Source: an uncultured Bacillales bacterium (lineage in GTDB: Bacteria > Bacillota_I > Bacilli_A > RFN20 > CAG-826). From it: a stretch of DNA of 64,000 nucleotides. Shown here piece after piece: positions 1 through 64,000 of the stretch. Each line of letters starts with the position of its first letter. Position 1 is the first letter of the stretch. The notes beneath the pieces are model-generated. The model was not told where the DNA came from. It saw nothing but the letters and a program-made list of their open reading frames with translations, and did not search any database. The position numbers and the translations under genes were made by a program. The stretch covers positions 1,557 through 65,556 of the forward strand of contig CAMJWS010000001.1 in assembly GCA_946409515.1 (NCBI GenBank). Reading direction: 5' to 3'.

Positions 1-127
1 CATGTTCTTTGCAAGTAATACATATCTTTTTATCGCTGCCAGAATAAACGGCTCTTTCATATGAAAACTTATCTCCATAAAGATTCTTAGCTTCTTTGAT
101 AAATGTTTCAGTTGTTTTTCTTTTCAT
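1..127 (-). CDS. N-terminal 42-aa fragment of a homing-endonuclease-like protein; the rest of the gene lies left of the window.
   Basis: The reverse complement of 1-127 reads MKRKTTETFIKEAKNLYGDKFSYERAVYSGSDKKICITCKEHG, with ATG at 125-127 (cat on plus). This N-terminal pattern (FI.KAK..YGDK..Y....Y........I.C..HG) is typical of phage free-standing homing endonucleases. It continues the nuclease gene series on the same strand. Confidence 0.4.
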   Translation of the reverse strand, partial: MKRKTTETFIKEAKNLYGDKFSYERAVYSGSDKKICITCKEH

Positions 128-130
128 ATT

Positions 131-1372
131 CTAATCTACATATTTCCAATGGTAACCGCCAGCCACACTTCTTTTGCCTTTACAACATTTGGTTATACTT
201 GTTGCATCCTTAAGATTAGCAAATCTAGCTGCATCACCCATAGATTCAAAAACCTCGTTCGTTTCAACGCATAACACCATTTTATTTGCTTTGCTTTTTC
301 CTTTATACTTCAAGCCAAGCCTATGAGCTTCAGTATTAATTGCTCGGCTGGTTCTAGAAGGCATATATTTTTTTACATCAGATCCAATTAAAGGATACTT
401 TTCTTTCAATAATTGAATTTCTTTTTTCGAAAATTTATCGGCACGTTTTGTTGTTGGCTTTTTCTCATATGAACTTTTATCTTTTGCAAAGCAAAAATGC
501 AAACCTGCGGTACCATTTTCTTTTCCGTTACAGCATCTTAGAATCTTGCCTGTGTTTGCTCCTGTGCATTCATGAGCTTCATTTGCGTTTTTGTAGACAG
601 CATCGGTTTCAAAACAATAAATTTTTTCATTTCTTGAAAATGACATTTCTGCAGGTTCCCAATTAATAGAATAATCCCTTTCGTAGCACCAAAAAAATCC
701 ATTGGCTTTTCTTTGTTTTCTATTGCAACAAGAAACAATGCTGCCACCACTAAATCCTAAATTATTCACTACTTGAGTTATGCTTTCAAATTTACGAATA
801 ACATTGAAATCATCATCTATTTGTAAAACAGGAGAAACGAGTTTGTTGTCTTTTGGTTTCCAATTAGTTGAGTAATTTTTCTTGTAACACCAAAAGTATC
901 CTTTGCATGAATGCTTTTCTCCTTCACAACATCTTCTAATCTGAGATGCGTTCCCTTCACCTTTGCCAAATTGTCTCGATGCTTCAGCGGTACTTGGGAA
1001 TTCTTTTAAGACACGAAGAGTTGTTTTGTCAATCTGTAAAACAGGATACCCCAAATGTTCTGCCGAATCACCACCAAGAGTCATATTGTATCCGTTAGAA
1101 TTTGGAAACCCTATATATGAATTGTAATGTGAAATCCAAAACACTTCTCTTTTATTAGCCAATTCTTGTGTTGGAATATTATTCTCTATAATTGAACTTT
1201 CAAAACTATCCCATCCATATTTTTTAATAGCTTTTGCAAAAACGGACGAATGGTTATCAGATGTGTAGCCCAATCCTTTTTTCCATCTCAAAGATGGAAG
1301 CTGTTTGGTTTGACCAATATACACTTTCCCATTCTTTTTATTAGTATGTTTGTAGATTAACCATGTTGTCAT
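131..1372 (-). CDS. GIY-YIG family homing-type endonuclease with four C-terminal NUMOD1/IENR1 DNA-binding repeats.
   Basis: The N-terminus (IYKHTNKKNGKVYIGQT...REVFWI...NMTLGG) fits the GIY-YIG catalytic motifs (GIY..YIG, R, E, N). It is followed by four ~45-aa repeats ending in the CC.GK/R....GY.W.Y signature (IRRCCEGEKHSCKGYFWCY; IVSCCNRKQRKANGFFWCY; ILRCCNGKENGTAGLHFCF; ITKCCKGKRSVAGGYHWKY), which characterises intron-encoded-nuclease repeat / NUMOD1 modules as in I-TevI-like enzymes. Confidence 0.75.
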   Translation of the reverse strand: MTTWLIYKHTNKKNGKVYIGQTKQLPSLRWKKGLGYTSDNHSSVFAKAIKKYGWDSFESSIIENNIPTQELANKREVFWISHYNSYIGFPNSNGYNMTLGGDSAEHLGYPVLQIDKTTLRVLKEFPSTAEASRQFGKGEGNASQIRRCCEGEKHSCKGYFWCYKKNYSTNWKPKDNKLVSPVLQIDDDFNVIRKFESITQVVNNLGFSGGSIVSCCNRKQRKANGFFWCYERDYSINWEPAEMSFSRNEKIYCFETDAVYKNANEAHECTGANTGKILRCCNGKENGTAGLHFCFAKDKSSYEKKPTTKRADKFSKKEIQLLKEKYPLIGSDVKKYMPSRTSRAINTEAHRLGLKYKGKSKANKMVLCVETNEVFESMGDAARFANLKDATSITKCCKGKRSVAGGYHWKYVD

Positions 1373-3399
1373 TTTTTAATATTTGGATTTTTAACACTGC
1401 CCTTATAAAAATGTGATTTATATCTGTGCTCCACAATTGTTCCGTCTTCAAATTGCACATCTATATCATCTGCTTTTCTATATGCAATGCATGTCGCAAC
1501 CATTCCGCATTTTTGCATAATAGATACACCGATGCAACTTGCTCTTTTTTTAATAATATCGTATTGACTAATCCTAGGATGTCCTATAACGCCTTTCCTT
1601 AATGAATCAAGTTTCTTGTGTCTAACAATTGTCCCGTCCTCGAATTCAACATCAATATCATCGCTTCTGCGATAGGCAATTATCGTAGCTTTCAAACCAC
1701 AACTCATCATATAAGTTTCAGGTTCAAACGACCTGAACTCTTCTTTTACAATTTTGCTAGATTTTATCTTTGATAAAAGTGTTTCATTTAAAGTAACATT
1801 TTCGTTAATACCAAGTTCGTGAAGTAATATGTTTAAATACCTCTCTAATTCACTTAATAAATTATCATAATCTCCTGCGTTGGAAGTTGATTCTAAACAA
1901 TAGTTGATATGTTTCGGGCCATTATGAATAACACAACCTTTTTCTAGGAAAGTGTAGATTTTACTAATTTCTTTTGCTTTCGAAATTAGCTCAAATTTCA
2001 TAGTACTTTTCTGAGTTTCTTCTGAGTGCCATTTAACACCATCGTATTCAACGCCGACCTTAAGAGATGGAATCCAAATATCTATTTCAAGATTGCTTTT
2101 TGTCGCTGGATTCTTTAACCAATTAGGTCTGTAGTTGTGGTCAACTTTTTTGAAATATTTTTTAAGAAAATAATAGATTATTTGTTCAGGAAGAGAACCA
2201 CTCAAAATGTTAGGATTAGCAATTGAGCCATTAACAAAACAGGATTTTGTTTTATGTTCAACAATAGTTCCGTCCTCAAATTGAATATCAATATCTTCTG
2301 AATTCCTATATTTAATACAAGTTGCATTCATTCCATTATTCATCAGTTTTGTTTCGCCTTCGCATGAATATGGATCATAGTTTGGATTGCTTATTTCACC
2401 TCTTAAAAACGATGCTTTTGTTCTATGTTCTACTATGGTGCCATCCTCAAATTCAACATCAATATCATCGCTTCTTCTATACGAAACACAAACGGCTTTT
2501 TGTCCGTTGAGCATCTTTCTGCTTTCGCCAAGACAAGAGTATGGATCGTAATTGGGATTTTGTAGTGAACCATTTACAAAATAATCTTTTCGAGTATGTT
2601 CAACTACCGTTCCATCTTCAAATTGAACATCAATGTCATCAGTTTTCCTATATCCGATGCAGGTAGCCTTTTGTCCATTATTCATATCAACTGTTTGACC
2701 CAGACAAGATGACATATTGTGATTTTGAATCAAGCCTCTAATAAATTCATATCTATATCTATGTTTAACGATAGTTCCATCTTCAAATTGGACATCGATA
2801 TCTTTGGCTCCACGGTCAATGATGCATGTAGCTTTCATTCCACAATTTTGAAGAATTGTTCTTCCAATACAGCTAAAGCGATTGTAGTTAGGATTTTTAA
2901 TTCCTCCATTAAGAAAAGTGTTCTTTTGTTTATGGTAAACAATTGTTCCATCTTCAAATTGAACGTCTATATCTACGTTTGTACGGTAAGCAATACATTT
3001 TGCTTTTTGACCATTTTTTTGAGTCACTTCAATATTTAATACAGATGCTTTTGTGGATGAATTACATTTAGGGCTAGTAATATTACCTGACTTAAACTTA
3101 TCTATTGCTCTATGTTCAACGATTGTTCCATCTTCAAACTGGACATCTATATCATAGTAACCGCGATAAGCGATAATTGTTGCTACTTGGCCATTAAACA
3201 TTTTGTTGCTTTTGCCAATCCAAAAATTAGGATTTTTAACTTCTCCTTTTAAAAATTGGTATTTTGTTGTTTTTACAATAGTTCCATCTTCAAACTGGAC
3301 ATCAATGTCTTGTGGTTTTCTATAAGCAACACAAACGGCGTATTGCCCATTATTCATCAACCTTTTGTCTCCAACGTTAACAATCTTTTCGTTCAACAT
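1369..3399 (-). CDS. Vsr-like (PD-(D/E)XK, DUF559-type) endonuclease domain embedded in nine novel ~43-aa tandem repeats (seven N-terminal, two C-terminal).
   Basis: The central segment NYRPNWLKNPATKSNLEIDIWIPSLKVGVEYDGVKWHSEE matches the Vsr/DUF559 core (E.D.(Y/W)IP.L..(A/G)(I/V)EYDG..WH). Nine copies of NGQKATCIAYRxxDDIDVQFEDGTIVEHxxKxxFxxGxIxNPNY flank it; the repeat is not recognised as any known family. The start overlaps the GIY-YIG gene stop by 4 nt (ATGA), consistent with co-transcription. Confidence 0.6.
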   Translation of the reverse strand: MLNEKIVNVGDKRLMNNGQYAVCVAYRKPQDIDVQFEDGTIVKTTKYQFLKGEVKNPNFWIGKSNKMFNGQVATIIAYRGYYDIDVQFEDGTIVEHRAIDKFKSGNITSPKCNSSTKASVLNIEVTQKNGQKAKCIAYRTNVDIDVQFEDGTIVYHKQKNTFLNGGIKNPNYNRFSCIGRTILQNCGMKATCIIDRGAKDIDVQFEDGTIVKHRYRYEFIRGLIQNHNMSSCLGQTVDMNNGQKATCIGYRKTDDIDVQFEDGTVVEHTRKDYFVNGSLQNPNYDPYSCLGESRKMLNGQKAVCVSYRRSDDIDVEFEDGTIVEHRTKASFLRGEISNPNYDPYSCEGETKLMNNGMNATCIKYRNSEDIDIQFEDGTIVEHKTKSCFVNGSIANPNILSGSLPEQIIYYFLKKYFKKVDHNYRPNWLKNPATKSNLEIDIWIPSLKVGVEYDGVKWHSEETQKSTMKFELISKAKEISKIYTFLEKGCVIHNGPKHINYCLESTSNAGDYDNLLSELERYLNILLHELGINENVTLNETLLSKIKSSKIVKEEFRSFEPETYMMSCGLKATIIAYRRSDDIDVEFEDGTIVRHKKLDSLRKGVIGHPRISQYDIIKKRASCIGVSIMQKCGMVATCIAYRKADDIDVQFEDGTIVEHRYKSHFYKGSVKNPNIKK
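1378..3351 (-). repeat. In-frame ~126-129-bp tandem DNA repeats (nine copies) encoding the 43-aa protein repeat; the array is interrupted by the nuclease-domain coding segment (~2210-2430).
   Basis: A recurring nucleotide motif on the plus strand (...atcaatatcatcgcttct...gttccatcttcaaattgaacatcaatatc...) at ~126-bp spacing corresponds to DIDVQFEDGTIV codons. Confidence 0.6.
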
Positions 3400-3536
3400 A
3401 AAAATATTCTAACACGACATTTCTAAAGAAAAAATGGACAAAAAGCCCATTTTCGAGTCCCACCTGTTATGCCAAAATAGTGTCCATCCCCTCTAATTTC
3501 TTAAAAGTGATACACACTAAGTTGGGAAAGTCGAGT

Positions 3537-4250
3537 TTAGCCTTTTTTAAAAATGTCAGGAGTAACTTCGATGTAACGGTGTTCGTCTTTAACACCTTTT
3601 TCGCCCCAATGGAATAAGTACATGTCCATAAATAAAGCACTTTCACGACCCAAATATTGGATTTGGTCACATAAAGTACATATGGTTGCGTACTTATATT
3701 CTTTTGCCATTAAGACTTCATCATAAAAGAATGCATTGAAATCAGCTAATAATGAATTAATTACTGAATCCCATTGAACGAAGTCTAAATCAATTATTGA
3801 TGCTCTATGCTCAATTAATTCCAAAAGGTAAATGACATTGCAAGTGCGTTTATCGAAGTTCTTTATATTTAAATATATAAAATGATGTTTTCCGACAGTT
3901 TGAGTGCCTTTTCGGATTCGATTGGTATAAATCACTATCTTGCCATCGTGATAAGGCGTGATTTTGAATTTGTTATACATATCGTATCCAACTACAACAC
4001 CATGACCGTTATTGGTATACCAGTCAACTAGCTTGTCACCACTACCAGTTCTATCGTTAGGGTCTGCCACGATTAAATAGACACCGTGTGCTTTTCTAAC
4101 GAGAACGCCTTCTTCTTCTAATCTTTTGAGGATTTTGTAGAAAGTTTTAGGCTTACAGGCAGGAAAATGATCCACTAATTCCCTGTGAATATCGAAAACA
4201 CCGCCCTTATTTTGCAGGCAATACTCACGAATTGTTTTAGTATAATTCAT
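3537..4250 (-). CDS. AbiEi-like winged-HTH protein (AbiEi_4 N-terminal domain plus uncharacterised C-terminal domain).
   Basis: The N-terminus (KGGVFDIHRELVDHF...KTFYKILKRLEEEGVLVRKAHGVYLI) follows the AbiEi antitoxin N-domain pattern (G.F...EL........Y..L..L...G.L.R...GVY). No AbiEii nucleotidyltransferase partner is adjacent. Confidence 0.4.
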   Translation of the reverse strand: MNYTKTIREYCLQNKGGVFDIHRELVDHFPACKPKTFYKILKRLEEEGVLVRKAHGVYLIVADPNDRTGSGDKLVDWYTNNGHGVVVGYDMYNKFKITPYHDGKIVIYTNRIRKGTQTVGKHHFIYLNIKNFDKRTCNVIYLLELIEHRASIIDLDFVQWDSVINSLLADFNAFFYDEVLMAKEYKYATICTLCDQIQYLGRESALFMDMYLFHWGEKGVKDEHRYIEVTPDIFKKG

Positions 4251-4371
4251 TAAATGCTTACTCCTTTCTGATTGTCCAAGACGACTTTCACATAAAAATT
4301 ACCGCACTATTTTATTTTTGTCAGCGCTTTTTTTAAATTAATCCGGCATTGCCTATTTTTATAAATAAAAA

Positions 4372-4411
4372 CGACATCCTGTATATTCTACAAAATGTCG
4401 ACTTTTTGTGA
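4372..4411 (-). terminator. Rho-independent terminator downstream of tRNA-fMet.
   Basis: Inverted repeat cgacat...atgtcg. On the minus strand it is followed by TTTTTATTT. Confidence 0.45.
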
Positions 4412-4412
4412 T

Positions 4413-4488
4413 TGGTTGCGGAGGCAGGATTTGAACACTGCGACCTCCAGGTTATGGGCCTGACGAGCTACCACTGCTCTACTCCGCG
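4413..4488 (-). tRNA. tRNA-Met (anticodon CAT), initiator-like.
   Basis: The minus-strand read CGCGGAGTAGAGCAGTGGTAGCTCGTCAGGCCCATAACCTGGAGGTCGCAGTGTTCAAATCCTGCCTCCGCAACCA is near-identical in architecture to E. coli/B. subtilis tRNA-fMet. It has the C1·A72 mismatch, a TTCAAAT T-loop and an encoded CCA. The anticodon loop reads CCCATAA, with C rather than U at position 33. Confidence 0.8.
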
Positions 4489-4519
4489 ATCTCGCCCGGA
4501 GTTTAGTCCAGGCAATTGA

Positions 4520-4696
4520 TTACTTGCGATTTTTACGACGAGCGTTTTCGCTTTTCACTTTTCTCTTAAGAGATTTCTTTAAGAAAAATTCTCTCTTACG
4601 GGCTTCTTGGATAGTGCCAGCTTTATTAACTTGTCTTTTGAATCTACGAAGAGCATCATCTAATGTTTCGTTTTCACGAACTGAAGTCTTTGGCAT
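4520..4696 (-). CDS. rpsU: 30S ribosomal protein S21 (bS21).
   Basis: 58 aa: [58 protein letters not shown], with a GGAGG RBS 8 nt upstream. It falls below the 60-aa cutoff of the ORF track. Confidence 0.9.
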
Positions 4697-4771
4697 GTCT
4701 ATTCACCTCCTTGAAGCTTTTCGCAACGTGTCTATTATTACAAAGTAGTCTAACTATTGCAAGTATTATTA

Positions 4772-5410
4772 TTAAATAATTTTCGCACCACTGGATGTGC
4801 CGATGCGGTTAGCACCCGCTTCAACCATGGCAATAAGGTCTTCGTGTGTACGAACACCACCACTGGCTTTAACGCCCATTTCTGGACCAACAGTTTCTCT
4901 CATGAGTTTCACTGCTTCAACAGTGGCACCACCAGTTGAGAAGCCTGTACTTGTTTTAACAAAGTCAGCGCCAGCTTCTTTAGCGGCTTTACAAGCACGA
5001 ACGATTTCATCGTTACTTAATAAGCATGTTTCAATAATGACTTTTAAGATGATATTGTGTCCAACGGCTTGTTTGATTTCTCTGATTTCTTCTCTGACAT
5101 AATCATCATGGCCAGCTTTTAACATACCGACATTGATAACCATGTCAACCTCATCAGCGCCCTCCTTAACAGTGAGAACTGCTTCTTCCACTTTAGTTTT
5201 GGTTAAGTTCATACCAAGAGGGAAACCAATAACGGTGCAGACTTTAACATCACTATCTTCTAAGCACTTCGCGGCTAATGGGACATAAGCAGGATTAACA
5301 CAAACTGACATAAAGTCAAATTGTTTTGCTTCTTCACAGAGTTTAACAATTTGTTCTGGGGAAGCGTCTTGTTTTAATAAAGTATGATCAATAAGTTTAT
5401 TGTATTGCAT
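4772..5410 (-). CDS. deoC: Deoxyribose-phosphate aldolase.
   Basis: Full-length match to the DeoC pattern ([42 protein letters not shown]). Confidence 0.9.
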
Positions 5411-5502
5411 TGTCTATTTGCTCCTTTGCAAGCATTTTATTATAACAAATATTATCGCAAGAAAAAAGACGAGTTTCCTCGCCTTTATTTTATAAAGAAT
5501 TA

Positions 5503-6873
5503 TTATGCTTTTTGTTTCTTAGCTTTTTCAGCATTAAGCACTCTTAGTTCATCAACCCAGTTGGTATCTTTAACTTCACCTTGAGTTAAGCCATCTTTTT
5601 CCATCGCTGCTTTGATGAGTTCTTTACATCTTCTAACTGATAAGCCAGATCTAACTTTGAAGAGTAAAGGCATTTCAGCATAGTTTGGTCTATGGCCAAC
5701 ATCTTCGACTGGTATGGTTGAATCTTTATAGTCTTCTGGAGATAAGGCTAAGTAGACTTTTAATGTTTTACCAACAAGATAAATCTTTACATATCTCTTA
5801 TCTTTTAATCTAAAGGTTTCACCACCTCTAGATAATCTAGCTTTAACACCATAAGAGAGGATTTCATTCTTTAATTCGTTATAGTTAACCTTGGTTTCAG
5901 TTTCCGCGGTAATAATACGCATAAAGAATGGTTGACGTTTACTTCTATTCCAGCCTTCTTCCTCTTCTTCTGGGATAGGTGCTGGAGCAGGTTTCTCTTC
6001 TTTTTGAAGAGGTTTTGGATTATCAAGTTGAGGCCAAACGGTTCTAGCAACTTTCCAGAAATCAATTGAACCATAAATGGCTTTCTTTTCAGGAACTGGC
6101 TTTGGTTCTGGTTTAGGTTCTTCTTTAACTTCTTCTACAACTGGCTCAGGTTCCTTAACTGGTTCTTCCACCACGACTGGAACTGGTTCTGGTTTAGGTT
6201 CTTCTTTTTGAGCCTCATTACCAACGATAATCACTTTGAATGGTTGGTTCTTAATGAGTTCATCTCTCACGATTCTTCTAATGTATTCATCGTCACCTTC
6301 TTCTTCGTAATATTCTTCACGAATAGCTTTAGAAGCATTGAACGCTAGGAAGGAACGAATAACACACCAGAAATAGAAGATAATGGATAAGAGGAAGTAT
6401 AACGCTGTTAAGGCCACCATAACTAATGCAAGGAGCTTTAACGAGGTCACTTCACCATTCATCATGTGCCAGTACATTCTCGCTCCACTTGCTAAAACGA
6501 CATATATTAAGAAACTAATAAATGATAGAGCAATAGCGTGGCCCATAATGCTGGTGTTCTTTTTATCGTTAATGATAATACCGGCAATTAAGAAGATAAC
6601 CCAGCAAATGAATAAGGCGTACAAGAACGCACTTAGTGCAAAGTAAACAATGCTAGATCCACTAGGATATCTAAATAAGACAAGATCTAGTAAGCCATGT
6701 AAGTGGTATTTCATTACCCCTACGAAGCTAGCTAAATCTGCATCACCGGTTTTCTTAGCAAACAATGCTAAGACGATGAAGCACGCTAGGAACGCCACTG
6801 CTACAAATATAGTAGCGGCAAGTAGTCTTTTAAGACCTTTACTTAATTTTGTTTTTGAGTTTTCCATAATCAA
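5503..6873 (-). CDS. Integral membrane protein with a Pro/Glu/Lys-rich linker and an uncharacterised cytoplasmic C-terminal domain; operonic with the giant surface-protein gene.
   Basis: About five predicted TM helices at the N-terminus, then KEEPKPEPVPVVVEEPVKEPEPVVEEVKEEPKPEPKPV low-complexity linker. It lies 12 nt downstream of the 3999-aa gene on the same strand. Confidence 0.5.
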   Translation of the reverse strand: MIMENSKTKLSKGLKRLLAATIFVAVAFLACFIVLALFAKKTGDADLASFVGVMKYHLHGLLDLVLFRYPSGSSIVYFALSAFLYALFICWVIFLIAGIIINDKKNTSIMGHAIALSFISFLIYVVLASGARMYWHMMNGEVTSLKLLALVMVALTALYFLLSIIFYFWCVIRSFLAFNASKAIREEYYEEEGDDEYIRRIVRDELIKNQPFKVIIVGNEAQKEEPKPEPVPVVVEEPVKEPEPVVEEVKEEPKPEPKPVPEKKAIYGSIDFWKVARTVWPQLDNPKPLQKEEKPAPAPIPEEEEEGWNRSKRQPFFMRIITAETETKVNYNELKNEILSYGVKARLSRGGETFRLKDKRYVKIYLVGKTLKVYLALSPEDYKDSTIPVEDVGHRPNYAEMPLLFKVRSGLSVRRCKELIKAAMEKDGLTQGEVKDTNWVDELRVLNAEKAKKQKA

Positions 6874-6885
6874 TTCTCCTTTCCA

Positions 6886-9800
6886 TTAGTTTTGATAAGG
6901 AATTGTGAATCTAGTTATATAAACCAGATAATCGGAAGCGGCTCCAAAACGAGCCTTAATGGCGCTGACTGATGCTGAATCTTCATCGCCTTCGCAATAA
7001 ACTGTTTTTGCTGCTGGAGTACCACCGATAGCAGATACACCAACAGTTACAATAGTATCAGGTAAGTAAATAGTTGAAAGAGAAGAACAATAGCCAAAAG
7101 CCCATGTGCCAATGGTAGTTACGCCCTTAGGAATTAAAATGGATTTTAAAGACTGGCAACGATAGAACGCATAATCACCAACTGTTGTCACGCCAGTCTT
7201 TGGAAGAGTAATGTTCACGATATTTGCGCAACCATCGAATGCATGAGCAGCAATATCACCACCACCAAGAATTGTGACATCAGTTAAATTTTCTGGGATA
7301 AAGTATGGTTGCGTACTGTATGTGGAAGCGCCAAAGATGGAACCAAAGTGACTACCAGCAATACCAACATTTGTGCCAATAAATGGAAGAACGACTTTTT
7401 CCACATTTCTGCAACCATCATATGCGCCAAAGCCAATAGAAGTGACACTAGTTGGAAGTGCAATTGAACGGAAGGATGTACAGTTTATGAAAGCTTGTTC
7501 ACCAATGAAAGCGACACCATTAGGAATAACGACGTCTTCTAATTGAGAACATCCATAGAAAGATCTACTTCCAATTGAGGTTACACTATTTGGAATCGTA
7601 ATGGAGCTTAAGGATGTACAATTTCCGAAAGCTAATTCGCCAATAGAAGTGATACCTTCAGAAAGTACAATCTCTTCGACATTTGAACAGTAATAGAATG
7701 TTCTATCAGCAATGTATTCACCACCACTAATGACAATGGTCTTAAGTGTTAGAGGAATGCTACTATTGAATAAATTGCTAATAGTAACACTACGTGTGTC
7801 CGTTTCGTTGGCATATTTATATGTTGAAGGTAGTTTAAGATATTCTAATGACGGACAACCAGCTAGTGATTTATCTAACCATTCGATGTTACCGGCAAAT
7901 GTCACTGATTTAACATTATTACAGCCTTCAAATGCCCATTCATATAGTTCATAGTTATCGCCTGTGATGATGATTGTCTCAAGACTTGTTGGAATCTTTG
8001 GAGTGTTATCCTTTGTATAATCAACATCAAAGATATAATTCATACGGCAATATGTTGTATTTGAAGCTGGGTTAGAATCATTGATTGAATAGTTTCTTCT
8101 GCCAACAAATGGAATTGATAGAGTTTCAAGACTTGTACAGCCATCTAACATGCCTTGGCCCATTTCAGTAACGGAATTTGGAACTTCAACGCTAACTAAT
8201 GAAGAACAGCCTAAGAACGCTGCACTACCAATAGAGGTAACAGTGTTAGGAATAGCAATTGCCTCTAAGGAAGAACAATTCTTAAATGCGGCAGTTGGAA
8301 TTGCAGTAAATGATACATTATTTGGAAGTAGAGCATACTTAAGTGAAGTACAACCTTCAAATGCACTATAGCCAATTGAGGTAACGCTATCTGGGATAAC
8401 GATTGATTCTAATGAAGAACAATTGAGGAATGCATTATAAGGAATTGCAGTAAGTGTAGATGGAAGTACAACGTTCTTTAAACCGCCGCAATCTTTGAAA
8501 GCATTATATCCAATGGTCTCAAGTGTTGATGATAGTTTAGCGTATTCTAATGAAGTACAACCTTCAAATGCACTATAGCCAATTGAGGTAACGCTATCTG
8601 GGATAACGATTGATTCTAATGAGACACAACCATAGAACGCATTGTTATCAATAGCGGTAATACCTTGTGGTAAGGCAACTGTTTCTAAGGATGCACAGTT
8701 CCAGAATGTTCGATAATTAATCGTCGACATTGAGCCTGTAAAGATGATTGTTTTAACACTTCCACATCCTTCAAAAGTATTTTTATAGATTTGATCATCA
8801 CCAACAACAGTGATGCTTTCAAGAACAGGAGAAACTCCAGTCCAGAACAAATCTTTGAAAACTTTGTCTGAAAGAGCTTTAGAAGGAACAGTCATATGTT
8901 TGAGATTTGTGCAACCATCAAATGTCCAAATGCTAATATTGGCGTTTGGACAGTCAATGACTACTGATTCAAGCATTGAACAGTTTCTAAAAGAATTTTG
9001 GACAATATTGGATTCAGAAGCGTTTGTAATGATAACGTTTCTTAATGAAGCAGGGATGAAATAATAATAATCATTTTGACCATAGGTGAATTGGTAAACA
9101 CCATCACCTTCATATGTTGCTCCGCTTTCATTATTATGTACATCAAAGCCAAAGATGAAGCCAAACATTCTTTCATTTGTATAGTTGCTACTATTGAAGC
9201 GACCAACGTGTGGAATTGATAATGTTTCTAAAGATGAACATCCTTTAAACGCTCCTTCTCTAATTTGAATAACACTGTTTGGAATATAAGCACTCTTCAA
9301 AGAAGTACAATTTAAGAAGGTATCTGTGGAGATAATCTCAACACCATTTGGAACAACAATAGATTCTAACGCTGTGCATCCACTGAATGTTTCGCTACCA
9401 AGATTAGTAAGAGTCGCTGGAAGAACGATGTTCTTAAGAGCAGTACAATCTTTAAAAGCTTGATTATTGATTTCGGTCACGCCAGATGGAAGAACAATAC
9501 TTTCCATTGAAATACAATTCATGAATGAACCAGCACCAATGGTTGTAATAGGTTCTGGAATTACTACGCCTTTTAAAGAAATACAGTTTGCAAACATACT
9601 TCCGTTAAGAGCGGTAAAGGAAGCATTATTTGGAAGCATGACATAAGTCAATGAACTACAGCCATTGAAAACACCCCACATGCTAGTAACGCTGTTTGGA
9701 ATAACGACACTCACTAATGAGGTACAATTCATGAATGCGCCGTTTCCGATTGTAACCACACTATTTGGTATAGAAATATTTGTTAAAGCGCTGCAATTTG

Positions 9801-12800
9801 CAAAAGCACTACCATTGATACTGGTAACTGTATTTGGAATTGATACAGTTGTTAACGAAGTACAAGAATCAAATGCACATAAACCAATACTTTGAACATT
9901 ATTTGGGAAAGCAACCGATTGTAAAGAGAGACATCCATAGAAGCAATATCTTGGCAAATCAGTAAATTTGTTCATAAATGAAACCGAAACTACTTGATCG
10001 CAATAAGCAAAGTTACCTCCATAAGAATTAAGAGTAATGTTTTCACCAATGACAATATTCTTTACTCTTACATAGCCAAATGCGGAATGATAAATCGTGC
10101 CATTACCGATTAAATAGAATGTATCCAAGTAAGTTGTTGTTGTTTGACTGCCATGGTTGCCTAGAACTATATTCATTGAATTAAAGCTGTATAAGGTATC
10201 AGGCATACCTGGTTCATAAGTTCCACCAAAATATGGAGCGGATAAATATTTTAATGAGTCGCAGTTTCTAAGTGCATCTTCGCCAATAGAAGTGACGCTA
10301 GCAGGGATAACTAGAGATACTATACTAGAACAGCCTTCAAAACCACTTTCGCCAATAGAAGTGACTGATGTTGGAATAGAAACACTAACAAGGCCAGAAC
10401 AGGCTTCGAAAGCGGAATCGCCAATAGAAGTGACACCATGTGGAATGTTCAAAGCGCTTAAAGAAGCACATCCTTCGAAAGCACTATCGCCAATTGTCTT
10501 TAAACTTGTTGGCATACTGATGTTTCTTAACGCTGGGCAATTCGAAAAAGCGGAATCTTCTATTGCAGTGATGCTATCAGGTAAAACAATAGTTCTTAAC
10601 GATGTGAAACCTTCGAAAGTACCTTGAGAAATCTTTGTTAAATTACCTTCAATGATAATGTTTTCAACATGCTTTGCACTATAGCCATGACCTGGTGCTA
10701 CAATCTCAGTAACATTCTTACCAACAATGATGTTTTTAGCATTGTAATTGCACTTCAAAGCACCACTACCTGTAATGTATAAATATTCTAAATGATATAG
10801 ACGTTCCCAAGGTGTTGGTGAGGTTCCAGATTCATAGAGATAAGTAAATGCACTACAATCAATAGGAATAGATAATGACTTGAGCGCCATACAATAACTA
10901 TTAAATTCATAACCAATAGATGTAACACTAGTTGGAATGACTAAAGTTTCAAGCGAATCACAGCTATAGAAAGCACGTTCACCAACTGTAAGAAGGCCAT
11001 TTGGTAAAAGCACCTCTTTTATATTATCAGCATCTTCAAAAGCACTATTGCCTATTTCTTTTGTCCCACCAATAATTTTGACAGATTTAATATTTTGGCA
11101 TCCAGCGAATGCTTTTTCACCGATTTTTTGATCACCAGTAATAACGATATTAGCTAATGTTGATGGTAGTAATCCATTTTGCACATCAGCGCTATTGGCG
11201 TCAAAGAAGTATCCAATGTAACCGTTATTGCCACTACCATCACCTAAGTATGGAACAACTAAAGTTTCAAGAGGTATTGCTTCTTTAGAATAATCGTATA
11301 AATAAACATCATAATCGGTAAAGTTGGTTTCATATGGATTGTTAAATTTTACCCAAAGATTTTTTCCGGCATACCAATCACCAGTATCGCCAATAAGTTC
11401 GCCATAGCCTGCTTCTTCAACAGTTTCTTCACTTAAGTAGAAGCTGTAATTATATAGTTCATCGTACCACGCATCCCATTCTTCCCAATAAGCATAAATG
11501 ACATACCATACTTGTTCAGGATCGTAATTATACTCAGTAGATGAATCATTTTCGTAAGGATTTATAGTAAGAATAAAGTCGTATTGACGTGGGTCGCCTT
11601 GAAGATCATAAGGGCTTGGATAATCATAGCCGCTCCACACGTGGATAAGTAATCTTACACTATCTTTAGGAACTATTTGCCATTTAACACCACCATCTAA
11701 AGAAGCTAAGATGCCTTGGCCAATTGATGTGACACTATTAGGAATAATAAAGGTTTTTAATCCGATGCAGCCTCTAAAGGCATAATCACCAATTGATAAG
11801 AGGCCTTCGTTAAGCGAAACACTGGTGAGGTTTGAACACTTTTCAAAAGCGCTTTCACCAATTGATTTAACATTTTCAGGTACCGCAAATGTTTTTAAAG
11901 CTAAGCAGCTATCAAACGCATGATTACCAATAGAAGCAATACTATCGTTAAGGGCAATGATTTCAATGCTTGAACAATATGCAAAAGCATAATCACCTAA
12001 GGTTTCACCACCGACGATAACAGCTTTCAAAGTCTCTGGCACTGTATAAATGTTGTCTTCAGGATCATTTGAACCAAATAGAGTTCCAATACTTCCTGCT
12101 AAGGAAGGCAAGACTAAAGATTGAATATTAGAAGTACTATCAAGCTTATAGAGTTCGGTTTCATAAGTATCTTCGTTGTAGTAGTAATAATAATCGCCTA
12201 TAGAATAATCATTAATAGATGGGAAATCTCCATAGCCCATATAGTTATCAATATCACTGTAGTCACTATATTCTTTAATCTTAGTCCAGGTGTCATCGCT
12301 AGTCTTACGATAAAGAGTATAAGTAGTATCAGAATCGAGCCACCAGTCACCAACATCACCATCATATTCAGATGGTTCGGAGGATGATTCAGTAATGCTA
12401 TCCGCTAAAAGAACCCACTGAATTTTTCCAGTAAGGATGCCAAAGCCAATATTAGTGACTGATTCTGGAATAGCAAGCGAAGTAAAGGATACGCATTTTT
12501 CAAAAGCATAATCACCAATTGTGGTAACACTATTTGGAATATTAATGCCTTTCAAGCTTTCACAACCACTGAACGCTCTCGCGCCGATAGCTGTTAATGT
12601 ATCTGGAAGGATGACTGTTTCAATGTGTGAGCAGTTAGCGAATGCACCACTCTTTAATTCAGTCACATTAGAAAGAACAACTGTCTTTAATGATGCAGGA
12701 GCTAAATTATTCCATGAACCATGGCTATGTTTGCTACCAGCAGCGATAAAGCCATAACCAAATGAATTAAATGCATCGGCGATATTGCCTTGTGGTAAGC

Positions 12801-15800
12801 CCCATCTATCGCTACTATTCTTAATCCAGAATGTACCAGTAGTTACGTTGATATAATAGTCTCTTTGAGCGGTTTCATATTGGCTTCTATTAGATGTGCC
12901 ATAATCACAAGAAGCAACACTGCCGTCTTCGTTGGTTAAAATGAGTTGACTAATCCATTCGCCATTAATCTTTCTATAGACTGTAGAAATATTAGCATCA
13001 AGATATAAGTCATTATCGTTACCGATACTATTGGATGGTTTTTGACCACTAGATAATTTGCCAGCGTAAACCCTACTACCAATAACTGTAGCGCTACCAC
13101 CGACGAACGGAAGAGTAATGCTATTAAGATTAGATCTAAATTCGACTAATAAATCACCATCATCTGAATTGATAAATAATTTGCCAGATTCAATAGAAGT
13201 TGGGGAAATGACATCATAGAATAATTCGAAACCGACAATTGTGTCTCTTAATTCCCACTTATTGCCTTCTTCATAACGAACCCAGATTTCACCATAGTGT
13301 TCAGCATCAGTGAATACGATAATATCACCAATTTCACCATCAACTGGTAAATCGTGAGTGCTTGTTACTTGAATAATAGCGTATTCGGTTCTTTCTGGAG
13401 AATATTTATCCCATAAGTTACCTTTTCTTGTTAAACCAGTAGAGAAAGCACCTCTACCAATATCTTTAACAGAATCTGGAATGATAATTGATTCTAGAGA
13501 ATCACAACCAGTGAAAGCAAATTCACTGATGTTTTCTAAACCTTCGTTTAAAACGATATATTTAAGTGAAGTACAACCAAAGAACGCTCTTGTGCCTAAA
13601 TCTTTTAAGTTAGAAGGCATCGCAATAGCTTGTAATGATGTACAGCCTTCAAATGTTTGAACTTCAATTTTTTCTAAGTTTTCTGAAAGAGTGAGATATT
13701 TAAGTGAAATACAGCCTTCAAAAGCCATTCTACCAACAGAAGTAACACTATTTGGCATTACAAATGATTCTAAACCTGTGCAGTGATAGAAAGCTTGGAT
13801 ACCAATTGATTTTAAGTTAGCAGGTAAATTGATAGACTTTAATGATGTACAACCTCTAAATGCTAAATCACCAATCTCTGTAATTGTTTCCGCTAAGGCA
13901 ACAATTTTCAATGATTTGAGATCAGCAAACATTTTATTATTAACTTTAGTAATACCATGTCCTAAATAAACATTTTCCAAAGCATCACAATCTAGGAATA
14001 AGTTATCACCAAATTGTTTATCCACGCCGTCTTGGAAGACGATTGATTTAAGATGGCTATTTTCGCGGAATGCTCTGTCACCAATAAATGTAACAGAAGA
14101 TGGAATTACGAATGTTGAGCAACCTGTGTTCGCTAAAGCACCCGCTTCAATTCTTGTTAATCCTTGAGGAAGGTTGAGTTCAGTTAATTGTGTTGTTTGG
14201 TAGAAGCAAGCTCTTCCTAATACTTTTAGTGTGCTTGGAAGTTTAACTATAGTTAATGTGGTACAGAAATGGAATGCTTCTTGGCCGATTTTTGTAACCC
14301 CTTCAGGAATGACTACACTGATAATTTGGTTGCTAGCAAAAGCGAATTCAGGAATTGTGTCCCTATTAGCACCATTACCACCAGTTAAGATGATAGACTT
14401 AACATTACTATGGCCTTCAAAGAGATAATCTAATGAACCATCAGTTCCAGAAAGAGAATCTCTACTCTTGCCTATGAATGGTAATGTCAATTCAATAACA
14501 TCAGAATCTTTAAATACGCCTTTGCCTAAGTATTCCACACTATTAGGAACAACAAAGGATGTCATTTCGGTATCACCGAAAGCATAATCACTAATTTCTC
14601 TAACGTTATTTGGTAAGACGATATTTTCAGCATCACAACCATAGAAAGCATAGGAAGGAATACAGTCTTTATTATCACCATTAGCGCCAGTCAAAATAAT
14701 AGTGTCTAAATGACTTGGAATTCTGCTACTTTGGTTTTCTTTATTATTAGCGCCAAAAATATAGCCTAAGTAGTAATTGGATTCAGGAGCAGGATTGGCT
14801 AAATTCAAAATACTGCCCGCTCCCAACCAAGAATCACCGTAATAAACATAGATCTCACCAGTTTCATAGTTAAAGAAACGGCCACTACTTGGTAATTCTG
14901 TGCCAATTACAACGGCACCACTAGCAAGAATGTTAAGCGTTTCATCATTCTTATCTTCAGTCAAATCGAGCCATTGACCATTAGTAAACTGCCAATAATG
15001 CTTTGTAGCAAGATCAAAATATGTTGTGGTTGTTGGATTGACTGTATTTGGTTCACCGTTACCATAAGAATAAGTTAATGGAGCAATGTAACCAGAATCT
15101 GGACCAATATATGGAAGTGTGATTGATTTCAAATCATCACATTCTGCAAATGCACCAAAGCCAATTGATGATGGATTACCACTGATAATGATTGTTTCAA
15201 TACCATCGCATCCATTCATTGCATTAGCATCAATTGCATAATCGCCTGTAATTGTTACTGTCTTAAGAGATGATGGAAGAGCGGAATCGTTGTCGTCATA
15301 GCTATCACCGCCGAAGACAAATGATAAATATGTAGCATCAGTTACATAATTTGAAAGAACAGTAGCCATTTGTGGATTATCAACAAGATTCATATAGAAA
15401 TTCCATGTATCATTTTGGTATCCATAGAGATTGCCTGTATCGATATCCATCACAACATCACCGTTATCGGCTGAGCCTGTTGGAGCACCATTAACAAGCA
15501 TGCTTGGTGGAAGATTCATTTCTGTTTTATTCCATACACCATTCGCTTTAGCCCAGATATAACCTGATTCTGTATCTAAATATACATTATTTAAAGGATT
15601 TGTTGTGGTTGGTTCACCTGCGCCATAGCAGTAAGCCCAGCTAACTGAAGCCTCTGCGGAACCACCGATAAATGGAGCGGAATATGATTCTAAGGAATCA
15701 CAATCTTCAAAGGCGCCTTTACCAATTGATTTAATAGTGCTTGGCAAAATAATACCTTTTAAAGAAGAACAGTTAGCAAAAGCACCAGCGCCAATTGCTT

Positions 15801-18800
15801 CTAAGCCTTGAGTTGGGGCTACTTTTCTAAATGTAGAGATACCTGGATTAGCGGCACCTTCTTCAATATAGACATAAACAACGTTAGAACAATCTTTAAA
15901 AGCGTCTTGGCCGATTGATTTGACGTTACTTGGAATAACAACTGATGTTAAACCAGTACAGCCTTCAAACGCGCTGTTTCCGATTGATTTAACGGTATGT
16001 GGAAGAGTGAATGAAGTGATTCCTGTTTGATCTTTGAATACATCATCACCAATACCAATAATTAATTGATCGTTATAGAATTCTGGGATGACGATATCGC
16101 CACTTGTGATAGAGCAAGCTGTAATGATGCCATCTTCGACAACGAATTGTCCCCATCTAGCGGTTAATGTTATGTCTTTTGTCACAACATCTTTAGAGAA
16201 GTCCCAACGTGTGCCCTCACTTGTGTACCAACCTTGGAAGAAATAATCATCTTTAGTTGGGGCTGTTGGATTAACAATGGTAAAGCCTTCTAAAGCTTCT
16301 TCATATGAAGCAACTGCAGTACCACCATCACTATCAAATGTGACTGTATATTTATTAGGGGAATAATGTAAATTACCTTCTGGATTCCAGACTAAATTAC
16401 CTTCACCATCATCAGTTAAAACATAGTAGTTCCATGTATCTAAATCGATATATGAATCGCCTTCAATACCTGCAACAGCAGCAAGAGTTTCATCTTGTGG
16501 AGTGACTGGATCATCTTCAACCGCACGTGGGTCACGGTGTCCTGTCCTCACAGATGTACCGTCTTTACCATTAGTGACTGTGAATGTATCAACATGTGGA
16601 TTTGCGGTTGTGCTATCACTATAAGTGATTTCATAAACATCGATTAAATCGTTAGTTTCTTTTAAAGTTACGCTGACAATGGAAACACCATCTTGACCAG
16701 CATCACCTTTAAATGAGCCTTTATCAGTCCAACCGTCATCGGCTTTAACATAGAGTTTCCATGTTTCGACGTCGATATAGTTATCTCCGACATTAGCTAA
16801 GGTTTCATTTGTTGGTGCACCTGTACCAACAATAATCTTATTTCCATCTTGGCCATTAGTGACTGTAAATGTTGATGTTGTGGTATCAGAGTATGTAATT
16901 GTGTAGGTATCCACTAAGCCTTCAGTGCCTGTTTTGACAACACTTGAAATGGAGACACCATTAGTACCGTTTTGGCCTGCAAAGTTACCTTTATGGACCC
17001 AAACACCATTTTCTTTCGCGTAGTAGTCCCATGTTGTGGTATTGATATATGAATCGCCATTATTACCTAAAGTATTTTCTGGTGCAGTTGTGCCATATCT
17101 TAAAGAAGCACCAATTGCACCACCACCAGCTGGTTCACCCCAGCCAGTATCAGTCATTGTGTAATAATTACCTGTATCTAAATCGATATATGTGTCACCA
17201 ACATTACCTGGAACGTTACCAGTTGTTGGATCACCATGACCAACGTTAACAGAAGCACCTTGTGCGCCTGCTGCGCCATCATCACCTTTAATATTACCAG
17301 CGAGGTTCCATGTACCATTTTCTTTAACATAGAAATCCCAGTTAGCTAAGTTGATGTAGGAATCGCCATTTTTACCTGTTGTAGCAGCTGGTTCACCATT
17401 ACCAGTTAAAACTGATGTAGCGGCAGCGCCTTCACCAATCTTTTCCCAGCCGTTAGTTTCATCGTATGTATAGAGATAGCCTGTATCTAAGTCAATATAG
17501 GTATCACCTTGTTTACCTTCGACACTATTTGTTGTTGGATCACCATGGTTAAGGCTGACAGAAGCACCAGCAGGACCTTGTGGACCTGTAGCGTTAACGC
17601 CAGTATCGGTTTCGCCGACATACCAGTGACCATTTGCACCAATATGTGGAATGGCAAAATTACTTGTGGAGTCTGGTGTGCCCCATTCACCGTTATCGCC
17701 CATGTGATACACGTCGCCTGTACTTAAATCAATATAAGTATCGCCCGCGCTACCTGGAACGTTACCTGTGGTTGGATCACCACTACCAGTGAGGATGGAA
17801 GTACCATCTTGACCAGCTTGACCTTGTGGGCCAGTAGCGGCAACACCGGTATCGGTATCACCAATAAACCAGTTACCATTAGCACCGATATGAGGTAAAG
17901 CAAAATTACTATTGGCTTCTGGAGCGCCCCATTCGCCGTTATCGCCCATGTGATAGATATCACCTGTGCTTAAATCAATATATGTATCGCCAGGATTACC
18001 TGTAGCGCCACTTGTGGTTGGATCACCATTGCCCGCACAAACGGAAGTACCATTATCACCAGCTTGACCAGCAATATTGCCAATCTTGACCCAAGCACCA
18101 CTATCCATGACATAGTAGTCCCAGTTCAATAAGTTAATATATGAATCACCATTTTGTCCTAAGTCAGCGGCAGGGACACCTTCACCAGTGTGTACACTAT
18201 AGCCAGCTTGACCAGTAGGGCCTTGTGGACCTTGAGCGTGAGTGCCTGTATCAACACCATCGACAAACCAGTTACCATTTTCACCAACTGTGATTTCTGG
18301 TGTACGGCCATCTGTGCCTGGAATGCCTTGACCTTGGGCACCGTTTTCACCATTTGTGACCAAGAATGTTGATGTTGTATTGTCAGTGTATGTAATTGTA
18401 TAAACGTCTATTAGGCCTTGAGATTCGGTCTTTTCAACGGAAACAATACCACGGCCTTCTGGACCTTGTGGGCCTTCTGGACCTTGAGGGCCTTGTGGGC
18501 CAACAGCATCTAAATCTGTGACTGTACCGTTAATGACCCATTTACCGTTTTCGATGGTAATTGTTGGAGTAACACCATCCGCGCCAGGGAAACCTTGAGC
18601 GCCAGGTTGACCATCCGAACCATTTGTAACGATGAAGATCGAACTTGTTCCATCTGTGTAATAGATTGTATATTCATCGATTAGACCATATGTGTTAGTC
18701 TTTTCGACTTTATCAATTGATTTTAGAGTCTGGCCCTCTTGACCTTCTCCTCCTGGTATTTGTGAGTTTGGAAGATCTTTTTTAAGAGCATGAACCGCAA

Positions 18801-18885
18801 TTGCTGCGCCCGCTATCGAAAGAGTGAGGGTTGTTGTCGTCACAATAATAGCGATTGTTCTGAATAGTGATGAATGTTTTGCCAT
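6886..18885 (-). CDS. Giant (3999-aa) cell-surface protein: N-terminal signal anchor, collagen-like Gly-X-Y segments alternating with beta-rich modules, a Listeria-Bacteroides repeat, and a very long array of BspA-type leucine-rich repeats.
   Basis: N-terminus MAKHSSLFRTIAIIVTTTTLTLSIAGAAIA. Collagen-like runs include GPQGPQGPEGPQGPEG, GAQGFPGADG and GPQGPTGQAG. Repeated GDTYIDLSTGDIYHMGDNGEWG modules are present. YTVTFDSDGGTAVAS...FQGWYTSEGTRWDFSKDVVTKDITLTARW fits the Flg_new/Listeria-Bacteroides repeat. More than 50 LRR_5-type units occur (e.g. VVIPEGVTKIGQEAFHFCTTLTIVKLPSTLKVLGRACF). Confidence 0.85.
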   Translation of the reverse strand: MAKHSSLFRTIAIIVTTTTLTLSIAGAAIAVHALKKDLPNSQIPGGEGQEGQTLKSIDKVEKTNTYGLIDEYTIYYTDGTSSIFIVTNGSDGQPGAQGFPGADGVTPTITIENGKWVINGTVTDLDAVGPQGPQGPEGPQGPEGRGIVSVEKTESQGLIDVYTITYTDNTTSTFLVTNGENGAQGQGIPGTDGRTPEITVGENGNWFVDGVDTGTHAQGPQGPTGQAGYSVHTGEGVPAADLGQNGDSYINLLNWDYYVMDSGAWVKIGNIAGQAGDNGTSVCAGNGDPTTSGATGNPGDTYIDLSTGDIYHMGDNGEWGAPEANSNFALPHIGANGNWFIGDTDTGVAATGPQGQAGQDGTSILTGSGDPTTGNVPGSAGDTYIDLSTGDVYHMGDNGEWGTPDSTSNFAIPHIGANGHWYVGETDTGVNATGPQGPAGASVSLNHGDPTTNSVEGKQGDTYIDLDTGYLYTYDETNGWEKIGEGAAATSVLTGNGEPAATTGKNGDSYINLANWDFYVKENGTWNLAGNIKGDDGAAGAQGASVNVGHGDPTTGNVPGNVGDTYIDLDTGNYYTMTDTGWGEPAGGGAIGASLRYGTTAPENTLGNNGDSYINTTTWDYYAKENGVWVHKGNFAGQNGTNGVSISSVVKTGTEGLVDTYTITYSDTTTSTFTVTNGQDGNKIIVGTGAPTNETLANVGDNYIDVETWKLYVKADDGWTDKGSFKGDAGQDGVSIVSVTLKETNDLIDVYEITYSDSTTANPHVDTFTVTNGKDGTSVRTGHRDPRAVEDDPVTPQDETLAAVAGIEGDSYIDLDTWNYYVLTDDGEGNLVWNPEGNLHYSPNKYTVTFDSDGGTAVASYEEALEGFTIVNPTAPTKDDYFFQGWYTSEGTRWDFSKDVVTKDITLTARWGQFVVEDGIITACSITSGDIVIPEFYNDQLIIGIGDDVFKDQTGITSFTLPHTVKSIGNSAFEGCTGLTSVVIPSNVKSIGQDAFKDCSNVVYVYIEEGAANPGISTFRKVAPTQGLEAIGAGAFANCSSLKGIILPSTIKSIGKGAFEDCDSLESYSAPFIGGSAEASVSWAYCYGAGEPTTTNPLNNVYLDTESGYIWAKANGVWNKTEMNLPPSMLVNGAPTGSADNGDVVMDIDTGNLYGYQNDTWNFYMNLVDNPQMATVLSNYVTDATYLSFVFGGDSYDDNDSALPSSLKTVTITGDYAIDANAMNGCDGIETIIISGNPSSIGFGAFAECDDLKSITLPYIGPDSGYIAPLTYSYGNGEPNTVNPTTTTYFDLATKHYWQFTNGQWLDLTEDKNDETLNILASGAVVIGTELPSSGRFFNYETGEIYVYYGDSWLGAGSILNLANPAPESNYYLGYIFGANNKENQSSRIPSHLDTIILTGANGDNKDCIPSYAFYGCDAENIVLPNNVREISDYAFGDTEMTSFVVPNSVEYLGKGVFKDSDVIELTLPFIGKSRDSLSGTDGSLDYLFEGHSNVKSIILTGGNGANRDTIPEFAFASNQIISVVIPEGVTKIGQEAFHFCTTLTIVKLPSTLKVLGRACFYQTTQLTELNLPQGLTRIEAGALANTGCSTFVIPSSVTFIGDRAFRENSHLKSIVFQDGVDKQFGDNLFLDCDALENVYLGHGITKVNNKMFADLKSLKIVALAETITEIGDLAFRGCTSLKSINLPANLKSIGIQAFYHCTGLESFVMPNSVTSVGRMAFEGCISLKYLTLSENLEKIEVQTFEGCTSLQAIAMPSNLKDLGTRAFFGCTSLKYIVLNEGLENISEFAFTGCDSLESIIIPDSVKDIGRGAFSTGLTRKGNLWDKYSPERTEYAIIQVTSTHDLPVDGEIGDIIVFTDAEHYGEIWVRYEEGNKWELRDTIVGFELFYDVISPTSIESGKLFINSDDGDLLVEFRSNLNSITLPFVGGSATVIGSRVYAGKLSSGQKPSNSIGNDNDLYLDANISTVYRKINGEWISQLILTNEDGSVASCDYGTSNRSQYETAQRDYYINVTTGTFWIKNSSDRWGLPQGNIADAFNSFGYGFIAAGSKHSHGSWNNLAPASLKTVVLSNVTELKSGAFANCSHIETVILPDTLTAIGARAFSGCESLKGINIPNSVTTIGDYAFEKCVSFTSLAIPESVTNIGFGILTGKIQWVLLADSITESSSEPSEYDGDVGDWWLDSDTTYTLYRKTSDDTWTKIKEYSDYSDIDNYMGYGDFPSINDYSIGDYYYYYNEDTYETELYKLDSTSNIQSLVLPSLAGSIGTLFGSNDPEDNIYTVPETLKAVIVGGETLGDYAFAYCSSIEIIALNDSIASIGNHAFDSCLALKTFAVPENVKSIGESAFEKCSNLTSVSLNEGLLSIGDYAFRGCIGLKTFIIPNSVTSIGQGILASLDGGVKWQIVPKDSVRLLIHVWSGYDYPSPYDLQGDPRQYDFILTINPYENDSSTEYNYDPEQVWYVIYAYWEEWDAWYDELYNYSFYLSEETVEEAGYGELIGDTGDWYAGKNLWVKFNNPYETNFTDYDVYLYDYSKEAIPLETLVVPYLGDGSGNNGYIGYFFDANSADVQNGLLPSTLANIVITGDQKIGEKAFAGCQNIKSVKIIGGTKEIGNSAFEDADNIKEVLLPNGLLTVGERAFYSCDSLETLVIPTSVTSIGYEFNSYCMALKSLSIPIDCSAFTYLYESGTSPTPWERLYHLEYLYITGSGALKCNYNAKNIIVGKNVTEIVAPGHGYSAKHVENIIIEGNLTKISQGTFEGFTSLRTIVLPDSITAIEDSAFSNCPALRNISMPTSLKTIGDSAFEGCASLSALNIPHGVTSIGDSAFEACSGLVSVSIPTSVTSIGESGFEGCSSIVSLVIPASVTSIGEDALRNCDSLKYLSAPYFGGTYEPGMPDTLYSFNSMNIVLGNHGSQTTTTYLDTFYLIGNGTIYHSAFGYVRVKNIVIGENITLNSYGGNFAYCDQVVSVSFMNKFTDLPRYCFYGCLSLQSVAFPNNVQSIGLCAFDSCTSLTTVSIPNTVTSINGSAFANCSALTNISIPNSVVTIGNGAFMNCTSLVSVVIPNSVTSMWGVFNGCSSLTYVMLPNNASFTALNGSMFANCISLKGVVIPEPITTIGAGSFMNCISMESIVLPSGVTEINNQAFKDCTALKNIVLPATLTNLGSETFSGCTALESIVVPNGVEIISTDTFLNCTSLKSAYIPNSVIQIREGAFKGCSSLETLSIPHVGRFNSSNYTNERMFGFIFGFDVHNNESGATYEGDGVYQFTYGQNDYYYFIPASLRNVIITNASESNIVQNSFRNCSMLESVVIDCPNANISIWTFDGCTNLKHMTVPSKALSDKVFKDLFWTGVSPVLESITVVGDDQIYKNTFEGCGSVKTIIFTGSMSTINYRTFWNCASLETVALPQGITAIDNNAFYGCVSLESIVIPDSVTSIGYSAFEGCTSLEYAKLSSTLETIGYNAFKDCGGLKNVVLPSTLTAIPYNAFLNCSSLESIVIPDSVTSIGYSAFEGCTSLKYALLPNNVSFTAIPTAAFKNCSSLEAIAIPNTVTSIGSAAFLGCSSLVSVEVPNSVTEMGQGMLDGCTSLETLSIPFVGRRNYSINDSNPASNTTYCRMNYIFDVDYTKDNTPKIPTSLETIIITGDNYELYEWAFEGCNNVKSVTFAGNIEWLDKSLAGCPSLEYLKLPSTYKYANETDTRSVTISNLFNSSIPLTLKTIVISGGEYIADRTFYYCSNVEEIVLSEGITSIGELAFGNCTSLSSITIPNSVTSIGSRSFYGCSQLEDVVIPNGVAFIGEQAFINCTSFRSIALPTSVTSIGFGAYDGCRNVEKVVLPFIGTNVGIAGSHFGSIFGASTYSTQPYFIPENLTDVTILGGGDIAAHAFDGCANIVNITLPKTGVTTVGDYAFYRCQSLKSILIPKGVTTIGTWAFGYCSSLSTIYLPDTIVTVGVSAIGGTPAAKTVYCEGDEDSASVSAIKARFGAASDYLVYITRFTIPYQN
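17400..18300 (-). repeat. Near-identical ~240-bp tandem coding repeats inside the giant gene.
   Basis: For example 17650-17760 and 17890-18000 share the ...ccccattc(a/g)ccgttatcgcccatgtgata(c/g)a...cttaaatcaatata(a/t)gtatcgcc blocks. Confidence 0.6.
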
Positions 18886-18975
18886 ACTATTTTTGCTATC
18901 TAGCCTTACCCGGACTATATGCTAGATAGAGTGTCTTTCTCCGGGTTTAATATTTACGTGCAAGCACGGGAATGT
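18886..18975 (-). promoter_or_regulatory. Structured 5' leader with nested hairpins overlapping the putative RBS of the giant gene.
   Basis: The mRNA-sense read is ...CCCGGAGAAAGACACUCUAUCUAGCAUAUAGUCCGGGUAAGGCUAGAUAGCAAAAAUAG-AUG. CUAUCUAG pairs with CUAGAUAG, and CCCGGA pairs with UCCGGG, enclosing the GGGUAAGG Shine-Dalgarno-like element. A further CGUGCUUGCACG palindrome lies upstream. Confidence 0.3.
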
Positions 18976-19529
18976 GCAAAGTTGCGAAATCAGTTTCCCA
19001 TAACAAGTGCTAAATAACTGCTAAATTAAGAATAAAAAGAACGTCAAAAACGTACCCCATAGTCCACCATTCATCAGTTATGTATTTTTTCTACACCTTA
19101 ACTATGACACATATTGCCTAGAATTGAAAGACGATGAATAACATTGTCTTATAATCATTACTCATGATATTTCCTATTTAGATTTTATTTATCTTTTCAC
19201 AGTCACAGCAACGATTGAACATGTGGTCTTGTTAAGACAAATCTACACTTACTCATTTCTTTTAAATGGTAAACCTATTCTTTTGGGAATTGTTACACTT
19301 GTCACTTATTGTTTGAAATCGTTAAAAAGACTGCTCTCATCACTCAATATTGGTGATATAATAAAATGTTAAAAAGAAAGCAATAACACGAGATAAGTTT
19401 ATACCCTCGATATATCAAAAGGCCCACGATGGGGCCTTGTTTTTAAAAGATTTATGATGTTTTTGTTTTAACTTTCTATGGCGTACTTACTCGGCAGTTG
19501 AACAACCGATGATTTACGTTAAATTTACT

Positions 19530-19560
19530 AAAAAGGCCCCTTATTCAGGAGCCTTTATTA
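19530..19560 (-). terminator. Rho-independent terminator of rpmF.
   Basis: The minus-strand read is aaaggctcctgaataaggggccttttt: a 6-bp stem with one mismatch, then a T-run. Confidence 0.5.
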
Positions 19561-19581
19561 CATTAAGATTAATCAGCTAGA

Positions 19582-19833
19582 TTACTTTTCTTCAGCTTTT
19601 TTAGCAGCTTTCTTGGCTGGCTTTTTGGCTGGAGCTGGTTTTTCTTCTTTAACGAGTTTACCGTTAACTAAAACGGCTTTACCAGCATAGTAACCACATT
19701 TTGGGCAAACATGGTGAGCTTTGATCATTGCACCACATTGTGGGCATGTGACTAAACCTGTAACGTTTAACTTGAAATGTGTTCTTCTTAATCTTTTTCT
19801 TGTTTTACTAATTCTTCTTTGTGGGACGGCCAT
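19582..19833 (-). CDS. rpmF: 50S ribosomal protein L32 with a Lys/Ala/Pro-rich C-terminal extension.
   Basis: [22 protein letters not shown]...CPQCG...[10 protein letters not shown] is canonical bL32 with its zinc ribbon. It is followed by a [22 protein letters not shown] tail. Confidence 0.85.
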
Positions 19834-20028
19834 AGTGTCTTCCTCCTTAGCAACGGGAATTAGTATATATAAATAGCACTATTTAGTCAATAGAGTTTTA
19901 GACATCTTCTAAATAAATGTAATTTGTTACGATTACACCTTACTTTTTTATAGTTTATTCTAATAAATACCACTACTTTAGATTCCTTTGGAATCTCCAC
20001 TAATGAATTATGCTACTATTAACAACTT

Positions 20029-20850
20029 CTACTTATTACTCTTTTGTGACATTAAATAGATTTCATTTTCAAAATCCAAAGACCAGTCATAGCTAGATAA
20101 AAATGTTGCCACATCTTCCTTAATCTTCTTTTTGCCATCTAAGAAGTCATAGTAATCGCATTTGATATTTGTTTTATTAAGAACAAGCATTGCTCTTTTA
20201 AAATCAACGCATGGAAATTGTATTTCTTCTAACGTGCTTCTAAGTCTCCATACAGCGTCTCTATATAGTATTTTCGCTTTATCAAGATCTTTATCAGGCC
20301 ATAAGTATGAAATAGCTTGGTCCATAGTTAAACTTTTGCCGTTTAATGTTAAAAGTAAGGCAAATAGTTCTTTTGATTTGCTAGATGAAAAAGTCACTAT
20401 GTGATTATTAATAAAGCAATCAAATGAACCAAACATTGTCACTTCGAGTTTTGGAATCTTTTTAGATATCATTCTTAAGTCTTTTTCGATAATATCTGTG
20501 GTAAAAGGTTTATAGATAATGTCGATCACATTGTCCACGATTTCTTTAGGCAGGTCTTCCATCTTTGTATTTGTGCCTGTCACATAGACTATTTTGATAT
20601 GTGGATCTTTTGCGATTAATTTTTTCGCTAAAGATATCCCATCAATATTTGGCATATTGACATCTAAAAACGCTCCAGATACTTCGTTATTTGAAACAAA
20701 GTCTAGAATAGCTTTTTCATCATCTTTAAAAAAGCGATACTCTAATTCGATATCCACGATTTGACTTAAAAATAACTGCAACGCTTTGATTTCATCATCA
20801 ACAATAATTACACGCATATTAATTTCCTGCCTTTGGGATGTAAATTTCAA
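20029..20850 (-). CDS. Two-component response regulator: CheY-like receiver plus SARP/BTAD-type winged-helix DNA-binding domain. The likely true start is the Met at 20817 (MRVIIVDDE).
   Basis: Receiver motifs are present (VIIVDDE...D at FLDVNMP...KIVYVTG). The C-terminus (LEVTMFGSFDCFINNHIVTF.SKSKELFALLLTLNGKSLTMDQAISYLWPD...LYRDAVWRLRSTL) matches the SARP N-terminal OmpR-like pattern. The ATG at 20815-20817 lies 1 nt from the kinase stop. Confidence 0.65.
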   Translation of the reverse strand: MKFTSQRQEINMRVIIVDDEIKALQLFLSQIVDIELEYRFFKDDEKAILDFVSNNEVSGAFLDVNMPNIDGISLAKKLIAKDPHIKIVYVTGTNTKMEDLPKEIVDNVIDIIYKPFTTDIIEKDLRMISKKIPKLEVTMFGSFDCFINNHIVTFSSSKSKELFALLLTLNGKSLTMDQAISYLWPDKDLDKAKILYRDAVWRLRSTLEEIQFPCVDFKRAMLVLNKTNIKCDYYDFLDGKKKIKEDVATFLSSYDWSLDFENEIYLMSQKSNK

Positions 20851-22210
20851 TCGAAGTACCTTTGCCTACTTTGCTTTTGACTCTTGTTTTTGCTTTCTGC
20901 AAAAATTCAAATCTTTGAAGAGCGTTACGGATACCATGTGAATCGTGTTGGACATGTTCTTTGGTATCAAAACCCTTACCATTATCCTTAATCATAATAA
21001 TATAGTAGTCATCATCCTCTTCGGTTGATAGCTCGATATAACCGTCTTCTTTGCTTTGAATGCATGAATACTTAATCGCATTTTCAATAAATGGCTCAAT
21101 TGATAGAATTGGCACATCAAAGTCAAAAGAATCGATATTATACAAAATATTTATTGGTTCATCGTTTTGCATATTTGCTAGTTCGACGAAACATTCGATG
21201 TTTTTAATTTCTTCCGTTAAAGGAATCAATAATTTGCCACCTTTTACATCGACATTAGCCCTAATGTGTCTACCGAGCATGTCTATTGCCCTATCGCCTC
21301 TAGCTCTATCCTTTTGGTAGATGCCTTTAATGAGGTTTAGCGTATTGAAAATAAAATGTGGATTTATTTGTTCTTTTAAAATAATAGTTTGTAGCTGTTG
21401 TACCTTTTCTTGGTATTCTTTTTCAGCATATGACTTTCTAAAGAGTCTGATGAGGTAGTCAGAATAAATCATCAAGAATAACGCGAAGACGACGATCATT
21501 GCCCATGATTCAAGACCATATGGGTAATTAGAAAACATTGTGCCAGAACTGGAAGCGACATAAGAACCCGCTAAGCCAAGGAAAATAAGACCCGATAAAA
21601 CGAATACGTTATTAACTCTGCGCTTTCTATGCGCCATAAAGAAGAAAACAAAATAAATAAACAATGCGATGTGAACAATGATAAGCGAACTAATAAATTG
21701 AAGTTTAAAACCAATTAATATTAAATCAATAGTCGCTAAGCTAATTAACAAAATAGCACCTATTTTTTTAACATTAGAAATATCTATCTGATAGTTATTG
21801 CAGTAGAACTTCAAAATCCAATAGGAAGCCGCAAAGAAGGTAATTGAATGCGGAATATCAAAAAAGACAATTGCTATCCAGGAGTCCCATTCTATATGAA
21901 ACGCCCAATCTAATAGATTTATCATATCCCTGCTTGAAGTGATAAAACCAAGTATGAATATAGCGGCATTTAAAGTATTCCTTGTAGCGTTTATATTCGT
22001 AGCCAAAGATGCCGCTTCAACGCAAACGATGAGCGACATTAAAATGACAGCAAACATGGTGACATATCTCGTGCCAACCATAAAGTCATCACTCAATTTA
22101 ACATTTCCGAAAAAGAAAATGGTAAAAAGCGAGCCAGCGGATAACATAACGAGACATGCAATATTTGAAATAATGCGTCTGGCAGTACTGTACATGTTTT
22201 TTCTAACCAT
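20819..22210 (-). CDS. Membrane sensor histidine kinase of the LytS/YehU (His_kinase, PF06580-type) family.
   Basis: Multi-TM N-terminal half. The LKEQINPHFIFNTLNLIKGIY H-box is typical of the LytS-type family, and the C-terminus has a GHKL ATPase (IMIKDNGKGF...GKGTSIEI). The tracked ORF extends to 22270, but its first 20 codons overlap a GC-rich terminator hairpin; a start at 22210 (MVRKN) or 22195 (MYSTAR) is more likely. Confidence 0.7.
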   Translation of the reverse strand: MVRKNMYSTARRIISNIACLVMLSAGSLFTIFFFGNVKLSDDFMVGTRYVTMFAVILMSLIVCVEAASLATNINATRNTLNAAIFILGFITSSRDMINLLDWAFHIEWDSWIAIVFFDIPHSITFFAASYWILKFYCNNYQIDISNVKKIGAILLISLATIDLILIGFKLQFISSLIIVHIALFIYFVFFFMAHRKRRVNNVFVLSGLIFLGLAGSYVASSSGTMFSNYPYGLESWAMIVVFALFLMIYSDYLIRLFRKSYAEKEYQEKVQQLQTIILKEQINPHFIFNTLNLIKGIYQKDRARGDRAIDMLGRHIRANVDVKGGKLLIPLTEEIKNIECFVELANMQNDEPINILYNIDSFDFDVPILSIEPFIENAIKYSCIQSKEDGYIELSTEEDDDYYIIMIKDNGKGFDTKEHVQHDSHGIRNALQRFEFLQKAKTRVKSKVGKGTSIEIYIPKAGN

Positions 22211-22232
22211 AATCAGTTTAAATTCATCTTTA

Positions 22233-22268
22233 CTAAAAAACAAGGCGCGGCCTTGTAATGTCGCGCCC
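22233..22268 (-). terminator. GC-rich Rho-independent terminator ending the rsmE-mtaB operon.
   Basis: The minus-strand read is gggcgcgacattacaaggccgcgcc followed by ttgtttttt. It is an unusually GC-rich hairpin in an AT-rich region. Confidence 0.5.
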
Positions 22269-22522
22269 AAGGAGATGTTTCTTTATAGTAGTGTGTGCTT
22301 ATTCTCCCTTTTTTGCACCATTGTATATGGAAACTAGTATGAATCTCCTCGCCCTATGGACACATATCTCTTCATTATTCGTGTAAAAGATATCAGGTAT
22401 TTGTGTCTGTTCTAATAGGAACACCATTATTATTCACTTCGATATGCTAAAAAAGTGCTAAAGAAAAGAATACATGGAAACTTTTTTATTTTGATAGTTT
22501 AAAAAGAGCCGCTTTATAGCAA

Positions 22523-23797
22523 TCAAAGCATTTCTTTTTGTAGTTTCACTACCTTATATTCCCCTACTTTAGCTTCTGAAGGGATTTTAACTTCTAAATA
22601 GTTACTTGTATGACCAACATAGGCTTGTTGCTTTTCGTCATATTTTTCAATTAAAACAGTGACATTTTGACCAACAAACTTATTCGCATAGGCGTGATAT
22701 AAATCATTAGATAATTCTAATAAACGTTTACTTCTATCCTTTTTCGCTTCAGGAGAGATTTGTCCTTCCATACGAGCGGCCGCTGTACCTGGACGTTGAC
22801 TATATGGAAAGACGTGTAACATATCAAAACATTCTTTACAGAGATTATATGTTTCCATAAAGTCTTCTTCACTCTCTTGAGGGAAGCCTACAATGACATC
22901 ACCAGAGATCATCACATTAGGAACAAGTTTTTTGATTTCCTTGATACGTGACATGAATTGTTCGCGTGTGTATTTACGGTTCATCATCTTTAAAACATGA
23001 TTAGAGCCCGCTTGCAATGGGATGTGCAAGTGTTTAGCTAAGTTATCTTTAGTTTGAATAAGCTTGATTAATTTATCATCAATCTCACTTTCTTCGATAG
23101 AAGAGATTCTTATGCTCTTAAGATTTGGAATATTACTAAGTTCTTCTACAAGGCCACTGAAGGAGCAATCTTTTAAGTCTTGACCATAACCACCGACATG
23201 GATACCAGAAAGAACGATTTCTTGATAGCCTTGTTTAACAAGATATTCTGCTTCTTTGATAATGTTTTCTTTATTTCTAGAACGCATCTTGCCGCGTCTA
23301 TAAGGCACGATACAATATGTGCAGAAATTATTGCAGCCATCTTGAATCTTAAGGAACGCTCTGACGTTTTCACTATAAGAAGTGATACCGAGTTCTTCAT
23401 ATTCAAACTGTCTTGTATTTTCTTCGATTAAGGTTTTGTATTCATGATCCACTAAGGCTTGCTTAATGAGGTCCACCACATCTTTACGATGAGATGTACC
23501 TAAAAGAATTGTAGGCTTAATTTCTTCTTCAATAAATTTATAGTTACCTTGTGCATAGCAGCCCATTACTGCGATAATGGCGTTTGGGTAAAGCTTTTGC
23601 ATTTTACGGATATGTTGACGGCTTTTTTGATCCGCGGTGGCGGTTACTGAACAAGTGTTGATAATAACAACATCTGGATTTTCATTATCTTCTTTAAAGC
23701 CTTCTTTAATAAGTAATGAAGAAATAGCGCTTAGTTCATAAGCGTTAACTTTACAGCCTAAATTGTATGTGGAAAATGTTTTCATAACCTGGCCCAA
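22523..23797 (-). CDS. mtaB: Radical-SAM tRNA methylthiotransferase, MtaB/YqeV-like (likely start MKTFSTYNLGCKVN at 23785).
   Basis: UPF0004 N-domain (TYNLGCKVN...VVIINTCSVT), radical-SAM CxxxCxxC (CNNFCTYCIVP) and a C-terminal TRAM-like region. The gene order downstream of rsmE matches the Firmicute yqeU-yqeV arrangement. Confidence 0.75.
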   Translation of the reverse strand: MGQVMKTFSTYNLGCKVNAYELSAISSLLIKEGFKEDNENPDVVIINTCSVTATADQKSRQHIRKMQKLYPNAIIAVMGCYAQGNYKFIEEEIKPTILLGTSHRKDVVDLIKQALVDHEYKTLIEENTRQFEYEELGITSYSENVRAFLKIQDGCNNFCTYCIVPYRRGKMRSRNKENIIKEAEYLVKQGYQEIVLSGIHVGGYGQDLKDCSFSGLVEELSNIPNLKSIRISSIEESEIDDKLIKLIQTKDNLAKHLHIPLQAGSNHVLKMMNRKYTREQFMSRIKEIKKLVPNVMISGDVIVGFPQESEEDFMETYNLCKECFDMLHVFPYSQRPGTAAARMEGQISPEAKKDRSKRLLELSNDLYHAYANKFVGQNVTVLIEKYDEKQQAYVGHTSNYLEVKIPSEAKVGEYKVVKLQKEML

Positions 23798-24564
23798 TCG
23801 TGGAATCTAATTAAGTGCAATAAGTGACTGGAAATAAAACCATTATCGTATAAAGCATTAATAAAGCCTTCTCTATCAAAATTGAAATAAGCATCCACGA
23901 CTGGTCTAATTCTTTCTAGCATATGCGAATAGGAAGGACGACGTAAATAACGGTCAAATAACACGACAGTACCATCTAATCTACCTTGTTCATTCACAAA
24001 GTAAATGGTGTTAGTGTCGTAATGAAAAAATGCAGTTTCTTTATCTTCTTGTTTGACTTTAACTAGTCTTGAGAAGTGAGAGTTATATAGTTCACTACCA
24101 TATGTATCAAATGGATCCACAACTGTATCTTGGAATTTATCCTTTAATCCAGCATAAGGAGAGGTTAACAACTTTTCTGGTTCATCAAAGTAGATTTGAT
24201 TCAATGAACGTGAGAAGAAAGGAATATAAATCTTCTTTTGGCCTTCTTGATAATATGGTTGTTCAGAAATGATTTCATGGAACGATTTCACAAAGTTAGC
24301 GTGGTTATTCTTGTTATTGGTGTTGATATAACCTTTAAGGTTTTCAGTTTCATTTTCCATTGCTACTTTATTGATATAGCCATATAAAATGACATTAGCC
24401 CTAATAACATTAAAAGGTTCGTCACCTGGTTCATAGAAACTAACAAAACGTGGGATTCTAGTTAAGTGATGACGGTTATCTAAAAAGAAACGATATTCTT
24501 CACTTTGTTCGAAGTCAGTTCTTCTTTTAGCTTTTCTAGCAATGTATCTCAATAACTTTTTCAT
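23782..24564 (-). CDS. Hypothetical 260-aa protein inserted between rsmE and mtaB.
   Basis: Intact ORF overlapping both neighbours by 4-16 nt. No recognisable motif. Confidence 0.4.
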   Translation of the reverse strand: MKKLLRYIARKAKRRTDFEQSEEYRFFLDNRHHLTRIPRFVSFYEPGDEPFNVIRANVILYGYINKVAMENETENLKGYINTNNKNNHANFVKSFHEIISEQPYYQEGQKKIYIPFFSRSLNQIYFDEPEKLLTSPYAGLKDKFQDTVVDPFDTYGSELYNSHFSRLVKVKQEDKETAFFHYDTNTIYFVNEQGRLDGTVVLFDRYLRRPSYSHMLERIRPVVDAYFNFDREGFINALYDNGFISSHLLHLIRFHDWARL

Positions 24565-25274
24565 TTCTCTAATAGATATCCTAGCACACTTAAGGCATAG
24601 ATAGCCGCGGTTTCCGCACGTAGAATACGTTTGCCTAAGGATGTTCTTATAAAACCTTGTTTTACAAGGTTATTAACTTCTTCTTCTGAAAAGCCACCTT
24701 CTGGGCCCACAAGAATGGAGATAGATTTATTCTTTGTAACATCCGCGAAAGCCTCTTTCGTGTCGCCTGCTTCTTTTTCATAAGCAATATAGTTAAGATC
24801 ACTAAAGGCTTCTTTAGGTAGCTGTTTTAAATTATAGACACCAATAAGATTAGGGACTACGAGTCGATGAGATTGTTCACTGGCTTCTTTCATAATCTTT
24901 TGGAAGCGTTGAATCTTCTTATTGATATCTTTATTATCGTATTTCACCACTGTTCTTTCACTTTGGATTAAAGCGATATTCTTAACGCCTAATTCCGTGG
25001 CTTTTTGCACCACTAAATCGATTTTATCACCTTTGGTGAGAGCGAATAATAAAGTGACATCAACGGGTAATTCCACATCACTTTTAAGTTCGTGGACAAT
25101 ATAAATATCAAGAGGATTCACACTCTTGATTTTACATAAATATAGTTTATCGTTAGCGACCGCTTCGATTTCATCATCTTTCTTCATGCGCATAACATGC
25201 AAAAGGTGATGTTCGTCATCTTTAGTTAGTTTGATATGTTCATCATCTAATAAAGAAGCAAAGTAACGTTGCAT
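24561..25274 (-). CDS. rsmE: 16S rRNA (uracil1498-N3)-methyltransferase.
   Basis: RsmE pattern throughout, including the PUA-like N-terminus and the SPOUT C-terminus (ILVGPEGGFSEEE...LGKRILRAETA). Confidence 0.85.
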   Translation of the reverse strand: MQRYFASLLDDEHIKLTKDDEHHLLHVMRMKKDDEIEAVANDKLYLCKIKSVNPLDIYIVHELKSDVELPVDVTLLFALTKGDKIDLVVQKATELGVKNIALIQSERTVVKYDNKDINKKIQRFQKIMKEASEQSHRLVVPNLIGVYNLKQLPKEAFSDLNYIAYEKEAGDTKEAFADVTKNKSISILVGPEGGFSEEEVNNLVKQGFIRTSLGKRILRAETAAIYALSVLGYLLEK

Positions 25275-25714
25275 TAAACAATAAACTCTCCTTCACCATC
25301 TTTAATATCAGGTAAGAAATTATAGACTAGCGCTACAACTGCGTTAATCGCATAGACAATTAAGATAGGAACAATAATTGCGACAGCAATGTGCGCATGA
25401 GCGGCGCAGTAGAATACAGCAAATAAACCACCGATAACAGCAAGGTTAGCGATAAGCCAAATTACACCTAAAATATATTTTTTAATGTAGAAAAATGGTA
25501 AGCCTGTAAAGCCAAGAGAAAAGAAATAAGCAATGAATTTTTTACGACGTCTAAGGACTTTTTGTCCTTCTCTCATTTCACTTAAATCAATTTGAGAAGT
25601 GATTTCAACTGTTTCACTACTTGTGCCTTCTAAAGGATTCTTGATTCCACAGACGGGGCAGAGATCTGTGTCAAATTTGGATAAACGTGCCCCACAGTTA
25701 CGACAATTTGGCAT
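25274..25714 (-). CDS. Zinc-ribbon plus TM2-domain membrane protein.
   Basis: N-terminus CRNCGARLSKFDTDLCPVCG (double Cys pairs), then two hydrophobic helices typical of the TM2 domain (GLPFFYIKKYILGVIWLIANLAVIGG). Confidence 0.55.
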   Translation of the reverse strand: MPNCRNCGARLSKFDTDLCPVCGIKNPLEGTSSETVEITSQIDLSEMREGQKVLRRRKKFIAYFFSLGFTGLPFFYIKKYILGVIWLIANLAVIGGLFAVFYCAAHAHIAVAIIVPILIVYAINAVVALVYNFLPDIKDGEGEFIV

Positions 25715-25909
25715 AATTTTTGGCTCTTTCTACATTCTAGTATTTATTTAAATAAAAAGCACTAATAACTAAATATTTATGTGCTTGGAATTATATTTTA
25801 CTGGTTAGGGTAAGAATAACTCAACAATATTTTAAAAATATTAAATCTTAACTTGCTATGTGAAACTCTTTTCTATATAATTACTTCTTGCTTGCATGAC
25901 AAGCGATTT

Positions 25910-25986
25910 GGCTGGATAGCTCAGCTGGCTAGAGCAATCGGTTCATACCCGGTCGGTCGACGGTTCGAATCCGCCTCCAGCTACCA
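25910..25986 (+). tRNA. tRNA with anticodon CAT (elongator Met, or Ile2 if lysidine-modified).
   Basis: GGCTGGATAGCTCAGCTGGCTAGAGCAATCGGTTCATACCCGGTCGGTCGACGGTTCGAATCCGCCTCCAGCTACCA. Anticodon loop TTCATAC, T-loop TTCGAAT, encoded CCA, G1·U72 wobble. Confidence 0.8.
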
Positions 25987-25995
25987 AATAGTTAA

Positions 25996-26025
25996 TTTAG
26001 AGGTTCGAGTACGAATCTCTTTTTT
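25996..26025 (+). terminator. Rho-independent terminator after the tRNA.
   Basis: gaggttcgagtacgaatctc (8-bp stem with one G·T pair, loop AGTA) followed by ttttttgttt. Confidence 0.5.
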
Positions 26026-26084
26026 GTTTCATTTAAGGTTTCATACATATATTATTGGTAATAAAATAAAAAGAGGACTTTAGT

Positions 26085-28112
26085 ATGAAGCAGTCGATAA
26101 AAAAGTTATTTATGTTTTTGACATTAGCAGGTTTGATTAGCGGTTGTGCTAATCCAATTTCATCTAGTCAAAATAGCAGTATAGATAGTAGCGTGGATAC
26201 TTCTTCTAGTAGCGAATCATCGACTAGTAAGGAAGAAAGCCAAAAAAGTTCAATAAGTGAATCATCGTCTTCATCTTCCAGTTTTTCAATAACAAGTATT
26301 GATACTAATCCTAATAACTGTGATAACCACCAATTAGTGGAAACCATTATTAAAGAGCCAACTCTTTTAGAAAAAGGCATCGTTAATTATCAATGCCCTA
26401 ACTGCGAAATGAACACAAATGGTGACTGCTATGAAATGGACGAATTCGTCTTTGAAGATATGACTTATATGTATGACGGCAATGAACACAAAGTGTTTAT
26501 TGATGGTGTTTTACCATATGGGGTCAAAGTGCAATACGAAAATAACGCTCGTAAAGAATTAGGCGAACAAGAAGCTACCGCAAAGTTCTATGACGATAAA
26601 AACGTTTTCATTTTAGAAAAGAAAGCCAAAATTAATATTATTGAAAATATTGGTTTACCAAACGTGAGAATCACTACAGAAGATGGCGAAGATCCTGACC
26701 ACCATTCTGTTAACGGGGAAAGACCTTATAAGAATATGAATCTCACGATAGATAATTCCCCTATTGCTGAGCAGAACTTTTCTGATAAGCCTGGCGAAAT
26801 CAAAGTTAGAGGTAATAGCACTAACCAAGAATCAGTAGCGAAACGCGCTTTCCGTTTGAAATTATCTAAAAAAGCTAACCTATTAGGTTTAAATGATGGA
26901 TTAGAAGAAAAGAGTTGGGTTTTATTAGCGGACTTCTTTGATCAATCTAGATTCCGTAATGAAACTGCTTTCACTATGGGTAATTCCTTATTTAATTACT
27001 CTGGATTTTATTCTAGCGATTATAAACATGTGAATTTATATATGAATGGTGAAAACCGTGGCGTCTACCTCCTAGCAGAGCAACAGCAAGCTAAAAAAGG
27101 ACGTATTCCAATTAATGAAGCAGATAAGGATTATACAGGCACTGATGTCGGTTATTTGATTGAAATTGATGGACTTGTAACACAACAAGGTCACGTTGAT
27201 TCACAAACTCATATTGGCACATTAGAAGGTGATCCATGCTTCACTACTGGTACCGGTAGCACCGGTGGCTGGGGTGGTCAAGGTGGTACTTCCATCAATG
27301 GTGTCTCTATCCAAGATAAAGGTTACGCTGTTAAAACCGATTGTTATGGTGACGAACAAGTACCATTTATTAGAGACTACATTAACAATGTGTTAAAGGC
27401 CTATAAAGGCTTACTAAAAGGCGAAAGCAATCAAATCGTTGATGAAAACGGTGAACTTAAAGATAGTCCATACACCACTCAATATGAAACATTAAATGCC
27501 TATCTTGATATTGATTCATTTATGAGAATGTATGTCCTTCAAGAATTCTTAAAAGACTACGATGTCGGTTGGGGTAGTTTCTATATGTATGTGGACTTCT
27601 CTAAGAAAAGCACAGTCAAGCGTTTAACAATGTCCGCACCATGGGACTTTGACTTAGGTGTTGGCAGTAAGCAAGGCTCTGGCTCTGGTGGCTGGGGAGG
27701 CTGGGGTGGCCAAGGTGGTTCATCAAACGATAAAGAAATTCCTTCTTCTGGCATTTCTTCTACGAAAGATAATTTCTTAAGTAACAAAGAATATGCTACT
27801 GGTATGACTACCTCTAATCCATGGTTATATATGCTTAGTCAAACAGACTTTTTCCAAAGTATGTTTAAGAAGTATTATTCCATCTTCGCTAACTCCTCTA
27901 TCTTTGAAAAGATGATTAGTAATATTGAATATGAGCGCGTCGCGTTTAAAGATGTTTTTGATGATAACCACACTAGATATGGTAAAGGTTCATCAGGCGC
28001 CACTTTAATGCAAACTAGACAATACGATAACTTTACCGACGCTACGACATATTTATTACGTTGGTTACAAGAAAGAAAAACATATTTAGATAACACTTAT
28101 TTATCAAAATAA
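26085..28112 (+). CDS. CotH kinase-family lipoprotein with a Ser-rich linker and GGWGGQGG glycine-rich repeats.
   Basis: Lipobox LAGLISGC. The segment IKVRGNSTNQESVAKRAFRLKLSKKANLLGL...SWVLLADFFDQSRFRNETAF...VNLYMNGENRGVYLLAEQ matches the CotH core (RGNSS...KKS(Y/F)(K/R)(I/L)K...L.....D.S..R...A......V.LY.NG.Y.GLY.L.E). STGGWGGQGGTS and GSGGWGGWGGQGGSS inserts are present. Confidence 0.65.
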   Translation: MKQSIKKLFMFLTLAGLISGCANPISSSQNSSIDSSVDTSSSSESSTSKEESQKSSISESSSSSSSFSITSIDTNPNNCDNHQLVETIIKEPTLLEKGIVNYQCPNCEMNTNGDCYEMDEFVFEDMTYMYDGNEHKVFIDGVLPYGVKVQYENNARKELGEQEATAKFYDDKNVFILEKKAKINIIENIGLPNVRITTEDGEDPDHHSVNGERPYKNMNLTIDNSPIAEQNFSDKPGEIKVRGNSTNQESVAKRAFRLKLSKKANLLGLNDGLEEKSWVLLADFFDQSRFRNETAFTMGNSLFNYSGFYSSDYKHVNLYMNGENRGVYLLAEQQQAKKGRIPINEADKDYTGTDVGYLIEIDGLVTQQGHVDSQTHIGTLEGDPCFTTGTGSTGGWGGQGGTSINGVSIQDKGYAVKTDCYGDEQVPFIRDYINNVLKAYKGLLKGESNQIVDENGELKDSPYTTQYETLNAYLDIDSFMRMYVLQEFLKDYDVGWGSFYMYVDFSKKSTVKRLTMSAPWDFDLGVGSKQGSGSGGWGGWGGQGGSSNDKEIPSSGISSTKDNFLSNKEYATGMTTSNPWLYMLSQTDFFQSMFKKYYSIFANSSIFEKMISNIEYERVAFKDVFDDNHTRYGKGSSGATLMQTRQYDNFTDATTYLLRWLQERKTYLDNTYLSK

Positions 28113-28180
28113 AAGCACTGATTAATGTTTAATAATGCAAATTACTTGCTTTAATTTATTTAAAGCATATAATTTTTGCC

Positions 28181-29602
28181 ATGTTAAAAAGAATTGCTCA
28201 CATTTTTAAGCCTCGTGATATGACAACAGGAAATATCTTCATCAAGATTATTCTTTTTGCTATTCCTGCGATGCTTACAACGATGATGCAACTCTTATAC
28301 ACCACGATTGACTTAACCACTGTCCATTATGGTGATTCCGCTGAATCAATGGGGGCAATTGCTTCTAACACCGCTCTTATCAATTTGATTGTCATTGTGT
28401 TTGTTGGCGTCTCTTTAGGCGCTAACGTTGTTTTATCAGAAGCTAAGGGAGCGGGCAATCAAGAAAAAGCAAGCAAAGTACTACATACCTCGCTTATTTT
28501 TGCTTTAATATCTGGTTTCTTTGTTGGCGTTTTAGGCTTCTTTATTAGCGATAACTTATTAGAGTTAATGGGCACAGAAGCCCACTATTTCGCTAAAGCA
28601 GCTTTATATTTAAAGATTTATTTCTGTGGTTTACCATTCTTAATGATTTATAACTATGCTGCACAATTATTAAGAGCACAAGGTGATTCAGTTTCTCCGT
28701 TCCTTGCCCTTCTTATTTCTGGCATTATTAACGTTGGTTTTGACTGCTTATTTGTTTTCCCAATGCATATGGGTGTCGCCGGTGTGGCTTTAGCCACGAT
28801 TATTGCGGAAGCGATATCTGCGATTATTTGTGTTTTTGTATTAATTAAAGGCAAACGTAACTATGTTAGTTTAAAGCTAAAAGAATTGAGAATTGATGGA
28901 CCAGTACTTCTTGAAGTACTTAAGATTGGTTTGCCAGCGGGTCTACAAGGTTTCTTCTTCTCTTTGCCAAATGTCTTTATTCAATCATCTTTATATACGA
29001 TTGATCCAGGTAACGTTAATTTAGAAAACGGGGCTAATGCCGCGAGTAATATTGAAGGCTATTTCCATGCGGCTTGTGACGCTATCGCGGTATCCACTAT
29101 GACTTATATCGCCGCCAATATCGGCGCCAAGAAAAAAGAGAATATTAAAAAGAGTATTCTCTATGGTTTAGCTTGGGGCACGATATGTTGCTTGCTCATC
29201 GCTATTATAACTTTGTTATTACATAAGCCACTTTTATCTTTGTTCGTGGACAATGAAGAATCTATTAACGCTGGTTATACTAGACTTGCCTTAATGGGCT
29301 ATCTATATTTCTTTGACTTTGCGATGGGCTTAACCGCCTCGATATTACGTGGCATGAAAAGATCAACTTTCCCAATGATTACCACACTTGTGTTCTGCAC
29401 TGGTTTAAGAATATTGTTGATATTAACTGTTTTCAACAATGTTGAAATGTTCCATACAGTTTTCTGGCTCTATGCTTTATTCCCAATTACTTGGGTATTA
29501 GCCACTATATGTAACACAATTGCAATATTAATTACTCTTCCTAAAGATTTAAGAAAACTTGATGATTCTATTAGAAGAGAACCACTACAACCGCAAGAAT
29601 AA
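28181..29602 (+). CDS. MATE-family multidrug/oligosaccharidyl-lipid/polysaccharide efflux transporter.
   Basis: 12-TM organisation with two tandem MATE halves (TTMMQLLYTTIDLTTVHYG; LPAGLQGFFFSLPNVFIQSS). Confidence 0.8.
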   Translation: MLKRIAHIFKPRDMTTGNIFIKIILFAIPAMLTTMMQLLYTTIDLTTVHYGDSAESMGAIASNTALINLIVIVFVGVSLGANVVLSEAKGAGNQEKASKVLHTSLIFALISGFFVGVLGFFISDNLLELMGTEAHYFAKAALYLKIYFCGLPFLMIYNYAAQLLRAQGDSVSPFLALLISGIINVGFDCLFVFPMHMGVAGVALATIIAEAISAIICVFVLIKGKRNYVSLKLKELRIDGPVLLEVLKIGLPAGLQGFFFSLPNVFIQSSLYTIDPGNVNLENGANAASNIEGYFHAACDAIAVSTMTYIAANIGAKKKENIKKSILYGLAWGTICCLLIAIITLLLHKPLLSLFVDNEESINAGYTRLALMGYLYFFDFAMGLTASILRGMKRSTFPMITTLVFCTGLRILLILTVFNNVEMFHTVFWLYALFPITWVLATICNTIAILITLPKDLRKLDDSIRREPLQPQE

Positions 29603-30191
29603 TAAGAATGATACCGCCGATAATACCGGCGATTTCATATTTACCTTTCAGTAATTTCATTATTTGTTTGCCTAAGAATAGGCCGATTAAAGACATAATA
29701 AATGTGACCGTTAAAATGATTACAACATGTAACCACACTGTCGCTATATTTGATAAACCTGCGTGTAACGTCACACCAGCAGCGCAAGCATCAATCGCAG
29801 TCACAAATCCATAAAATATTACTTCTTTAATTGAGAACTTCTTTGAAGTCTTTTCCTCTGGTTGTTTTCTTAATTCAATAATGGATTCAACGAGCATTTT
29901 GCCACCGATAAGGAGCAATAAACCAAAGGCCACCCATTTCACCACGATTGAGGCGATTTGACCGGCTTGTTCACCTGCAAGGCCTCCTGCTATGGTTTTA
30001 ACGATTTCAACAAGCCAGAAGCCGATTAAAGGCATTAAAGCTTGCATAAAACCAAAGGTTCCAGCAATAAAGAATGATTTCTTTTTGTTAATATCGCTAT
30101 AAGTTAAGCCATCAGTTAAGGCTACAGAAAAAGCATCCATTGCTAAACCTAAGCCTAAAAAGAAGATTGCTAATAATATTTGCCAAGTCAT
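29571..30191 (-). CDS. mntP: Manganese efflux pump MntP.
   Basis: GLGLAMDAFSVALTDG and the repeated DUF204 half-domains. The gene overlaps the MATE gene end convergently by 32 nt. Confidence 0.8.
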   Translation of the reverse strand: MTWQILLAIFFLGLGLAMDAFSVALTDGLTYSDINKKKSFFIAGTFGFMQALMPLIGFWLVEIVKTIAGGLAGEQAGQIASIVVKWVAFGLLLLIGGKMLVESIIELRKQPEEKTSKKFSIKEVIFYGFVTAIDACAAGVTLHAGLSNIATVWLHVVIILTVTFIMSLIGLFLGKQIMKLLKGKYEIAGIIGGIILIILAVVVVLF

Positions 30192-30192
30192 A

Positions 30193-30726
30193 TTACTTTA
30201 TCTCAATCCAATATCTTTCCATGGGTTTACCATCTTCCATGACAATGTTTTCAAGAACCCCACCATTTTTAAGAATGGATTTCTTTGAACCAATGTTATC
30301 AGAGTTACAGCATATTAAAACTCTATCAATACCGAGTTTCTTGCATTCAATTAAGGCTAATCTAATCATCTCAGTAGCGTAGCCTTTTCTTCTTTCACTA
30401 GGTCTAACACCATCACCGATATGACCACCATAGTTGAGTAGGTGTTCATTTAGATAATGACGGATGTTAACTGCCCCTAATAATCTATTTCTTTCTTCGT
30501 CTAATAAGAAGAAAACAGAATCCGGAACAAAGCCTTGTGAAGTATCTTTAGTTTCTAAATGTTCTAGATAATAATCAAAATCACGATAATCGTTTTTAAA
30601 GATTACCCAAGGTGAACTATCAGTGTGATTGACTTGTTGATCAAGTTTCCACTCATCAATCATTTCACCAAGTTGTTTTTCATATTCTTTTGTGAGTTTG
30701 ATTAATTTGACTTTCATAATAGCCAC
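30193..30726 (-). CDS. GNAT family N-acetyltransferase.
   Basis: Acetyl-CoA-binding motif RRKGYATEMIRLALIECKKLGIDRV. Confidence 0.7.
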   Translation of the reverse strand: MAIMKVKLIKLTKEYEKQLGEMIDEWKLDQQVNHTDSSPWVIFKNDYRDFDYYLEHLETKDTSQGFVPDSVFFLLDEERNRLLGAVNIRHYLNEHLLNYGGHIGDGVRPSERRKGYATEMIRLALIECKKLGIDRVLICCNSDNIGSKKSILKNGGVLENIVMEDGKPMERYWIEIK

Positions 30727-30811
30727 TATAATAGCACTTTATAAAATAAAGGAAAGAAAAAGATAGCCTAACAAAAAGGGAAAAGCTATTTGCTATTCCC
30801 TAATTCGGTTT

Positions 30812-33800
30812 TTATAAGGATCTTATCGACTCAACTGGTGGTTTCTTAGAAGAATGTATAACTGGAATAATCGTTGCAACAAAGGCGATTACTAACGCGA
30901 TAGCAACAATAAAGACCACTGTTAAGATGTTAAATCGGATAATTGATACTCCTGCTTCACTAACGAAATAGCGGTCAAGGAAGAAATCAACCACTTGCGC
31001 GGATACTATTGCTAATACGGAACAGAGGGTAGCGATAAATAATGATTCTGCGAAAAATATCTTAAAGACATCGCTTTTTCTTGCACCAATTGCTCTTAAT
31101 ATGCCAATATCTTTCTTCTTCGAAGAAATAGATACTGTAATAAAGTTAAGAAGCATTAAAGCGGAGAAAACACCAAATCCAACGCCAATCCATAAAAAGA
31201 CTAGTCTAAACCCTTTTGCCATCTCCGCTACGAAAGATACGGACATATAGCAGTCGCTAGTTAGAGAATAGCGGTAATCATTAGAATTAGTTCTAAGCAT
31301 GCAATCAATTTGCTCTTTTGAAAAATTGCTTTTCACCATTAAGCGTATATATTTGGCATCTTTAGGAGCGACGTAATTTGTTTCGTAGTATGCCGTAATA
31401 GCACGATTTTCAATAACTCCAGCCTTATCTAAAAGCTCACTACTAACAAGAGGGCAAGCTGAGGATTCTGCGATGTAGTAGCCTTTGACTTTAAGCTCAC
31501 CATTGCCAGCATTTTTACTGTAGAAATAACAGACGGCTTCATCTGCTTCATAAACAGAATCATTAAAAAAGTGATAATCTTTTAATGTATAGCCATTATT
31601 GCATCTTCTCCAATCCTTGTATTCACTAACGTATTTAGGACCATATCTATCAATAAAGCTAATAGCTTTCTGTGCATCTTCGTCACTCATATTTTTATAA
31701 CTAGAATAATAGGCGATATCTGAAATACCCTCATTAGCCATTTCAGTATGATAAAGATGACTTAAGGACACTATATATTTGTATGGGAAGTAATATCGGC
31801 AAGCATCTTCTTTATCGAAATTATCAACTAAAATGCCATAGGCATTATTGAGTTCTTCTTCACTCATAAAATATTGACCGTTTTGCTTTGCGCATTTGTC
31901 AATGAGATCAGCATCGGCTTTTGGTAATGATGAATAATTATCAGTATTCTTATATTCATCAATGAATTCATTGAGAATGTAAGCGCGATCAAGTTCATCG
32001 CTGTGTTGCTTTATTATGTCTTTCATTTTCGATGGAACAGCGCTCGAGTAGTTATGCATTTCATTTTGAAATTCAAAGGCCTTTTTATGTAGATAATCAG
32101 CAAAGTTTGGAAGATAGGAAACAATCCTATCATCGCTGCCATAAACGCCATTCCTAACTTTGTAATATAATTCAAAGACTGAATTAAATAGACTTTGTTC
32201 TAAAACTTTTGCGACACTTCTAAATTCTCTAACGGGTAAATATACTTCGTCTTCATTAATAGTGAAAGAATCTCTATCAATCATCTCATCATTTAGATTA
32301 TAAACTTCTATTATTTTAGGATTTTCTTTAACTGTTAATTCGGTGAAAAATGGTCTAATGGTATCAGAATCGTCATAATGCTCATCATAATATGTCGTTT
32401 CTATTCTTAAATCACGATAGAATGTATCGCGAATTTGAGAAGAAATCTTAGCAGCATATTGCTCATAAAAGCTTTCTCCAACAAAAGCGACACCATTAAA
32501 ACTGTTACTAAGATATGCATCTAGCGATCTATCTAATTCATCACGCTCTTTGTAAGATATTGGTTCACTATTATCTTTAAAAGTATCATATTTACTTGGT
32601 ATATCTCCAGCGTCAAAAAAGCCACTTATATTAAGCTCTGTTTGACTACCATAGATACTACTAATACTTATTGTGGTATTAACTAATTCAGTGTAATTGC
32701 TCTTATTTCTTGCTCTTGAACCTATGAGCATATCGCCATATGACTTAGGTAACAAAATATCATTTTCATTTTGAGGGAAATGGCCAACCAAATCGTAACC
32801 AAGTTTATTAAACTGCTCTTCTGTAGCGTTGGAAATATAACGAATACCAAGTCTTTTATAATACTCTTCATCGCAAGTTATAGTGACGTCGGAAAAATCC
32901 AAACTTTTATGACCATCAGTTAATGGAGCGACTGGAATATAGACAAGGCCAAGATTGTTTTTATTGAGTTGCTCTAATTCTTTTTCTCCAAAATAGACCT
33001 CTTGGAAAGATGGGGATGATTCAACTCTCATTATCTGATCTTTAGAGTTATAAACAGGATAGTACTGTTTGCCCAACGACTGTTTTTCTAATACTTCTGC
33101 TTGATAATCTGTGTGCTTTAAAGCTTCGCTATATGTATGATTAGTGTCATAAAACATTAAAGCAGCACTCACACCAAACATTGTAAAAGAGACAACTGAT
33201 AATAAGATGGTGAAAAATAAACGAATTGGTTTGCTTTTAAGACCACTTAAGCCCATTTTAATGGACTTATTCATTGGCATCTTAGAACGAATAAACGTTG
33301 TTTTAGAGGCATCATAATCCTTTAAAATGATACTTTCTGTTTGTTTGAAGGTTTCGCTTCTACCATCATCAGAAATGCGCGCTGCTTTCATTGATTTGTC
33401 AGCGTTTTCACCACTGCTGATGAACACTTTTCCTTCAGAGTTTTTAATTACTTTATATAACTCATCAAATTCTTTCTTAGTTAGTTTATTCGCATCGTTA
33501 ATTCTAATAGCATTGTCGTTAATGATTGAGACATTATCGCTAATGGTTGTAGCTTCTAAATAGTGTTTAGTTCTATCAGAAATGATCTTACCATCTTTTA
33601 GTTCAATGATACGGTCACCATATCTTTTAGCGAAATCTTTGTCGTGTGAGACAACAATAATCAATTTATCTTTAGATAATTTCTTTAATGTATCAAATAC
33701 TTGTTCGCCAGTTTTGCTGTCTAAAGCACCGGTAGGTTCGTCCGCCATAATGATATTTGGCTCTTTGATTAATGCTCTAGCAATAGCAATTCTTTGCTTT

Positions 33801-34234
33801 TGACCACCAGATAAAGTATTAGGTTTTCTTTTGCCATATCCCGCAATGTCAACTTGCTCTAATAATTTATTAACTTCTTCTTTTGTGGATTTCTTGCCTT
33901 GTAATTCCATTGCCAGAGCAATGTTTTGTTCAACGTTAAACTCATTAAGAATGTTATATTCTTGGAAAACAAAGCCGATATAAGTATTACGGTAACTATC
34001 AAAATCACTTTGTGAAAAGTCTTTGCTGCTTCTACCTTTTAAGATGATTTCACCAGAAGTTGGAAAATCAAGACCACCAATAAGGTTTAATAATGTAGAT
34101 TTACCACTACCTGATTTACCAAGCAAAAACACCATTCCGGTTTCAGGAAAATCAACAGAAACATTGTCCAAAGCGACTGTGTCATTGCCACCTTTGATTT
34201 TATAGATTTTAGTCAAGTTTTTAACAGAAAGCAT
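30812..34234 (-). CDS. Fused ABC transporter: N-terminal MacB/LolD-type ATPase, ~800-aa extracytoplasmic region, and C-terminal FtsX-type permease.
   Basis: Walker A GKSGSGKST, signature LSGGQKQRIAIARA, Walker B IIMADEPTGALD. One TM follows the ATPase. The C-terminus has a four-TM FtsX domain (GILRAIGARKSDVFKIFFAESLFIA). Confidence 0.8.
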   Translation of the reverse strand: MLSVKNLTKIYKIKGGNDTVALDNVSVDFPETGMVFLLGKSGSGKSTLLNLIGGLDFPTSGEIILKGRSSKDFSQSDFDSYRNTYIGFVFQEYNILNEFNVEQNIALAMELQGKKSTKEEVNKLLEQVDIAGYGKRKPNTLSGGQKQRIAIARALIKEPNIIMADEPTGALDSKTGEQVFDTLKKLSKDKLIIVVSHDKDFAKRYGDRIIELKDGKIISDRTKHYLEATTISDNVSIINDNAIRINDANKLTKKEFDELYKVIKNSEGKVFISSGENADKSMKAARISDDGRSETFKQTESIILKDYDASKTTFIRSKMPMNKSIKMGLSGLKSKPIRLFFTILLSVVSFTMFGVSAALMFYDTNHTYSEALKHTDYQAEVLEKQSLGKQYYPVYNSKDQIMRVESSPSFQEVYFGEKELEQLNKNNLGLVYIPVAPLTDGHKSLDFSDVTITCDEEYYKRLGIRYISNATEEQFNKLGYDLVGHFPQNENDILLPKSYGDMLIGSRARNKSNYTELVNTTISISSIYGSQTELNISGFFDAGDIPSKYDTFKDNSEPISYKERDELDRSLDAYLSNSFNGVAFVGESFYEQYAAKISSQIRDTFYRDLRIETTYYDEHYDDSDTIRPFFTELTVKENPKIIEVYNLNDEMIDRDSFTINEDEVYLPVREFRSVAKVLEQSLFNSVFELYYKVRNGVYGSDDRIVSYLPNFADYLHKKAFEFQNEMHNYSSAVPSKMKDIIKQHSDELDRAYILNEFIDEYKNTDNYSSLPKADADLIDKCAKQNGQYFMSEEELNNAYGILVDNFDKEDACRYYFPYKYIVSLSHLYHTEMANEGISDIAYYSSYKNMSDEDAQKAISFIDRYGPKYVSEYKDWRRCNNGYTLKDYHFFNDSVYEADEAVCYFYSKNAGNGELKVKGYYIAESSACPLVSSELLDKAGVIENRAITAYYETNYVAPKDAKYIRLMVKSNFSKEQIDCMLRTNSNDYRYSLTSDCYMSVSFVAEMAKGFRLVFLWIGVGFGVFSALMLLNFITVSISSKKKDIGILRAIGARKSDVFKIFFAESLFIATLCSVLAIVSAQVVDFFLDRYFVSEAGVSIIRFNILTVVFIVAIALVIAFVATIIPVIHSSKKPPVESIRSL

Positions 34235-34362
34235 ACACGACTCCTTGATTTTTATACTATTATGAATTATAGTCTCAGCGCATATGCACGTCTATATAAT
34301 GTTTGATTAATTCAAGAAAAAATAAAAGGCCAACACACTTGTATTGACCTATTTTTAGCTAA

Positions 34363-34453
34363 TGGCGGAGAATTAGGGATTCGAACCCTAGCAGGACTTG
34401 CATCCTCTATCGGTTTTCAAGACCGACCCCTTCAACCGCTTGGGTAATTCTCC
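34363..34453 (-). tRNA. tRNA-Ser (anticodon TGA).
   Basis: GGAGAATTACCCAAGCGGTTGAAGGGGTCGGTCTTGAAAACCGATAGAGGATGCAAGTCCTGCTAGGGTTCGAATCCCTAATTCTCCGCCA. Long variable arm, loop CTTGAAA, discriminator G, encoded CCA. Confidence 0.85.
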
Positions 34454-34456
34454 ATA

Positions 34457-34533
34457 TGGTGGACCATCCAGGACTTGAACCCGGAACATAACGGTTATGG
34501 GCCGTCCACTCTAACCGATTGAGTTAATGGTCC
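34457..34533 (-). tRNA. tRNA-Met (anticodon CAT), elongator-type.
   Basis: GGACCATTAACTCAATCGGTTAGAGTGGACGGCCCATAACCGTTATGTTCCGGGTTCAAGTCCTGGATGGTCCACCA. The anticodon loop is again CCCATAA (C33). It sits 3 nt from tRNA-Ser. Confidence 0.8.
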
Positions 34534-34555
34534 ACATGCGTCGAAGTTTATTGGA

Positions 34556-34807
34556 TTAGCCCTTTAAACCTCTTGATTGACGATCCATATCTTCGACAAC
34601 GATATCGAAGATTTCGCCTAAAGTGGCACAATGTGAGAGTAAATCCCATGGTTCATTTGTGTGGAAATGGATTTTAATCATTTCATCATCACCAACACAG
34701 ATAAGGGAATCGCCTTTCATGTTTTCTAAAATCCAATCAGTGATTTCGTCTTCATCAAGGCCTTTACCTTCAATTAACAATTGAGTGTCATAACGGTATT
34801 GTAGCAT
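34556..34807 (-). pseudogene. Truncated remnant of a yloV-type DAK2-domain protein (83 codons with its own RBS).
   Basis: LDEDEITDWILENMKGDSLICVGDDEMIKIHFHTNEPWDLLSHCATLGEIFDIVVEDMDRQ aligns to B. subtilis YloV residues ~265-325 ([59 protein letters not shown]). The remaining ~450 residues of the family are absent. taggaggtaaaactc precedes the ATG. Confidence 0.5.
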
Positions 34808-34859
34808 GAGTTTTACCTCCTATGTTTTATATTTAATCACAAAGTGATTATAAACAAAT

Positions 34860-34935
34860 TGGTGGATCCGACGAGAATCGAACTCGCTACCTCCTGAATG
34901 CAAATCAGGCGCTCTCCCAGGTGAGCTACGGACCC
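34860..34935 (-). tRNA. tRNA-Ala (anticodon TGC).
   Basis: GGGTCCGTAGCTCACCTGGGAGAGCGCCTGATTTGCATTCAGGAGGTAGCGAGTTCGATTCTCGTCGGATCCACCA, with the G3·U70 alanine identity pair and encoded CCA. Confidence 0.85.
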
Positions 34936-34992
34936 ATCGCTGATAAACAGCATTAAATACATTAGCAATTTTATTGCGACTTATCAAGTAAA

Positions 34993-36795
34993 TTATAATT
35001 TAGTGACTGTAATTGAAGCGCGATTTTGGTCTAAAGCGTTGATGGTAAACGTGAAACCGATGTCAGTATTATCATTAAACTTGCCACTATTAACGAATTG
35101 GCCTTTTACTCTATCAAGATTGAAAGTTCCACCAGCTCTATATAAGTCATTAGAAGAGAAATCATTTGTTGGTTTGTAGGTTGTAGAACTATTCTTCCTG
35201 ATTAATTGCAAAATCTTATAATTATAGTATTCGCTACCAAGAGGTGACAAATAGCCAGAAGAAACACCATTTCCACTATAAGTATTGCTCATAGCCATTT
35301 TTACACGATTATCTTCGCTTGGTGGTTGAGTAGTTAAAGAGAATGAACCACCATAATATTGTGCTAAACGCGCATCAACATGCCATAATCTAATGCCAGA
35401 ATATTTTGGTCCTTGTGGATATTGATAGCCTTCATGGTATTGATTATCAGAATCAAATTTATTAAGACCAGTTGGAGTGTAGTATTCCAAAAGGAGATAT
35501 TCATCAAATGGAGAATTCTTAGTGTTTGGTGTTGGATCTAAAAGAATCATTTCACCTGTTTCAGCGAATGGTTTTAAGTCAATTGTGGTTGTTTCTGTAG
35601 GAATGTAGGCTTTGCCCCAACCTAATGCGTAAGAACTGAATGGATCATGACCACCGACGTTATTATCCTGCATAGAGAAACCACCAGCAGGATTATATTG
35701 TTCCGAGTAGTCATAATAATCTTCTAAGCCAAAAACGTGACCCATTTCATGGATGTATGTATGTGTGTCAAGATTACAGTGAGATGTATCACCACCACCA
35801 TAATTGGTTTTACCTGTACGTTCTAGCGCTTTACTTTTGTTATACATAAAGTCATAGCTAGCCCAGAAGAAGACATTAGCACCTGGATTTGTAGTATTCT
35901 GTACACTTTGATTACCAATCCAAAAGCAGTATGCCCACAAATTGTTTTGACTTTGATTAGCGGCACTATAATCAGGGGCACCATAAATAAGCATGACACT
36001 ATCGATATAGCCATCGCCGTCTTTATCGTAATTTCTTCTCTTATCAGTTGGGTGGTTATTGAAATACCAGTCAGACGCGCTCTTAACTAAGCCAGAAGTA
36101 TCGCTTGATGTTGAGCGGTAATTACTTACTGATTTGCCACATTCATACCATTGAGAAACTGTACCAGTAAACGTCAAAGCACCATGGCTTTCTTCTTCAT
36201 AGAAAGTTTTAACACTTCTCCAACCTGTTTCTTCATTAGTGCCAAAGTATGCAGCTGCGATATCTGCTCTAACATTTTCTTTGCCGGAACTAGAAATATA
36301 TGTGCCTGAATCTGTGAACCAGACAGGAATGACTAAAATATGAGCCGCTCCTACACATGGTGCAGATGAAATAGCGGAAGCATTATATGTTGTGTAATGT
36401 TTATAGTTATATGAAGCTTTCTTTGGCTCTAATGTACCCGCTTCTGGAATTGAAGAAGAGGAAGAGGAGGAAGATGAGCTTGATGTACTAGTTGGTTTTG
36501 AACTTGATGATGGCTTGCTGCTAGAACTACTGTTAGAAGAAGAACTACTAGAGCTTGAGCTCGTAGAGCCACCAGAAGAAGTTGATTCACTAGAAGACGA
36601 ACTTGAAGAAGTATCACTTGTAGAAGATGGATTATCACTAGATGTATCGCTTGCGGACGATGGATCAGTAGAAATACTTGTGCTAGTTGGAGTGTAACTG
36701 ACGTTTCCGCCAAAGGTAAAAGACCATTGACAGCCACTGATAGCGGTCATCGCAGTAAGTGTGAAAGCAAGCACTAACAATTTCTTCTTGTTCAT
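34993..36795 (-). CDS. Secreted Ser-rich lipoprotein zinc metalloprotease (HEXXH; M6 / immune-inhibitor-A-like).
   Basis: Lipobox TAISGC. About 100 aa of S/T low complexity. The catalytic motif YIHEMGHVFGLEDYYD resembles the M6 signature HEYGHNLGLPDEY. Confidence 0.5.
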   Translation of the reverse strand: MNKKKLLVLAFTLTAMTAISGCQWSFTFGGNVSYTPTSTSISTDPSSASDTSSDNPSSTSDTSSSSSSSESTSSGGSTSSSSSSSSSNSSSSSKPSSSSKPTSTSSSSSSSSSSSIPEAGTLEPKKASYNYKHYTTYNASAISSAPCVGAAHILVIPVWFTDSGTYISSSGKENVRADIAAAYFGTNEETGWRSVKTFYEEESHGALTFTGTVSQWYECGKSVSNYRSTSSDTSGLVKSASDWYFNNHPTDKRRNYDKDGDGYIDSVMLIYGAPDYSAANQSQNNLWAYCFWIGNQSVQNTTNPGANVFFWASYDFMYNKSKALERTGKTNYGGGDTSHCNLDTHTYIHEMGHVFGLEDYYDYSEQYNPAGGFSMQDNNVGGHDPFSSYALGWGKAYIPTETTTIDLKPFAETGEMILLDPTPNTKNSPFDEYLLLEYYTPTGLNKFDSDNQYHEGYQYPQGPKYSGIRLWHVDARLAQYYGGSFSLTTQPPSEDNRVKMAMSNTYSGNGVSSGYLSPLGSEYYNYKILQLIRKNSSTTYKPTNDFSSNDLYRAGGTFNLDRVKGQFVNSGKFNDNTDIGFTFTINALDQNRASITVTKL

Positions 36796-36937
36796 AAATC
36801 AGTTTTTTTAATTAAACAGTGTTCTACACTGGAGGTTTATTATACCATGTTAAACTTTAAATGAAATAAAATTATTTCACTATCATTTTGATAGTTTTTA
36901 AAGTCAACAAAAAGGAGAGCCTTATGCTCTCCATTAT

Positions 36938-39010
36938 TTATGCCGTCCTAACTCCATTAATGGAATAGACGTATGTTTGGCTGTCAAATTCAGGTGTGTA
37001 GGAGCCATATTGCGTATATAAGAATGCTCTACCAAAGATGATTAATTCATCACCAATTTGTAAATCATCAACACTTTGCCATTTAGTAGAACCACCTTGT
37101 GTTCTCTTGAGGTAATAAATCATGATTTCATAGTTTGTTCCTTTGTCACCAATGTAGACCTTAAACATATCGCCTTGTGAAGAAACAGAAGCAGCTTGTC
37201 TAGTGACAACGCCTTTGTAATACATGGAAACGGATCCTGATTGAGAAACATTATCGCCTGGATGTGCGTTGGCGTATTCAAGAGCCTCTTTGATTGTTCT
37301 TGGATCTTCAAGAGTACCTTCGTGACCAGTTTGGACTGGCTTTGTACCATAACCACCATCAGCGATAAAGCGGTTTAATAAATCTCTAGCGTAGATACCA
37401 CCATTCTCGAATTTAGCGATCACATTTAATGATGTGTTGTAATCGACTGTATATGTATCAGTTACTAAATAATATGTTGTGGAATCATCAATATTGTCTT
37501 TGATAGATTCGCCATAACTTGACCACTTTGTGAAGTAGTTACTACTACCAGTGATGAACTGTGTGCTTCTTAAATTTCTACCAGAGATAGAGCATAAAGA
37601 AACATCGTTATCAAATGGGAATAAATTGTATAAATTAGCATAAGTTACATCGCCTTGAGGTAGGTTAGAACCACGACAGGAAATAAAACCACCACCAAGG
37701 ATGAGATTATATTGGCTTCCCCATGTGGTATTACCATAGTCATAATATAAATCAGCAACCTTTTGCTTTAATTCAGATGAGTATCTATTGGATTCGTTAT
37801 AGCCACTGACTTCATAAGCAAATTCATATTTGTCCTTATACTTATTAAAGATAGCTTTAGTATCAGCATCTTCCACATAACCACGATATGGGGAAGAACT
37901 TTCGTATAAGTCATAGCTCACAGGAGTATTAACACTATAAGTGTTGTTTGCTAAGTTTAAATCAACAGTGATACGGTAAAAGTTTTCATTATTGGCATTA
38001 GATTGAACGTGATATACACCGCCTTCATCAACTTCCACATATTTCTTATGTGTATGACCTTCTAAGACTAAATCGACATACTTACCAGTACTAAGTTCTG
38101 TATCATAGTCACCATCATTATAAGAGCCATGGATAGAATAGATAATGAAATCACATTTTTCTTGGTTTCTTAATCTAGTGGCTTCCGCTTTAACAAGGTT
38201 TGTTAAAGTGTAGCCAGTAGCGAAAGTAATATCCGCTACTTTGCTTCTAGAAACAGATGAGTAGCAATTGCCAATCGCACCGATAACACCAATCTTAGCG
38301 TCACCACGTGTAAATGTTGTAGATGGAGATAAATAGTTCACTCTTTGGTTATTGCTTTTATATAGAACGTTAATTCCTAATGTTGGGAAATTAGCGAGCT
38401 CTTGATTACTAGCGATATATTCTTGTCCCCAGTCAAATTCATGGTTACCAACCGTCATAGAGACGAAGTCCATGGAATTCATCCATTCGGTAACTAGGTT
38501 ACCGCGTGTAAGACCACTTTCTACTGATCCTTGCCACATATCACCTTGAGAAATAAAGATTGATGTTTCTGGTGTAGAAATCTCTTTTAATAAAGTTGTG
38601 GTTTTAGTTAAGCCAAGACCCTTGCCTTGAGTGTCAATGACATTACCATGAGTATCATTAAAGGCAAAAATGTCTAAAGACACATTGCTTGGTCTTTGGC
38701 TAGAAGATGAACTTGAAGAAGATGATGAAATACTAGTAGATGAGCTACTAGATGCACTGCTGCTTGAAGAACTGCTAGAAGAAATACTACTAGTAGAACT
38801 TGATGAGTTTTTAGAACTACTTGCACTAGAGGAAGAGCTTTTAGAACTACTACTTGATGTAGAGCTGTCTTTTATGCTGGATGATGTACTTGTGTTAGAT
38901 GATGGGACACTACTAGACGAGTTGCCTCCGCTCATCTTTGAAAGGTCACAAGCACTGACGCACATTGCCATAAGCATAAATGCGCTTATTAAGATGCTTT
39001 TCTTTTTCAT
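36938..39010 (-). CDS. Ser-rich lipoprotein calcineurin-like metallophosphoesterase (5'-nucleotidase / 2',3'-cyclic phosphodiesterase family).
   Basis: Lipobox VSAC. Metallophosphatase motifs DTHGN, GNHEFDWG and GHTHKKY. C-terminal 5'-nucleotidase-like substrate domain. Confidence 0.65.
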   Translation of the reverse strand: MKKKSILISAFMLMAMCVSACDLSKMSGGNSSSSVPSSNTSTSSSIKDSSTSSSSSKSSSSSASSSKNSSSSTSSISSSSSSSSSASSSSSTSISSSSSSSSSSQRPSNVSLDIFAFNDTHGNVIDTQGKGLGLTKTTTLLKEISTPETSIFISQGDMWQGSVESGLTRGNLVTEWMNSMDFVSMTVGNHEFDWGQEYIASNQELANFPTLGINVLYKSNNQRVNYLSPSTTFTRGDAKIGVIGAIGNCYSSVSRSKVADITFATGYTLTNLVKAEATRLRNQEKCDFIIYSIHGSYNDGDYDTELSTGKYVDLVLEGHTHKKYVEVDEGGVYHVQSNANNENFYRITVDLNLANNTYSVNTPVSYDLYESSSPYRGYVEDADTKAIFNKYKDKYEFAYEVSGYNESNRYSSELKQKVADLYYDYGNTTWGSQYNLILGGGFISCRGSNLPQGDVTYANLYNLFPFDNDVSLCSISGRNLRSTQFITGSSNYFTKWSSYGESIKDNIDDSTTYYLVTDTYTVDYNTSLNVIAKFENGGIYARDLLNRFIADGGYGTKPVQTGHEGTLEDPRTIKEALEYANAHPGDNVSQSGSVSMYYKGVVTRQAASVSSQGDMFKVYIGDKGTNYEIMIYYLKRTQGGSTKWQSVDDLQIGDELIIFGRAFLYTQYGSYTPEFDSQTYVYSINGVRTA

Positions 39011-39086
39011 ATAAAACCTCTTACTAATATTTAATAGGAATTAATATATGCTTTCAATGACAAATTATTACGATATTTCCTTAATA

Positions 39087-40223
39087 TTAACGCCTGTTGT
39101 GGCCTGTTAAGTTGTAATGTTTATCTTTATCTAAATACATTAATTCTTCAGCTTTTCTAAGCGCTTCTTGGAAAGTGATGCCACTTGCTTTCTTATCGAT
39201 GAAACAAGAGCCAATAGCGGCACTGTATTTTCCTTCGCGCATCTTTTCTCTAATCTTACTAACTGTCGCGTCTAATTGTTCGATCTTACCTTGGAACATT
39301 AGAATGGTGAATTCATCACCACTGACACGATAGGCGCACATGATGGATTGATCAATGCTACTTTCAAAAATATTCGCCAATGAGATGAGAGCTTCATCGC
39401 CTGTTTGGTGACCATAATTGTCATTAACGAATTTTAATTCGTTCATATCAATCATCACCACACCATTAATAACATCATGGTAACGGGATAAGTCTTCTAA
39501 ATATGTTCTTCTATCATAGAGATTTGTTAAAGGATCTCTAGAAGAGTTAATAGTCATAATAAAGATATAGTTAACCATCGCACAGATTTCACAAACAATA
39601 TTAAGTAAGTCATTTCTACCAGTAACCATTTCTGCGACAACTGTGGCAAGAACTAAGACTACACACATAACGATGACCATGCCATCACGACGATGCTTGC
39701 CATGGAATCTCACAGTAGAAACATAAATAGATACTCCTAAATAGAATAAGCATATTGCGTGTGAAACGAAGTTAAGGAACGAGCCTCTTTCAAATGAAGC
39801 GGTTAGACCATCACTATTCATTTGATAATAGAATATTAGCTTTGCTAATGGCTCCACTTTCATAAAGATAATTGGAAGCAGATACACTAAAAGGTTCACT
39901 AATAATGGAATACTAACCATAAGGTAGAACCCACGACCACGTTTATACTCCATATTGGTGAGCAAAACGAAAATATATAACAAGATTGGTCTTAAGATAT
40001 AGCCAATGGAAGTAAAGACTGTTCCTAATTCAGGTAAGCCTTTGGCTTGTGAGTATTTTTCAATGAAGACCACGACTGAAAGAGCTAAGACAATCGCGGT
40101 GAAAACAAGAAAGTAAATACTTTCCCTTTTTCTGACACGTATGTTTCTAATGGCTAGAAACGACATGACAACAGAGATGGCAAATAATGGAATATTGATA
40201 ACTAGATAATTAGAGAAATCCAT
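39087..40223 (-). CDS. Membrane protein with a C-terminal GGDEF-family domain bearing a degenerate SGDEF active-site motif.
   Basis: About six TM helices, then LTNLYDRRTYLEDL...MIDMNELKFVNDNYGHQTGDEAL...RVSGDEFTILM. Confidence 0.7.
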   Translation of the reverse strand: MDFSNYLVINIPLFAISVVMSFLAIRNIRVRKRESIYFLVFTAIVLALSVVVFIEKYSQAKGLPELGTVFTSIGYILRPILLYIFVLLTNMEYKRGRGFYLMVSIPLLVNLLVYLLPIIFMKVEPLAKLIFYYQMNSDGLTASFERGSFLNFVSHAICLFYLGVSIYVSTVRFHGKHRRDGMVIVMCVVLVLATVVAEMVTGRNDLLNIVCEICAMVNYIFIMTINSSRDPLTNLYDRRTYLEDLSRYHDVINGVVMIDMNELKFVNDNYGHQTGDEALISLANIFESSIDQSIMCAYRVSGDEFTILMFQGKIEQLDATVSKIREKMREGKYSAAIGSCFIDKKASGITFQEALRKAEELMYLDKDKHYNLTGHNRR

Positions 40224-40379
40224 ACGCTAAAAATTTATACGATATTTTATCACTAGTTCTAAAAAATGTATACAGCCCTTAATTTTGATAATAAAAACCA
40301 AGATTTAAGACAATCTTTGATAAAGTTTATTTTGATAGAGGCACGATTTTTATTAGTAACATCTTTAAATTAGTGTATA

Positions 40380-41837
40380 GTGAAAGTAACAGATATAGAA
40401 TTGTGTAACGTTCTATCGCGGAGACTACATATGGGATACACTAAGGAAGATATCCACCAAATTGTGGAGAAACAAAGAGAGTTTTTCTTATCTAATCAAA
40501 CTCTCGATATTTCGTTTAGAAAACAACAATTAATCAAATTAAGAAATGCAATTTCCTCTAATCAAGAAGTCTTAGAAAAGGCTTTATTTGAGGACTTAGG
40601 TAGAAGTGACGCTGAAGCATATTTCTGTGATATCGGTGATGTCATCATGGAAATCAATGAGTGCATACACGGCCTTAAGAAATGGAGTAAACCTGAAACT
40701 CATTTCTCAGGACTAGCGTGTTTTCCTAGTATCTTCACAAAAGTGTATAAGATGCCATATGGTGTGTCTTTAATCATCTCTCCATTTAACTTCCCTGTTT
40801 TATTATCAATTGGTGTATTAGCCGCCTCTATTGCAGGCGGTAATACCGCCTTAATTAAGGCGAGTAGTAAATCAAAAGCCACTACTCAGGCTTTAAAAGA
40901 AATCATCGCTAACACTTTTAGTGAGAACTATATAACTGTTATTGATGGCGGTCATGATGTTGCAGATTATTGTTTAGAAGAACGTGTTGATAAGATTTTC
41001 TACACTGGTTCCCCTAATGTTGGTAAACACGTCATGGAAATGGCCAGTAAAAACCTCACTCCTGTTACTTTGGAATTAGGTGGGGAAACTGGTAACTGGT
41101 GTATTGTTAGGAAGGACGCTAATCTCAAAGATGCAGCAAGAAAAATCGCCTTCTTTAAGATTTGTAATTCTGGACAAATTTGTATCAATATTAACCAAGT
41201 AGCAGTCGCCGCTGAAGTAGCGGAACAATTCGTTAGCGAATTGAAAAACGAGATTATTCGTCAAATTGGTGAGCAAGCTTATCTTAATCCAGAATATCCA
41301 AAGCTAATCGCTCAAAGAGCGTATGAAAACATCGCTAATGAGGCTGAGCAATATCGCGATAGGATCGTCTTTGGTGGAGAAGGTGATATCAATACTTTGA
41401 AGTATTCTCCAACCATTATCTATCCTGTGGATATTGATGAACCGATTGTAAATCATGAAATATTTGGACCACTGCTTCCTATCGTTCCTTTTAGCGATAA
41501 CGAAATTGATAAACTATTAGACACTATTGCTAGAAGAGAACATGGTTTAGCCTTCTATATTTTCACCAAGAATAAGAAATGGGCTAAGAAAGTCATGCAA
41601 ACACAACAATATGGTGGCGGTTGTATTAATGAAGTCTGTTTACACCTCATGGTTAAAGGTGTGCCATTTAATGGTACAGGCCATTCCGGTATGGGTGCCT
41701 ACCATGGGGTATGGGGATTTAGAGAATTCACTCATCCTTCTACCGTCTTATTTGGTAAAACAAAAATGAATCTCTCTTTGAGAGAACATCCATATACTCC
41801 AAAGAAAAAGAAACTATTTTCTAAGTTTCTTAAATAG
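40380..41837 (+). CDS. Aldehyde dehydrogenase family protein (class-3-like; probable start at the Met at 40431).
   Basis: ELGGETGNWCIV glutamate region, FFKICNSGQICINI catalytic-Cys region, and GGGCINEVCLH near the C-terminus. Confidence 0.8.
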   Translation: MKVTDIELCNVLSRRLHMGYTKEDIHQIVEKQREFFLSNQTLDISFRKQQLIKLRNAISSNQEVLEKALFEDLGRSDAEAYFCDIGDVIMEINECIHGLKKWSKPETHFSGLACFPSIFTKVYKMPYGVSLIISPFNFPVLLSIGVLAASIAGGNTALIKASSKSKATTQALKEIIANTFSENYITVIDGGHDVADYCLEERVDKIFYTGSPNVGKHVMEMASKNLTPVTLELGGETGNWCIVRKDANLKDAARKIAFFKICNSGQICININQVAVAAEVAEQFVSELKNEIIRQIGEQAYLNPEYPKLIAQRAYENIANEAEQYRDRIVFGGEGDINTLKYSPTIIYPVDIDEPIVNHEIFGPLLPIVPFSDNEIDKLLDTIARREHGLAFYIFTKNKKWAKKVMQTQQYGGGCINEVCLHLMVKGVPFNGTGHSGMGAYHGVWGFREFTHPSTVLFGKTKMNLSLREHPYTPKKKKLFSKFLK

Positions 41838-42560
41838 GTGAACGTTATGATGCCATTAATTCCAATTATTATTCTTATTTGCGCTGGTGCGGTTTTGCTC
41901 TTCTTCTTCTTAAAAGAAAAAGTTAAAGCTTATTCCGTTAAAGCAGTGATGTTTAAAGCGGCAGCTTCTATTTGCTTTGTCGCGGTCGCTGCGATTTCGT
42001 TATTCTTTAAAGGCCACCACGCTTTATCCATCTTTGTGACTTTAGGCCTATTTTTCGGCGTTTTGGGCGACATTTGGCTTGATTTCAAATATGTTTTCAA
42101 GGAACACGATAAGATCTTCACATACGCAGGTTTTATTATGTTTGCTTCAGGACACGCTTGTTACATCAGTGGTATGTTCTTAGAATTCTTTAATAATCAA
42201 AATCCTTTATATATTATTCTTCCACTTATCGGAGGTTTATTAATAAGTGTGTGCAATCTCTTTATTGCTAAACCAATGAAATTAGATTATAGCGGTTATA
42301 AAGTCATTAGTATCATCTATGGTTTCTTCTTATTCAGTATGACTTTAACCGCTTTAAGTTTGTCCATTATGATGGGCTTTAATAACGCTACTTTAATCAT
42401 GATTCTGGCAGGTGGCTTATTATTCACTATTTCTGATTTGATTTTAAGCGGTACATATTTTGGTAAAGGAAAAGAAAGACCGGTTGATATTATTACCAAC
42501 TCGGTCACTTATTACTTAGCACAGTTTGTCATCGCTTTTGCGATATTCTTTGTTGCCTAA
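41838..42560 (+). CDS. Multi-TM membrane protein, possibly YhhN/lysoplasmalogenase-like.
   Basis: Seven to eight hydrophobic helices. The start codon is 1 nt after the ALDH stop. Confidence 0.35.
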   Translation: MNVMMPLIPIIILICAGAVLLFFFLKEKVKAYSVKAVMFKAAASICFVAVAAISLFFKGHHALSIFVTLGLFFGVLGDIWLDFKYVFKEHDKIFTYAGFIMFASGHACYISGMFLEFFNNQNPLYIILPLIGGLLISVCNLFIAKPMKLDYSGYKVISIIYGFFLFSMTLTALSLSIMMGFNNATLIMILAGGLLFTISDLILSGTYFGKGKERPVDIITNSVTYYLAQFVIAFAIFFVA

Positions 42561-43535
42561 TTATTTATAAGAGACAACAGTCATGCTATAGAATCTCTTT
42601 TGTTTAATGAGAACGTCTTTGACTTGTCCTTTGTTTGAGTTATGAATCTTAATATAGTTTGTGTTTGTTTTCGCTAGGATATATGTCTTAGTTGTACTTT
42701 CCACTTGAGTTTTACCATAGGTAACTGGTTCATCTGCGGTGAATGGATAATTAGTGTCGGTATCAAATTGAACATATTTGATTTTGCCACTTGAAACACG
42801 GATATGTAAGTAAGTACCAACATAGAAACGGAATGGGTCGGTATATTGTTGAAAAGAGTACTGTGTTCCTGGATCATATTCCATAGTGACAATGCCACAT
42901 GTCCAAAGGATGTGTTCTGGATTCTTTTCACTTGGTCCTGACATTGTTTCAGCGTTAGCCGCGGTGAAATCAATCTTAGTGGTGACTGTTTCTTTGCCGT
43001 TATCTTCTAATGATTCATATGTTTCTTCAACCACAACACCACTTCTAATGATTTTGTAGTAAACAGGATATGGTGTACTACTATCACCAGCAAGTTCTGG
43101 TTGACCGTTTTTTTCATAATAGGTGTAATGACCACCGGCGATAACGGTATCGCCTTGCTGGACATCATTTTGACCAGCGTTAGCGTCGATTGTGCCTGAA
43201 TAGACTTGCACAGATGCTGTGCCACCTTGGTCCACTAAATAGGAACTGTAGGAGCTGTATTTTTGATTAAAGTATGGTTTTTCACTTACGATGCCTTTGA
43301 TATAAATCGTTTCAGTAGAATAGGATGTGTTCTTACCAATAATAGCGATAGCTTCCGCGATGGTATATGGATTAGTGAGTGTGCCTTTTGGACCACTGAC
43401 GGATTCTTCACTAGGATTTGAAATAGAAGCACTGTTATCAGTATTTGTATTTGTGTTATTTGCACTATTAGATTTAGAGTTAGCGCAAGCCGTTAATGCA
43501 AGAACGGCGGCGACTAATAATAATTGTTTTTTCAT
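42561..43535 (-). CDS. Lipoprotein of unknown function.
   Basis: Signal plus lipobox LALTAC, followed by a Ser/Asn/Thr-rich linker. Confidence 0.5.
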   Translation of the reverse strand: MKKQLLLVAAVLALTACANSKSNSANNTNTNTDNSASISNPSEESVSGPKGTLTNPYTIAEAIAIIGKNTSYSTETIYIKGIVSEKPYFNQKYSSYSSYLVDQGGTASVQVYSGTIDANAGQNDVQQGDTVIAGGHYTYYEKNGQPELAGDSSTPYPVYYKIIRSGVVVEETYESLEDNGKETVTTKIDFTAANAETMSGPSEKNPEHILWTCGIVTMEYDPGTQYSFQQYTDPFRFYVGTYLHIRVSSGKIKYVQFDTDTNYPFTADEPVTYGKTQVESTTKTYILAKTNTNYIKIHNSNKGQVKDVLIKQKRFYSMTVVSYK

Positions 43536-43593
43536 AATTTGTTACCTCGATAAATTATATTTTTATTTATTAATAAATCAACTAAAAATCCCT

Positions 43594-44211
43594 TTATTTA
43601 AGGGATTCTTTATTATTTGCTTTCTTCTTTTCTTTTTCGAGATTGTTATTATAGATTCTCACTAGTGTTGGAAGATTATATTTTAAGATGAACGCTGGTA
43701 GAACAATTAATATCGCATTGATAATCGCCACTGGTAAACAAATTGTTAACCAGATATTAGACTGACCAGTATACATCTTCCAGTCTAATAAGATGACTAG
43801 GAATGCCGCTGGAACACTGAATAAGTGAATAGCGACACCATATCTAGCTTCTAAAATGAAACGTGAAACATATTCATTATCAAATGGATTAGCGAATTGG
43901 TTCTTATGAAAACCAGTAAAGCTTCCTAATTCAGGAACATGTTCTTTCCATCTATTTACTTTTAAGAATTTATAAAATTTGAATTCTCTTGGTCCTGTTT
44001 TAAAGATGCCTTTATCTTTTGAAAACCATTTTTCGGGCATCCTGCGAACGATAAAGGCCACCAGACCATCAATTAATACACTGATAATCACTAAGGCAAC
44101 GGTGAAAATAATGTATAACCAAAACTTATCCTGATATAAAGGATTAAAGAAACAGTTTAGGGTGATCACCACCGCCATAGAGATGAGAATAATAATTGAA
44201 TACAATAACAT
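43594..44211 (-). CDS. CrtO-like (glycosyl-4,4'-diaponeurosporenoate acyltransferase family) small membrane protein.
   Basis: TM-flanked core FKTGPREFKFYKFLKVNRWKEHVPELG resembles the CrtO-family motif (..RE.K.Y..L.I..WK..VP). Its start overlaps the stop of the upstream GT8-acyltransferase gene by 1 nt. Confidence 0.4.
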   Translation of the reverse strand: MLLYSIIILISMAVVITLNCFFNPLYQDKFWLYIIFTVALVIISVLIDGLVAFIVRRMPEKWFSKDKGIFKTGPREFKFYKFLKVNRWKEHVPELGSFTGFHKNQFANPFDNEYVSRFILEARYGVAIHLFSVPAAFLVILLDWKMYTGQSNIWLTICLPVAIINAILIVLPAFILKYNLPTLVRIYNNNLEKEKKKANNKESLK

Positions 44212-46031
44212 TATTTTTCCTCTGGTAAGTATTCTAATGGTACACCATATACTTGTTCATAGATTTCTTTAAAGCGTTGCTCGTTAACTTCTTTCATATG
44301 GTTAACGTTTTCTTGTTGAGATAAATCTTCATCTGGATAGATTGGCTTTAAGAAATGTAATGTATAGGCTTGGATAGGAGCACCGTCTTTATCAAGTTTA
44401 TCAGTATCACGCATGGTGATAAATGTTGGAATGATAGGAACATTATTTTTGCTAGCAAAAATGAAAGCACCTTGTTTTAATGGCTTTGGTTTACGATAAT
44501 TCCACCACATTGATTGTTCTGGATAAATAAGGATATAGTTGCCTTTTTTAAGGATGGTAGAAATAGAGGCATATAAGTCTCTTAACACTGTTGGGTTAGT
44601 GGCTAATGGTAAGGTATAGCAGTTTCTTAAGAAGAAACCGTATAAACCAGGCATTGTGTAATTACCTTCTCTAATGATTTTGAAGAGCTTTTTAGTTCTT
44701 GCGTATTTCTTCATCGCTAAATGGAGAGGAATACTATCAAATGGTGAGAAGTGATTAGCAGTGATAATCGCCCCACCTTTCACACCCTTAAGGTTTTCAA
44801 CACCTTCATAGCCGTCAATAACGATATGGCCTTTTTTAATCATGTGTTTGAAATAACGATGGGAATAGTAATTAGCCCACATGGTCTTAATCTTACTAGT
44901 CCATTTCTTTCTTAAGTAGTCAACATCTCCTGGCATAAGATGATTGAATGGAGGATCGTTTTCCACGTCCACATCAAAACGTCTACTTCTTTCAAGAGCG
45001 TTGATTTTATCAACGATAGCTTGTCTTTCGTCACTGAGTTTAGGAGCGATTGGTTCATCGTTTCTAATTCTTTGGTCAATAGAAGTAACGCGAACTTTTT
45101 CCGGTTCACCATTGATCTTATCGTGGTATTCTTGGGCTTTAGAAGCTTCTAGGTCGCAGAAGGCTTTAACACCAGCAACACCTTGAAGAATCTTATCGGT
45201 GACTTCTTGAGGAATAGCATCTCTATTCTTAAGAATCATGTCTTTAACACCAGCGAGTTCAGCGTATTTGAAGAATTCTTCTTCATACATGATGTTCTTT
45301 AAGTTCCATGGTTTGAACATTAAGTTATAGTGAATTAAAGATGGATTTTCCATTCTTTCACCAAGTGGCATAACATTCCACTTTGGATCAATGAGAAGAG
45401 CTTGACCTTTACATAAGTAGTTAAAGACATCTTGGTCTTGCGCAACTTTGAAAGTAACTTTCTTTAATAAACCAATAAATCTTCTTTCTAAACCAAAATC
45501 TCTAAGTTTCTTAAAGTTCATCAATAAGACACCAGCATTGAAATATTTGGTGTGGTCCATTTCAATGACTTTTTCAACGTAGTTAGAGAACTCACTATAG
45601 AGTTGGACAGAAGCATCAGGAATAGCACCCACTAGGTTATTACCTAAATCTGTGAAATATAGTTTAGCGATATCATCTCTAACGACAATATCACTATCGA
45701 GATATAAACCCTTATTAAAAAGTGGGAATAAGTTAGGTAAGAATAAACGGTAGTATGTTGTAATTGTATAGTAGTCACGAACGTCTAACTTCACGGATAA
45801 AGAATGCACTTTTGCGGTGACGTCCATAAACCAAATAAAAATATTTTTGTTGTTTTGATATTTACGTAAGATCTTCTTACTCTTACAGGATAAGCCGTCA
45901 TGGAGAACGGTTAAGTGATATGTATATTTCTTGCTAGCGTGTCTAACAATACTAGCAATAGTTACTGAAAGATATGGGATATAGTTATCATCCACTGTGA
46001 AGAAGAGACGTACAACTTTTCGTCTAGCCAT
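44211..46031 (-). CDS. Bifunctional fusion: N-terminal family-8 glycosyltransferase (GT8) plus C-terminal PlsC-type lysophospholipid acyltransferase.
   Basis: GT8: FTVDDNYIPYLSVTIASI...LDSDIVV...NAGVLLMNFKKLR (DxD plus the GT8 N(A/S)GV motif). Acyltransferase: ITANHFSPFDS (the H(X4)D box) and IYPEQSMWWN. Confidence 0.7.
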   Translation of the reverse strand: MARRKVVRLFFTVDDNYIPYLSVTIASIVRHASKKYTYHLTVLHDGLSCKSKKILRKYQNNKNIFIWFMDVTAKVHSLSVKLDVRDYYTITTYYRLFLPNLFPLFNKGLYLDSDIVVRDDIAKLYFTDLGNNLVGAIPDASVQLYSEFSNYVEKVIEMDHTKYFNAGVLLMNFKKLRDFGLERRFIGLLKKVTFKVAQDQDVFNYLCKGQALLIDPKWNVMPLGERMENPSLIHYNLMFKPWNLKNIMYEEEFFKYAELAGVKDMILKNRDAIPQEVTDKILQGVAGVKAFCDLEASKAQEYHDKINGEPEKVRVTSIDQRIRNDEPIAPKLSDERQAIVDKINALERSRRFDVDVENDPPFNHLMPGDVDYLRKKWTSKIKTMWANYYSHRYFKHMIKKGHIVIDGYEGVENLKGVKGGAIITANHFSPFDSIPLHLAMKKYARTKKLFKIIREGNYTMPGLYGFFLRNCYTLPLATNPTVLRDLYASISTILKKGNYILIYPEQSMWWNYRKPKPLKQGAFIFASKNNVPIIPTFITMRDTDKLDKDGAPIQAYTLHFLKPIYPDEDLSQQENVNHMKEVNEQRFKEIYEQVYGVPLEYLPEEK

Positions 46032-46210
46032 AAATAAAAGCCTCCTTTAGGCAGTAACAATAATAACAAATGACCATATAGAATTGATTCTATTTGTCTC
46101 TTGCAGTCTCTACTTAATGAGTCTCAAAAAGTAGAACTGCCAAAAAACTATAGTATAGTCAAACTTTTTAGTCAAAGGTCTACCTGTTAACACTTTATTA
46201 CAATAGTAAC

Positions 46211-46283
46211 ATATGCGCATTATGCACGCATATAGATAAACCGCCATTTTATGTTGACATAATCAGCTTTTTGTCGTTTAATA
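46211..46283 (+). promoter_or_regulatory. Candidate TetR operator palindrome plus sigma-70-like promoter upstream of the tetR-ABC operon.
   Basis: ATATGCGcattatgcaCGCATAT (7-bp arms) at 46211-46233. TTGACA, a 17-bp spacer, then TTTAAT at 46255-46283. Confidence 0.3.
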
Positions 46284-46325
46284 AAACAGACGTATTAAAA
46301 CAAGCGTTTTAGAAAGGATACGATT

Positions 46326-46898
46326 ATGCCACCAAGAGCAAAGTTCACTAAAGAAGAAATAATTAATGCCGGACTAGAGATATTAAGGACTTCTGATTTA
46401 TCACACGTTACAGCGCGTGAAATCGGAAAATATTTAAAGAGTTCCGCTCGTCCAATCTTCACCACTTTCACTAATATGGGTGAAGTTATTGAAGGGATTA
46501 GAGTCAAGGCTCGCGAGATTTATGATGAGTATGTTCAAGATGGATTGAAGCAAGATTTAGCCTTTAAGGGTGTCGGTCAAGCTTATATTCTTTTTGCTAT
46601 TAAAGAGCCAAAGTTATTCCAACTACTCTTTATGAGAAAACTAGAAAATGACATTGGTGTTAACAAGATCCTTCCTGAAATAGACGATAACTATCAAGCG
46701 ATATTAGATTCTATCACTAACAACTATCCAGTTAGTAAAGATGACGCTGTTATCTTATATCGTCACTTATGGATATATTCACACGGGATTGCCACATTAT
46801 GTGCTACCTCAATGTGTAAGTTCACAGGCGAAGAAATCGGTATCATGTTAACCGATGTCTTTAAATCATTATTAAAAGAAAGATTAATGGGTAAGTAA
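46326..46898 (+). CDS. TetR/AcrR-family transcriptional regulator.
   Basis: N-terminal HTH FTKEEIINAGLEILRTSDLSHVTAREIGKYL. Confidence 0.8.
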   Translation: MPPRAKFTKEEIINAGLEILRTSDLSHVTAREIGKYLKSSARPIFTTFTNMGEVIEGIRVKAREIYDEYVQDGLKQDLAFKGVGQAYILFAIKEPKLFQLLFMRKLENDIGVNKILPEIDDNYQAILDSITNNYPVSKDDAVILYRHLWIYSHGIATLCATSMCKFTGEEIGIMLTDVFKSLLKERLMGK

Positions 46899-46899
46899 G

Positions 46900-47589
46900 A
46901 TGATCGAGATTAAAAATATTACTAAATATTACGGTAAAGGCGAAAGCCGTTTTAAAGCCTTAGATGATGTCTCTATGAATATCAAGGATGGAGAATTCTT
47001 GGTTATTTTAGGTGCTTCAGGCAGTGGCAAGTCCACTTTCTTAAATGTCATTTCTGGACTTGAAACTCTTGATGATGGAGAAGTGATTTATAACGAAGAA
47101 CATCTTGAAAAGATGAACGAAAAAGAATTAACCAAGTTCCGTAGAGATAATGTTGCTTTCATCTTTCAACAATACTATCTCTTACCACATTTAAACGTGG
47201 AAAAGAATGTGAAGATGGGCGCTGATTTAGGCGATAAAGATTACCTCAAATATATTGAAGCTGTTGGCTTACATGATAAACGTAAAAAGCATCCTAGTGA
47301 ATTAAGCGGGGGCGAACAACAAAGAGTCGCTATTGCTAGAGCGCTTTCTAAAAAACCAAGAGTTCTTTTCTTAGATGAGCCAACTGGTGCCTTAGATGAA
47401 AAGACTGGTAGAAGTGTCTTAGATTACATCATTAAGTTACAAGAAAAAGAAAAGTTCACAATGATTATGGTGACACATAACGCTAATATTGCAGAAACTG
47501 CAGACCGCACTATCAAGATGAATAGCGGTAAGATTGTTGATATCTACGATAATCTTAATAAGAAATCTGCTTATGAGATTGGATGGTAA
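46900..47589 (+). CDS. ABC transporter ATP-binding protein (MacB/LolD-like).
   Basis: Walker A GASGSGKST, signature LSGGEQQRVAIARA, Walker B LFLDEPTGALD. Confidence 0.85.
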   Translation: MIEIKNITKYYGKGESRFKALDDVSMNIKDGEFLVILGASGSGKSTFLNVISGLETLDDGEVIYNEEHLEKMNEKELTKFRRDNVAFIFQQYYLLPHLNVEKNVKMGADLGDKDYLKYIEAVGLHDKRKKHPSELSGGEQQRVAIARALSKKPRVLFLDEPTGALDEKTGRSVLDYIIKLQEKEKFTMIMVTHNANIAETADRTIKMNSGKIVDIYDNLNKKSAYEIGW

Positions 47590-47592
47590 TTT

Positions 47593-48729
47593 ATGATTGT
47601 CAGTTTAAAAGATGGTTTTAAATTAATCGGCATCTCCATCATGGCGTGTTGCGCTGTTTGTGTTTGCAATATGTTTTTAAATTTCCAAATCGATTTAAGA
47701 AGTGTTGCTAATCAAGTAGAAGCAGGACCCGCACAAGCCTTATACGATGCTTTTGTTAGTACATCTATTGTGTGCTGCGCTTGTTGTGGTGGTTGTATGC
47801 TTATCACTTCTGTGGTGATGCTATTCTTCTATATTAAGCATTATATTGATAGCCATTCTCGTGAGATTGGAATCTTAAAAGCTCATGGTTATTCTAATTT
47901 TAGAATATCAAGAGGATTTGCGATCTTCGCTATTAGCATTTTAGTGGGTTGTCTTGCTGGCTATTTATTATCATTTGCGATTATGCCTTTATTTTATGAA
48001 AAGCAAAATGATAATAATCTTTTGCCTCATATTCCAATGAATATCCATTGGTACATGATTGTCTTATTAATTATTGTTCCTACGGTCGTGTTTGCGTTTA
48101 TCGCTATTGGATATAGCGTTATCAAACTTAATCAACCAACGATTAATTTACTTAAAGGTATCACTAAACAAAAAGATAAATATACTGATGGAAAAGATAA
48201 AAAGAACTTTGTTAGTGAAATGAGAAGCTCAGTTTTAAAGAGCCGTAAAACACTTGTGTTTTTTATGATTTTGTCTTCATTCTGTTTCTCTTCTATGATT
48301 CAAATGTCCGCGAGTATGGATGAACTAGCGAGTGATATGATGGGCATTATGATTCTTATTATTGGTATTGTCTTAGCTTTCACCACTTTCTATATCGCCT
48401 TAACCACAGTGATACACGCCAATCAAAAGAATATTGCAATGATGCGTGTCTTCGGATATAGTGCGATGGAATGTAAAAGATCTGTTTTAGATTGCTATAG
48501 AATTCCAGCGTATATTGGCTTTGCTATTGGTACCGCTTATCAATTTGGTTTATTAAAAGTCATGGTCACTGTTGTGTTCGCTGATGTGGAAGGTGTCCCT
48601 GATTATCACTTTGATTGGCCAATGTTCTTCATTACTTTAGTGGCATTTATTGTCATATACGAAGGTGCAATGTTCATATACGGCTATCTCATGAAAAAGA
48701 TTCCATTAAAACAAATCATGGATGAATAA
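47593..48729 (+). CDS. ABC transporter permease, FtsX/MacB-type.
   Basis: TM1, an extracellular loop, then a three-TM FtsX module (GILKAHGYSNFRI...; MMRVFGYSAMECK...). Confidence 0.75.
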   Translation: MIVSLKDGFKLIGISIMACCAVCVCNMFLNFQIDLRSVANQVEAGPAQALYDAFVSTSIVCCACCGGCMLITSVVMLFFYIKHYIDSHSREIGILKAHGYSNFRISRGFAIFAISILVGCLAGYLLSFAIMPLFYEKQNDNNLLPHIPMNIHWYMIVLLIIVPTVVFAFIAIGYSVIKLNQPTINLLKGITKQKDKYTDGKDKKNFVSEMRSSVLKSRKTLVFFMILSSFCFSSMIQMSASMDELASDMMGIMILIIGIVLAFTTFYIALTTVIHANQKNIAMMRVFGYSAMECKRSVLDCYRIPAYIGFAIGTAYQFGLLKVMVTVVFADVEGVPDYHFDWPMFFITLVAFIVIYEGAMFIYGYLMKKIPLKQIMDE

Positions 48730-48730
48730 A

Positions 48731-48765
48731 AAAACACCTGGCTTGAATGTCAGGTGTTTTTGTTT
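48731..48765 (+). terminator. Rho-independent terminator.
   Basis: aaaaaacacctggcttgaatgtcaggtgtttttgtttg: an 8-bp stem and a T-run; A/T runs on both sides. Confidence 0.6.
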
Positions 48766-48776
48766 GAATGAGTCTA

Positions 48777-49754
48777 TTAGTAAACGATATTTAGATCATT
48801 TCTGCTCATTAAAGATGCAAAGTCTAGATCTAATGCTTCTTGAACGGCGGCATTAGCCATAGTTCTATCAAGCATACGTCCACCCGCAGCGATTTCAGTA
48901 TCATCAAGAGCAAGATTCATTGAGTATCCAGCAAGTACACTGTTAGTGGAAGCCATATTGGCGTATGTTTCTAAACGATATTCTTTGAGGATGTTAATTT
49001 CATCTGCAACGGAACGTTCTAATAAGACGTTTTGGAGACCATTGAGAATGCCAATCTTGTTATTGCTCATGGTGTCACTTACTATATCACCCCATTCGAT
49101 TGGCTCTGGAATCCAAGCATCACCTGGATGAAGAAGGTCAGCCTTTGTGTAAGCAATAGCGTGTTCGTATTTCTGAATACCAATGGTTGAAATCACTTCT
49201 TTCCATACTGTTTTGAAGGTTTGATTACCTCCTCCAACAGCGCCGGAATTCATTTTGTAATAATCACGTGACGCACCCTTATCATCAAAGAGTAAATCAT
49301 GTTTGCTATAATTGTCATCCACGAAGGAAACTGTTTCACCAAATTTATCAACAAAAGTAATGACTGAGTGATCTAAAACATTTACTATTTTTCTTTCACT
49401 CATTTTCATACCAACTTCTTCTACGTTGTAGACGTTATAATATCTAATTTGTTCAGGAATAAAACCGGTTTTTATCATACCATTTTTAAAATTGGTTAGA
49501 ATATTTTTCGCTGTGCGATTAGCGGCGTTTTCTGCTGAATTCTGATTAATCTTTGGACCACGTGTTGGAATGTTGTCGATAGCAAGTGTAATAGCTTTTT
49601 CAAATGTTTTAGGATCGCTAAAGTCAGCAACTGTCAATTCGATTGCAAAATTAGGCTTTTCATTAAATTGTCTTTGAATTCCGCCAGGAGTACGGATTGT
49701 TGTCATTCCTGTAACTGCAGCTAAAGCAGCCGCAGCAATTGAAGTAAAAATCAT
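48777..49754 (-). CDS. Secreted hypothetical protein.
   Basis: N-terminal hydrophobic signal-like segment MIFTSIAAAALAAVTG. No recognisable motif. Confidence 0.4.
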   Translation of the reverse strand: MIFTSIAAAALAAVTGMTTIRTPGGIQRQFNEKPNFAIELTVADFSDPKTFEKAITLAIDNIPTRGPKINQNSAENAANRTAKNILTNFKNGMIKTGFIPEQIRYYNVYNVEEVGMKMSERKIVNVLDHSVITFVDKFGETVSFVDDNYSKHDLLFDDKGASRDYYKMNSGAVGGGNQTFKTVWKEVISTIGIQKYEHAIAYTKADLLHPGDAWIPEPIEWGDIVSDTMSNNKIGILNGLQNVLLERSVADEINILKEYRLETYANMASTNSVLAGYSMNLALDDTEIAAGGRMLDRTMANAAVQEALDLDFASLMSRNDLNIVY

Positions 49755-49816
49755 AACTGTAATTTCCTTTCTATTTACTTTATTTCATTCTATTATCGGT
49801 TTTATTTATTTCGCAT

Positions 49817-49848
49817 TAAAAAAATCACGTTTAATCGTGCTTTTTTTC
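49817..49848 (-). terminator. Rho-independent terminator of the hydrolase gene.
   Basis: The minus-strand read is aaaaaaagcacgattaaacgtgattttttt. Confidence 0.45.
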
Positions 49849-49944
49849 ATTTTTAATTACAGTTTTTTGAAAATGTAAATTATTTGACTAATAATGACAA
49901 AAAAATGAAAAAGTCTTGAACCTATCTATATTTATATCATTCTA

Positions 49945-51012
49945 TTAAATAGAGTTGAATATTTCGTCAATTTTGCCTAATAGTTCAGTGTTTACCGCAC
50001 TACTTTTGTCTAAATCAATTGAAGCGATATATTGCTCTTTTATTTCGTCAGGTAATTTACCTTTATACTCTTTTCTTAAATCACTTAATCCCTTTTCATA
50101 TTCCCCTGTTAAAGTTTCTGCTTCTAAGGTTTTCCAAGGTGTTCCATGATGGATACCTTCTAACTTAATCGCAGTCACATTTTCATAATAATCGTTAACG
50201 ATATTGTCATATAGGGAATAGGTCTTATAAGGTACAGTTTTATCTTCTGTTCCGTGAATGATGACATATGGGATATCTGGATTGTTCTTGATGGCGCTTT
50301 CAGCGGATTGATGTACCTTAACACCCCAATGTAAGAACAAACCTAATTCAAATGCTGGTTTTGTTAGTATCATCGCTTTAGATGTATTAGCCTCAACAGA
50401 GCCATACATTAGTTCACTTGGAGTGTTATAAGCGGAGAATGAGGCCACCGCTTTGACACCATCAACCTTGTTAGAGGCCGTAACAGCCCCATAGGCGCCC
50501 CAGCTATGACCAATTAGGAAGATTGGTAAGTCTTTAGTTTTATCAAGCTCTTTGACCTTATTTACCGCACTTACAACACAGTTAGTGGATTCATATAGTG
50601 TTCTAATGCCTTTGCCAGTACTACGTCCGCATCCTGTCATATCAAAAGAGAAGACTGTATAACCATGAGTCGCATAGTAATCTTGCACTTGGGACATATT
50701 AGCGTCCGCAAGATTCATCACACCATGAGAAAATACGACGACTCCTTTAGGAGAAGGATTTTCATATAGATAACCAGTTAATGTTTCTTTACCACATGGG
50801 AAAGTCACTACTTCTCTATCTTTTAATGATTCATAATCAGCGCGACATTTTTGCACTCTGTAGAAGTCTTGCTCAAGTAAATCTAAATCACAGTTTCTAA
50901 CGTTGATAAAACCTTCAGTGGCCACGAGAACACCAATGATACCTAGACCAAAATAAAGAGTAACCGCTCCAATAAGAGAGCCGATGATAATCTTCTTAGC
51001 TTTTTTGTTCAT
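49945..51012 (-). CDS. Membrane-anchored alpha/beta-hydrolase (serine hydrolase).
   Basis: N-terminal TM, nucleophile elbow IGHSWG, and downstream Asp/His (IIHGTEDKTV; GIHHGTP). Confidence 0.7.
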   Translation of the reverse strand: MNKKAKKIIIGSLIGAVTLYFGLGIIGVLVATEGFINVRNCDLDLLEQDFYRVQKCRADYESLKDREVVTFPCGKETLTGYLYENPSPKGVVVFSHGVMNLADANMSQVQDYYATHGYTVFSFDMTGCGRSTGKGIRTLYESTNCVVSAVNKVKELDKTKDLPIFLIGHSWGAYGAVTASNKVDGVKAVASFSAYNTPSELMYGSVEANTSKAMILTKPAFELGLFLHWGVKVHQSAESAIKNNPDIPYVIIHGTEDKTVPYKTYSLYDNIVNDYYENVTAIKLEGIHHGTPWKTLEAETLTGEYEKGLSDLRKEYKGKLPDEIKEQYIASIDLDKSSAVNTELLGKIDEIFNSI

Positions 51013-52006
51013 TGATGATGACCTTTTGTGGGCGTTTATTAATGCTCTTAAGCACTAGTTCACTGATGAATAGTAATAAGACGGATGAAGCAATTGTAAA
51101 GACGTAGATGAGAATAGTTACTAACCACATTGGTTCAACCCACCTTGTAGTATTCATCGCTCCGCACATAAATGCTTGATTCATCAAATAGATGATTAAG
51201 GCTAATTTGTCAGTGTATTTGAATAACGATAATCCCTTGAACTTATTAAGAGGTTTAAGCGCCATTAACATAAAGAATAATGATGCCACACCAAAGGTGG
51301 TAACAATTATATTGTTAACAATATCGTGAAGATGTTTTAAGAAATAGGCATCGCCAAAGCTATATGTTTGGATAAGGATATATGCACCAATTGAGGCTAA
51401 TAGGATAAGCGTCCATAAGCCTAGCGCTTTGAAACTGAATTTCTCTTCTGGATTAGTGAACGTCTTAAACCATTTCTTACCAATGTAATAGCCAATGACA
51501 TAAGTTACCGCAATCATGGCTGGGCCAAAGAAGAAGCCAACCGCCACTTCAATAGCGATAACACTGACCACCGCCACAACACTCCACTTATCATTGCGTT
51601 GTAATACTGGAGTAATTAAATAGCAGACGAGGATGTAGGCTAGATAATAGTAGTTATCTACTTGAGTGATGATACGGCCACCATAGGCGCGATGAGTGGC
51701 AAACATCATCCAATCCCAACTATTATTGATAGCCATGTAAATAACATCCCAACTAGCAATAAAAGCCACCACTATTAAAGCGGGGATTAATAGTTTAATT
51801 AAATTACCAAGATAGAACTTCTTATTGTCGGTAATTAGTTTTTGAGAATACAAGAATCCTGATAAAGCAGTTAAACCTTGAACCCCTTTACTTAAAAGCA
51901 TTTCGTATGGAATCGCTCTAGCGTAAAGGATATAGAAAATATGGAATTGCAAGACACAAATCGTGGCGATAATTCTATATATAGAAATGTTATTAAATCT
52001 TTTCAC
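50996..52006 (-). CDS. Acyltransferase-3 family integral membrane protein.
   Basis: YRIIATICVLQFHIF N-terminal signature and ~10 TM helices. Confidence 0.6.
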   Translation of the reverse strand: MKRFNNISIYRIIATICVLQFHIFYILYARAIPYEMLLSKGVQGLTALSGFLYSQKLITDNKKFYLGNLIKLLIPALIVVAFIASWDVIYMAINNSWDWMMFATHRAYGGRIITQVDNYYYLAYILVCYLITPVLQRNDKWSVVAVVSVIAIEVAVGFFFGPAMIAVTYVIGYYIGKKWFKTFTNPEEKFSFKALGLWTLILLASIGAYILIQTYSFGDAYFLKHLHDIVNNIIVTTFGVASLFFMLMALKPLNKFKGLSLFKYTDKLALIIYLMNQAFMCGAMNTTRWVEPMWLVTILIYVFTIASSVLLLFISELVLKSINKRPQKVIINEQKS

Positions 52007-52079
52007 AATATATATGATAATGTCTTTTTAAGATTAACGCTACAAGGAACAAAAAAGATGCGATTTAACGCATCGTTTT

Positions 52080-52331
52080 TTAAGCTTCTTTTTTCTCTTC
52101 TTTTTTTGTAGCGAGATAAATAACGACATCAATAATCATAACCACAAGCATTATTGGAAACGCCAAGTTAAGAAACATTTGAATGGTTGGCCATGGTTGT
52201 TGGAAACCATGATGATAGCCAGTGCAATAGGCAATCGCATCACCGGCAAACGATGCTAATGGGCATAAGGTTGATACCAAGAATAAAACGAATATCACTA
52301 CATTAATTGGGTATTTTAAATATGATTTCAT
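52080..52331 (-). CDS. Small two-TM membrane protein.
   Basis: 83 aa, hydrophobic. Confidence 0.35.
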   Translation of the reverse strand: MKSYLKYPINVVIFVLFLVSTLCPLASFAGDAIAYCTGYHHGFQQPWPTIQMFLNLAFPIMLVVMIIDVVIYLATKKEEKKEA

Positions 52332-52455
52332 AGCATGTTTATTATAGGCCTAATCAATAAAAAATACAAATTTTCAAATAAAGAAAAACAGCCCTGATTT
52401 ATCAAGGCCTTTCCGATTTGATATCCGATTAAGTTTAAAGGAGTAATGTTTAAGT

Positions 52456-53043
52456 TTAGTGTTTTATGTTTTTTGTCATTTTAATAGGATATCCAGAACC
52501 TAACAATCTCATGAATGAGAATTTGTGTTTTTTTGAGATAACAAATTCATTATTTTCATAGAATTTAATAGCTTTTTTATTTTTGGAAAATACTTCCACG
52601 ATTATTGAATCATAATCCTTTAAGCTACAAGCTTTATTAACAAGAATCGTGCCAATTCCTTTGCTCCTATATGAAGGGTGAGTAACAAGAGTGTCTAAAT
52701 ATAGTTCTTTTTCGCCTTTAACTACAGCTTTTTGGAATGATGCATTCATTTGTCTACTAATAATTGTTCCTTTAAATTTTCCAAAGTATTTTATGCAAAC
52801 ATCCTTTTTAAAGTTAATCGGTCTAACTTTATTAGTACCTAAGCCCATCAGTCCTAGAACTTTATCACCTTCCAAATAGCAGAGGAATAATTTAGAATCA
52901 AAAATCTCCATGAAAAGTTGTTTTTTAACTTTTTCATCTTTTGAGAAAGTCATAAACTTACCAAATCCATCCAAAAACAACTCAACAGCTTCTTCTTTTT
53001 GACTTAGGGATAGTTCGCCAAATTCTAATATATTTTCTTTCAT
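52456..53043 (-). CDS. GNAT family acetyltransferase.
   Basis: VTHPSYRSKGIGTILVNKA acetyl-CoA motif. Confidence 0.6.
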   Translation of the reverse strand: MKENILEFGELSLSQKEEAVELFLDGFGKFMTFSKDEKVKKQLFMEIFDSKLFLCYLEGDKVLGLMGLGTNKVRPINFKKDVCIKYFGKFKGTIISRQMNASFQKAVVKGEKELYLDTLVTHPSYRSKGIGTILVNKACSLKDYDSIIVEVFSKNKKAIKFYENNEFVISKKHKFSFMRLLGSGYPIKMTKNIKH

Positions 53044-53046
53044 AAA

Positions 53047-53430
53047 TTACATGCAAATCCCTACTATAAGAAAACAAACGGCACTTATTAATGACATTGG
53101 AGTCATAACAACTTTTTCTTTTTTGCTTGGAGAAAAAAAGTTTAAAAAAGTATTCCCAAAGAAGAAAACTGCAAAGACAAAACAAATCACTCTATTTGTA
53201 GAATAATTAATTAAATAAGGAATACTTGTGCCTGCTGCTAAGATAATATATAACGCAAACATTTGTGTTAACAATTGTGTTAATCCAATAATTCTTATTT
53301 TAGGAGGCCAGATTTTACCAAACCTTCCTCCCATAGAGAACTCTCCTAAAGGTAGTCCAAATATCAACAAAATCGACATAACAATAACAACAGCGAGAAG
53401 CGCTGCTCCAATGTAAACAAACACTTGCAT
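53047..53430 (-). CDS. Four-TM membrane protein.
   Basis: 127 aa and hydrophobic, lying between the PadR and GNAT genes. Confidence 0.45.
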   Translation of the reverse strand: MQVFVYIGAALLAVVIVMSILLIFGLPLGEFSMGGRFGKIWPPKIRIIGLTQLLTQMFALYIILAAGTSIPYLINYSTNRVICFVFAVFFFGNTFLNFFSPSKKEKVVMTPMSLISAVCFLIVGICM

Positions 53431-53432
53431 AT

Positions 53433-54053
53433 TTATCTAGCCCTTTCCTTTTTTAGAAGGTTTTTATAAAAAGATAGATCAAACTTAGTTCTTTCTATAC
53501 TATACTCAAGCAATTCCATTTGATAATCATATGTATTGAGTAAAACAGATTTCAGATCTTTTTCATTAGAAACAGATAATAAATTATCTACATGCTTAGT
53601 TTCTTTAGAAATATTTCTAACATTATCATCAATAATCGCTTCTTTTATGTTTAATGTAGATTCTTTAATAGCTGTTAAAGCTTTCAATTGTCCCTCTAAA
53701 TCTTTGTTCATAGCAGTCAAAAATGAGATACGTTTTTCTTTAGGAGCGATTCCTAAAAAGAATAACTTGCTCTCTTCCATATTAGTCATCTTAGATAAAT
53801 TAATAGGAGTTCCTACCCAATTCTTATATTCAGATAAACCTTTATCAGTGATGCTATATTTTTTCTTATTCAAACCATTTTCAACATATTCTCTAACTTC
53901 AATATAGCCTTTAGAAAGCATCTTTTTAATCGCAGTTTGAATGCTGCCTAAACTATTGCTACACACTGTTGTTAGATTCTTGATAATATAATTTCTAATT
54001 TCATAAACTGTCATCGCTTTACATAGAAGCATACTAAGGATTATATATTCCAT
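53433..54053 (-). CDS. PadR-family transcriptional regulator with a C-terminal coiled-coil extension.
   Basis: ILSMLLCKAMTVYEIRNYI...GSIQTAIKKMLSKGYIEV matches the PadR wHTH. Confidence 0.7.
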   Translation of the reverse strand: MEYIILSMLLCKAMTVYEIRNYIIKNLTTVCSNSLGSIQTAIKKMLSKGYIEVREYVENGLNKKKYSITDKGLSEYKNWVGTPINLSKMTNMEESKLFFLGIAPKEKRISFLTAMNKDLEGQLKALTAIKESTLNIKEAIIDDNVRNISKETKHVDNLLSVSNEKDLKSVLLNTYDYQMELLEYSIERTKFDLSFYKNLLKKERAR

Positions 54054-54249
54054 AATTTCCTCCTTCTCATAATACTAATAGGTATATTACTAATAGATAG
54101 TTAATATGTCAAGTGAACAAATAAAAAACATCCCAATTTCAAGGATGTTAGCTTATTACTTTGCCAAAGGTAGCCAATTTTGACACAAATGTCCCTCTGC
54201 TTAGAGGACAATGTCCCTAGCAAGAAAACATGCCCATGTGCATCGAAGT

Positions 54250-54534
54250 TTACTTTTTAACAATAATTTTAACTATTTCATCTATTACTTCTGGATCTTC
54301 AATATCAACCAAAAGCATAGCTTTCGCCGTTGGATATGGGACTTGTTCTTTCATATGGTATTTTTCAAGACCTACTGCTTTTTTAACTAAAAAGCGATTA
54401 TCATAAACACCACCAAAAATCTTTTCATCTTTATAAAGGATGTATTCACCCATCATTTTTTTGTATGTGATTCCGTTTACTTCACGAAGTAATTCTAGAA
54501 CATATGTTAAATACTCACTACTGCTCGCCATCAA
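54250..54534 (-). CDS. TfoX N-terminal-domain protein.
   Basis: KMMGEYILYKDEKIFGGVYDNRFLVK matches TfoX_N (R.MFGEY.LY.....FA.V.DD.L.LK). Confidence 0.5.
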   Translation of the reverse strand: MMASSSEYLTYVLELLREVNGITYKKMMGEYILYKDEKIFGGVYDNRFLVKKAVGLEKYHMKEQVPYPTAKAMLLVDIEDPEVIDEIVKIIVKK

Positions 54535-54602
54535 ACAATCTCCAAATTATCAGATTATCTTGCTTATTATCTTACTTACTATCTTGCTTATTAACAAATA
54601 AA

Positions 54603-54635
54603 AAGTGCCGAATTGTATCGGCACATTTATACGAT
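54603..54635. repeat. Hairpin element copy A (GTGCCGAATTGTATCGGCAC); acts as a good terminator in minus-strand sense.
   Basis: 7-bp stem with loop ATTGTA; the minus-sense read is followed by TTTTTATTT. A 30-nt near-copy lies at 55266-55295. Confidence 0.5.
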
Positions 54636-54794
54636 TTTCGTATTGTAGAACTATTTTATTACAAAACCTGCAGCTTCATACCCTAGGCCTTTGCTTCATA
54701 CCCCTCTATATTATGCTGTGGTGTTATTCTTGTGTAGAAATAACTAAGTGGAGATGTCTATTGCTATTATGTATAATAATGTTGGTTTTTAAAG

Positions 54795-55265
54795 ATGGCA
54801 AAACTTTACTGGATTAATAAAAAAGATAAGAAAAACTATTTGAATATTTGCAAATATAACGGCGTTCGTATTTCTTTTGAAAGTGGGATTGATGAAAAAG
54901 CAAAAAACGAATTATCAAAACTTATAAGCTATATAAGGAAAAAGTTTTATTTTCCTATTCGTTTTAATGTTTGTTTTACAAACGAAGAAGTGTTTATTAA
55001 TTCAGAAAATGGTGAAAAAGGGTATTGCGCTTTCTATGGAAATCAAGAAGCAAAAAAGAAAATGTACCCTAAATTATATGTTCCCGCACTTGAATCTGAT
55101 AACAATTTATTAATAGAAATTGAATATTATGTTTGTTTAGGAATTTCAATGTATTACCAGTGGTTTTTCAAACAAGATGAAAAGCTTTCAGAAAAACAAT
55201 TGGACAAAGAAGCCGACGAACTCGCTGATTTTTACGTCAAAGAATACTTCGAAAAATCAAAATAA
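54795..55265 (+). CDS. Hypothetical 156-aa protein flanked by the two hairpin-repeat copies.
   Basis: Intact ORF with no recognisable motif. Confidence 0.4.
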   Translation: MAKLYWINKKDKKNYLNICKYNGVRISFESGIDEKAKNELSKLISYIRKKFYFPIRFNVCFTNEEVFINSENGEKGYCAFYGNQEAKKKMYPKLYVPALESDNNLLIEIEYYVCLGISMYYQWFFKQDEKLSEKQLDKEADELADFYVKEYFEKSK

Positions 55266-55295
55266 AATGCCGAATTGTATCGACATTTACATACG
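55266..55295. repeat. Hairpin element copy B (ATGCCGAATTGTATCGACAT).
   Basis: Identical over ~22 of 26 nt to copy A, including the flanking ataaaa...tgccgaattgtatcg.ca.attta.atacg. Confidence 0.5.
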
Positions 55296-55296
55296 T

Positions 55297-55505
55297 GTCG
55301 CTCGCTTCTCCTCAGTCGTGAAATTGTGCACACCAGACTGTCCATCCCGAACCCAGGAGATTATTTAGAAAAACTTTCGTCCTTTACCCCCCTACCTCGA
55401 GCATCAACCTTATGCCCCAGTACGAACGGGATAATGAACTTATGTAGAGTAGGAACTCAGGTATAAACTGGAGCACGATTCCGCGACTGAGCAGAAGCGA
55501 GCGAC
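55297..55505 (+). ncRNA. 5S-rRNA-like structured RNA: divergent, with an ~35-nt internal insertion, closed by a 22-bp near-perfect terminal inverted repeat.
   Basis: CACACCAGACTGTCCATCCCGAACCCAGGAGATTA matches 5S helix III/loop C (CACACC..UUCCCAUCCCGAACACAGAAGUUAAG). GTAGAGTAGGAACTCAGG matches the loop E/helix V element GAGAGUAGGGAACUGCCAGG. The terminal arms GTCGCTCGCTTCTCCTCAGTCG (55297-55318) and CGACTGAGCAGAAGCGAGCGAC (55484-55505) resemble a precursor processing stem. No 16S or 23S gene is in the window. Confidence 0.4.
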
Positions 55506-55749
55506 AGTTATTTTATCTTTTAGATAATGGTCCCTAAGTAGAGCCTTTATTAAGTCCCTGGTATGAACTGGTATTTTCCTAAAGTCGACATGAACGTTAG
55601 CGAAAAAAAGTTGTATAATATATATGTGGAGACAAACAAAAACTCCAGGTCTTTTAACTTGGAGTTATTACGGTATCTAACGTGTTTCCTGGAGGACATT
55701 CGTTTTACACGGAATGAAGTCATCAGGTTTCACTATGACAATACGGTTG

Positions 55750-55823
55750 TGGCAGGGGTAGTAGGAATCGAACCCACATTGACGGTTTTGGAGACCGGAG
55801 TACTGCCTTTGTACGATACCCCT
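55750..55823 (-). tRNA. tRNA-Trp (anticodon CCA).
   Basis: AGGGGTATCGTACAAAGGCAGTACTCCGGTCTCCAAAACCGTCAATGTGGGTTCGATTCCTACTACCCCTGCCA. Loop CTCCAAA, discriminator G, encoded CCA. Confidence 0.85.
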
Positions 55824-55874
55824 AGCGCGCTTTGTTATTATTACATAAATAAATTAAATTATCATCAATTTTTA

Positions 55875-56333
55875 TCAATATTTTTCCGACTTTATTAAAA
55901 TATCGTTTTCATAAATTAGTCTAACTCTAAAATATGGTTCATGATTTATTAATAAAGGTAAGAATACTTTATCCCCTTCCCACATTGGGTAATTGAAGAT
56001 GTCTTTAATTGGGATATAACATAGTTCACCTTCGTTACAATCAATGAGTTCACCGTCATAATCAGTAATCTCATAGATATACATCTTTTCAAAATATCCA
56101 TCGTAGATGAAATCTACTTCACCAGCGCATTTTAATGAATGAACATCTAAGCCCGTTTCTTCTTTAACTTCACGAATAGCGCATTCATCTGGTGTTTCAT
56201 TGTTTTCTAGACCACCACCAACGCCAATCCACTTGCCTTTGTTATAGTCATTTTTCTTTTTGTTACGGAAAAGAAGAAGATAATTATTATCTTTCTTTAA
56301 ATAACAGCAAGTGGAATAGCGGTTAATATTCAT
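55875..56333 (-). CDS. NUDIX hydrolase (MutT-like).
   Basis: Nudix box GGGLENNETPDECAIREVKEETGL. Confidence 0.8.
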   Translation of the reverse strand: MNINRYSTCCYLKKDNNYLLLFRNKKKNDYNKGKWIGVGGGLENNETPDECAIREVKEETGLDVHSLKCAGEVDFIYDGYFEKMYIYEITDYDGELIDCNEGELCYIPIKDIFNYPMWEGDKVFLPLLINHEPYFRVRLIYENDILIKSEKY

Positions 56334-56336
56334 TGA

Positions 56337-56579
56337 TTAACGATGACCGAAGCTTTGGAAGAAGGCAGCAATAGCACTAGCACCACCGAGGGCTAAAGTC
56401 ACACCGACAATAATCAAAACAATAATCAAAACGCAGAAATAAGATCTTGCGAAATTTCTCATGTTGATATTGCCCGCACCAATCGCATGGATGATAAGGA
56501 TAATCCAACCAACGATTGGAATAGCGTAAAGAATTTGTAATCCGAAATACGCCCAAGGGGATAATGGTCTGTTTTCCAT
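56337..56579 (-). CDS. Small two-TM membrane protein.
   Basis: 80 aa, hydrophobic; ends 3 nt from the NUDIX start. Confidence 0.4.
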   Translation of the reverse strand: MENRPLSPWAYFGLQILYAIPIVGWIILIIHAIGAGNINMRNFARSYFCVLIIVLIIVGVTLALGGASAIAAFFQSFGHR

Positions 56580-56607
56580 AAAGTAGCTCCTTTTTATATA
56601 GATAAAA

Positions 56608-56692
56608 TGGTGTGGCCAAGAAGACTTGAACTTCCATGAGTTTCCTCACTGGCTTCTGAGACCAGCGCGTCTACCAATTCCGCCATGACCAC
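56608..56692 (-). tRNA. tRNA-Leu (anticodon CAG).
   Basis: GTGGTCATGGCGGAATTGGTAGACGCGCTGGTCTCAGAAGCCAGTGAGGAAACTCATGGAAGTTCAAGTCTTCTTGGCCACACCA. The D-arm GGCGGAATTGGTAGACGCGC matches E. coli tRNA-Leu. Long variable arm and encoded CCA. Confidence 0.85.
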
Positions 56693-56709
56693 GTGTGAAA
56701 AAAATTATA

Positions 56710-58455
56710 TCACAGCAGGCCGCGTTTTTTATCTTCTTCTTCTTGGAGCATGCGGAAATTAACTTTTCCGAGCATCGTTAATGGTAATTCATCTCTGAAT
56801 TCAATCTCAGTAGGAACTGACCATCTAATTAAATATTTACGACATGTTTCAAGTATTTTTTCTTTCATCGCGGTTTCGTCAAAGACCTTAGCCACCACAA
56901 AGACTTTTAAGGAGTTTTGTAATTTAGCGTCAGGAATACGAATCGCCGCACAAGCGGAAACTTCTGGCATTGATTCAATGAGTTGTTCGACTTCACTTGG
57001 GAAGACGGCAACACCAGAGACTTTCACCACTCTTTTTTTACGTTGCTTAAAGTAGATGAAATCATCTTCATCCATATAACCAAGGTCACCAGTATAGAGG
57101 TAACCATCTTTTAAACAGTTTTTAGTGGCTTCTTCATCTTGATAATAGCCAAGCATAATAGCCCCACTTTTAATAATGATTTCACCAAGTTCACCACGTG
57201 GTACTTCATTGCCTTGTTCATCCACAACTTTGAATGTTGCTTCAGGCATAGCTTTGCCTAATGAACCTTTACGATTAGCGTTAAAGGTGTTAACACAGTT
57301 AACAGCGATAGCCTCAGTTAAGCCATATCCTTGGAACAAACGACATTTAGAACCTGCTTGTTCCATAGTCTTATTAAAGCGTTCTTCTAAGTCACTTGGC
57401 ATAGAGTCACCACCACAGAAGCAGCAATGTAAATACTTTAAGTTTTTATTATTAACAAATGTTGGTTCTTGAAGTAGCTTTTCATAAATTGTTGGCACAC
57501 CACACATACAGGTGAGCTTAGTGGCATTCATTGCCTTCACCACTTTCGTGGCTTTAAACTTTGGAATAAGGATGGAAGAGAATGAGTTTACTAAAGGTGC
57601 ATGCATAGTCATACATAAACCAAAGCCGTGGAAGCTTGGTAAAACACTGAGCATTTTATGGCCAATCATCTTATCCTTATCAACCGCAAGGAAAGCATAA
57701 GCATATTGTGAAATAAAGTTAAAAGCATAGTCACTCAAACAGATGGTTTTTGGTTTACCGGTTGTGGAACCACTGTGTAACAACACAGAACATCTATTTT
57801 TATCCGCTTTAGCGGTAGGAACTTCTTTACCAGTTGGTTTCAATTGATAAGTATATTTAAAGCCATCGAATTTAAATCTCGCTGGCATCTTGCCTAACTT
57901 CTTTCTAATTCTAAAGTTCATGAAATTGTGATAGATGAATTTACTCATTAAAGGTAAATCATCTTCAATACGTGTAACGTATACTTGATCAGCAATTTCA
58001 CGGTATTGTTTCACTTCTTTAGCAATTCTTTGTTCAAAAAGAAAGGCCACTTTGGTGTGAGTCTTATCCATGATTTGTTTCACTTGGTTAAATGGAGTGA
58101 ATGGATGGATTAAGTTAGACGTCGCACCAATCTTATTAATAGCGTAAAACAAGACGATTGTTTCTGGGATATTAGGTTGAGCGATAACGACAACGTCGTT
58201 TTCTCTAAGACCTAATCTGTTATATAAAATATCCGCGGTCATATCGACACGCTTTAAGAGTGTTTTAAAATTGATCCTCTTGCCTTCATAATAGATGGCT
58301 AAATCATGAGGAGCTTTATTAGCAGCCTGTCTGAAGGCTTCATACATTGTATATTCTGTCATCATTTGATAAATAACCCCACTAACGAGAGAATGCCAAA
58401 GATAACAAGAACGTGGGTACCATAGATGAGTAAGGTATGACGACCAACAAAGCAA
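56710..58455 (-). CDS. AMP-dependent acyl-CoA synthetase/ligase (long-chain-fatty-acid-CoA ligase-like); the true start is probably MMTEY at 58365.
   Basis: AMP-binding motif LHSGSTTGKPKT, plus YGLTE and the C-terminal lid GYLYTGDLGYMDEDDFIYFKQRKK. The annotated N-terminal 30 codons would overlap the upstream gene. Confidence 0.8.
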   Translation of the reverse strand: MLCWSSYLTHLWYPRSCYLWHSLVSGVIYQMMTEYTMYEAFRQAANKAPHDLAIYYEGKRINFKTLLKRVDMTADILYNRLGLRENDVVVIAQPNIPETIVLFYAINKIGATSNLIHPFTPFNQVKQIMDKTHTKVAFLFEQRIAKEVKQYREIADQVYVTRIEDDLPLMSKFIYHNFMNFRIRKKLGKMPARFKFDGFKYTYQLKPTGKEVPTAKADKNRCSVLLHSGSTTGKPKTICLSDYAFNFISQYAYAFLAVDKDKMIGHKMLSVLPSFHGFGLCMTMHAPLVNSFSSILIPKFKATKVVKAMNATKLTCMCGVPTIYEKLLQEPTFVNNKNLKYLHCCFCGGDSMPSDLEERFNKTMEQAGSKCRLFQGYGLTEAIAVNCVNTFNANRKGSLGKAMPEATFKVVDEQGNEVPRGELGEIIIKSGAIMLGYYQDEEATKNCLKDGYLYTGDLGYMDEDDFIYFKQRKKRVVKVSGVAVFPSEVEQLIESMPEVSACAAIRIPDAKLQNSLKVFVVAKVFDETAMKEKILETCRKYLIRWSVPTEIEFRDELPLTMLGKVNFRMLQEEEDKKRGLL

Positions 58456-59243
58456 ATTGGTCTTTCCCAGTTATATTTTTTAAAGTATGACTTTTTATCT
58501 TTAGCGTAAGTAAGTTTGGATAGCATCGCGCCTAAAAAGAAGAAACCAAGGTATGGGAATAATGGCATATGGTCCGCTTGAACAAGATTTTTCGAACCAA
58601 TGACATCATCACCAACATATGGCCTCCATAAGAATGGAACATATGTGTTCTTACCAAATGTAGTTCTAGAAAGAACCTGACATAATGGGTGAAGGGCTAA
58701 ACCAATTAATCCCACTACTAAGAGCCACTTCCAGTTCTTTTGCTCAAAGAAACAATATAATAACGTTGACCAGCCTAAAACACCGATGACGTTAAAGTCG
58801 ATTCTAAAGTCGGTAACACCAACGTTAAGATTAGAAGAAACTAATGCTCCTTTAATGATATTTGTGACAATGAACAATAATGCCCAAATGCCCACCATTT
58901 GCATCGCTCTTTTACTATTGCTCTTAGAGAAAGCACAAGAAATACCACTGATAAAGCAGAAACTAATTAAACAAATCCAACGCACCCACATTCTCACTGG
59001 ATGAGTCCAGTAGAAATTCGTTGCCAGGTTAATAGCGTAATATGGTTGAAGATGTTCCGCTCCTGCCCAGCCACTACTAAAGTTCATAGTGAAATTGAAA
59101 ATGTGATCTATGACGACAAGGATAATCAAAATACCACGGAAGAAATCAATTTCGTGGATACGAGTGTCGAATGGTTTTCTTTTAATAACTACTTCTTCTT
59201 CAGGCATAACGTAGTTAGTATACCACTTTTGGCATACTAACAA
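58362..59243 (-). CDS. Integral membrane acyltransferase-like protein (DUF1624 / acyltransferase-3-related).
   Basis: FDTRIHEIDFFRGILIILVVIDHI N-terminal signature and ~8 TM helices. Confidence 0.5.
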   Translation of the reverse strand: MLVCQKWYTNYVMPEEEVVIKRKPFDTRIHEIDFFRGILIILVVIDHIFNFTMNFSSGWAGAEHLQPYYAINLATNFYWTHPVRMWVRWICLISFCFISGISCAFSKSNSKRAMQMVGIWALLFIVTNIIKGALVSSNLNVGVTDFRIDFNVIGVLGWSTLLYCFFEQKNWKWLLVVGLIGLALHPLCQVLSRTTFGKNTYVPFLWRPYVGDDVIGSKNLVQADHMPLFPYLGFFFLGAMLSKLTYAKDKKSYFKKYNWERPICFVGRHTLLIYGTHVLVIFGILSLVGLFIK

Positions 59244-59267
59244 GATGTATTTTTATTTTTATAAGAA

Positions 59268-60167
59268 TTAATCAAGAATAAAGTGCGCCCAATCCTCATA
59301 AACTTGGAGATATTCATCTTCGTTATGAATCTCATGACGCATATGTGGATAAAGTTTTAATGTGACATTATTGACTCCTAAGTCTTTATAAGCTTTTTCT
59401 AACCACTTCACACCTTTACCGTTTTGACCAACTGGGTCTTCTTCACCAGACGTGATGAAAATAATTTCATCTTTAGAGACTTTCTTCATATTCTTTTTCT
59501 TCCAGATTTGGGCCATGCCTTTAAGGAATTCTCTCCAGAAGCCACCGGTATTCATATGTCCTAAATATGGATCAGCGACATAGGCATCAACGTTCTTTTC
59601 ATTATATGAAAGCCAGTCAACACCTGTTCTTGGATTTTTGATTTGTTTGTTATAGCCACCTAAGCCTAAATTAGTGAAGAACTTATTTGGTTTGTCCCAG
59701 TTAGATTTATGGATGAGCATTTTGGCTAGTACTGCGGCAATGGACATAAGTCCACCTTGACCACCATTACTACCAATAATTAATGTCTTATCCGCGGCTA
59801 ATGGATATTTTTCTAATCTTGCTTGGGTGGTGAATGAACCCATGGAGTGACCACCTTGAATGGTTGGTAAACCATTTTTCTTGGCTTCTAATATTGTTAA
59901 ATATAAAGCATCAACAATCTTATCAAAAGCATCACGAGGCCATTTTTGTAAATCATCTTCTGTTGGAGCATTAAGCCCTTGACCAAAATGGTCTAAAATC
60001 CAAACGTTAATATCTTTTTCATTTAAATAATTCGCTAAACGTTCATATCTTGTCGCATATTCTTGCATGCCGGTGATAAAAACAAAATTGGCCTTACCAT
60101 TTTTAACGAGCCATTTAGCGCCTTTTACTTTTTCTCCGGTTTCTAAAGCGATTTCAAAAACTTCCAT
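59268..60167 (-). CDS. Alpha/beta-hydrolase, lysophospholipase/monoacylglycerol-lipase-like.
   Basis: Nucleophile elbow GGHSMGSF. The catalytic Asp/His are at EEDPV and the C-terminal HMRHEI. Confidence 0.7.
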   Translation of the reverse strand: MEVFEIALETGEKVKGAKWLVKNGKANFVFITGMQEYATRYERLANYLNEKDINVWILDHFGQGLNAPTEDDLQKWPRDAFDKIVDALYLTILEAKKNGLPTIQGGHSMGSFTTQARLEKYPLAADKTLIIGSNGGQGGLMSIAAVLAKMLIHKSNWDKPNKFFTNLGLGGYNKQIKNPRTGVDWLSYNEKNVDAYVADPYLGHMNTGGFWREFLKGMAQIWKKKNMKKVSKDEIIFITSGEEDPVGQNGKGVKWLEKAYKDLGVNNVTLKLYPHMRHEIHNEDEYLQVYEDWAHFILD

Positions 60168-60317
60168 GGTTTTTCTCCTTAATAATTAGATTAACTATAA
60201 TTTATTCTATGAATATATTATCACGAAGGTAATAAAAACTCTACTTAGTTAAAAGAAGTAGATTTTTGTATTTGTTTTTTTGTTTCTTTTTTTAAAAAAT
60301 CATTTCTAACAATAAAA

Positions 60318-60350
60318 AACTCCGCATATTTACTTACGGAGTCTTCTTAT
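60318..60350 (-). terminator. Rho-independent terminator of the C11-peptidase lipoprotein gene.
   Basis: The minus-strand read is aagactccgtaagtaaatatgcggagttttttatt. Confidence 0.45.
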
Positions 60351-60362
60351 ATCATATGAGAA

Positions 60363-63300
60363 TTATAGATTATCAAATAACGCTTTCCAATTAGTGAGAT
60401 TCGATTGATTTTGTGGATAATCATAACCAAGAATTGGTGTATGGAACGCTAAGCCATTAGAGTTGCCAGCTTTATCCCCTTTAGCGCTGTAAGCGACTAA
60501 TTGACCATAAGCGATCTTAACTTCGTTAATGGTCGAGGCAAAGGAAGAAAACTTATTATTACCAGCTAGTTTATTTAGGAAATCCTTACCATCAATTAAG
60601 CAATATCCTTCATCAAAACCATCATATTTTTTACAACCATTAATAACACTCTTAAATGTGCTCTTGTTGCTATTGACTGTGTTTTTAATGGCCGCGGCCA
60701 TTGCTTCGTGCTTAGTGAAATAGTTATTAGATTCATTTAAGTCGAGAACGGAAAGAGTTTGGTTATTACCACTAGAGCCCCAAAAACCCCAGCCACCACT
60801 ACTATTATTATCAGCAATAAAAGTGTCACAAATCTCAGATAAGACTGACAATGTATCTTCGCCAGCATAGAGGTTATCAAGCCAGTTATCATAGTCCCAA
60901 CCAGCCCCTGCCTCAGATTCTTCGCTACCAACCATATAATTGAAATATTTGGAATTGAACTCAGCAATATCAGCAACTTGCATTAAGCAGCAATCATAGC
61001 CAATAAATTCCAATTTTTTATTAAGGTTTTGTGTAGTAAAGACGTTACTCATAGCGTTTTTAACTTCTAAAGGAGTTAAACCATCACCACCATAGTTTTC
61101 ATCAAAGCAGCAGCCATCAAGACCACCACCATGATTCCAGAAGACGACACCAGTTTTATCGGCTGGATATTCTTCAAGGCCCCAGTTGATAAATGATTCA
61201 AGTGTGGATTGTAAGCCCATATTAGTTTTGTTTAATAATTCATCTTGAACTAGTTTCTTGTTTTCAATGTGGTATCTACCGAGTTTACTAGCGGAAATGC
61301 CATGTCCATGCCAAGATCTCGCGCCACCAGTTTCGATGACAATATTGACATCATCTGGCTGATTATCAACAGATAGCATTTCGGTGATATCACCAGAAGC
61401 AAAACTACTATCACTTTCAAGATCAGCACCACAGATATAGAACAAGATAGTCCAGGCATCATTTTTAGATTCAGTAACCGAGACATCAAATGTGGCAATG
61501 ATTTCTTCGCCTCTATTGAAAGCCTTAGCAGTGATTGTAGCTTTTCCAAGATTAATGGCGGTAACAATGCCGCTTTGATTCACTTCAGCTATCTTTTCAT
61601 TGCTGGATGACCATTCAACATATTTTTCATTTGTGTTTTCTGGTTCAAAAGTAACACCTAGTTTGCCAGATCTACCTTTTGAAATTTCAGTATCACCACT
61701 AATGGTGATTGCAGTTGGATAAATAATTTCAACAGTTTCAACAGTAAAGAGTTGAAGTTGTTTCATGTTTTTTCTATTTGCAGCACTAACGGTGGTTACT
61801 TTGTTTGTTTGAGGATTGAAGTAAATGCTTCCGTATTTTGTCTGGTTGTTCATCACTAGAGTTGTATTACCACTATTAGAGATAATCCAATCCATAGAAC
61901 CTTTATCCCATGTTAATTCGCCAATACCAGTAGCGCCTAGTTTTCTACCTTTGGCGTCAGTTAATGTCCAACGACCGTTACTAGTTTTTTTCAACTTGAA
62001 ACGGACGACATTAGAAGCTACGGAAACAATGTTACCATTGTTATATTGACATTTTTGGGCTTCGAAAGAGCCATCATTTAAACCATTAGCGACGATGCTA
62101 TATTCAACATTGCCGAGAACGATAACATCTCCATCTTTTAACTGATTGGAATTAGTAATTGGAGAAGCGATGGTTTTCTTGGTTGGAACTTCTTCATAAG
62201 CATAAGCGTGGAATGAGAATTTATGATCTGAATTTGTGAATTCCACTTTGGCATCAGCGCCAGGTTTAGTGGCACTATGGTCATCACCATTTGTGAACAC
62301 TTCCCAACCTGCTTGTTTCAATATATTAATGTATGAAGTAGAAATAGTGATTTCACCATGATCTACTTCATCATCAGTGTTTGCATAAAAGTATTTACTG
62401 CTATCTTCGTTAAAATCCACACCACTAGTCCAGGCATTGTAGCCAACTGGTGTTGGAACGACACTTTTGATTGATTCATCTTCAAGGAATGAAGCAAAAT
62501 CGGCAGCTGGGAATTGATCAGTTGGCTTGTTAACAACGATATCTACGGTCGCTGATTTGCCATCATAAGAAACAGTAATTGTCTGTGTACCATAGTTTTC
62601 TTTATCGTAGCCCACTACTTGATAGTCATTAACGACGTAATGGGTATTATTTGAATAATAAGCAGTGACTGTTAAATCTAATTCATCACCAATTTCATAG
62701 CCTGTTTCCGCTTTATTATCAATAACCGTGAGATTAGTAATCACAGGATCGTTGACTTTAACTTCAACAGTTGTGGTTTTGGTTTCATATGTGACAACGA
62801 CTGTTTGATTGCCTGGTGTCATATTGTCGTAGCCAGTGACATCATAATCAGTCACTTCTTTAGTTGTTTCGTCAGAATATGTTGCGGTGACTGTTAAGTC
62901 TAATACATCACCAATTTCATAACTTTCTTTGTTATTAATAGCTCTGATGTTCATTAAAACAGCGGGATTAACCGTAACAGTGATTGTTGTGGATTTTTCA
63001 CCATAGGTGATGGTAACTTCTTGTTCGCCAGCGGTTCTATTGTTAAAACCAGTAACATCATATTCACTGATGATAGCGGTATCGCCATTTGAATAGTGAG
63101 CAGTGACTGTTAAGTCTAATGTATCACCAATTTCATAACTACTTTTATTACTAACAGCGGTAATTTCAGTTAAGACAACTGTAGCAATTGATGAATCACC
63201 ACTGGAGGTCTTATCGTTATTACTAATAGAGCTAGATTCAAAAGAAGAGACTTGGCTAGAGGTAGGTTCATTACTGTTTGAATTCGCATTGTTTGAAAAA

Positions 63301-63386
63301 CCACTAAAGTCGCAAGCGCCCAATACCATTGTGGCACTCACAATCAAAGTGGCTAATGCAATCTTTCTTTTAACTTGTTTGATCAT
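60363..63386 (-). CDS. Lipoprotein with three tandem bacterial Ig-like domains, an additional Big_2-like domain and a C-terminal clostripain-like (C11) cysteine peptidase domain.
   Basis: Lipobox VLGAC. Three ~75-aa repeats (YEIGDxLDLTVTAxYSxxT...VTGYD...TQTVTVTY). C11 His/Cys region WTILFYICGADLESD...VFWNHGGG...FIGYDCCLMQVADIAEF, compare clostripain (WDHGSG, GFDACLM). Confidence 0.6.
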   Translation of the reverse strand: MIKQVKRKIALATLIVSATMVLGACDFSGFSNNANSNSNEPTSSQVSSFESSSISNNDKTSSGDSSIATVVLTEITAVSNKSSYEIGDTLDLTVTAHYSNGDTAIISEYDVTGFNNRTAGEQEVTITYGEKSTTITVTVNPAVLMNIRAINNKESYEIGDVLDLTVTATYSDETTKEVTDYDVTGYDNMTPGNQTVVVTYETKTTTVEVKVNDPVITNLTVIDNKAETGYEIGDELDLTVTAYYSNNTHYVVNDYQVVGYDKENYGTQTITVSYDGKSATVDIVVNKPTDQFPAADFASFLEDESIKSVVPTPVGYNAWTSGVDFNEDSSKYFYANTDDEVDHGEITISTSYINILKQAGWEVFTNGDDHSATKPGADAKVEFTNSDHKFSFHAYAYEEVPTKKTIASPITNSNQLKDGDVIVLGNVEYSIVANGLNDGSFEAQKCQYNNGNIVSVASNVVRFKLKKTSNGRWTLTDAKGRKLGATGIGELTWDKGSMDWIISNSGNTTLVMNNQTKYGSIYFNPQTNKVTTVSAANRKNMKQLQLFTVETVEIIYPTAITISGDTEISKGRSGKLGVTFEPENTNEKYVEWSSSNEKIAEVNQSGIVTAINLGKATITAKAFNRGEEIIATFDVSVTESKNDAWTILFYICGADLESDSSFASGDITEMLSVDNQPDDVNIVIETGGARSWHGHGISASKLGRYHIENKKLVQDELLNKTNMGLQSTLESFINWGLEEYPADKTGVVFWNHGGGLDGCCFDENYGGDGLTPLEVKNAMSNVFTTQNLNKKLEFIGYDCCLMQVADIAEFNSKYFNYMVGSEESEAGAGWDYDNWLDNLYAGEDTLSVLSEICDTFIADNNSSGGWGFWGSSGNNQTLSVLDLNESNNYFTKHEAMAAAIKNTVNSNKSTFKSVINGCKKYDGFDEGYCLIDGKDFLNKLAGNNKFSSFASTINEVKIAYGQLVAYSAKGDKAGNSNGLAFHTPILGYDYPQNQSNLTNWKALFDNL

Positions 63387-63404
63387 AATTGTTTTCTTTT
63401 GCGA

Positions 63405-63998
63405 TTATTTGATGACTCTTCTTTCGAAAGGAGAGTTTTTATAGAATTCGTCTTTTGCTTTATACATTTGTTTTTCCGCTTCTTTATTTAACTCATTGAA
63501 TGACATTTCACGATTTCCACGATAAGCATAGCCAACGGAACAGTAATAAGGGGTTTTGCTCAATTCTTCATTGAACTGGGCTATTGCTTCTTTTATATCT
63601 TCTTCACTAGTGTTGACCGCCAAAACTGCGAATTCGTCACCACCAACACGGTATATGTACATGTCTTTCTTCGCCACTTTCTTAGCGATATCAGCAATTG
63701 TCTTAATGCCCCTATCACCTTCGGTGTGACCGAAGTTGTCATTTAAGTATTTAAGACCGTTCATATCAAATTCAATGATGCCTGTAACGGAACGGCCCAT
63801 TCTTTCGATATCCAAGAATAAAGTTTCGCGGTTGAATAAACCAGTTAGGCTATCAACTTGTGTTTGTTCGGTATATAGGAATATGTAATATTCAAGCGCA
63901 GTGACTGCGACTGTGGAATTAATTAAATAAACATCTGCATGATCGTTAAGGAACGTTTCAAAGACAACCGCAAGGATGATAAATAACGCACATACCAA
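63405..63998 (-). CDS. GGDEF-domain diguanylate cyclase (canonical GGDEF); the N-terminus probably extends beyond the window edge.
   Basis: LTGLFNRETL...FDMNGLKYLNDNFGHTEGDRGI...RVGGDEFAVL. Confidence 0.7.
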   Translation of the reverse strand: MVCALFIILAVVFETFLNDHADVYLINSTVAVTALEYYIFLYTEQTQVDSLTGLFNRETLFLDIERMGRSVTGIIEFDMNGLKYLNDNFGHTEGDRGIKTIADIAKKVAKKDMYIYRVGGDEFAVLAVNTSEEDIKEAIAQFNEELSKTPYYCSVGYAYRGNREMSFNELNKEAEKQMYKAKDEFYKNSPFERRVIK

Positions 63999-64000
63999 TG

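Follow-up and report, generated by a model that had tools for sequence, protein, structure and literature searches.

A tRNA-linked, defense-type islet carrying nucleases of the homing endonuclease type

Positions 1 to 4407 of the window (the whole 64,000-nucleotide stretch of DNA that was analyzed) probably belong to an accessory islet of about 5.9 kb, of which they make up the three quarters nearest the tRNA. We classify the region as a tRNA-linked, defense-type islet with nucleases of the homing endonuclease gene (HEG) type, both of which are known kinds. On the minus strand, the window reads deoC, rpsU, an initiator-type tRNA-Met, and then four genes, which encode an AbiEi-family wHTH protein, a 676-aa protein, a GIY-YIG/NUMOD nuclease, and a truncated zinc-ribbon-repeat nuclease. 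The islet has three parts: a left arm and a 121-nt right arm, both conserved, and between them an exchangeable cargo slot. Here, the slot holds three co-oriented homing-endonuclease-type DNases, each joining a nuclease core to an array of small DNA-binding modules: a Vsr-like core with nine beta-barrels, a GIY-YIG domain with four NUMOD HTHs, and a PD-(D/E)xK-like domain with six zinc ribbons. Locus L002, which is 97 to 99% identical, served as a proxy for the DNA to the left of the window, and from it we infer that the islet is complete at this site, with its right end falling outside the window. Comparisons among loci revealed the anatomy of the islet, its insertion point, its recent horizontal spread, the exchange of its cargo, the independent mobility of its nuclease ORFs, and purifying selection. 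A preliminary description had proposed a mobile island of homing-endonuclease-type genes at the tRNA, of either a selfish or a defensive nature. All of the features that it named were present, apart from small corrections, and the synteny comparison supports an accessory, transferred element.

The tRNA-Met (4413 to 4488, minus strand; CAU anticodon, C1:A72 mismatch, encoded CCA) is the host anchor of the islet and lies outside the islet proper. The C1:A72 mismatch is a mark of initiator tRNAs. ARAGORN did not report a tRNA-Met at 4413 to 4488, so Rfam was needed, and model RF00005 matched 4416 to 4488 on the minus strand with 50.7 bits (gathering score, 29). The tRNA bodies vary among islet-bearing hosts. 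Junction comparison identified five nucleotides, ATCAC (4408 to 4412, minus strand), that separate the islet from the CCA; other copies have ATCGC or the host-type GATGC in this place. At empty sites, the CCA is followed by GATGT or GATGC and then by the terminator. Relatives supplied two comparisons with precise boundaries. The empty sites L153, L154, L155, L159, and L161 read CCA-GATGT and then the terminator, and L019, an occupied site, shares their flanks and has an insertion of 5.6 kb in front of that terminator. The empty site L001 has a flank 93% identical to that of the window, and divergence begins after CCA-GATGCA. The insertion point that emerges from the occupied/empty pair lies between CCA plus 5 nt and the original terminator of the tRNA. 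The pattern of 5-nt exchange rests on one occupied/empty pair plus the junction comparisons.

A direct repeat of the tRNA 3' end, which the preliminary description had proposed to look for, did not appear in clear form at the islet boundary. By eye, the right-arm end TCTGCCCCCA and the tRNA end TCCGCAACCA are alike at 7 of 10 positions. L002 contains a 24-nt relic of the tRNA-fMet 3' end about 150 bp beyond the islet (21 of 24 matches; 0 of 200 shuffles reached the score), and no such relic was found in L013, L019, or L021. We rejected the relic as an att repeat of the islet, as it occurs only in L002 and outside the conserved arms.

The left arm (3451 to 4407, minus strand) comprises a terminator hairpin for the tRNA (4400 to 4372, minus strand), a promoter region, the AbiEi-family gene, and an 86-nt trailer ending in ...CATAACAGGTGGGACTCGAA. 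The tRNA-fMet alleles that precede it number at least seven, and their upstream flanks are unrelated; the arm itself is about 95 to 98% identical throughout. In sister islets with other cargo, homology to the window always ends at about 3451. The AbiEi-family gene (3537 to 4250, minus strand; dN/dS, 0.03 to 0.17) encodes an orphan wHTH protein of 237 aa. It matched PADLOC model PDLC02251 over nearly its full length (E 1.2e-25, residues 1 to 199) and the Pfam and NCBIfam AbiEi models weakly, below cutoff; a sequence search against solved structures gave no match. No AbiEii partner (DUF1814 nucleotidyltransferase) was found among the islet genes of the window, L002, L013, L019, and L020. The AbiEi protein would serve as the transcriptional regulator of the islet. 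The motif AAATGTCG occurs in the promoter region of the AbiEi gene and again ahead of every cargo. Its enrichment in the window is not clear (7 matches against 2.8 expected; 2 of 100 shuffles reached 7), and as an AbiEi operator it is no more than an idea, with the GTCGACATTTTG/ATGTCG sites as candidates for AbiEi binding.

The AbiEi-headed islet family consists of this conserved left arm (terminator plus AbiEi gene), a swappable slot, and the 121-nt right arm. The slot is occupied elsewhere by Type III R-M (L018/L019) or by Type II R-M plus a PbeA-like helicase (L013). The nucleases, which the preliminary description took as the defining content of the island, are thus occupants of a defense-cargo slot, and it is the AbiEi gene that forms the conserved "head" of the family. 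The right arm, just outside the window, was seen in L002. It is 92 to 97% identical after four unrelated cargos, and its motif is confined to islet loci. At the present site, the right arm is predicted to read TAGYCYTCRAATCCCACCTGTGCTAT...GATCTGCCCCC, after which should come a host-type 5-mer, GATGC to judge from L001, and then ATACAATTAGACTGATACACTAGTGTCAGTCTTTTTTT. We also considered the right arm as a structured RNA and rejected this, with no Rfam match and no covariation (covariation term +2.84, a penalty).

Identity between the window and L002 jumps at the CCA end of the tRNA. The host genes deoC, rpsU, and the tRNA are 75.9%, 81.2%, and 84.7% identical, versus 99.4% for the tRNA-AbiEi spacer, 96.5% for the AbiEi gene, 97.3% for the 676-aa gene, and 99.0% for the GIY-YIG gene. 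Because identity is 96.5 to 99.4% in the islet versus 76 to 85% in the flanks, and because empty sites and solo nuclease ORFs exist, the islet is accessory and horizontally transferred. A vertically inherited operon is ruled out by the gene content and the identity discontinuity. The nuclease pair occurs without the rest of the islet in L005, between tRNA-Thr and adhE, and the 676-aa ORF occurs by itself beside McrBC in L006; in both places, homology is confined to the ORFs. The L006 orthologue directly adjoins McrBC, two C5 methylases, and an SLFN/nSTAND protein. Amino acid identity between L020 and the window is a mosaic (AbiEi, 68%; 676-aa protein, 84%; GIY-YIG protein, 92%; third gene, about 31%), with the third gene of L020 exchanged for a different one, and dS differs from gene to gene among the islet genes.

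The complete copies, L002 at about 5.9 kb and L019 at about 5.6 kb, encode no tyrosine or serine recombinase or integrase, and neither does L013. No recombinase was seen in any islet copy, an observation that runs against the reading that we prefer below. Phage structural, replication, and lysis genes were likewise not found in the complete copies, and a search for a parent element found no match to the arms in plasmid, phage, and viral-contig collections. Near-identical copies of about 5.6 to 5.9 kb with the same two arms are present in several hosts, which argues for recent movement of the small unit itself.

The cargo of the window begins with a leader (3400 to 3450, minus strand), recognized from alignments, that contains a terminator-like hairpin (AAATGGGCTTTTTGTCCATTTTTT) and a "TTTTTTCTTTAGAAAT(GTCG)" stretch. 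This stretch travels with the 676-aa gene, and in L005, an unrelated context, "TTTTTTCTTTAGAAAT" likewise precedes the orthologue. The 676-aa HEG-type nuclease (1369 to 3399, minus strand) has seven N-terminal repeats of about 57 aa each (2215 to 3375, minus strand; consensus G..ATCIAYR...DIDVQFEDGTIV.H..K..F..G.I.NPN), a central Vsr-like PD-(D/E)xK nuclease core (aa 399 to 552; 1744 to 2205, minus strand), and two C-terminal repeats of the same beta-barrel unit (1372 to 1725, minus strand). The repeat fold is a small SH3/KOW/Tudor-like beta-barrel, in which the variable positions (R-xxx-D loop, H-xx-K-xx-F) are candidates for reading target bases. The repeats had been called novel; they have no Pfam family, but they are present in PHROG 7955 and in phage "HNH endonuclease" genes. 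Viral contigs pair the repeat with AP2 (in a gene that carries the annotation HNH endonuclease), DUF723, Vsr-like, and NUMOD-like modules. A fold search placed the core in the Vsr-like nuclease fold, and residues E40, D42, E53, D55, and H60 of the core are invariant. The conserved core motif, E-x-D...E-Y-D-G...H...K, is a possible counterpart of the composite EDxHD motif. The core profile matched no Vsr or I-Bth0305I chain of the PDB at E values up to 10. More than 848 relatives make up the 676-aa family, all unnamed or labeled just "hypothetical protein," and in a wider family the same core is flanked by 8 to 10 DUF4379 zinc fingers. No PADLOC model matches the 676-aa protein. The gene has a dN/dS of 0.04 to 0.09.

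The GIY-YIG nuclease (131 to 1372, minus strand; 413 aa) has four NUMOD1/I-HmuI-type HTH repeats. It passed the thresholds of TIGR01453, the group I intron endonuclease subfamily (74.3 bits; cutoff, 56.05), and PF01541 (29 bits; cutoff, 22.6), and it matched PF22083 (I-HmuI_NUMOD-like) in two stretches (E 4.4e-13) and NUMOD1 with 24.2 bits. The motif "LIY...VYIG" and four NUMOD-type "CC...G..W.Y" repeats are readable in its translation. The protein matches "homing endonuclease" models of PHROG and PADLOC; the PADLOC matches are to "HEase" accessory models only and to no defined defense system. The gene has a dN/dS of 0.12 to 0.15 and is frameshifted in L002 to L004. Four contexts place it at the 3' end of the 676-aa gene, and no GIY-YIG gene follows the L006 orthologue. 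For both the 676-aa and the GIY-YIG gene, the close relatives lie on chromosomes and not in viruses, which also runs against our preferred reading. The overlapping stops and starts described earlier hold only for the start of the GIY-YIG gene and the stop of the 676-aa gene (ATGA, 1369 to 1372). However, the GIY-YIG and third ORFs are 3 nt apart, and 137 nt separate the AbiEi and 676-aa genes. The three nuclease genes are tightly packed and possibly cotranscribed, which is unusual for independent HEGs and is a further observation against that reading.

Only the first 42 codons of the third nuclease (1 to 127, minus strand) lie in the window, whose edge cuts the gene; they are 98.4% identical at the nucleotide level to L002 positions 6447 to 6573. 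In the source contig, the gene is predicted to end about 1.36 kb past position 1, at the TAG that opens the right arm. The complete L002 copy encodes 493 aa, with six zinc-ribbon repeats and a PD-(D/E)xK-like C terminus. Pfam models DUF4379, DUF723, and CapR zinc-ribbon repeats match it, and hhalign related the third nuclease to the Vsr-like core (E 7e-4). Sequence searches of the third nuclease and of the nuclease core against solved structures gave no match, and PADLOC gave a marginal match for the third protein (E 0.0078). A total of 1,101 phage records contain relatives of this nuclease, often more than one. In a Treponema MAG, one relative lies near a tRNA-Met together with a putative integrase-like fragment and a putative serine recombinase, both recognized by eye. 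HMM and fold searches have thus backed the nuclease and wHTH assignments of the preliminary description, and a dN/dS of 0.04 to 0.15 indicates that the nuclease proteins are functional.

We consider it fairly probable that the region is a small mobile islet, placed 5 nt past the CCA of the initiator tRNA, in which selfish HEG-type nucleases occupy a defense-type slot, with an AbiEi regulator and a recombinase acting in trans. The HEG nature of the nucleases is supported by the TIGR01453, GIY-YIG, and NUMOD matches, the Vsr-like fold, the phage relatives, the module combinations on viral contigs, and the DUF4379-flanked wider family. An HEG-free allele in which a homing site could be identified was not found, which counts against this reading. 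In this scenario, the nucleases would be sequence-specific DNA endonucleases with long sites, and they would act as selfish HEGs accreted in a slot usual for restriction-type defense. They would cut DNA that lacks them, either rival or empty alleles or invading DNA, and repair or exclusion would then keep and spread them. The islet would integrate by site-specific recombination over the approximately 5-nt junction, with the recombinase supplied in trans, and an excised or circular form would join the right-arm end to AAAAAGTCGACATTTTG.

Alternatively, the three nucleases may be a dedicated antiphage module, derived from HEG ancestors and controlled by AbiEi, that restricts without a methylase by means of very long sites. 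Sister islets fill the same slot with Type II or Type III R-M and a PbeA-like helicase, and the neighborhood of the L006 orthologue (McrBC, two C5 methylases, and the SLFN/nSTAND protein) points the same way, as do strong purifying selection in all contexts, a mostly chromosomal lineage, and the 676-aa/GIY-YIG pair, which stays joined with overlapping stop and start in four contexts. However, each ORF has a separate history, with the third gene swapped in L020 and the 676-aa gene found elsewhere without its partners. The GIY-YIG frameshift in L002 to L004 also speaks against a dedicated module, as does PADLOC, in which only the "HEase" and AbiEi matches are solid, with none for the 676-aa protein and the marginal one (E 0.0078) for the third. 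We hold this alternative to be a possible but minority explanation. Because true defense systems occupy the slot and an orthologue lies in an McrBC island, a domesticated defense role for the nucleases fits as well as a selfish one.

The AbiEi protein raises the further idea of an AbiE-like toxin-antitoxin or abortive-infection pair, in which the downstream nuclease or nucleases replace the AbiEii nucleotidyltransferase toxin. COG5340/DUF1814 pairs are known as such (PMC3632139), the AbiEi model match is nearly full length and includes the C-terminal domain, and AbiEi is always the first gene, immediately ahead of the cargo. Such a pair is nevertheless very unlikely: the same AbiEi gene (95 to 98% nucleotide identity) heads wholly different cargos, complete R-M systems included; the nucleases of L005 and L006 have no AbiEi; and a terminator-like hairpin stands between AbiEi and the cargo. 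We find it scarcely credible that the region is a decayed prophage or integrative element once in tRNA-fMet, now immobile, with the HEGs as leftover phage genes. The nuclease architectures are of phage type, and the tRNA-fMet relic past the L002 islet and the gene neighborhood in the Treponema MAG would suit such a remnant. However, the near-identical copies with the same arms in several hosts indicate recent movement; phage genes for structure or replication and integrase genes are missing from every copy; the phage, plasmid, and viral-contig collections contain no match to the arms; and the relic is outside the arms and in L002 only. As a refinement of the preliminary description, the region is not a prophage remnant: complete copies, of about 5.6 to 5.9 kb, lack phage genes and an integrase.

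A bolder extension of our preferred reading, that of a mobile islet with selfish nucleases, seems unlikely. It would make the AbiEi-headed islets a class of mobile elements not described before, very small, site-specific, and without an integrase, that aim at the few bases between tRNA-fMet and its terminator and ferry interchangeable restriction-type cargo among gut and rumen Clostridia, by means of a trans recombinase or an unrecognized activity linked to the arms and AbiEi. The cargo would include a new modular DNA reader, with up to 14 beta-barrel repeats around a Vsr-like core, that recognizes very long sites and allows safe, methylase-free restriction or exclusion.

An islet of about 6 kb that is always at the same few bases past the initiator tRNA and encodes no recombinase is mobile without visible means, and identifying its mover would widen the known routes by which defense genes spread. 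HEG-type nucleases and classical R-M are alternative cargos on one mobile platform, and the long-discussed link between selfish nucleases and host defense becomes directly testable at one locus. The 676-aa family pairs a Vsr-like core with arrays of beta-barrel repeats that are absent from Pfam. If each of these repeats reads DNA, they would form a new modular scaffold for DNA recognition.

Several known systems resemble parts of the islet. The free-standing GIY-YIG/NUMOD homing endonucleases of phages (I-TevI and the T4 Seg proteins) have, like the islet's GIY-YIG protein, a GIY-YIG domain followed by NUMOD-type HTH modules, and the islet protein matches "homing endonuclease" PHROGs and is encoded by a compact ORF that moves with ORF-tight boundaries. 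Unlike them, it is chromosomal without a close viral relative, always directly follows the 676-aa gene with overlapping start and stop, and has four NUMOD-type repeats plus an extra HTH-like segment. The EDxHD/Vsr-like homing endonucleases (I-Bth0305I; PMC3239194), a family in which free-standing members have been described, have a core fused to separate DNA-binding modules, as does the 676-aa protein. However, the sequence of the 676-aa protein shows no detectable likeness to solved Vsr or I-Bth0305I chains, and its DNA-binding part is an array of nine beta-barrel repeats, placed both before and after the core, in contrast to the two N-terminal NUMOD2 motifs of the I-Bth0305I type. The third gene of the islet is itself a member of the DUF4379/DUF723 zinc-ribbon-repeat nucleases, which are widely annotated as "homing endonuclease" in phages. 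The wider 676-aa-core family likewise has the order of module array, core, and module array, with SH3/KOW/Tudor-like beta-barrels replacing zinc fingers in the 676-aa protein.

The head gene of the islet resembles the AbiE (AbiEi/AbiEii) type IV toxin-antitoxin system in its nearly full-length match to the AbiEi model. Unlike AbiE, it has no AbiEii (DUF1814) in any copy and stands ahead of interchangeable cargos. As a whole, the islet is comparable with tRNA-linked defense islands, core defense hotspots, and CIMEs (PMC5704250), the last of which are elements that lost their integration genes yet kept attL and attR (PMC5704250). It is likewise accessory DNA at a tRNA gene, with exchangeable cargo that is mostly R-M or other defense and with no integrase in cis. 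Unlike them, it is inserted 5 nt past the tRNA and not within the 3' end of the tRNA, lacks clear flanking direct repeats, and is very small, at about 6 kb, with a short conserved arm on either side. The copies are about 95 to 99% identical across hosts whose flanks are about 76 to 85% identical, which indicates that the islet is currently mobile.

All relevant genes at the left end of the window (1-5410) lie on the minus strand. The order is deoC (5410..4772; Pfam DeoC), rpsU (4696..4520; Pfam Ribosomal_S21), a tRNA gene (4488..4416, with CCA at 4415..4413), a 237-aa AbiEi-like ORF (4250..3537), a 676-aa ORF (3399..1369), a 413-aa GIY-YIG ORF (1372..131), and a third ORF that starts at 127 and continues past the window edge. 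The nuclease cluster had been described as having overlapping stops and starts. This holds for the 676-aa and 413-aa ORFs, which are joined by an ATGA overlap, but the 413-aa ORF ends 3 nt before the following ATG; the gap between the 237-aa and 676-aa ORFs is 137 nt. The tRNA scored 50.7 bits in Rfam and has a CAU anticodon and a C1:A72 mismatch, a typical initiator-tRNA feature. ARAGORN did not report this tRNA (4416-4488), although it called the homologous tRNA in two other loci, L013 and L009. ARAGORN-only scans can overlook anchors of this initiator type. Upstream of deoC, a minus-strand ORF of 3,999 aa (6886-18885) with collagen-like GPQGP repeats and many LRR_5 (BspA-type) repeats is probably a giant surface protein. 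Its counterpart in the related contig L001 was called at 4,526 aa, with Flg_new and LRR_5 matches, and is 88% identical across the sole long alignable stretch within the gene.

Three other loci, L002 to L004, have the window's gene order after deoC-rpsU-tRNA. Nucleotide identity between the window and L002, a complete copy of the islet, is 75.9% in deoC, 81.2% in rpsU, and 84.7% in the tRNA, versus 99.4% in the tRNA-AbiEi spacer, 96.5% in AbiEi, 97.3% in the 676-aa gene, 99.0% in the GIY-YIG gene, and 98.4% in the start of the third gene. The jump is located at the tRNA CCA. L001 is 93% identical to the window across the giant surface-protein gene, deoC, rpsU, and the tRNA, and parts from it directly after CCA-GATGCA; its assembly stops 60 bp on. 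A left arm of about 1 kb (window 4407..3451), consisting of a terminator, the AbiEi gene, and an 86-nt trailer, follows tRNA-fMet in L013 to L016 and L021 at about 95 to 98% identity, and in these five loci the tRNA alleles differ and the upstream flanks are unrelated. In L018 to L020, a 68%-identical AbiEi variant is in the same position. Five further loci (L153, L154, L155, L159, and L161) have the flanking genes of L019 with nothing between them. These results show that the islet is accessory, recently transferred, and spreads horizontally, at a precise site beside tRNA-fMet. The mobile island proposed in the preliminary description is thus borne out by the contrast between islet (96.5 to 99.4%) and flank (75.9 to 84.7%) and by the existence of empty sites. 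Many independent metagenome assemblies end at or just past this tRNA-fMet (L001, L014 to L016, L154, L156, and L159); strain-level presence/absence of the islet, or differences in its cargo, would fit this pattern.

The empty site reads tRNA...CCA-GATGT-AAACTACAGTTCTGATACATTCAGGACTGTTTTTT. In occupied L019, the left end reads CCA-GATGC and then, across the junction, AAAAAGTCGAC...; after the 5.6-kb insert, the right end reads ...CACCCAATCGTT and then AACTACAGTTCTGATACATTCAGGACTGTTTTTT. Therefore, the islet lies 5 nt past CCA and ahead of the tRNA's original terminator, and supplies a replacement terminator (window 4400..4372). Two kinds of 5-mer follow CCA: a host-type one (GATGC or GATGT) and ATCRC. 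L019 has the host-type 5-mer on the left and an ATCG-like 5-mer at the right end; in L002, L013, and L021, the left 5-mer is ATCRC and the bases past the right arm vary by host. Judged from these few junction sequences, the pattern looks like reciprocal exchange over a short overlap. Tyrosine recombinases produce exchanges of this kind. About 150 bp past the right arm of L002, right before a second terminator hairpin, are 24 nt (8200-8223; AGTGTTTAAGTCCTTCCTCCGCAA) left over from the 3' end of a tRNA-fMet. Of these, 21 agree with the window-type tRNA (a score reached by 0 of 200 shuffles), and the fit to L002's own tRNA is poor; the relic may derive from a former att site or from a second tRNA copy that has decayed. 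The L002 host backbone resumes after the islet with a fluoride riboswitch (8284-8358; Rfam 38.4 bits) upstream of a gene that reads by eye as cation/proton antiporter-like.

The right arm comprises the 121 nt past the last L002 cargo gene (7926-8046). It is found again, at 92 to 97% identity, in L013, L018/L019, and L021 to L024, where it comes after unrelated cargos. Three unrelated last cargo genes each end in a TAG stop codon that is the exact start of this arm. The cargo is the nuclease trio in the window and L002; the 676-aa and GIY-YIG pair (84% and 92% aa identity) with a different third gene in L020; a Type III R-M system in L018 and L019 (MTase_III E 1e-76, REase_III E 2e-21); a Type II R-M system (MTase E 9e-171, REase E 5e-97) with a PbeA-like helicase and two unknown proteins in L013; a C5 methylase with unknown proteins in L015 to L017; and a deleted remnant of the L013 type in L021 to L024. 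The arms are therefore conserved and the cargo is exchangeable. None of the islet copies encodes a recombinase gene. Plasmid, phage, and viral-contig collections searched with the arms gave no matches, and the rest of the 64-kb window holds no more copies of the beta-barrel repeat, nuclease core, or arms.

The left-arm end and right-arm start form imperfect inverted repeats (ACAGGTGGGAcTCG / CGAATCCCACCTGT), in agreement with a repeat finder. They are located at window 3451-3470, L002 7926-7950, and L021 8759-8788 and 9043-9072. Each resembles a tRNA T-loop/3'-end fragment, and arms joined without cargo would make a long hairpin. Inside the right arm are two GTAYCACTTTAGT direct repeats, a motif confined to islet loci; as GTAYCACTTTAGT..CTGC(A)CCCC, they lie at L002 7979-8034, L013 19003-19058, and L021 9089-9144, and L021 has an additional partial copy 1.7 kb downstream (10869-10881). 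In the left arm, GTATCACTTT is likewise present after the stop codon of AbiEi. These elements may be protein-binding sites; covariation gave no support for RNA structure in the right-arm repeats. Another motif, AAATGTCG (window 3415-3422 and 4393-4400), belongs to a GTCGACATTTTG...ATGTCG stretch of the AbiEi promoter region and lies just upstream of every different cargo, in the leaders of L013, L014, L015, L019, and L020. It may be an operator for an AbiEi-type regulator; the window has 7 matches versus 2.8 expected, and enrichment is not clear. In the cargo-depleted L021 islet, a 40-nt AbiEi-internal segment (8098-8137) is repeated in inverted orientation, at 95% identity, directly before the right arm (8982-9021); this looks like a rearrangement scar.

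The 413-aa protein matches TIGR01453 (group I intron endonuclease) at 74.3 bits against a curated threshold of 56, passes the curated thresholds of PF01541 and PF22083, and hits PHROGs and PADLOC families of homing endonucleases. Its translation contains four NUMOD-type repeats, each closing with CC...G..W.Y. The AbiEi-like protein has weak AbiEi resemblance in Pfam and NCBIfam, and the PADLOC AbiEi model covers its residues 1 to 199 (E 1.2e-25). The 676-aa protein carries a central domain with seven beta-barrel repeats on its N-terminal side and two on its C-terminal side, exactly nine in all, each of about 57 aa. The preliminary description, which had read from the sequence a GIY-YIG protein with four NUMOD repeats, an AbiEi-like wHTH protein, and nine repeats in the Vsr-like nuclease, was accurate on these points. 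An alignment of the central domain from 21 relatives revealed invariant E40, D42, W44, P46, E53-Y-D-G56, H60, and K70. A PDB sequence search with this domain found no match; its predicted structure has a pLDDT of 92.9. The third ORF is complete in the 98%-identical L002 copy, at 493 aa. That protein has six DUF723/DUF4379/CapR zinc-ribbon repeats and a C terminus that aligns weakly with the Vsr-like core over the catalytic motif (hhalign E 7e-4, probability 26%).

Relatives of the third nuclease occur in 1,101 phage records, frequently several per genome and frequently labeled homing endonuclease. The beta-barrel repeat is present on about 48 viral contigs, and in cultured phages, Bacillus phage genes with an HNH endonuclease annotation contain one copy of it; the gene in Bacillus phage Evoli adds an AP2 match below cutoff. 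A 222-kb viral contig encodes a 928-aa protein with 13 such repeats surrounding the same core as the 676-aa protein. Other viral proteins fuse the repeat to DUF723 zinc ribbons or, as read by eye from the translation, to a Vsr-like core and a NUMOD-like tail. The core profile of the 676-aa protein matched 28, 402, and 4,307 representative clusters at E values of 1e-30, 1e-10, and 1e-3, and in members sampled from the wider set, this core has 8 to 10 DUF4379 zinc fingers, CapR, or NUMOD-like modules on both flanks. Therefore, the 676-aa protein is a beta-barrel-for-zinc-finger variant of a common, uncharacterized layout. These comparisons show that the architectures of all three nucleases are of the HEG type. 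The close relatives of the 676-aa and GIY-YIG genes are chromosomal, not viral. In L009, a Treponema MAG locus (7717-13979), a tRNA-Met is followed after about 2.2 kb by a relative of the third nuclease (60% identity), which adjoins an integrase-like fragment, with a serine recombinase further on (both by eye). This neighborhood hints that nucleases of this type often ride in tRNA-linked islands.

The nuclease genes also occur apart from the islet. L005 has only the 676-aa and GIY-YIG pair (85% nucleotide identity to window 3357..123), about 400 bp downstream of tRNA-Thr and before adhE. L006 has only the 676-aa ORF (79% identity to window 3360..1373), which adjoins McrBC, two C5 methylases, and an SLFN/nSTAND protein. 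Between L020 and the window, amino acid identity is 68% for AbiEi, 84% for the 676-aa protein, 92% for the GIY-YIG protein, and about 31% for the third gene, which in L020 encodes a different DUF4379-repeat protein whose nuclease-domain hints are weak and below threshold. In matched comparisons of the two genes, dS is about 0.3 for the GIY-YIG gene versus 1.2 to 2.1 for the 676-aa gene. The separate contexts, the mosaic identities, and the unequal dS indicate that the ORFs have had separate histories, like free-standing HEGs. The dN/dS ratios are 0.04 to 0.09 (676-aa gene), 0.12 to 0.15 (GIY-YIG), and 0.03 to 0.17 (AbiEi); by this measure, all three genes are under strong purifying selection. 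The GIY-YIG gene of L002 to L004 has a 1-bp frameshift. Together, these results show independent mobility and functional constraint of the nucleases.

We suggest that the nucleases are long-site DNA endonucleases that would persist by cutting DNA without them, that AbiEi may regulate the islet, and that integration is probably site-specific and catalyzed in trans. In the main alternative, the trio would be a restriction module that lacks a methylase and has been domesticated, a view favored by the otherwise defense-type slot and by the McrBC neighborhood of one orthologue. Against it, the histories of the trio genes are mosaic, the third gene has been replaced in L020, and the GIY-YIG gene has been pseudogenized in L002 to L004. 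That AbiEi and the nucleases form a toxin-antitoxin system is unlikely, because one and the same AbiEi gene precedes unrelated cargos and the nucleases are also found without it. Gene content likewise makes a prophage remnant unlikely.

By sequence and domains, the 413-aa protein belongs with the GIY-YIG/NUMOD homing endonucleases, as a putative homing enzyme. The 676-aa core shares a modeled Vsr-like fold with the EDxHD/Vsr-like homing endonucleases (PMC3239194), of which it may be a member. The islet has AbiEi, but it is not an AbiE toxin-antitoxin system (PMC3632139), because AbiEii is absent. It shares an empty site and accessory status with tRNA-targeting integrative islands and CIMEs (PMC5704250), but has no integrase and no evident flanking tRNA repeats. 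Overall, the islet is a variation on these known kinds and not a category of its own.

Follow-up and report, generated by a model that had tools for sequence, protein, structure and literature searches.

I-Bth0305I (3R3P; PMC3239194) is intron-encoded, with a C-terminal nuclease and two NUMOD/HTH motifs, and its composite motif consists of E170, D196, H213, and D222 (PMC3239194). A 'large unrecognized outgroup of EDxHD/Vsr HEGs', whose members carry three to five CapR/DUF4379/DUF723-like domains of ~60 aa, has been described from phage group I/II introns (PMC12350094). TnsD/TniQ selectors begin with a TniQ domain at the N-terminus, and their C-terminal region, which is long and variable, is thought to recognise the attachment site; the published C-terminal regions were described as multiple HTH domains (PMC10293859); the words SH3, Tudor, and beta-barrel are absent from that survey.

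The window (the whole 64-kb stretch of DNA analysed) contains an ATG-to-stop ORF for a 676-aa protein in which seven repeat units, a nuclease core of ~170 aa, and two further units follow one another from the N- to the C-terminus. We conclude, with a probability of roughly 0.6, that this gene is a free-standing homing-type selfish endonuclease gene with a new modular DNA-binding array. It resembles the EDxHD/Vsr outgroup (PMC12350094) in combining several ~60-aa modules with a Vsr-like nuclease and in having thousands of unannotated members, but its modules are predicted zinc-less barrels, not treble-clef zinc fingers, and flank the core on either side. Unlike that of I-Bth0305I, the core is internal, between 7+2 predicted Tudor-like barrels, and the gene is free-standing. 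The protein also differs from TnsD/TniQ in lacking a TniQ domain and transposase neighbours, although eight family representatives share the layout of a TniQ domain and a C-terminal region, the latter composed of 5-10 repeat units. The gene, its parts (numbered from the N-terminus), and the adjoining gene are as follows.

1369..3399, minus strand: whole array-nuclease gene (ORF; unit and core mapping; dN/dS 0.05-0.09 against orthologues)
3220..3357, minus strand: unit 1 core, aa 15-60 (repeat-profile match; the DNA homology of the L001 cassette begins exactly here)
3064..3201, minus strand: unit 2 core, aa 67-112 (repeat-profile match)
2884..3021, minus strand: unit 3 core, aa 127-172 (repeat-profile match)
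2713..2850, minus strand: unit 4 core, aa 184-229 (repeat-profile match)
2548..2685, minus strand: unit 5 core, aa 239-284 (modelled: beta1, beta2, beta3, FEDG hairpin, beta4, 3-10 helix)
2377..2514, minus strand: unit 6 core, aa 296-341 (repeat-profile match)
2206..2343, minus strand: unit 7 core, aa 353-398 (repeat-profile match)
1705..2205, minus strand: nuclease core, aa 399-565 (predicted alpha-beta-beta-beta-alpha-beta topology)
1570..1707, minus strand: unit 8 core, aa 565-610 (repeat-profile match)
1378..1515, minus strand: unit 9 core, aa 629-674 (repeat-profile match)
131..1372, minus strand: homing endonuclease of 413 aa with GIY-YIG, NUMOD1, and three I-HmuI-NUMOD-like domains (Pfam, NCBIfam TIGR01453, PHROG, PADLOC)

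A nine-unit profile matched each of the nine units with E values of 1e-25 to 1e-29, and translation of the 64-kb window in all six frames yielded no further copies. Nine copies of the core motif DID[VI][QE]FEDGT[IV]V are present (at aa 31, 83, 143, 200, 255, 312, 369, 581, and 645), and the non-repeat segment at aa ~399-565 separates the seven N-terminal from the two C-terminal units. The first-pass annotation had described nine copies of a 43-aa repeat; the copy number stands, but 43-47 aa is the length of the conserved block within the unit only. The unit period is 52-64 aa in the 676-aa protein, with a mode of 57 aa among 1,071 units from 120 homologues, and the DNA period is ~171 bp and not ~126 bp as was first proposed. 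The suggestion that the DNA repeats make the gene recombinogenic fared no better: identity between units is 38-64% in protein and only 49-67% in DNA, so that they do not qualify as repeats at the DNA level; no exact DNA word that they have in common exceeds 26 nt, and nothing was reported by Tandem Repeats Finder in positions 1..8000 of the window. Moreover, the units show no sign of homogenisation: even in orthologues with as little as 75% identity, each still pairs one-to-one with the unit at the same position. With a pI of 7.0 the N-terminal array is charge-neutral, and every unit bears a conserved acidic DxD..ED motif, both of which count against the explanation as a DNA-binding array. No record of the exact 676-aa protein was found. 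Scanning of positions 1..4800 gave no promoters above shuffled expectation, and a promoter and terminator scan of the 3400-3536 spacer gave nothing informative.

The identification of the middle segment as Vsr-like, made from the sequence in the first-pass annotation, is confirmed by both sequence profile and predicted fold, which agree on a Vsr/EDxHD-type PD-(D/E)XK nuclease. I-Bth0305I, NGO0050, and Vsr are the best solved relatives of the core, and a profile of 38 cores had I-Bth0305I (3r3p) as its top PDB sequence (E 0.0014), with E451 paired with Glu, D453 with N208, H458 with H213, and K468 with Lys; PHROG families annotated as 'homing endonuclease' and 'HNH endonuclease' also match it. 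The AF2 model (pLDDT 89.7) has the alpha-beta-beta-beta-alpha-beta core of the PD-(D/E)XK fold, with the putative active-site residues D440 on beta2 and E451-Y-D453 on beta3 (92-96 of 96 family cores). The conserved residues S402, E405, E438, D440, E451, Y452, D453, G454, H458, K468, and E486 are all present; S402, D440, E451, G454, and K468 are invariant in the 96 family cores, and E438, D453, H458, and E486 are conserved in 86-96% of them. Of the EDxHD motif, D440 and H458 are present, but two positions deviate, and these count against our preferred explanation. The first Glu (E405 in the query) is E in 48 and Q in 48 of the 96 cores, and the last Asp is not conserved, the position aligned near D222 being S465 in the query and Asp in only 23 of 96. 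Compared with I-Bth0305I, the family adds E486 (87/96) and the invariant K468, which lies on the helix after beta3 as a relocated Lys. Cleavage would proceed by metal-dependent phosphodiester hydrolysis, with D440 and E451 acting together with D453, H458, and K468.

The repeat unit is predicted to be a small beta-barrel of the SH3/Tudor/KOW-like type: the model has five strands, the last of them preceded by a 3-10 helix, and it can be superposed on known members. The first-pass annotation had named a structural, non-DNA-binding beta-repeat as the outcome that would speak against its proposal; the unit does map to a known beta-repeat fold, but not to one that is specifically non-DNA-binding. 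Depending on the family, folds of this type bind either nucleic acid or protein, and the fold alone therefore decides nothing. No significant sequence relationship links the unit to Tudor/KOW/SH3-like barrels such as the Spt5 KOW, the SMN and TDRD3 Tudor, the KDM4B double Tudor, the UvrD/PcrA C-terminal Tudor, and the Hpy99I barrels. When the unit profile was compared with the PDB, only the KDM4B double Tudor was retrieved, at a non-significant level, and the full 676-aa protein matched no PDB sequence. Y12, F22, and F36 are the only conserved aromatic residues of the unit consensus; F22 and F36 are probably core residues, and no cage-like aromatic cluster for methyl-Lys or methyl-Arg was seen in the consensus.

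That the unit belongs to no named family, NUMOD and IENR included, was borne out. Neither Pfam nor NCBIfam has a model for it; the array gave only summed sub-threshold matches to Tudor_3, CBM_26, DUF6763, Gp30.7, and ribosomal L14, with no significant single stretch. Models of NUMOD1-4 and IENR did not match the array protein, NUMOD1 and the I-HmuI NUMOD-like model matching the neighbouring GIY-YIG protein only. Pfam CapR, DUF723, and DUF4379 did not match it at E<=1, and the unit consensus lacks a CxxC pair. That the unit is a zinc-less relative of DUF4379/CapR was suggested by Foldseek matches in BFVD to proteins labelled 'CapR homology', 'treble clef', and 'zinc-ribbon' (E 1e-3 to 1e-2, TM ~0.3); these viral proteins may simply contain barrel units too. 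We rejected the idea at the sequence level, since hhalign gave a probability of 0.08% when 200 units were compared with 10 units of DUF4379. The sole curated model that reached its gathering score on any family member was PF06919 (Phage_T4_Gp30_7), which matched P0020 with an E value of 1.4e-12 and 47.8 bits (cutoff 27 bits), the unit falling on profile positions 3-53. Its N-terminal ~50 residues match the unit and point to a single-unit phage relative, but Gp30.7, a 118-position family whose function is unknown, has a single unit and no nuclease, and the 676-aa protein scored below threshold (24.3 bits). Literature searches returned no paper on the repeat unit and nothing relevant on DUF8278, DUF6763, DUF5780, Gp30.7, or a homing endonuclease with an SH3-like domain.

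The repeat co-occurs with nucleases elsewhere, a point that the first-pass annotation had proposed to check, Vsr-like and phage HNH proteins carrying the units. About 3,200 protein clusters from gut and rumen-type metagenomes bear the unit in arrays of 4-14; the known tandem sets of Tudor or KOW domains are far shorter, and the association of these predicted barrels with nucleases and transposon selectors is new. One or two units head 'HNH endonuclease' proteins of Bacillus phage Evoli (gp204 and gp207, an AP2 domain being detected in gp207) and Vibrio phage helene 12B3. The TniQ proteins with an array lie in TnsA-TnsB-TnsC-(TniQ)-TniQ+array operons in all three contigs looked up. The same nuclease core is fused to five DUF4379 zinc fingers in L010 and to tandem HTH/NUMOD1-like modules in L009; the core family of the query includes the DUF4379-array proteins L010, P0079, P0101, and P0104, and in two of these, P0079 and P0104, the repeat occurs together with DUF4379 and an I-HmuI NUMOD-like domain. 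Because the same array occurs on transposon target-site selectors, the module array is probably an undescribed DNA-targeting device. The barrels would form an extended, asymmetric, putative DNA-binding array that places the core on a long specific site, and by analogy would take the role played in sister proteins by NUMOD/HTH or treble-clef zinc-finger arrays. The units would probably contact different parts of this site, since each has its own conserved identity.

TALE and zinc-finger arrays are modular DNA readers, in which tandem small modules have a conserved scaffold and variable surface positions. By analogy only, the array resembles them in that unit number differs between proteins and a conserved scaffold is accompanied by variable positions; however, the unit fold is unrelated, and hypervariable 'code' positions were not found. 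A TALE-like specificity code was rejected when per-position paralogue entropy was set against orthologue conservation, which gave no clear specificity-determining pair; the variable unit positions (-3 to 0, 6, 11, 14-16, 29-35, 37-38, 40, and 42) are scattered, falling in beta1, in the beta2-beta3 loop, and in the 3-10 helix, and they drift between orthologues too. The original proposal of a modular nucleic-acid recognition array is partly supported, by the position of the array, which is that of the DNA-binding arrays of its relatives (DUF4379, HTH, and the TniQ C-terminus), but not by a TALE-like pair or by the charge of the N-terminal array. Only tentatively do we extend it to the view that the ~57-aa unit is an unrecognised array-forming DNA-recognition module, an interchangeable targeting device of mobile elements in which a long asymmetric site would be read piecewise, one short stretch per unit. 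The carriers that suggest interchangeability are Vsr-like and HNH nucleases and TniQ/TnsD of Tn7-like transposons, with helicases adjoining in ICE-like regions. If this were true, array composition would predict the target, arrays could be re-designed like zinc fingers or TALEs, and ~3,200 unannotated protein clusters would be explained. A sequence-specific array would constitute a new compact, zinc-free, all-beta modular targeting scaffold, which nature has already coupled to two effectors of biotechnological relevance, a nuclease and a Tn7-like target selector, the latter relevant to protein-guided insertion of large cargo. The EDxHD/Vsr homing-endonuclease outgroup would gain a second, unrelated family of accessory modules, and the TniQ fusions offer a purely computational route to a code, through comparison of array with attachment-site sequence across many elements.

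The reading as a homing-type selfish endonuclease gene draws further on the distribution of DNA homology. Homology to L001 is confined to positions 123..3357 of the window (85% over 3,241 bp) and homology to L002 to positions 1373..3360, the flanks being unrelated in both cases; the homology island is the gene or gene pair alone, in at least four unrelated contexts. The GIY-YIG gene lies downstream of the array gene, its start overlapping the array-gene stop (ATGA), and the pair is conserved in L001. The gene would spread by break repair, either alone or with the co-transcribed GIY-YIG endonuclease gene. Close orthologues occupy non-homologous sites, which argues against classical homing into one cognate site. 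The window copy is free-standing, and its apparent location outside an intron or intein counts against our explanation; no empty-site allele was recovered. In favour of the explanation are also the decayed deletion alleles of another lineage, the low dN/dS, the positional orthology of the units, and the occurrence of a related protein on an IMG/VR contig (see below).

An unlikely alternative is a role in defence, in which the protein would be a restriction-like or abortive-infection nuclease directed against phages or plasmids, its Tudor-like array sensing foreign DNA or protein and its core then degrading DNA. An AbiEi gene without an AbiEii partner (PADLOC E 1e-25) precedes the array gene in the window, and the orthologue P0003 comes directly after McrB-McrC, two DNA methylases, and an nSTAND3/Schlafen-like helicase, in an McrBC/Dcm methylase/nSTAND3 island. 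However, selfish nucleases commonly gather in defence islands, and no partner is conserved across contexts, the sole recurrent neighbour being the GIY-YIG homing endonuclease. In addition, the 676-aa protein matched none of the PADLOC-DB v2 defence models (0 families), the missing aromatic cage gives no hint of modified-ligand reading, and homologous modules are carried by phage homing endonucleases and transposon target selectors.

We regard it as quite unlikely that the barrels bind proteins or ligands, or serve in oligomerisation, and so tether the nuclease, TniQ, or helicase to another macromolecule, DNA contact being left to the core. Points in favour are that the array lacks basic character, that an acidic patch is conserved in every unit, that repeat-only proteins adjoin a DEAD/ResIII helicase in ICE-like contexts, and that TniQ of CRISPR-associated Tn7-like transposons depends on protein contacts with Cascade to reach its target. 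On the other hand, the array takes exactly the positions that genuine DNA-binding arrays (DUF4379, HTH/NUMOD) have in other proteins with this core, and its carriers are three kinds of DNA-site enzyme, namely nucleases, TniQ/TnsD selectors, and phage homing endonucleases. For units that are individually conserved and not interchangeable, an asymmetric polymer is also a more fitting target than one protein partner would be.

Highly improbable is a domesticated or decaying remnant, either a catalytically dead DNA-binding scaffold or a gene heading for loss: decayed in-frame deletion alleles without the catalytic half occur in another lineage (P0111-P0119 versus P0047) and about one-third of the sampled family proteins have no detectable core, but the query keeps all family-invariant core residues, its dN/dS indicates strong purifying selection, and its nuclease segment is as conserved across orthologues as the repeats (84% versus 85-87% aa identity).

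Scans with the single protein returned only three distant loci among genomes and one weak locus among viruses. A 222-kb IMG/VR contig encodes a protein with six N-terminal units, the core, and five C-terminal units.

We interpret the array gene as encoding a free-standing homing-type endonuclease, an outgroup of the Vsr/EDxHD nucleases, in which target recognition would be handed to an array of Tudor/SH3-like barrels flanking the catalytic core on both sides; we put the probability of this reading at roughly 0.6. The gene and its immediate neighbors in the window are as follows.

131..1372, (-) strand: homing endonuclease of 413 aa with GIY-YIG, NUMOD1 and three I-HmuI-NUMOD-like domains
1369..3399, (-) strand: array gene, one continuous 676-aa ORF from ATG to stop
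3537..4250, (-) strand: AbiEi-type antitoxin or regulator gene (PADLOC PDLC02251, E 1e-25)

The core motif DID[VI][QE]FEDGT[IV]V occurs nine times in the array protein (aa 31, 83, 143, 200, 255, 312, 369, 581 and 645), with seven units N-terminal and two C-terminal to a non-repeat segment at aa ~399-565. When the 64-kb window, translated in six frames, was searched with a profile of the nine units, every one of them was recovered (per-unit E 1e-25 to 1e-29) and no further match was detected. The first-pass annotation was therefore correct in describing nine copies wrapped around a nuclease; its figure of 43 aa holds for the conserved block (~43-47 aa) but not for the period, which is 52-64 aa in this protein and has a mode of 57 aa among 1,071 units from 120 homologues. 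It had also proposed that the repeats make the gene recombinogenic, a view that is not supported: DNA identity between units is low (49-67%, with 38-64% at the protein level and 26 nt as the longest exact word common to unit DNAs), Tandem Repeats Finder detects no repeat in the gene, and the units show no homogenization. They are old and diverged. Units at the same position in the array protein and its orthologues share 0.67-0.98 identity, compared with 0.35-0.70 for units at other positions, and the positional register is partly kept at 55% overall identity; the units are therefore individually maintained, in keeping with an asymmetric target and contrary to what frequent recombination between repeats would produce.

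Against three orthologues (75-85% identity), dN/dS was 0.05-0.09, and amino acid identity was 85-87% in the repeat cores and 84% in the nuclease, the linkers being loosest; constraint on the repeat cores is no weaker than on the nuclease. Unit number varies, as the orthologues P0005, P0008 and P0009 carry a tenth unit. In another lineage, P0111-P0119 differ from the homologue P0047 by a clean in-frame deletion (aa ~317-565 of P0047) that took out three units together with the catalytic half of the nuclease. This allele is otherwise identical to P0047 and recurs on many contigs, the longest of 183 kb; it has either decayed or lost its nuclease deliberately. We sought TALE-like specificity positions in the units and found no clear signal.

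In an alignment of 96 homologue cores, S402, D440, E451, G454 and K468 are invariant, Y452, E438, D453, E486 and H458 are conserved in 86-98%, and the E405 position is occupied by E and Q in equal shares. Every conserved residue is present in the array protein, and the first-pass annotation was right to call the core Vsr-like. The best PDB sequence for a 38-sequence core profile was I-Bth0305I ("mobile intron protein", 3R3P; E 0.0014), with I-E451-Y-D453-G...H458...K468 aligned to I-E-V-N208-G...H213...K. A confident AlphaFold2 model of the core (pLDDT 89.7) has the topology alpha-beta-beta-beta-alpha-beta and places D440 on beta2, E451 and D453 on beta3, and K468 in the following helix. The EDxHD family is defined on the Vsr-like fold by E170, D196, H213 and D222 of I-Bth0305I (PMC3239194). 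Our core agrees with this definition in its fold and in having the Asp and the His, but the first Glu is only half-conserved across the family, and the last Asp is replaced by S465 with an invariant Lys three residues further on; we therefore place the core as an outgroup in the Vsr/EDxHD branch rather than as a strict EDxHD member.

The stop codon of the array gene overlaps the start of the GIY-YIG gene (ATGA). This pair recurs between a MiaB-like gene and adhE in another locus (L001), where DNA homology to the window is confined to positions 123 to 3357 (85% over 3,241 bp). The two genes are not found together in four other loci (L002-L005), of which L003 to L005 provide two more contexts for homologues of the array gene. 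In L002 the homology covers the array gene only (1373..3360), and the 84%-identical orthologue P0003 directly follows McrB, McrC and two DNA-methylase genes (L002:4315-9934). A MazG-like gene and a helicase of nSTAND3/Schlafen-like type lie nearby, making this a typical defence island. A 222-kb IMG/VR contig encodes a protein with six N-terminal units, the core and five C-terminal units. Gene-sized homology islands in unrelated flanks, a homing-endonuclease partner, phage copies and decayed alleles look like the picture drawn by free-standing homing-type nuclease genes. The same signs are compatible with horizontally moving defence genes, and that the protein is a defence nuclease, as the L002 setting might suggest, we regard as unlikely.

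No Pfam or NCBIfam model covers the repeat unit. The weak matches to the array protein (Tudor_3, CBM_26, DUF6763, T4 Gp30.7 and ribosomal L14) were all summed from sub-threshold pieces, none of which was significant as a single stretch; one relative, P0020, scores above the gathering threshold of PF06919 (Phage_T4_Gp30_7), a single unit aligning with profile positions 3-53. In an AlphaFold2 model of units 5-6 (pLDDT 85, pTM 0.53, the latter suggesting two domains of uncertain mutual orientation), each unit runs through beta1 (the "hGExxxM" linker), beta2 (xATCIxYR), beta3 (DIDVQF), a tight FEDG hairpin, beta4 (TIVEH), a short helix (xxF) and a GxIxNPN tail. From this strand order, the unit is predicted to be a small beta-barrel, SH3-like and of the Tudor/KOW type. 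A treble-clef zinc finger was rejected (0.08% probability in hhalign against DUF4379 units; no CxxC pair in the consensus).

A word-indexed search returned over 848 homologues, which are either unnamed or called "hypothetical", from sources including Lachnospiraceae, Muribaculaceae and Bacteroidaceae MAGs. At E<=1e-3, an HMM run exhaustively against 1.84 billion cluster representatives matched 3,242 proteins, 1,119 of them at E<=1e-30. Among 247 retrieved family proteins, arrays comprise 4-14 units. The co-occurrence with nucleases about which the first-pass annotation had asked was found: the core is present in 126 proteins, 117 of which have units on both sides of it. It is absent from 87, some of them short-contig fragments and several on contigs of 12-128 kb, and the remaining 34 carry other segments. 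The family HMM also detects the core (E ~1e-26 to 1e-30) in a Saccharofermentans MAG (L010:5287-6990), joined to five DUF4379 treble-clef zinc fingers and a C-terminal NUMOD-like tail, and in a Candidatus Nanosyncoccus MAG (L009:3045-4772), joined to tandem HTH/NUMOD1-like modules; in the former, fingers lie on either side of the core as barrels do in our protein. P0079 and P0104 carry, besides the barrel array, both DUF4379 and an I-HmuI NUMOD-like domain. Phage "HNH endonuclease" proteins (Bacillus phage Evoli gp204 and gp207; Vibrio phage helene 12B3) begin with one or two units, and gp207 and similar IMG/VR ORFs contain an AP2 domain.

In Tn7-like transposons the target site is selected by TniQ/TnsD proteins, whose variable C-terminal regions are believed to recognize the attachment site. 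In eight of the 150 best representatives, an N-terminal TniQ domain is followed by 5-10 units, which make up the C-terminal 300-600 aa. These proteins, and those consisting of repeats only, are the following.

L023:4252-6480: P0224, TniQ + array
L024:4541-7549: P0135, TniQ + array
L025:8552-11170: P0162, TniQ + array
P0152, P0202, P0217, P0226 and P0240: further TniQ + array proteins
L026:3871-8569, L027:4363-5943 and L028:1741-3321: repeat-only proteins of ~460-526 aa with ~8 units, as one to three tandem paralogues

On the three TniQ contigs examined (L023-L025), the order is TnsA-TnsB-TnsC-TniQ+array or TnsA-TnsB-TnsC-TniQ-TniQ+array, the array protein ending the operon. The repeat-only paralogues directly follow a DEAD/ResIII helicase of 451-453 aa and lie upstream of a 1,951-aa NlpC/P60 + phage-lysozyme protein, a context that looks like a conjugative element. 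Judged by domain context, the array occupies the position expected of the nucleic-acid-targeting part in every fusion and setting (nuclease, HNH, TniQ and helicase), which backs the modular recognition array proposed at first pass in its general form, its one-unit-per-step code being a hypothesis. The other main rival, an array that binds protein rather than DNA, is likewise an unlikely reading. Two points speak against simple DNA binding: the N-terminal array is charge-neutral (pI 7.0), and the units carry a conserved acidic DxD..ED motif. The motif may, however, be structural, as it matches the Tudor hairpin. A 2023 survey of Tn7 target selectors describes the TniQ/TnsD C-terminal regions as HTH arrays and nowhere mentions SH3, Tudor or beta-barrel (PMC10293859). 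Both the catalytic family and the modular logic have precedents; the barrel module, its placement on both sides of the core and its recruitment to Tn7-like target selectors seem not to have been described before.

No AbiEii toxin gene lies downstream of the AbiEi-type gene, and its expected position is taken up by the array-nuclease/GIY-YIG cassette. The cassette could have inserted there, displacing or replacing the toxin gene; alternatively, AbiEi is simply an orphan. Further along the window, beyond rpsU (4520..4696) and deoC (4772..5410), a 456-aa ORF (5503..6873, (-) strand) contains several hydrophobic segments as well as a low-complexity stretch rich in Pro, Glu and Lys (EPKPEPVPVVVEEPVKEPEP...). 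Next comes a 3,999-aa ORF (6886..18885, (-) strand) that probably encodes a giant surface protein: an N-terminal segment resembling a signal or anchor is combined with collagen-like GPQGPQGPEGPQG triplets, "GDSYINL..W..Y" modules in repeated copies and BspA-type leucine-rich repeats by the dozen; a similar LRR sequence is present in an IMG/VR locus (L022).

Follow-up and report, generated by a model that had tools for sequence, protein, structure and literature searches.

The window analysed here (the whole stretch of 64,000 nucleotides) begins with nuclease genes on the minus strand, and the start codon of one of them, encoding a GIY-YIG nuclease, overlaps the stop codon of the gene in front of it, which encodes a repeat-containing, Vsr-like protein. 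The initial annotation concluded from this overlap that two mechanistically different nucleases are co-expressed, an arrangement it considered unusual for homing endonucleases, and that both might act on the two DNA strands or on different targets, as in some defence nuclease pairs. The question raised by the locus is whether the two enzymes cooperate or whether their genes are only linked on the DNA.

Nuclease genes at the beginning of the window

The coordinates of the genes and of the features discussed below are listed in Table 1.

Table 1. Features of the nuclease locus (window coordinates; aa, amino acids of the encoded protein).
Feature	Position	Strand	Basis or remark
Third nuclease gene, 5' end	1..127	-	begins 3 nt after the GIY-YIG stop codon; runs off the window
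Free-standing GIY-YIG homing-endonuclease gene, 413 aa	131..1372	-	intact ORF, ATG start, TAG stop
DNA-binding region with four NUMOD-like repeats	134..1048	-	Pfam matches and repeat alignment
NUMOD-like/IENR1-like repeats 1-4 (aa 109-167, 180-234, 249-298, 364-413)	872-1048, 671-835, 479-628, 134-283	-	
GIY-YIG catalytic domain, aa 1-110 (Y7, Y18, R29, E76, N96)	1043..1372	-	alignment to 1ln0/1mk0
1-nt deletion (missing G) at codon 110, border of catalytic domain and linker	~1042	-	seen in sister contigs L001-L003
ATGA overlap: ATG (1372-1370) of the GIY-YIG gene, TGA (1371-1369) of the upstream gene	1369..1372	-	plus strand reads tcat
Putatively exchanged segment over the junction: repeats 8-9 and GIY-YIG catalytic domain	1100..1700, borders approximate	-	sliding identity
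Upstream 676-aa gene: 7 + 2 small beta-barrel repeats around a Vsr/DUF559-like PD-(D/E)XK core (aa ~400-560)	1369..3399	-	

The GIY-YIG protein matches Pfam PF01541 at 1.4e-6 and TIGR01453 ('group I intron endonuclease') at 1.4e-20 (74.3 bits compared to a cutoff of 56). Its catalytic domain aligns with that of I-TevI (1ln0/1mk0) at 8e-6, and Y6, Y17, R27, E75 and N90 of I-TevI correspond to Y7, Y18, R29, E76 and N96. All catalytic residues are present and the reading frame is intact. The four repeats that follow have the pattern I..CC.G...G..W.Y in common, a helical linker (aa 300-362) precedes the last of them, and in Pfam the I-HmuI_NUMOD-like family (PF22083, 4.4e-13) and NUMOD1 (PF07453, 3.9e-5) were matched. 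The description as a GIY-YIG nuclease with four repeats was thus confirmed by domain calls and repeat alignment. PHROG homing-endonuclease families and the PADLOC 'HEase' models match the protein as well, and PADLOC gave no defence-system match beyond 'HEase'. A search of positions 1-5000 at E <= 1 revealed no intron or other RNA element around the gene, so it is free-standing like the genes of the Seg proteins. An exact look-up of the protein found no record of it. Judged from these sequence features, we regard it as quite probable that this is an ordinary free-standing homing-endonuclease gene (HEG) of the I-TevI type, i.e. a selfish mobile gene, the product of which is predicted to cleave DNA.

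As in the T-even Seg proteins, I-TevI and I-BmoI, a catalytic domain of the I-TevI type is followed by a string of NUMOD-type modules. The DNA-binding part of I-TevI comprises a single zinc finger, a minor-groove helix and an HTH, whereas four NUMOD-like repeats are found here. The gene lies outside introns and, unlike the phage HEGs, in a bacterial, chromosome-like context (deoC, rpsU, tRNA).

The 676-aa protein encoded upstream contains nine copies of a repeat of ~52-57 aa (DIDVQFEDGTIV), seven of them in front of a core of ~160 aa and two behind it. No curated family of Pfam or NCBIfam was matched above threshold, and phmmer gave no match to PDB sequences at E <= 1. Tudor_3, CBM_26 and uL14 were discarded as annotations since these matches were below threshold and driven by the repeats. 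The AlphaFold model of repeat 7 and the core is confident (pLDDT 89). When this predicted structure was searched with Foldseek, the core weakly matched PD-(D/E)XK nucleases including AbaSI/PvuRts1I, and the repeat matched Tudor/SH3-like small barrels. The best PDB sequence for a profile of the core was 3r3p, the catalytic domain of I-Bth0305I, again with a weak score (E = 0.12). Half of the relatives match Pfam MTES_1575, DUF559 or DUF2726, and the columns E..D, EYDG, H and K, candidate counterparts of Vsr D51, H69 and D97, are invariant in 16-29 relatives. No PADLOC defence model matched. Of the label 'Vsr-like repeat nuclease' the repeats around a nuclease core can be retained, but 'Vsr-like' is only moderately supported.

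The repeat family comprises ~2,300 clusters at 50% identity with up to 13 repeats per protein; its members come from Bacillota and Bacteroidota of the gut and rumen. Among named relatives, those nearest to the upstream protein (47% identity) are encoded in a MAG of Clostridium sp. CAG:307 and in one of the Acholeplasmatales. In Bacillus phage Evoli, an HNH/AP2-type endonuclease-like protein has one copy of the repeat as its N-terminus, which supports the repeat being a nuclease-associated DNA-binding module. A scan of viral contigs with the family alignment revealed neither repeat-bearing relatives nor the pair; only the nuclease core (aa ~400-470) was matched. This core match occurred in many copies per jumbo-phage contig.

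Genes of the upstream type are found as single-gene inserts in unrelated contexts, and they are mosaics: those of contigs L004 and L005 share 96% identity in the core and 65-88% elsewhere. Compared to its relatives, the upstream gene shows a dN/dS of 0.04-0.09. With its modular array of DNA-binding repeats and its Vsr-type core, the upstream gene itself appears to be homing-endonuclease-like. It is free-standing, as are the genes of the EDxHD/Vsr-like homing endonucleases I-Bth0305I and phage Hef, and its product likewise combines a small, putatively Vsr-type core with modular repeats (PMC3239194, PMC2677866). Unlike in the EDxHD enzymes, the core is central and not C-terminal, and NUMOD2/HTH modules are replaced by Tudor/SH3-like barrel repeats, nine in this protein and up to 13 in relatives. 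No NUMOD2/HTH region lies N-terminal to the nuclease core, which has repeats on both sides (7 + 2). Provided that every repeat recognises a few base pairs, this unnamed family could serve as a modular scaffold for DNA recognition, a question separate from that of the gene pair.

While two nuclease genes had been described, a third one located 3 nt downstream of the GIY-YIG gene was missed. The product of this gene in the sister contig L001 has 493 aa; DUF723/DUF4379/CapR zinc-finger modules are repeated in it, and a Vsr-like motif lies at its C-terminus. The locus is thus a stack of homing-endonuclease-like selfish genes. With its DUF723/DUF4379/CapR modules the third gene resembles the repeat-rich HEGs of ICP1-like phages (T5orf172/CapR/DUF723), in which nucleases are likewise built as 'beads on a string' with DNA-binding repeats that recombine and are swapped, and which sit at boundaries of genetic exchange (PMC10448857). 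The nuclease domains are different here, and the hosts are bacteria. Immediately upstream of the 676-aa gene lies an AbiEi-like gene (PADLOC, 1.2e-25). Since it is missing in L004, L005, L134 and L130, it was rejected as a conserved third partner.

The junction and the expression of the two genes

Direct reading of the sequence verified the start/stop overlap. A run of six A stands just before it, and the ATGA is identical in all the other pair-bearing contigs (L001, L002, L003, L004, L133 and L135); the longer junction sequence ...AATATTAAAAAATGACAACATGG is identical in L001, L004, L133 and L135. A second 4-nt overlap of the ATGA type is present in the window at 24561-24564, and 1-nt overlaps occur at 25274 and 44211. 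Overlaps of this kind are common, so the overlap in itself is unremarkable.

No Shine-Dalgarno motif was found in the 25 nt upstream of the GIY-YIG gene, and such a motif is also missing before the upstream gene and before the third gene; GGAGG-type motifs precede many other genes of the window. The upstream gene and the GIY-YIG gene are not separated by any terminator-like site. A consensus scan for an internal promoter of the GIY-YIG gene gave 22 hits compared to 19.9 expected after shuffling, which is not above expectation. A TAGAAT box in the presumed promoter region, 7 nt before the ATG of the upstream gene, is kept also in L004. Co-expression of both genes, as claimed initially, is therefore likely in view of the common strand, the missing terminator and the missing Shine-Dalgarno motif.

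Contrary to what was assumed, there is nothing unusual in such an overlap for a homing endonuclease. Phage T4 has seven free-standing HEGs that are promoterless cassettes, and 5 of 12 overlap the upstream ORF, e.g. mobE and nrdA by UAAUGA (PMC2988022). The GIY-YIG gene resembles these T4 genes in being a promoterless cassette, oriented like its neighbours, whose start overlaps the stop of the upstream ORF, an arrangement which the same review reads as keeping endonuclease levels low (PMC2988022). Docked exactly on the upstream stop codon and apparently lacking a promoter or ribosome-binding site of its own, the GIY-YIG gene would be transcribed from the promoter region of the upstream gene, on its mRNA, and may be translated at a low level through termination-reinitiation at AAAAAAUGA.

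Distribution and divergence of the two genes

Contigs L001-L003 carry the same locus as the window with 97.8% nucleotide identity and the same junction. L133 and L135 carry the orthologous locus of a more distant relative, in which the flanking AbiEi-like gene is only ~72% identical and the third gene differs from that of the window, being of the DUF4379 type. In L004, the pair lies in unrelated flanks (a MiaB-like gene and AdhE), and homology to the window does not extend beyond the two ORFs. The idea that the window and L004 are syntenic parts of the same genome was rejected: the proteins encoded in the L004 flanks have no orthologues in the window, only a radical-SAM paralogue with 34% identity, and both contexts are accordingly taken as different. 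Transposon-like borders of the pair were ruled out because terminal inverted repeats around the two-gene unit are missing. The pairs of L133 and L004 are 93% identical over their whole length in different flanks. Together with the limitation of the homology to the two ORFs, this indicates that the genes can move as one piece. Conservation as a unit elsewhere is thus observed in part: the pair recurs in the L004 context and in the orthologous loci of L133 and L135, but it is confined to one shallow clade.

The nearest relatives of the upstream gene occur without the GIY-YIG gene in L005 (79% nucleotide identity), L134 (76%) and L130 (73%). The homology to L005 ends immediately in front of the GIY-YIG ATG, and the solo alleles of L134 and L130 diverge past their own stop codons. 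In L005, the gene follows McrBC and two Dcm methyltransferases. Conversely, none of the four GIY-YIG relatives with 74, 63, 62 and 60% identity has a repeat-Vsr partner; these genes stand alone, follow a CoiA-type nuclease or lie between other HEG-like genes. Among 17 loci of other species (GTDB species representatives) encoding repeats and a Vsr-type core, a single one (L009) has a GIY-YIG neighbour, which is 605 nt away, does not overlap and is 34% identical. Among the loci compared, the two families do not co-occur across diverse lineages. From these comparisons, pairing appears to be restricted to GIY-YIG relatives with at least 90% amino acid identity, the families being apart elsewhere.

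In three unrelated forms, a GIY-YIG-type gene nevertheless lies downstream of a repeat-Vsr gene at a distance within ~2 kb: the pair of the window, L009 and L130, where the downstream GIY-YIG gene encodes a different protein of 154 aa. These three adjacencies suggest that the clustering may be non-random. We read it either as selfish genes piling up in permissive spots or as HEGs that target other HEGs, but a looser functional or ecological link between GIY-YIG and repeat-Vsr genes may also exist.

The two genes have not diverged in step. In a sliding-window comparison with L133, identity is 68-80% in the flanking AbiEi-like gene and 67-89% (76% overall) in the first ~1700 nt of the upstream gene, rises abruptly at window position ~1700 to 91-100% (~95% overall) down to ~1100, and is 86-95% in the NUMOD region; past the GIY-YIG stop codon no homology was detected. 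The tract of ~95% identity includes the last ~330 nt of the upstream gene and the GIY-YIG catalytic domain, and the comparison with L004 gives the same picture. The dS values between the window and L133 are 1.26 for the AbiEi-like flank, 2.9 for aa 1-398 of the upstream gene, 0.28 for its aa 560-676, 0.13 for the GIY-YIG catalytic domain and 0.41 for the NUMOD region (5' segment versus junction segment, Fisher p = 1.4e-32). Compared with L004, the upstream gene of the window has a dS of 1.25 and the GIY-YIG gene one of 0.31. The catalytic domain is 96-100% identical to those of L004, L133 and L135 (dS 0.11-0.13), and the DNA-binding region shows 85-95% identity to L004 and L133 with a dS of 0.40-0.41 and a dN/dS of 0.12-0.16. 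For the pair, dN/dS is 0.085 and 0.154; both genes are under purifying selection. Since the contrast in identity lies in synonymous sites, it reflects how recently the junction segments shared an ancestor, not a stronger selection.

To judge from the alignments, this tract has the pattern of homing, or of double-strand-break repair at or near the junction, with co-conversion of the flanks, and is incompatible with a simple co-divergence of a two-gene system. Mobility is seen in the comparison of solo and pair alleles as presence or absence of the gene at a fixed site together with flank conversion, and the same presence/absence polymorphism with co-conversion of flanks is known from Seg proteins, I-TevI and I-BmoI. 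The most identical tract covers only the catalytic domain with the upstream tail, and the NUMOD part is older (dS 0.4). Instead of a fresh invasion, the most recent event could thus be a short conversion between alleles which both already contained the GIY-YIG gene. As the pair-bearing contigs all belong to one shallow clade, they represent few independent homing events.

In L001-L003, a 1-nt deletion splits the GIY-YIG gene into 121 and 212 aa. The upstream protein of these contigs is 99% identical to that of the window, and the differences between the genes are almost all synonymous (dN/dS 0.04). A frameshifted GIY-YIG gene beside a constrained upstream gene indicates that the partner needs no intact GIY-YIG gene. 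Degeneration after fixation is expected in the life cycle of a HEG. The frameshifted gene parallels the defunct neighbour of mobE that persists in T4 (PMC2790892). In view of the dS discordance, the breakpoint in the upstream gene and this frameshift, a shared evolutionary history of the two genes was not observed.

Proposed cooperation, docking and homing

The cooperating pair proposed initially, in which a Vsr-like and a GIY-YIG nuclease are co-expressed in fixed proportion and act on two strands or two targets in a defence-like manner, could account for the ATGA overlap without a Shine-Dalgarno motif, for the retention of the unit in two genomic contexts and for the purifying selection on both genes. 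It fails every comparative test available, however: both families are otherwise apart outside the clade with at least 90% amino acid identity, the partner of the frameshifted gene in L001-L003 is still constrained, the two genes diverge discordantly, a breakpoint falls within the upstream gene, and no PADLOC defence model matches the upstream protein. We consider this explanation very unlikely. A single dual-nuclease protein might alternatively arise if the ribosome or the RNA polymerase slipped by -1 on the A6 run (AAA AAA UGA to AAA AUG...), as a -1 shift of the P-site Lys-tRNA would enter the GIY-YIG frame at the ATG, the sole in-frame stop (TAA) lies upstream of the A6 run, and the junction is invariant in all pair-bearing loci. 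This invariance is explained by recent common descent, there is no stimulatory structure downstream, and among the 120 homologues listed only NUMOD fusions and no repeat-Vsr/GIY-YIG fusion were present, so that such a fusion can hardly be expected at all.

Alternatively it might be that both genes are domesticated HEG-like nucleases directed against phages or plasmids in a small defence islet, their adjacency reflecting the clustering of defence islands. This would fit with the AbiEi-like gene immediately upstream, the position of the L005 allele after McrBC and two Dcm methyltransferases, an AlwI-type R-M system adjoining P0124, RT/AAA_15 genes near P0126, the PADLOC 'HEase' matches of the GIY-YIG protein and the strong purifying selection on the upstream gene. 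But the neighbours differ at every locus without any recurrent partner gene, and presence or absence at the stop codon, transfer without flanks, the conversion tract and decay by frameshift are classic traits of selfish HEGs; domestication is thus unlikely. Chance adjacency of two decaying relics without present activity, for which the broken GIY-YIG gene of L001-L003 might speak, is highly improbable in view of the intact ORFs of the window with all catalytic residues, dN/dS values of 0.04-0.15 and the same junction carried to another locus.

The reading we prefer, and think probable on the basis of the sequence comparisons, is a HEG docked on the upstream gene and borrowing its expression, the two genes being linked passengers and not cooperating enzymes. 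As the comparisons show, the GIY-YIG gene together with ~330 nt of the upstream 3' end has been copied recently between upstream alleles that are otherwise 25-30% diverged. With such copying, the likely homing site is in GIY-less alleles, at their 3' end or stop region, and the predicted target lies in alleles of the same upstream-gene clade. The GIY-YIG protein would cut these alleles near the stop codon, and repair would copy the gene in. The pair travels together because it is physically linked, and not because the proteins work together; a trans-mobilisation of the pair by either enzyme would be possible. In T4, where adjoining endonuclease genes of different catalytic types are likewise found, trans-homing by mobE mobilises the neighbouring HEG I-TevIII (PMC2790892). 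Unlike mobE and I-TevIII, both genes described here are free-standing and overlapping.

The gene ridden on here is itself a nuclease gene and not a conserved housekeeping gene. What is notable is a GIY-YIG HEG that rides on, and probably homes into, a HEG-like gene in a bacterial stack of three genes. More tentatively, and with less confidence than for the docking itself, we consider possible a hyperparasitic homing in which the GIY-YIG enzyme homes into the 3' end of another mobile nuclease gene and the stack of two, sometimes three, genes is moved to new chromosomal sites through trans-homing by whichever nuclease is active.

The assumption of a two-nuclease system can now be replaced by a testable one, for which the GIY-less alleles of L005, L134 and L130 provide the substrates. 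Free-standing HEGs are known mostly from phages; homing-type gene conversion and head-to-tail stacking of HEG-like genes are documented here in bacterial chromosomes from gut and rumen metagenomes. If hyperparasitic homing is true, one selfish element is spreading within the population of another, which would explain the head-to-tail pile-up of HEG-like genes in the genomes of gut Bacillota.

Genomic neighbourhood of the nuclease stack

Features located next to the nuclease stack, which comprises the 676-aa repeat-Vsr gene, the GIY-YIG gene and a third gene downstream, are compiled in the table. The predicted tRNA, an Rfam match with no ARAGORN call, combines the anticodon CAU with a C1-A72 mismatch and is initiator-like. 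As it lies directly upstream of the AbiEi-like gene, the nuclease stack adjoins a tRNA gene. The AbiEi-like gene is kept in the sister-strain contigs (L001-L003) and at the orthologous locus of a more distant relative (L133), and is missing from the other contexts of the nuclease gene pair. No AbiEii toxin gene follows it in the window; the position expected for AbiEii is occupied by the nuclease stack.

Only 3 nt separate the GIY-YIG stop codon from the start of the third gene. In the sister strain L001 its product comprises 493 aa; DUF723/DUF4379/CapR zinc-finger modules recur along the protein, which ends in a C-terminal region bearing a Vsr-like motif (LDFYLP...IECQGGQH). At the orthologous locus (L133/L135) this slot is occupied by a different gene of the DUF4379 type, and in L004, where the pair has unrelated flanks, it is empty.

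Features in the vicinity of the nuclease stack
Feature	Position in window	Strand	Remarks
Third homing-endonuclease-like gene	1-127, running past window start	-	L001 counterpart 6447-7928
AbiEi-like gene	3537-4250	-	237-aa product; PADLOC AbiEi match, 1.2e-25
tRNA, anticodon CAU	4416-4488	-	Rfam, 50.7 bits
Single ORF, 3,999 aa	6886-18885	-	few kb away from the stack

Distribution of the beta-barrel repeat and the nuclease core

The beta-barrel repeat of about 55 aa (DIDVQFEDGTIV), encoded at 1369-3399 (minus strand) and in relatives (L006-L042), makes up a family without a name, comprising about 2,300 clusters at 50% identity. Between 1 and 13 repeats are present per member, and the nuclease core may accompany them or be lacking; at times several repeat-bearing genes stand in tandem at one locus (L022, L025). 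In some relatives NUMOD-like modules are fused to the repeats (L015, L017, L018), and in L043 (1520-3313) the same core is combined with DUF4379 zinc ribbons replacing the repeats.

Both elements occur in phages, too. Gp207 of Bacillus phage Evoli (L136, 2471-3214), annotated as HNH endonuclease, has one repeat copy at the N-terminus (54% identity to aa 9-58) and an AP2 domain at the C-terminal end. Some large phage contigs of the L039-series viral loci carry four to five copies of the Vsr-type core (G[IV]EYDGxxxH), e.g. IMGVR_UViG_3300037484_000374 (L058, L075, L090, L094, L101) and IMGVR_UViG_3300025162_000019 (L070, L084, L108, L124), a pattern commonly seen where HEGs proliferate in jumbo phages.

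Leader of the 676-aa gene

Within the leader, a stretch of 15-23 nt (at 3433-3447) is complementary to the gene's own repeated 'NGQKA' codons (78-93% with 2494-2508, 2666-2682 and 2095-2117) and overlaps with a weak hairpin that precedes a T-run. This complementarity may be fortuitous, or the stretch may be a relic or serve in RNA pairing. The upstream regions of the window (3400-3445, minus strand) and L004 (2800-2847) have only ATTTTTTCTTTAGAAAT and a TAGAAT box in common, the latter 7 nt in front of the ATG, and an SD sequence is absent. These shared elements without SD suggest a short-leader transcript travelling with the mobile unit.
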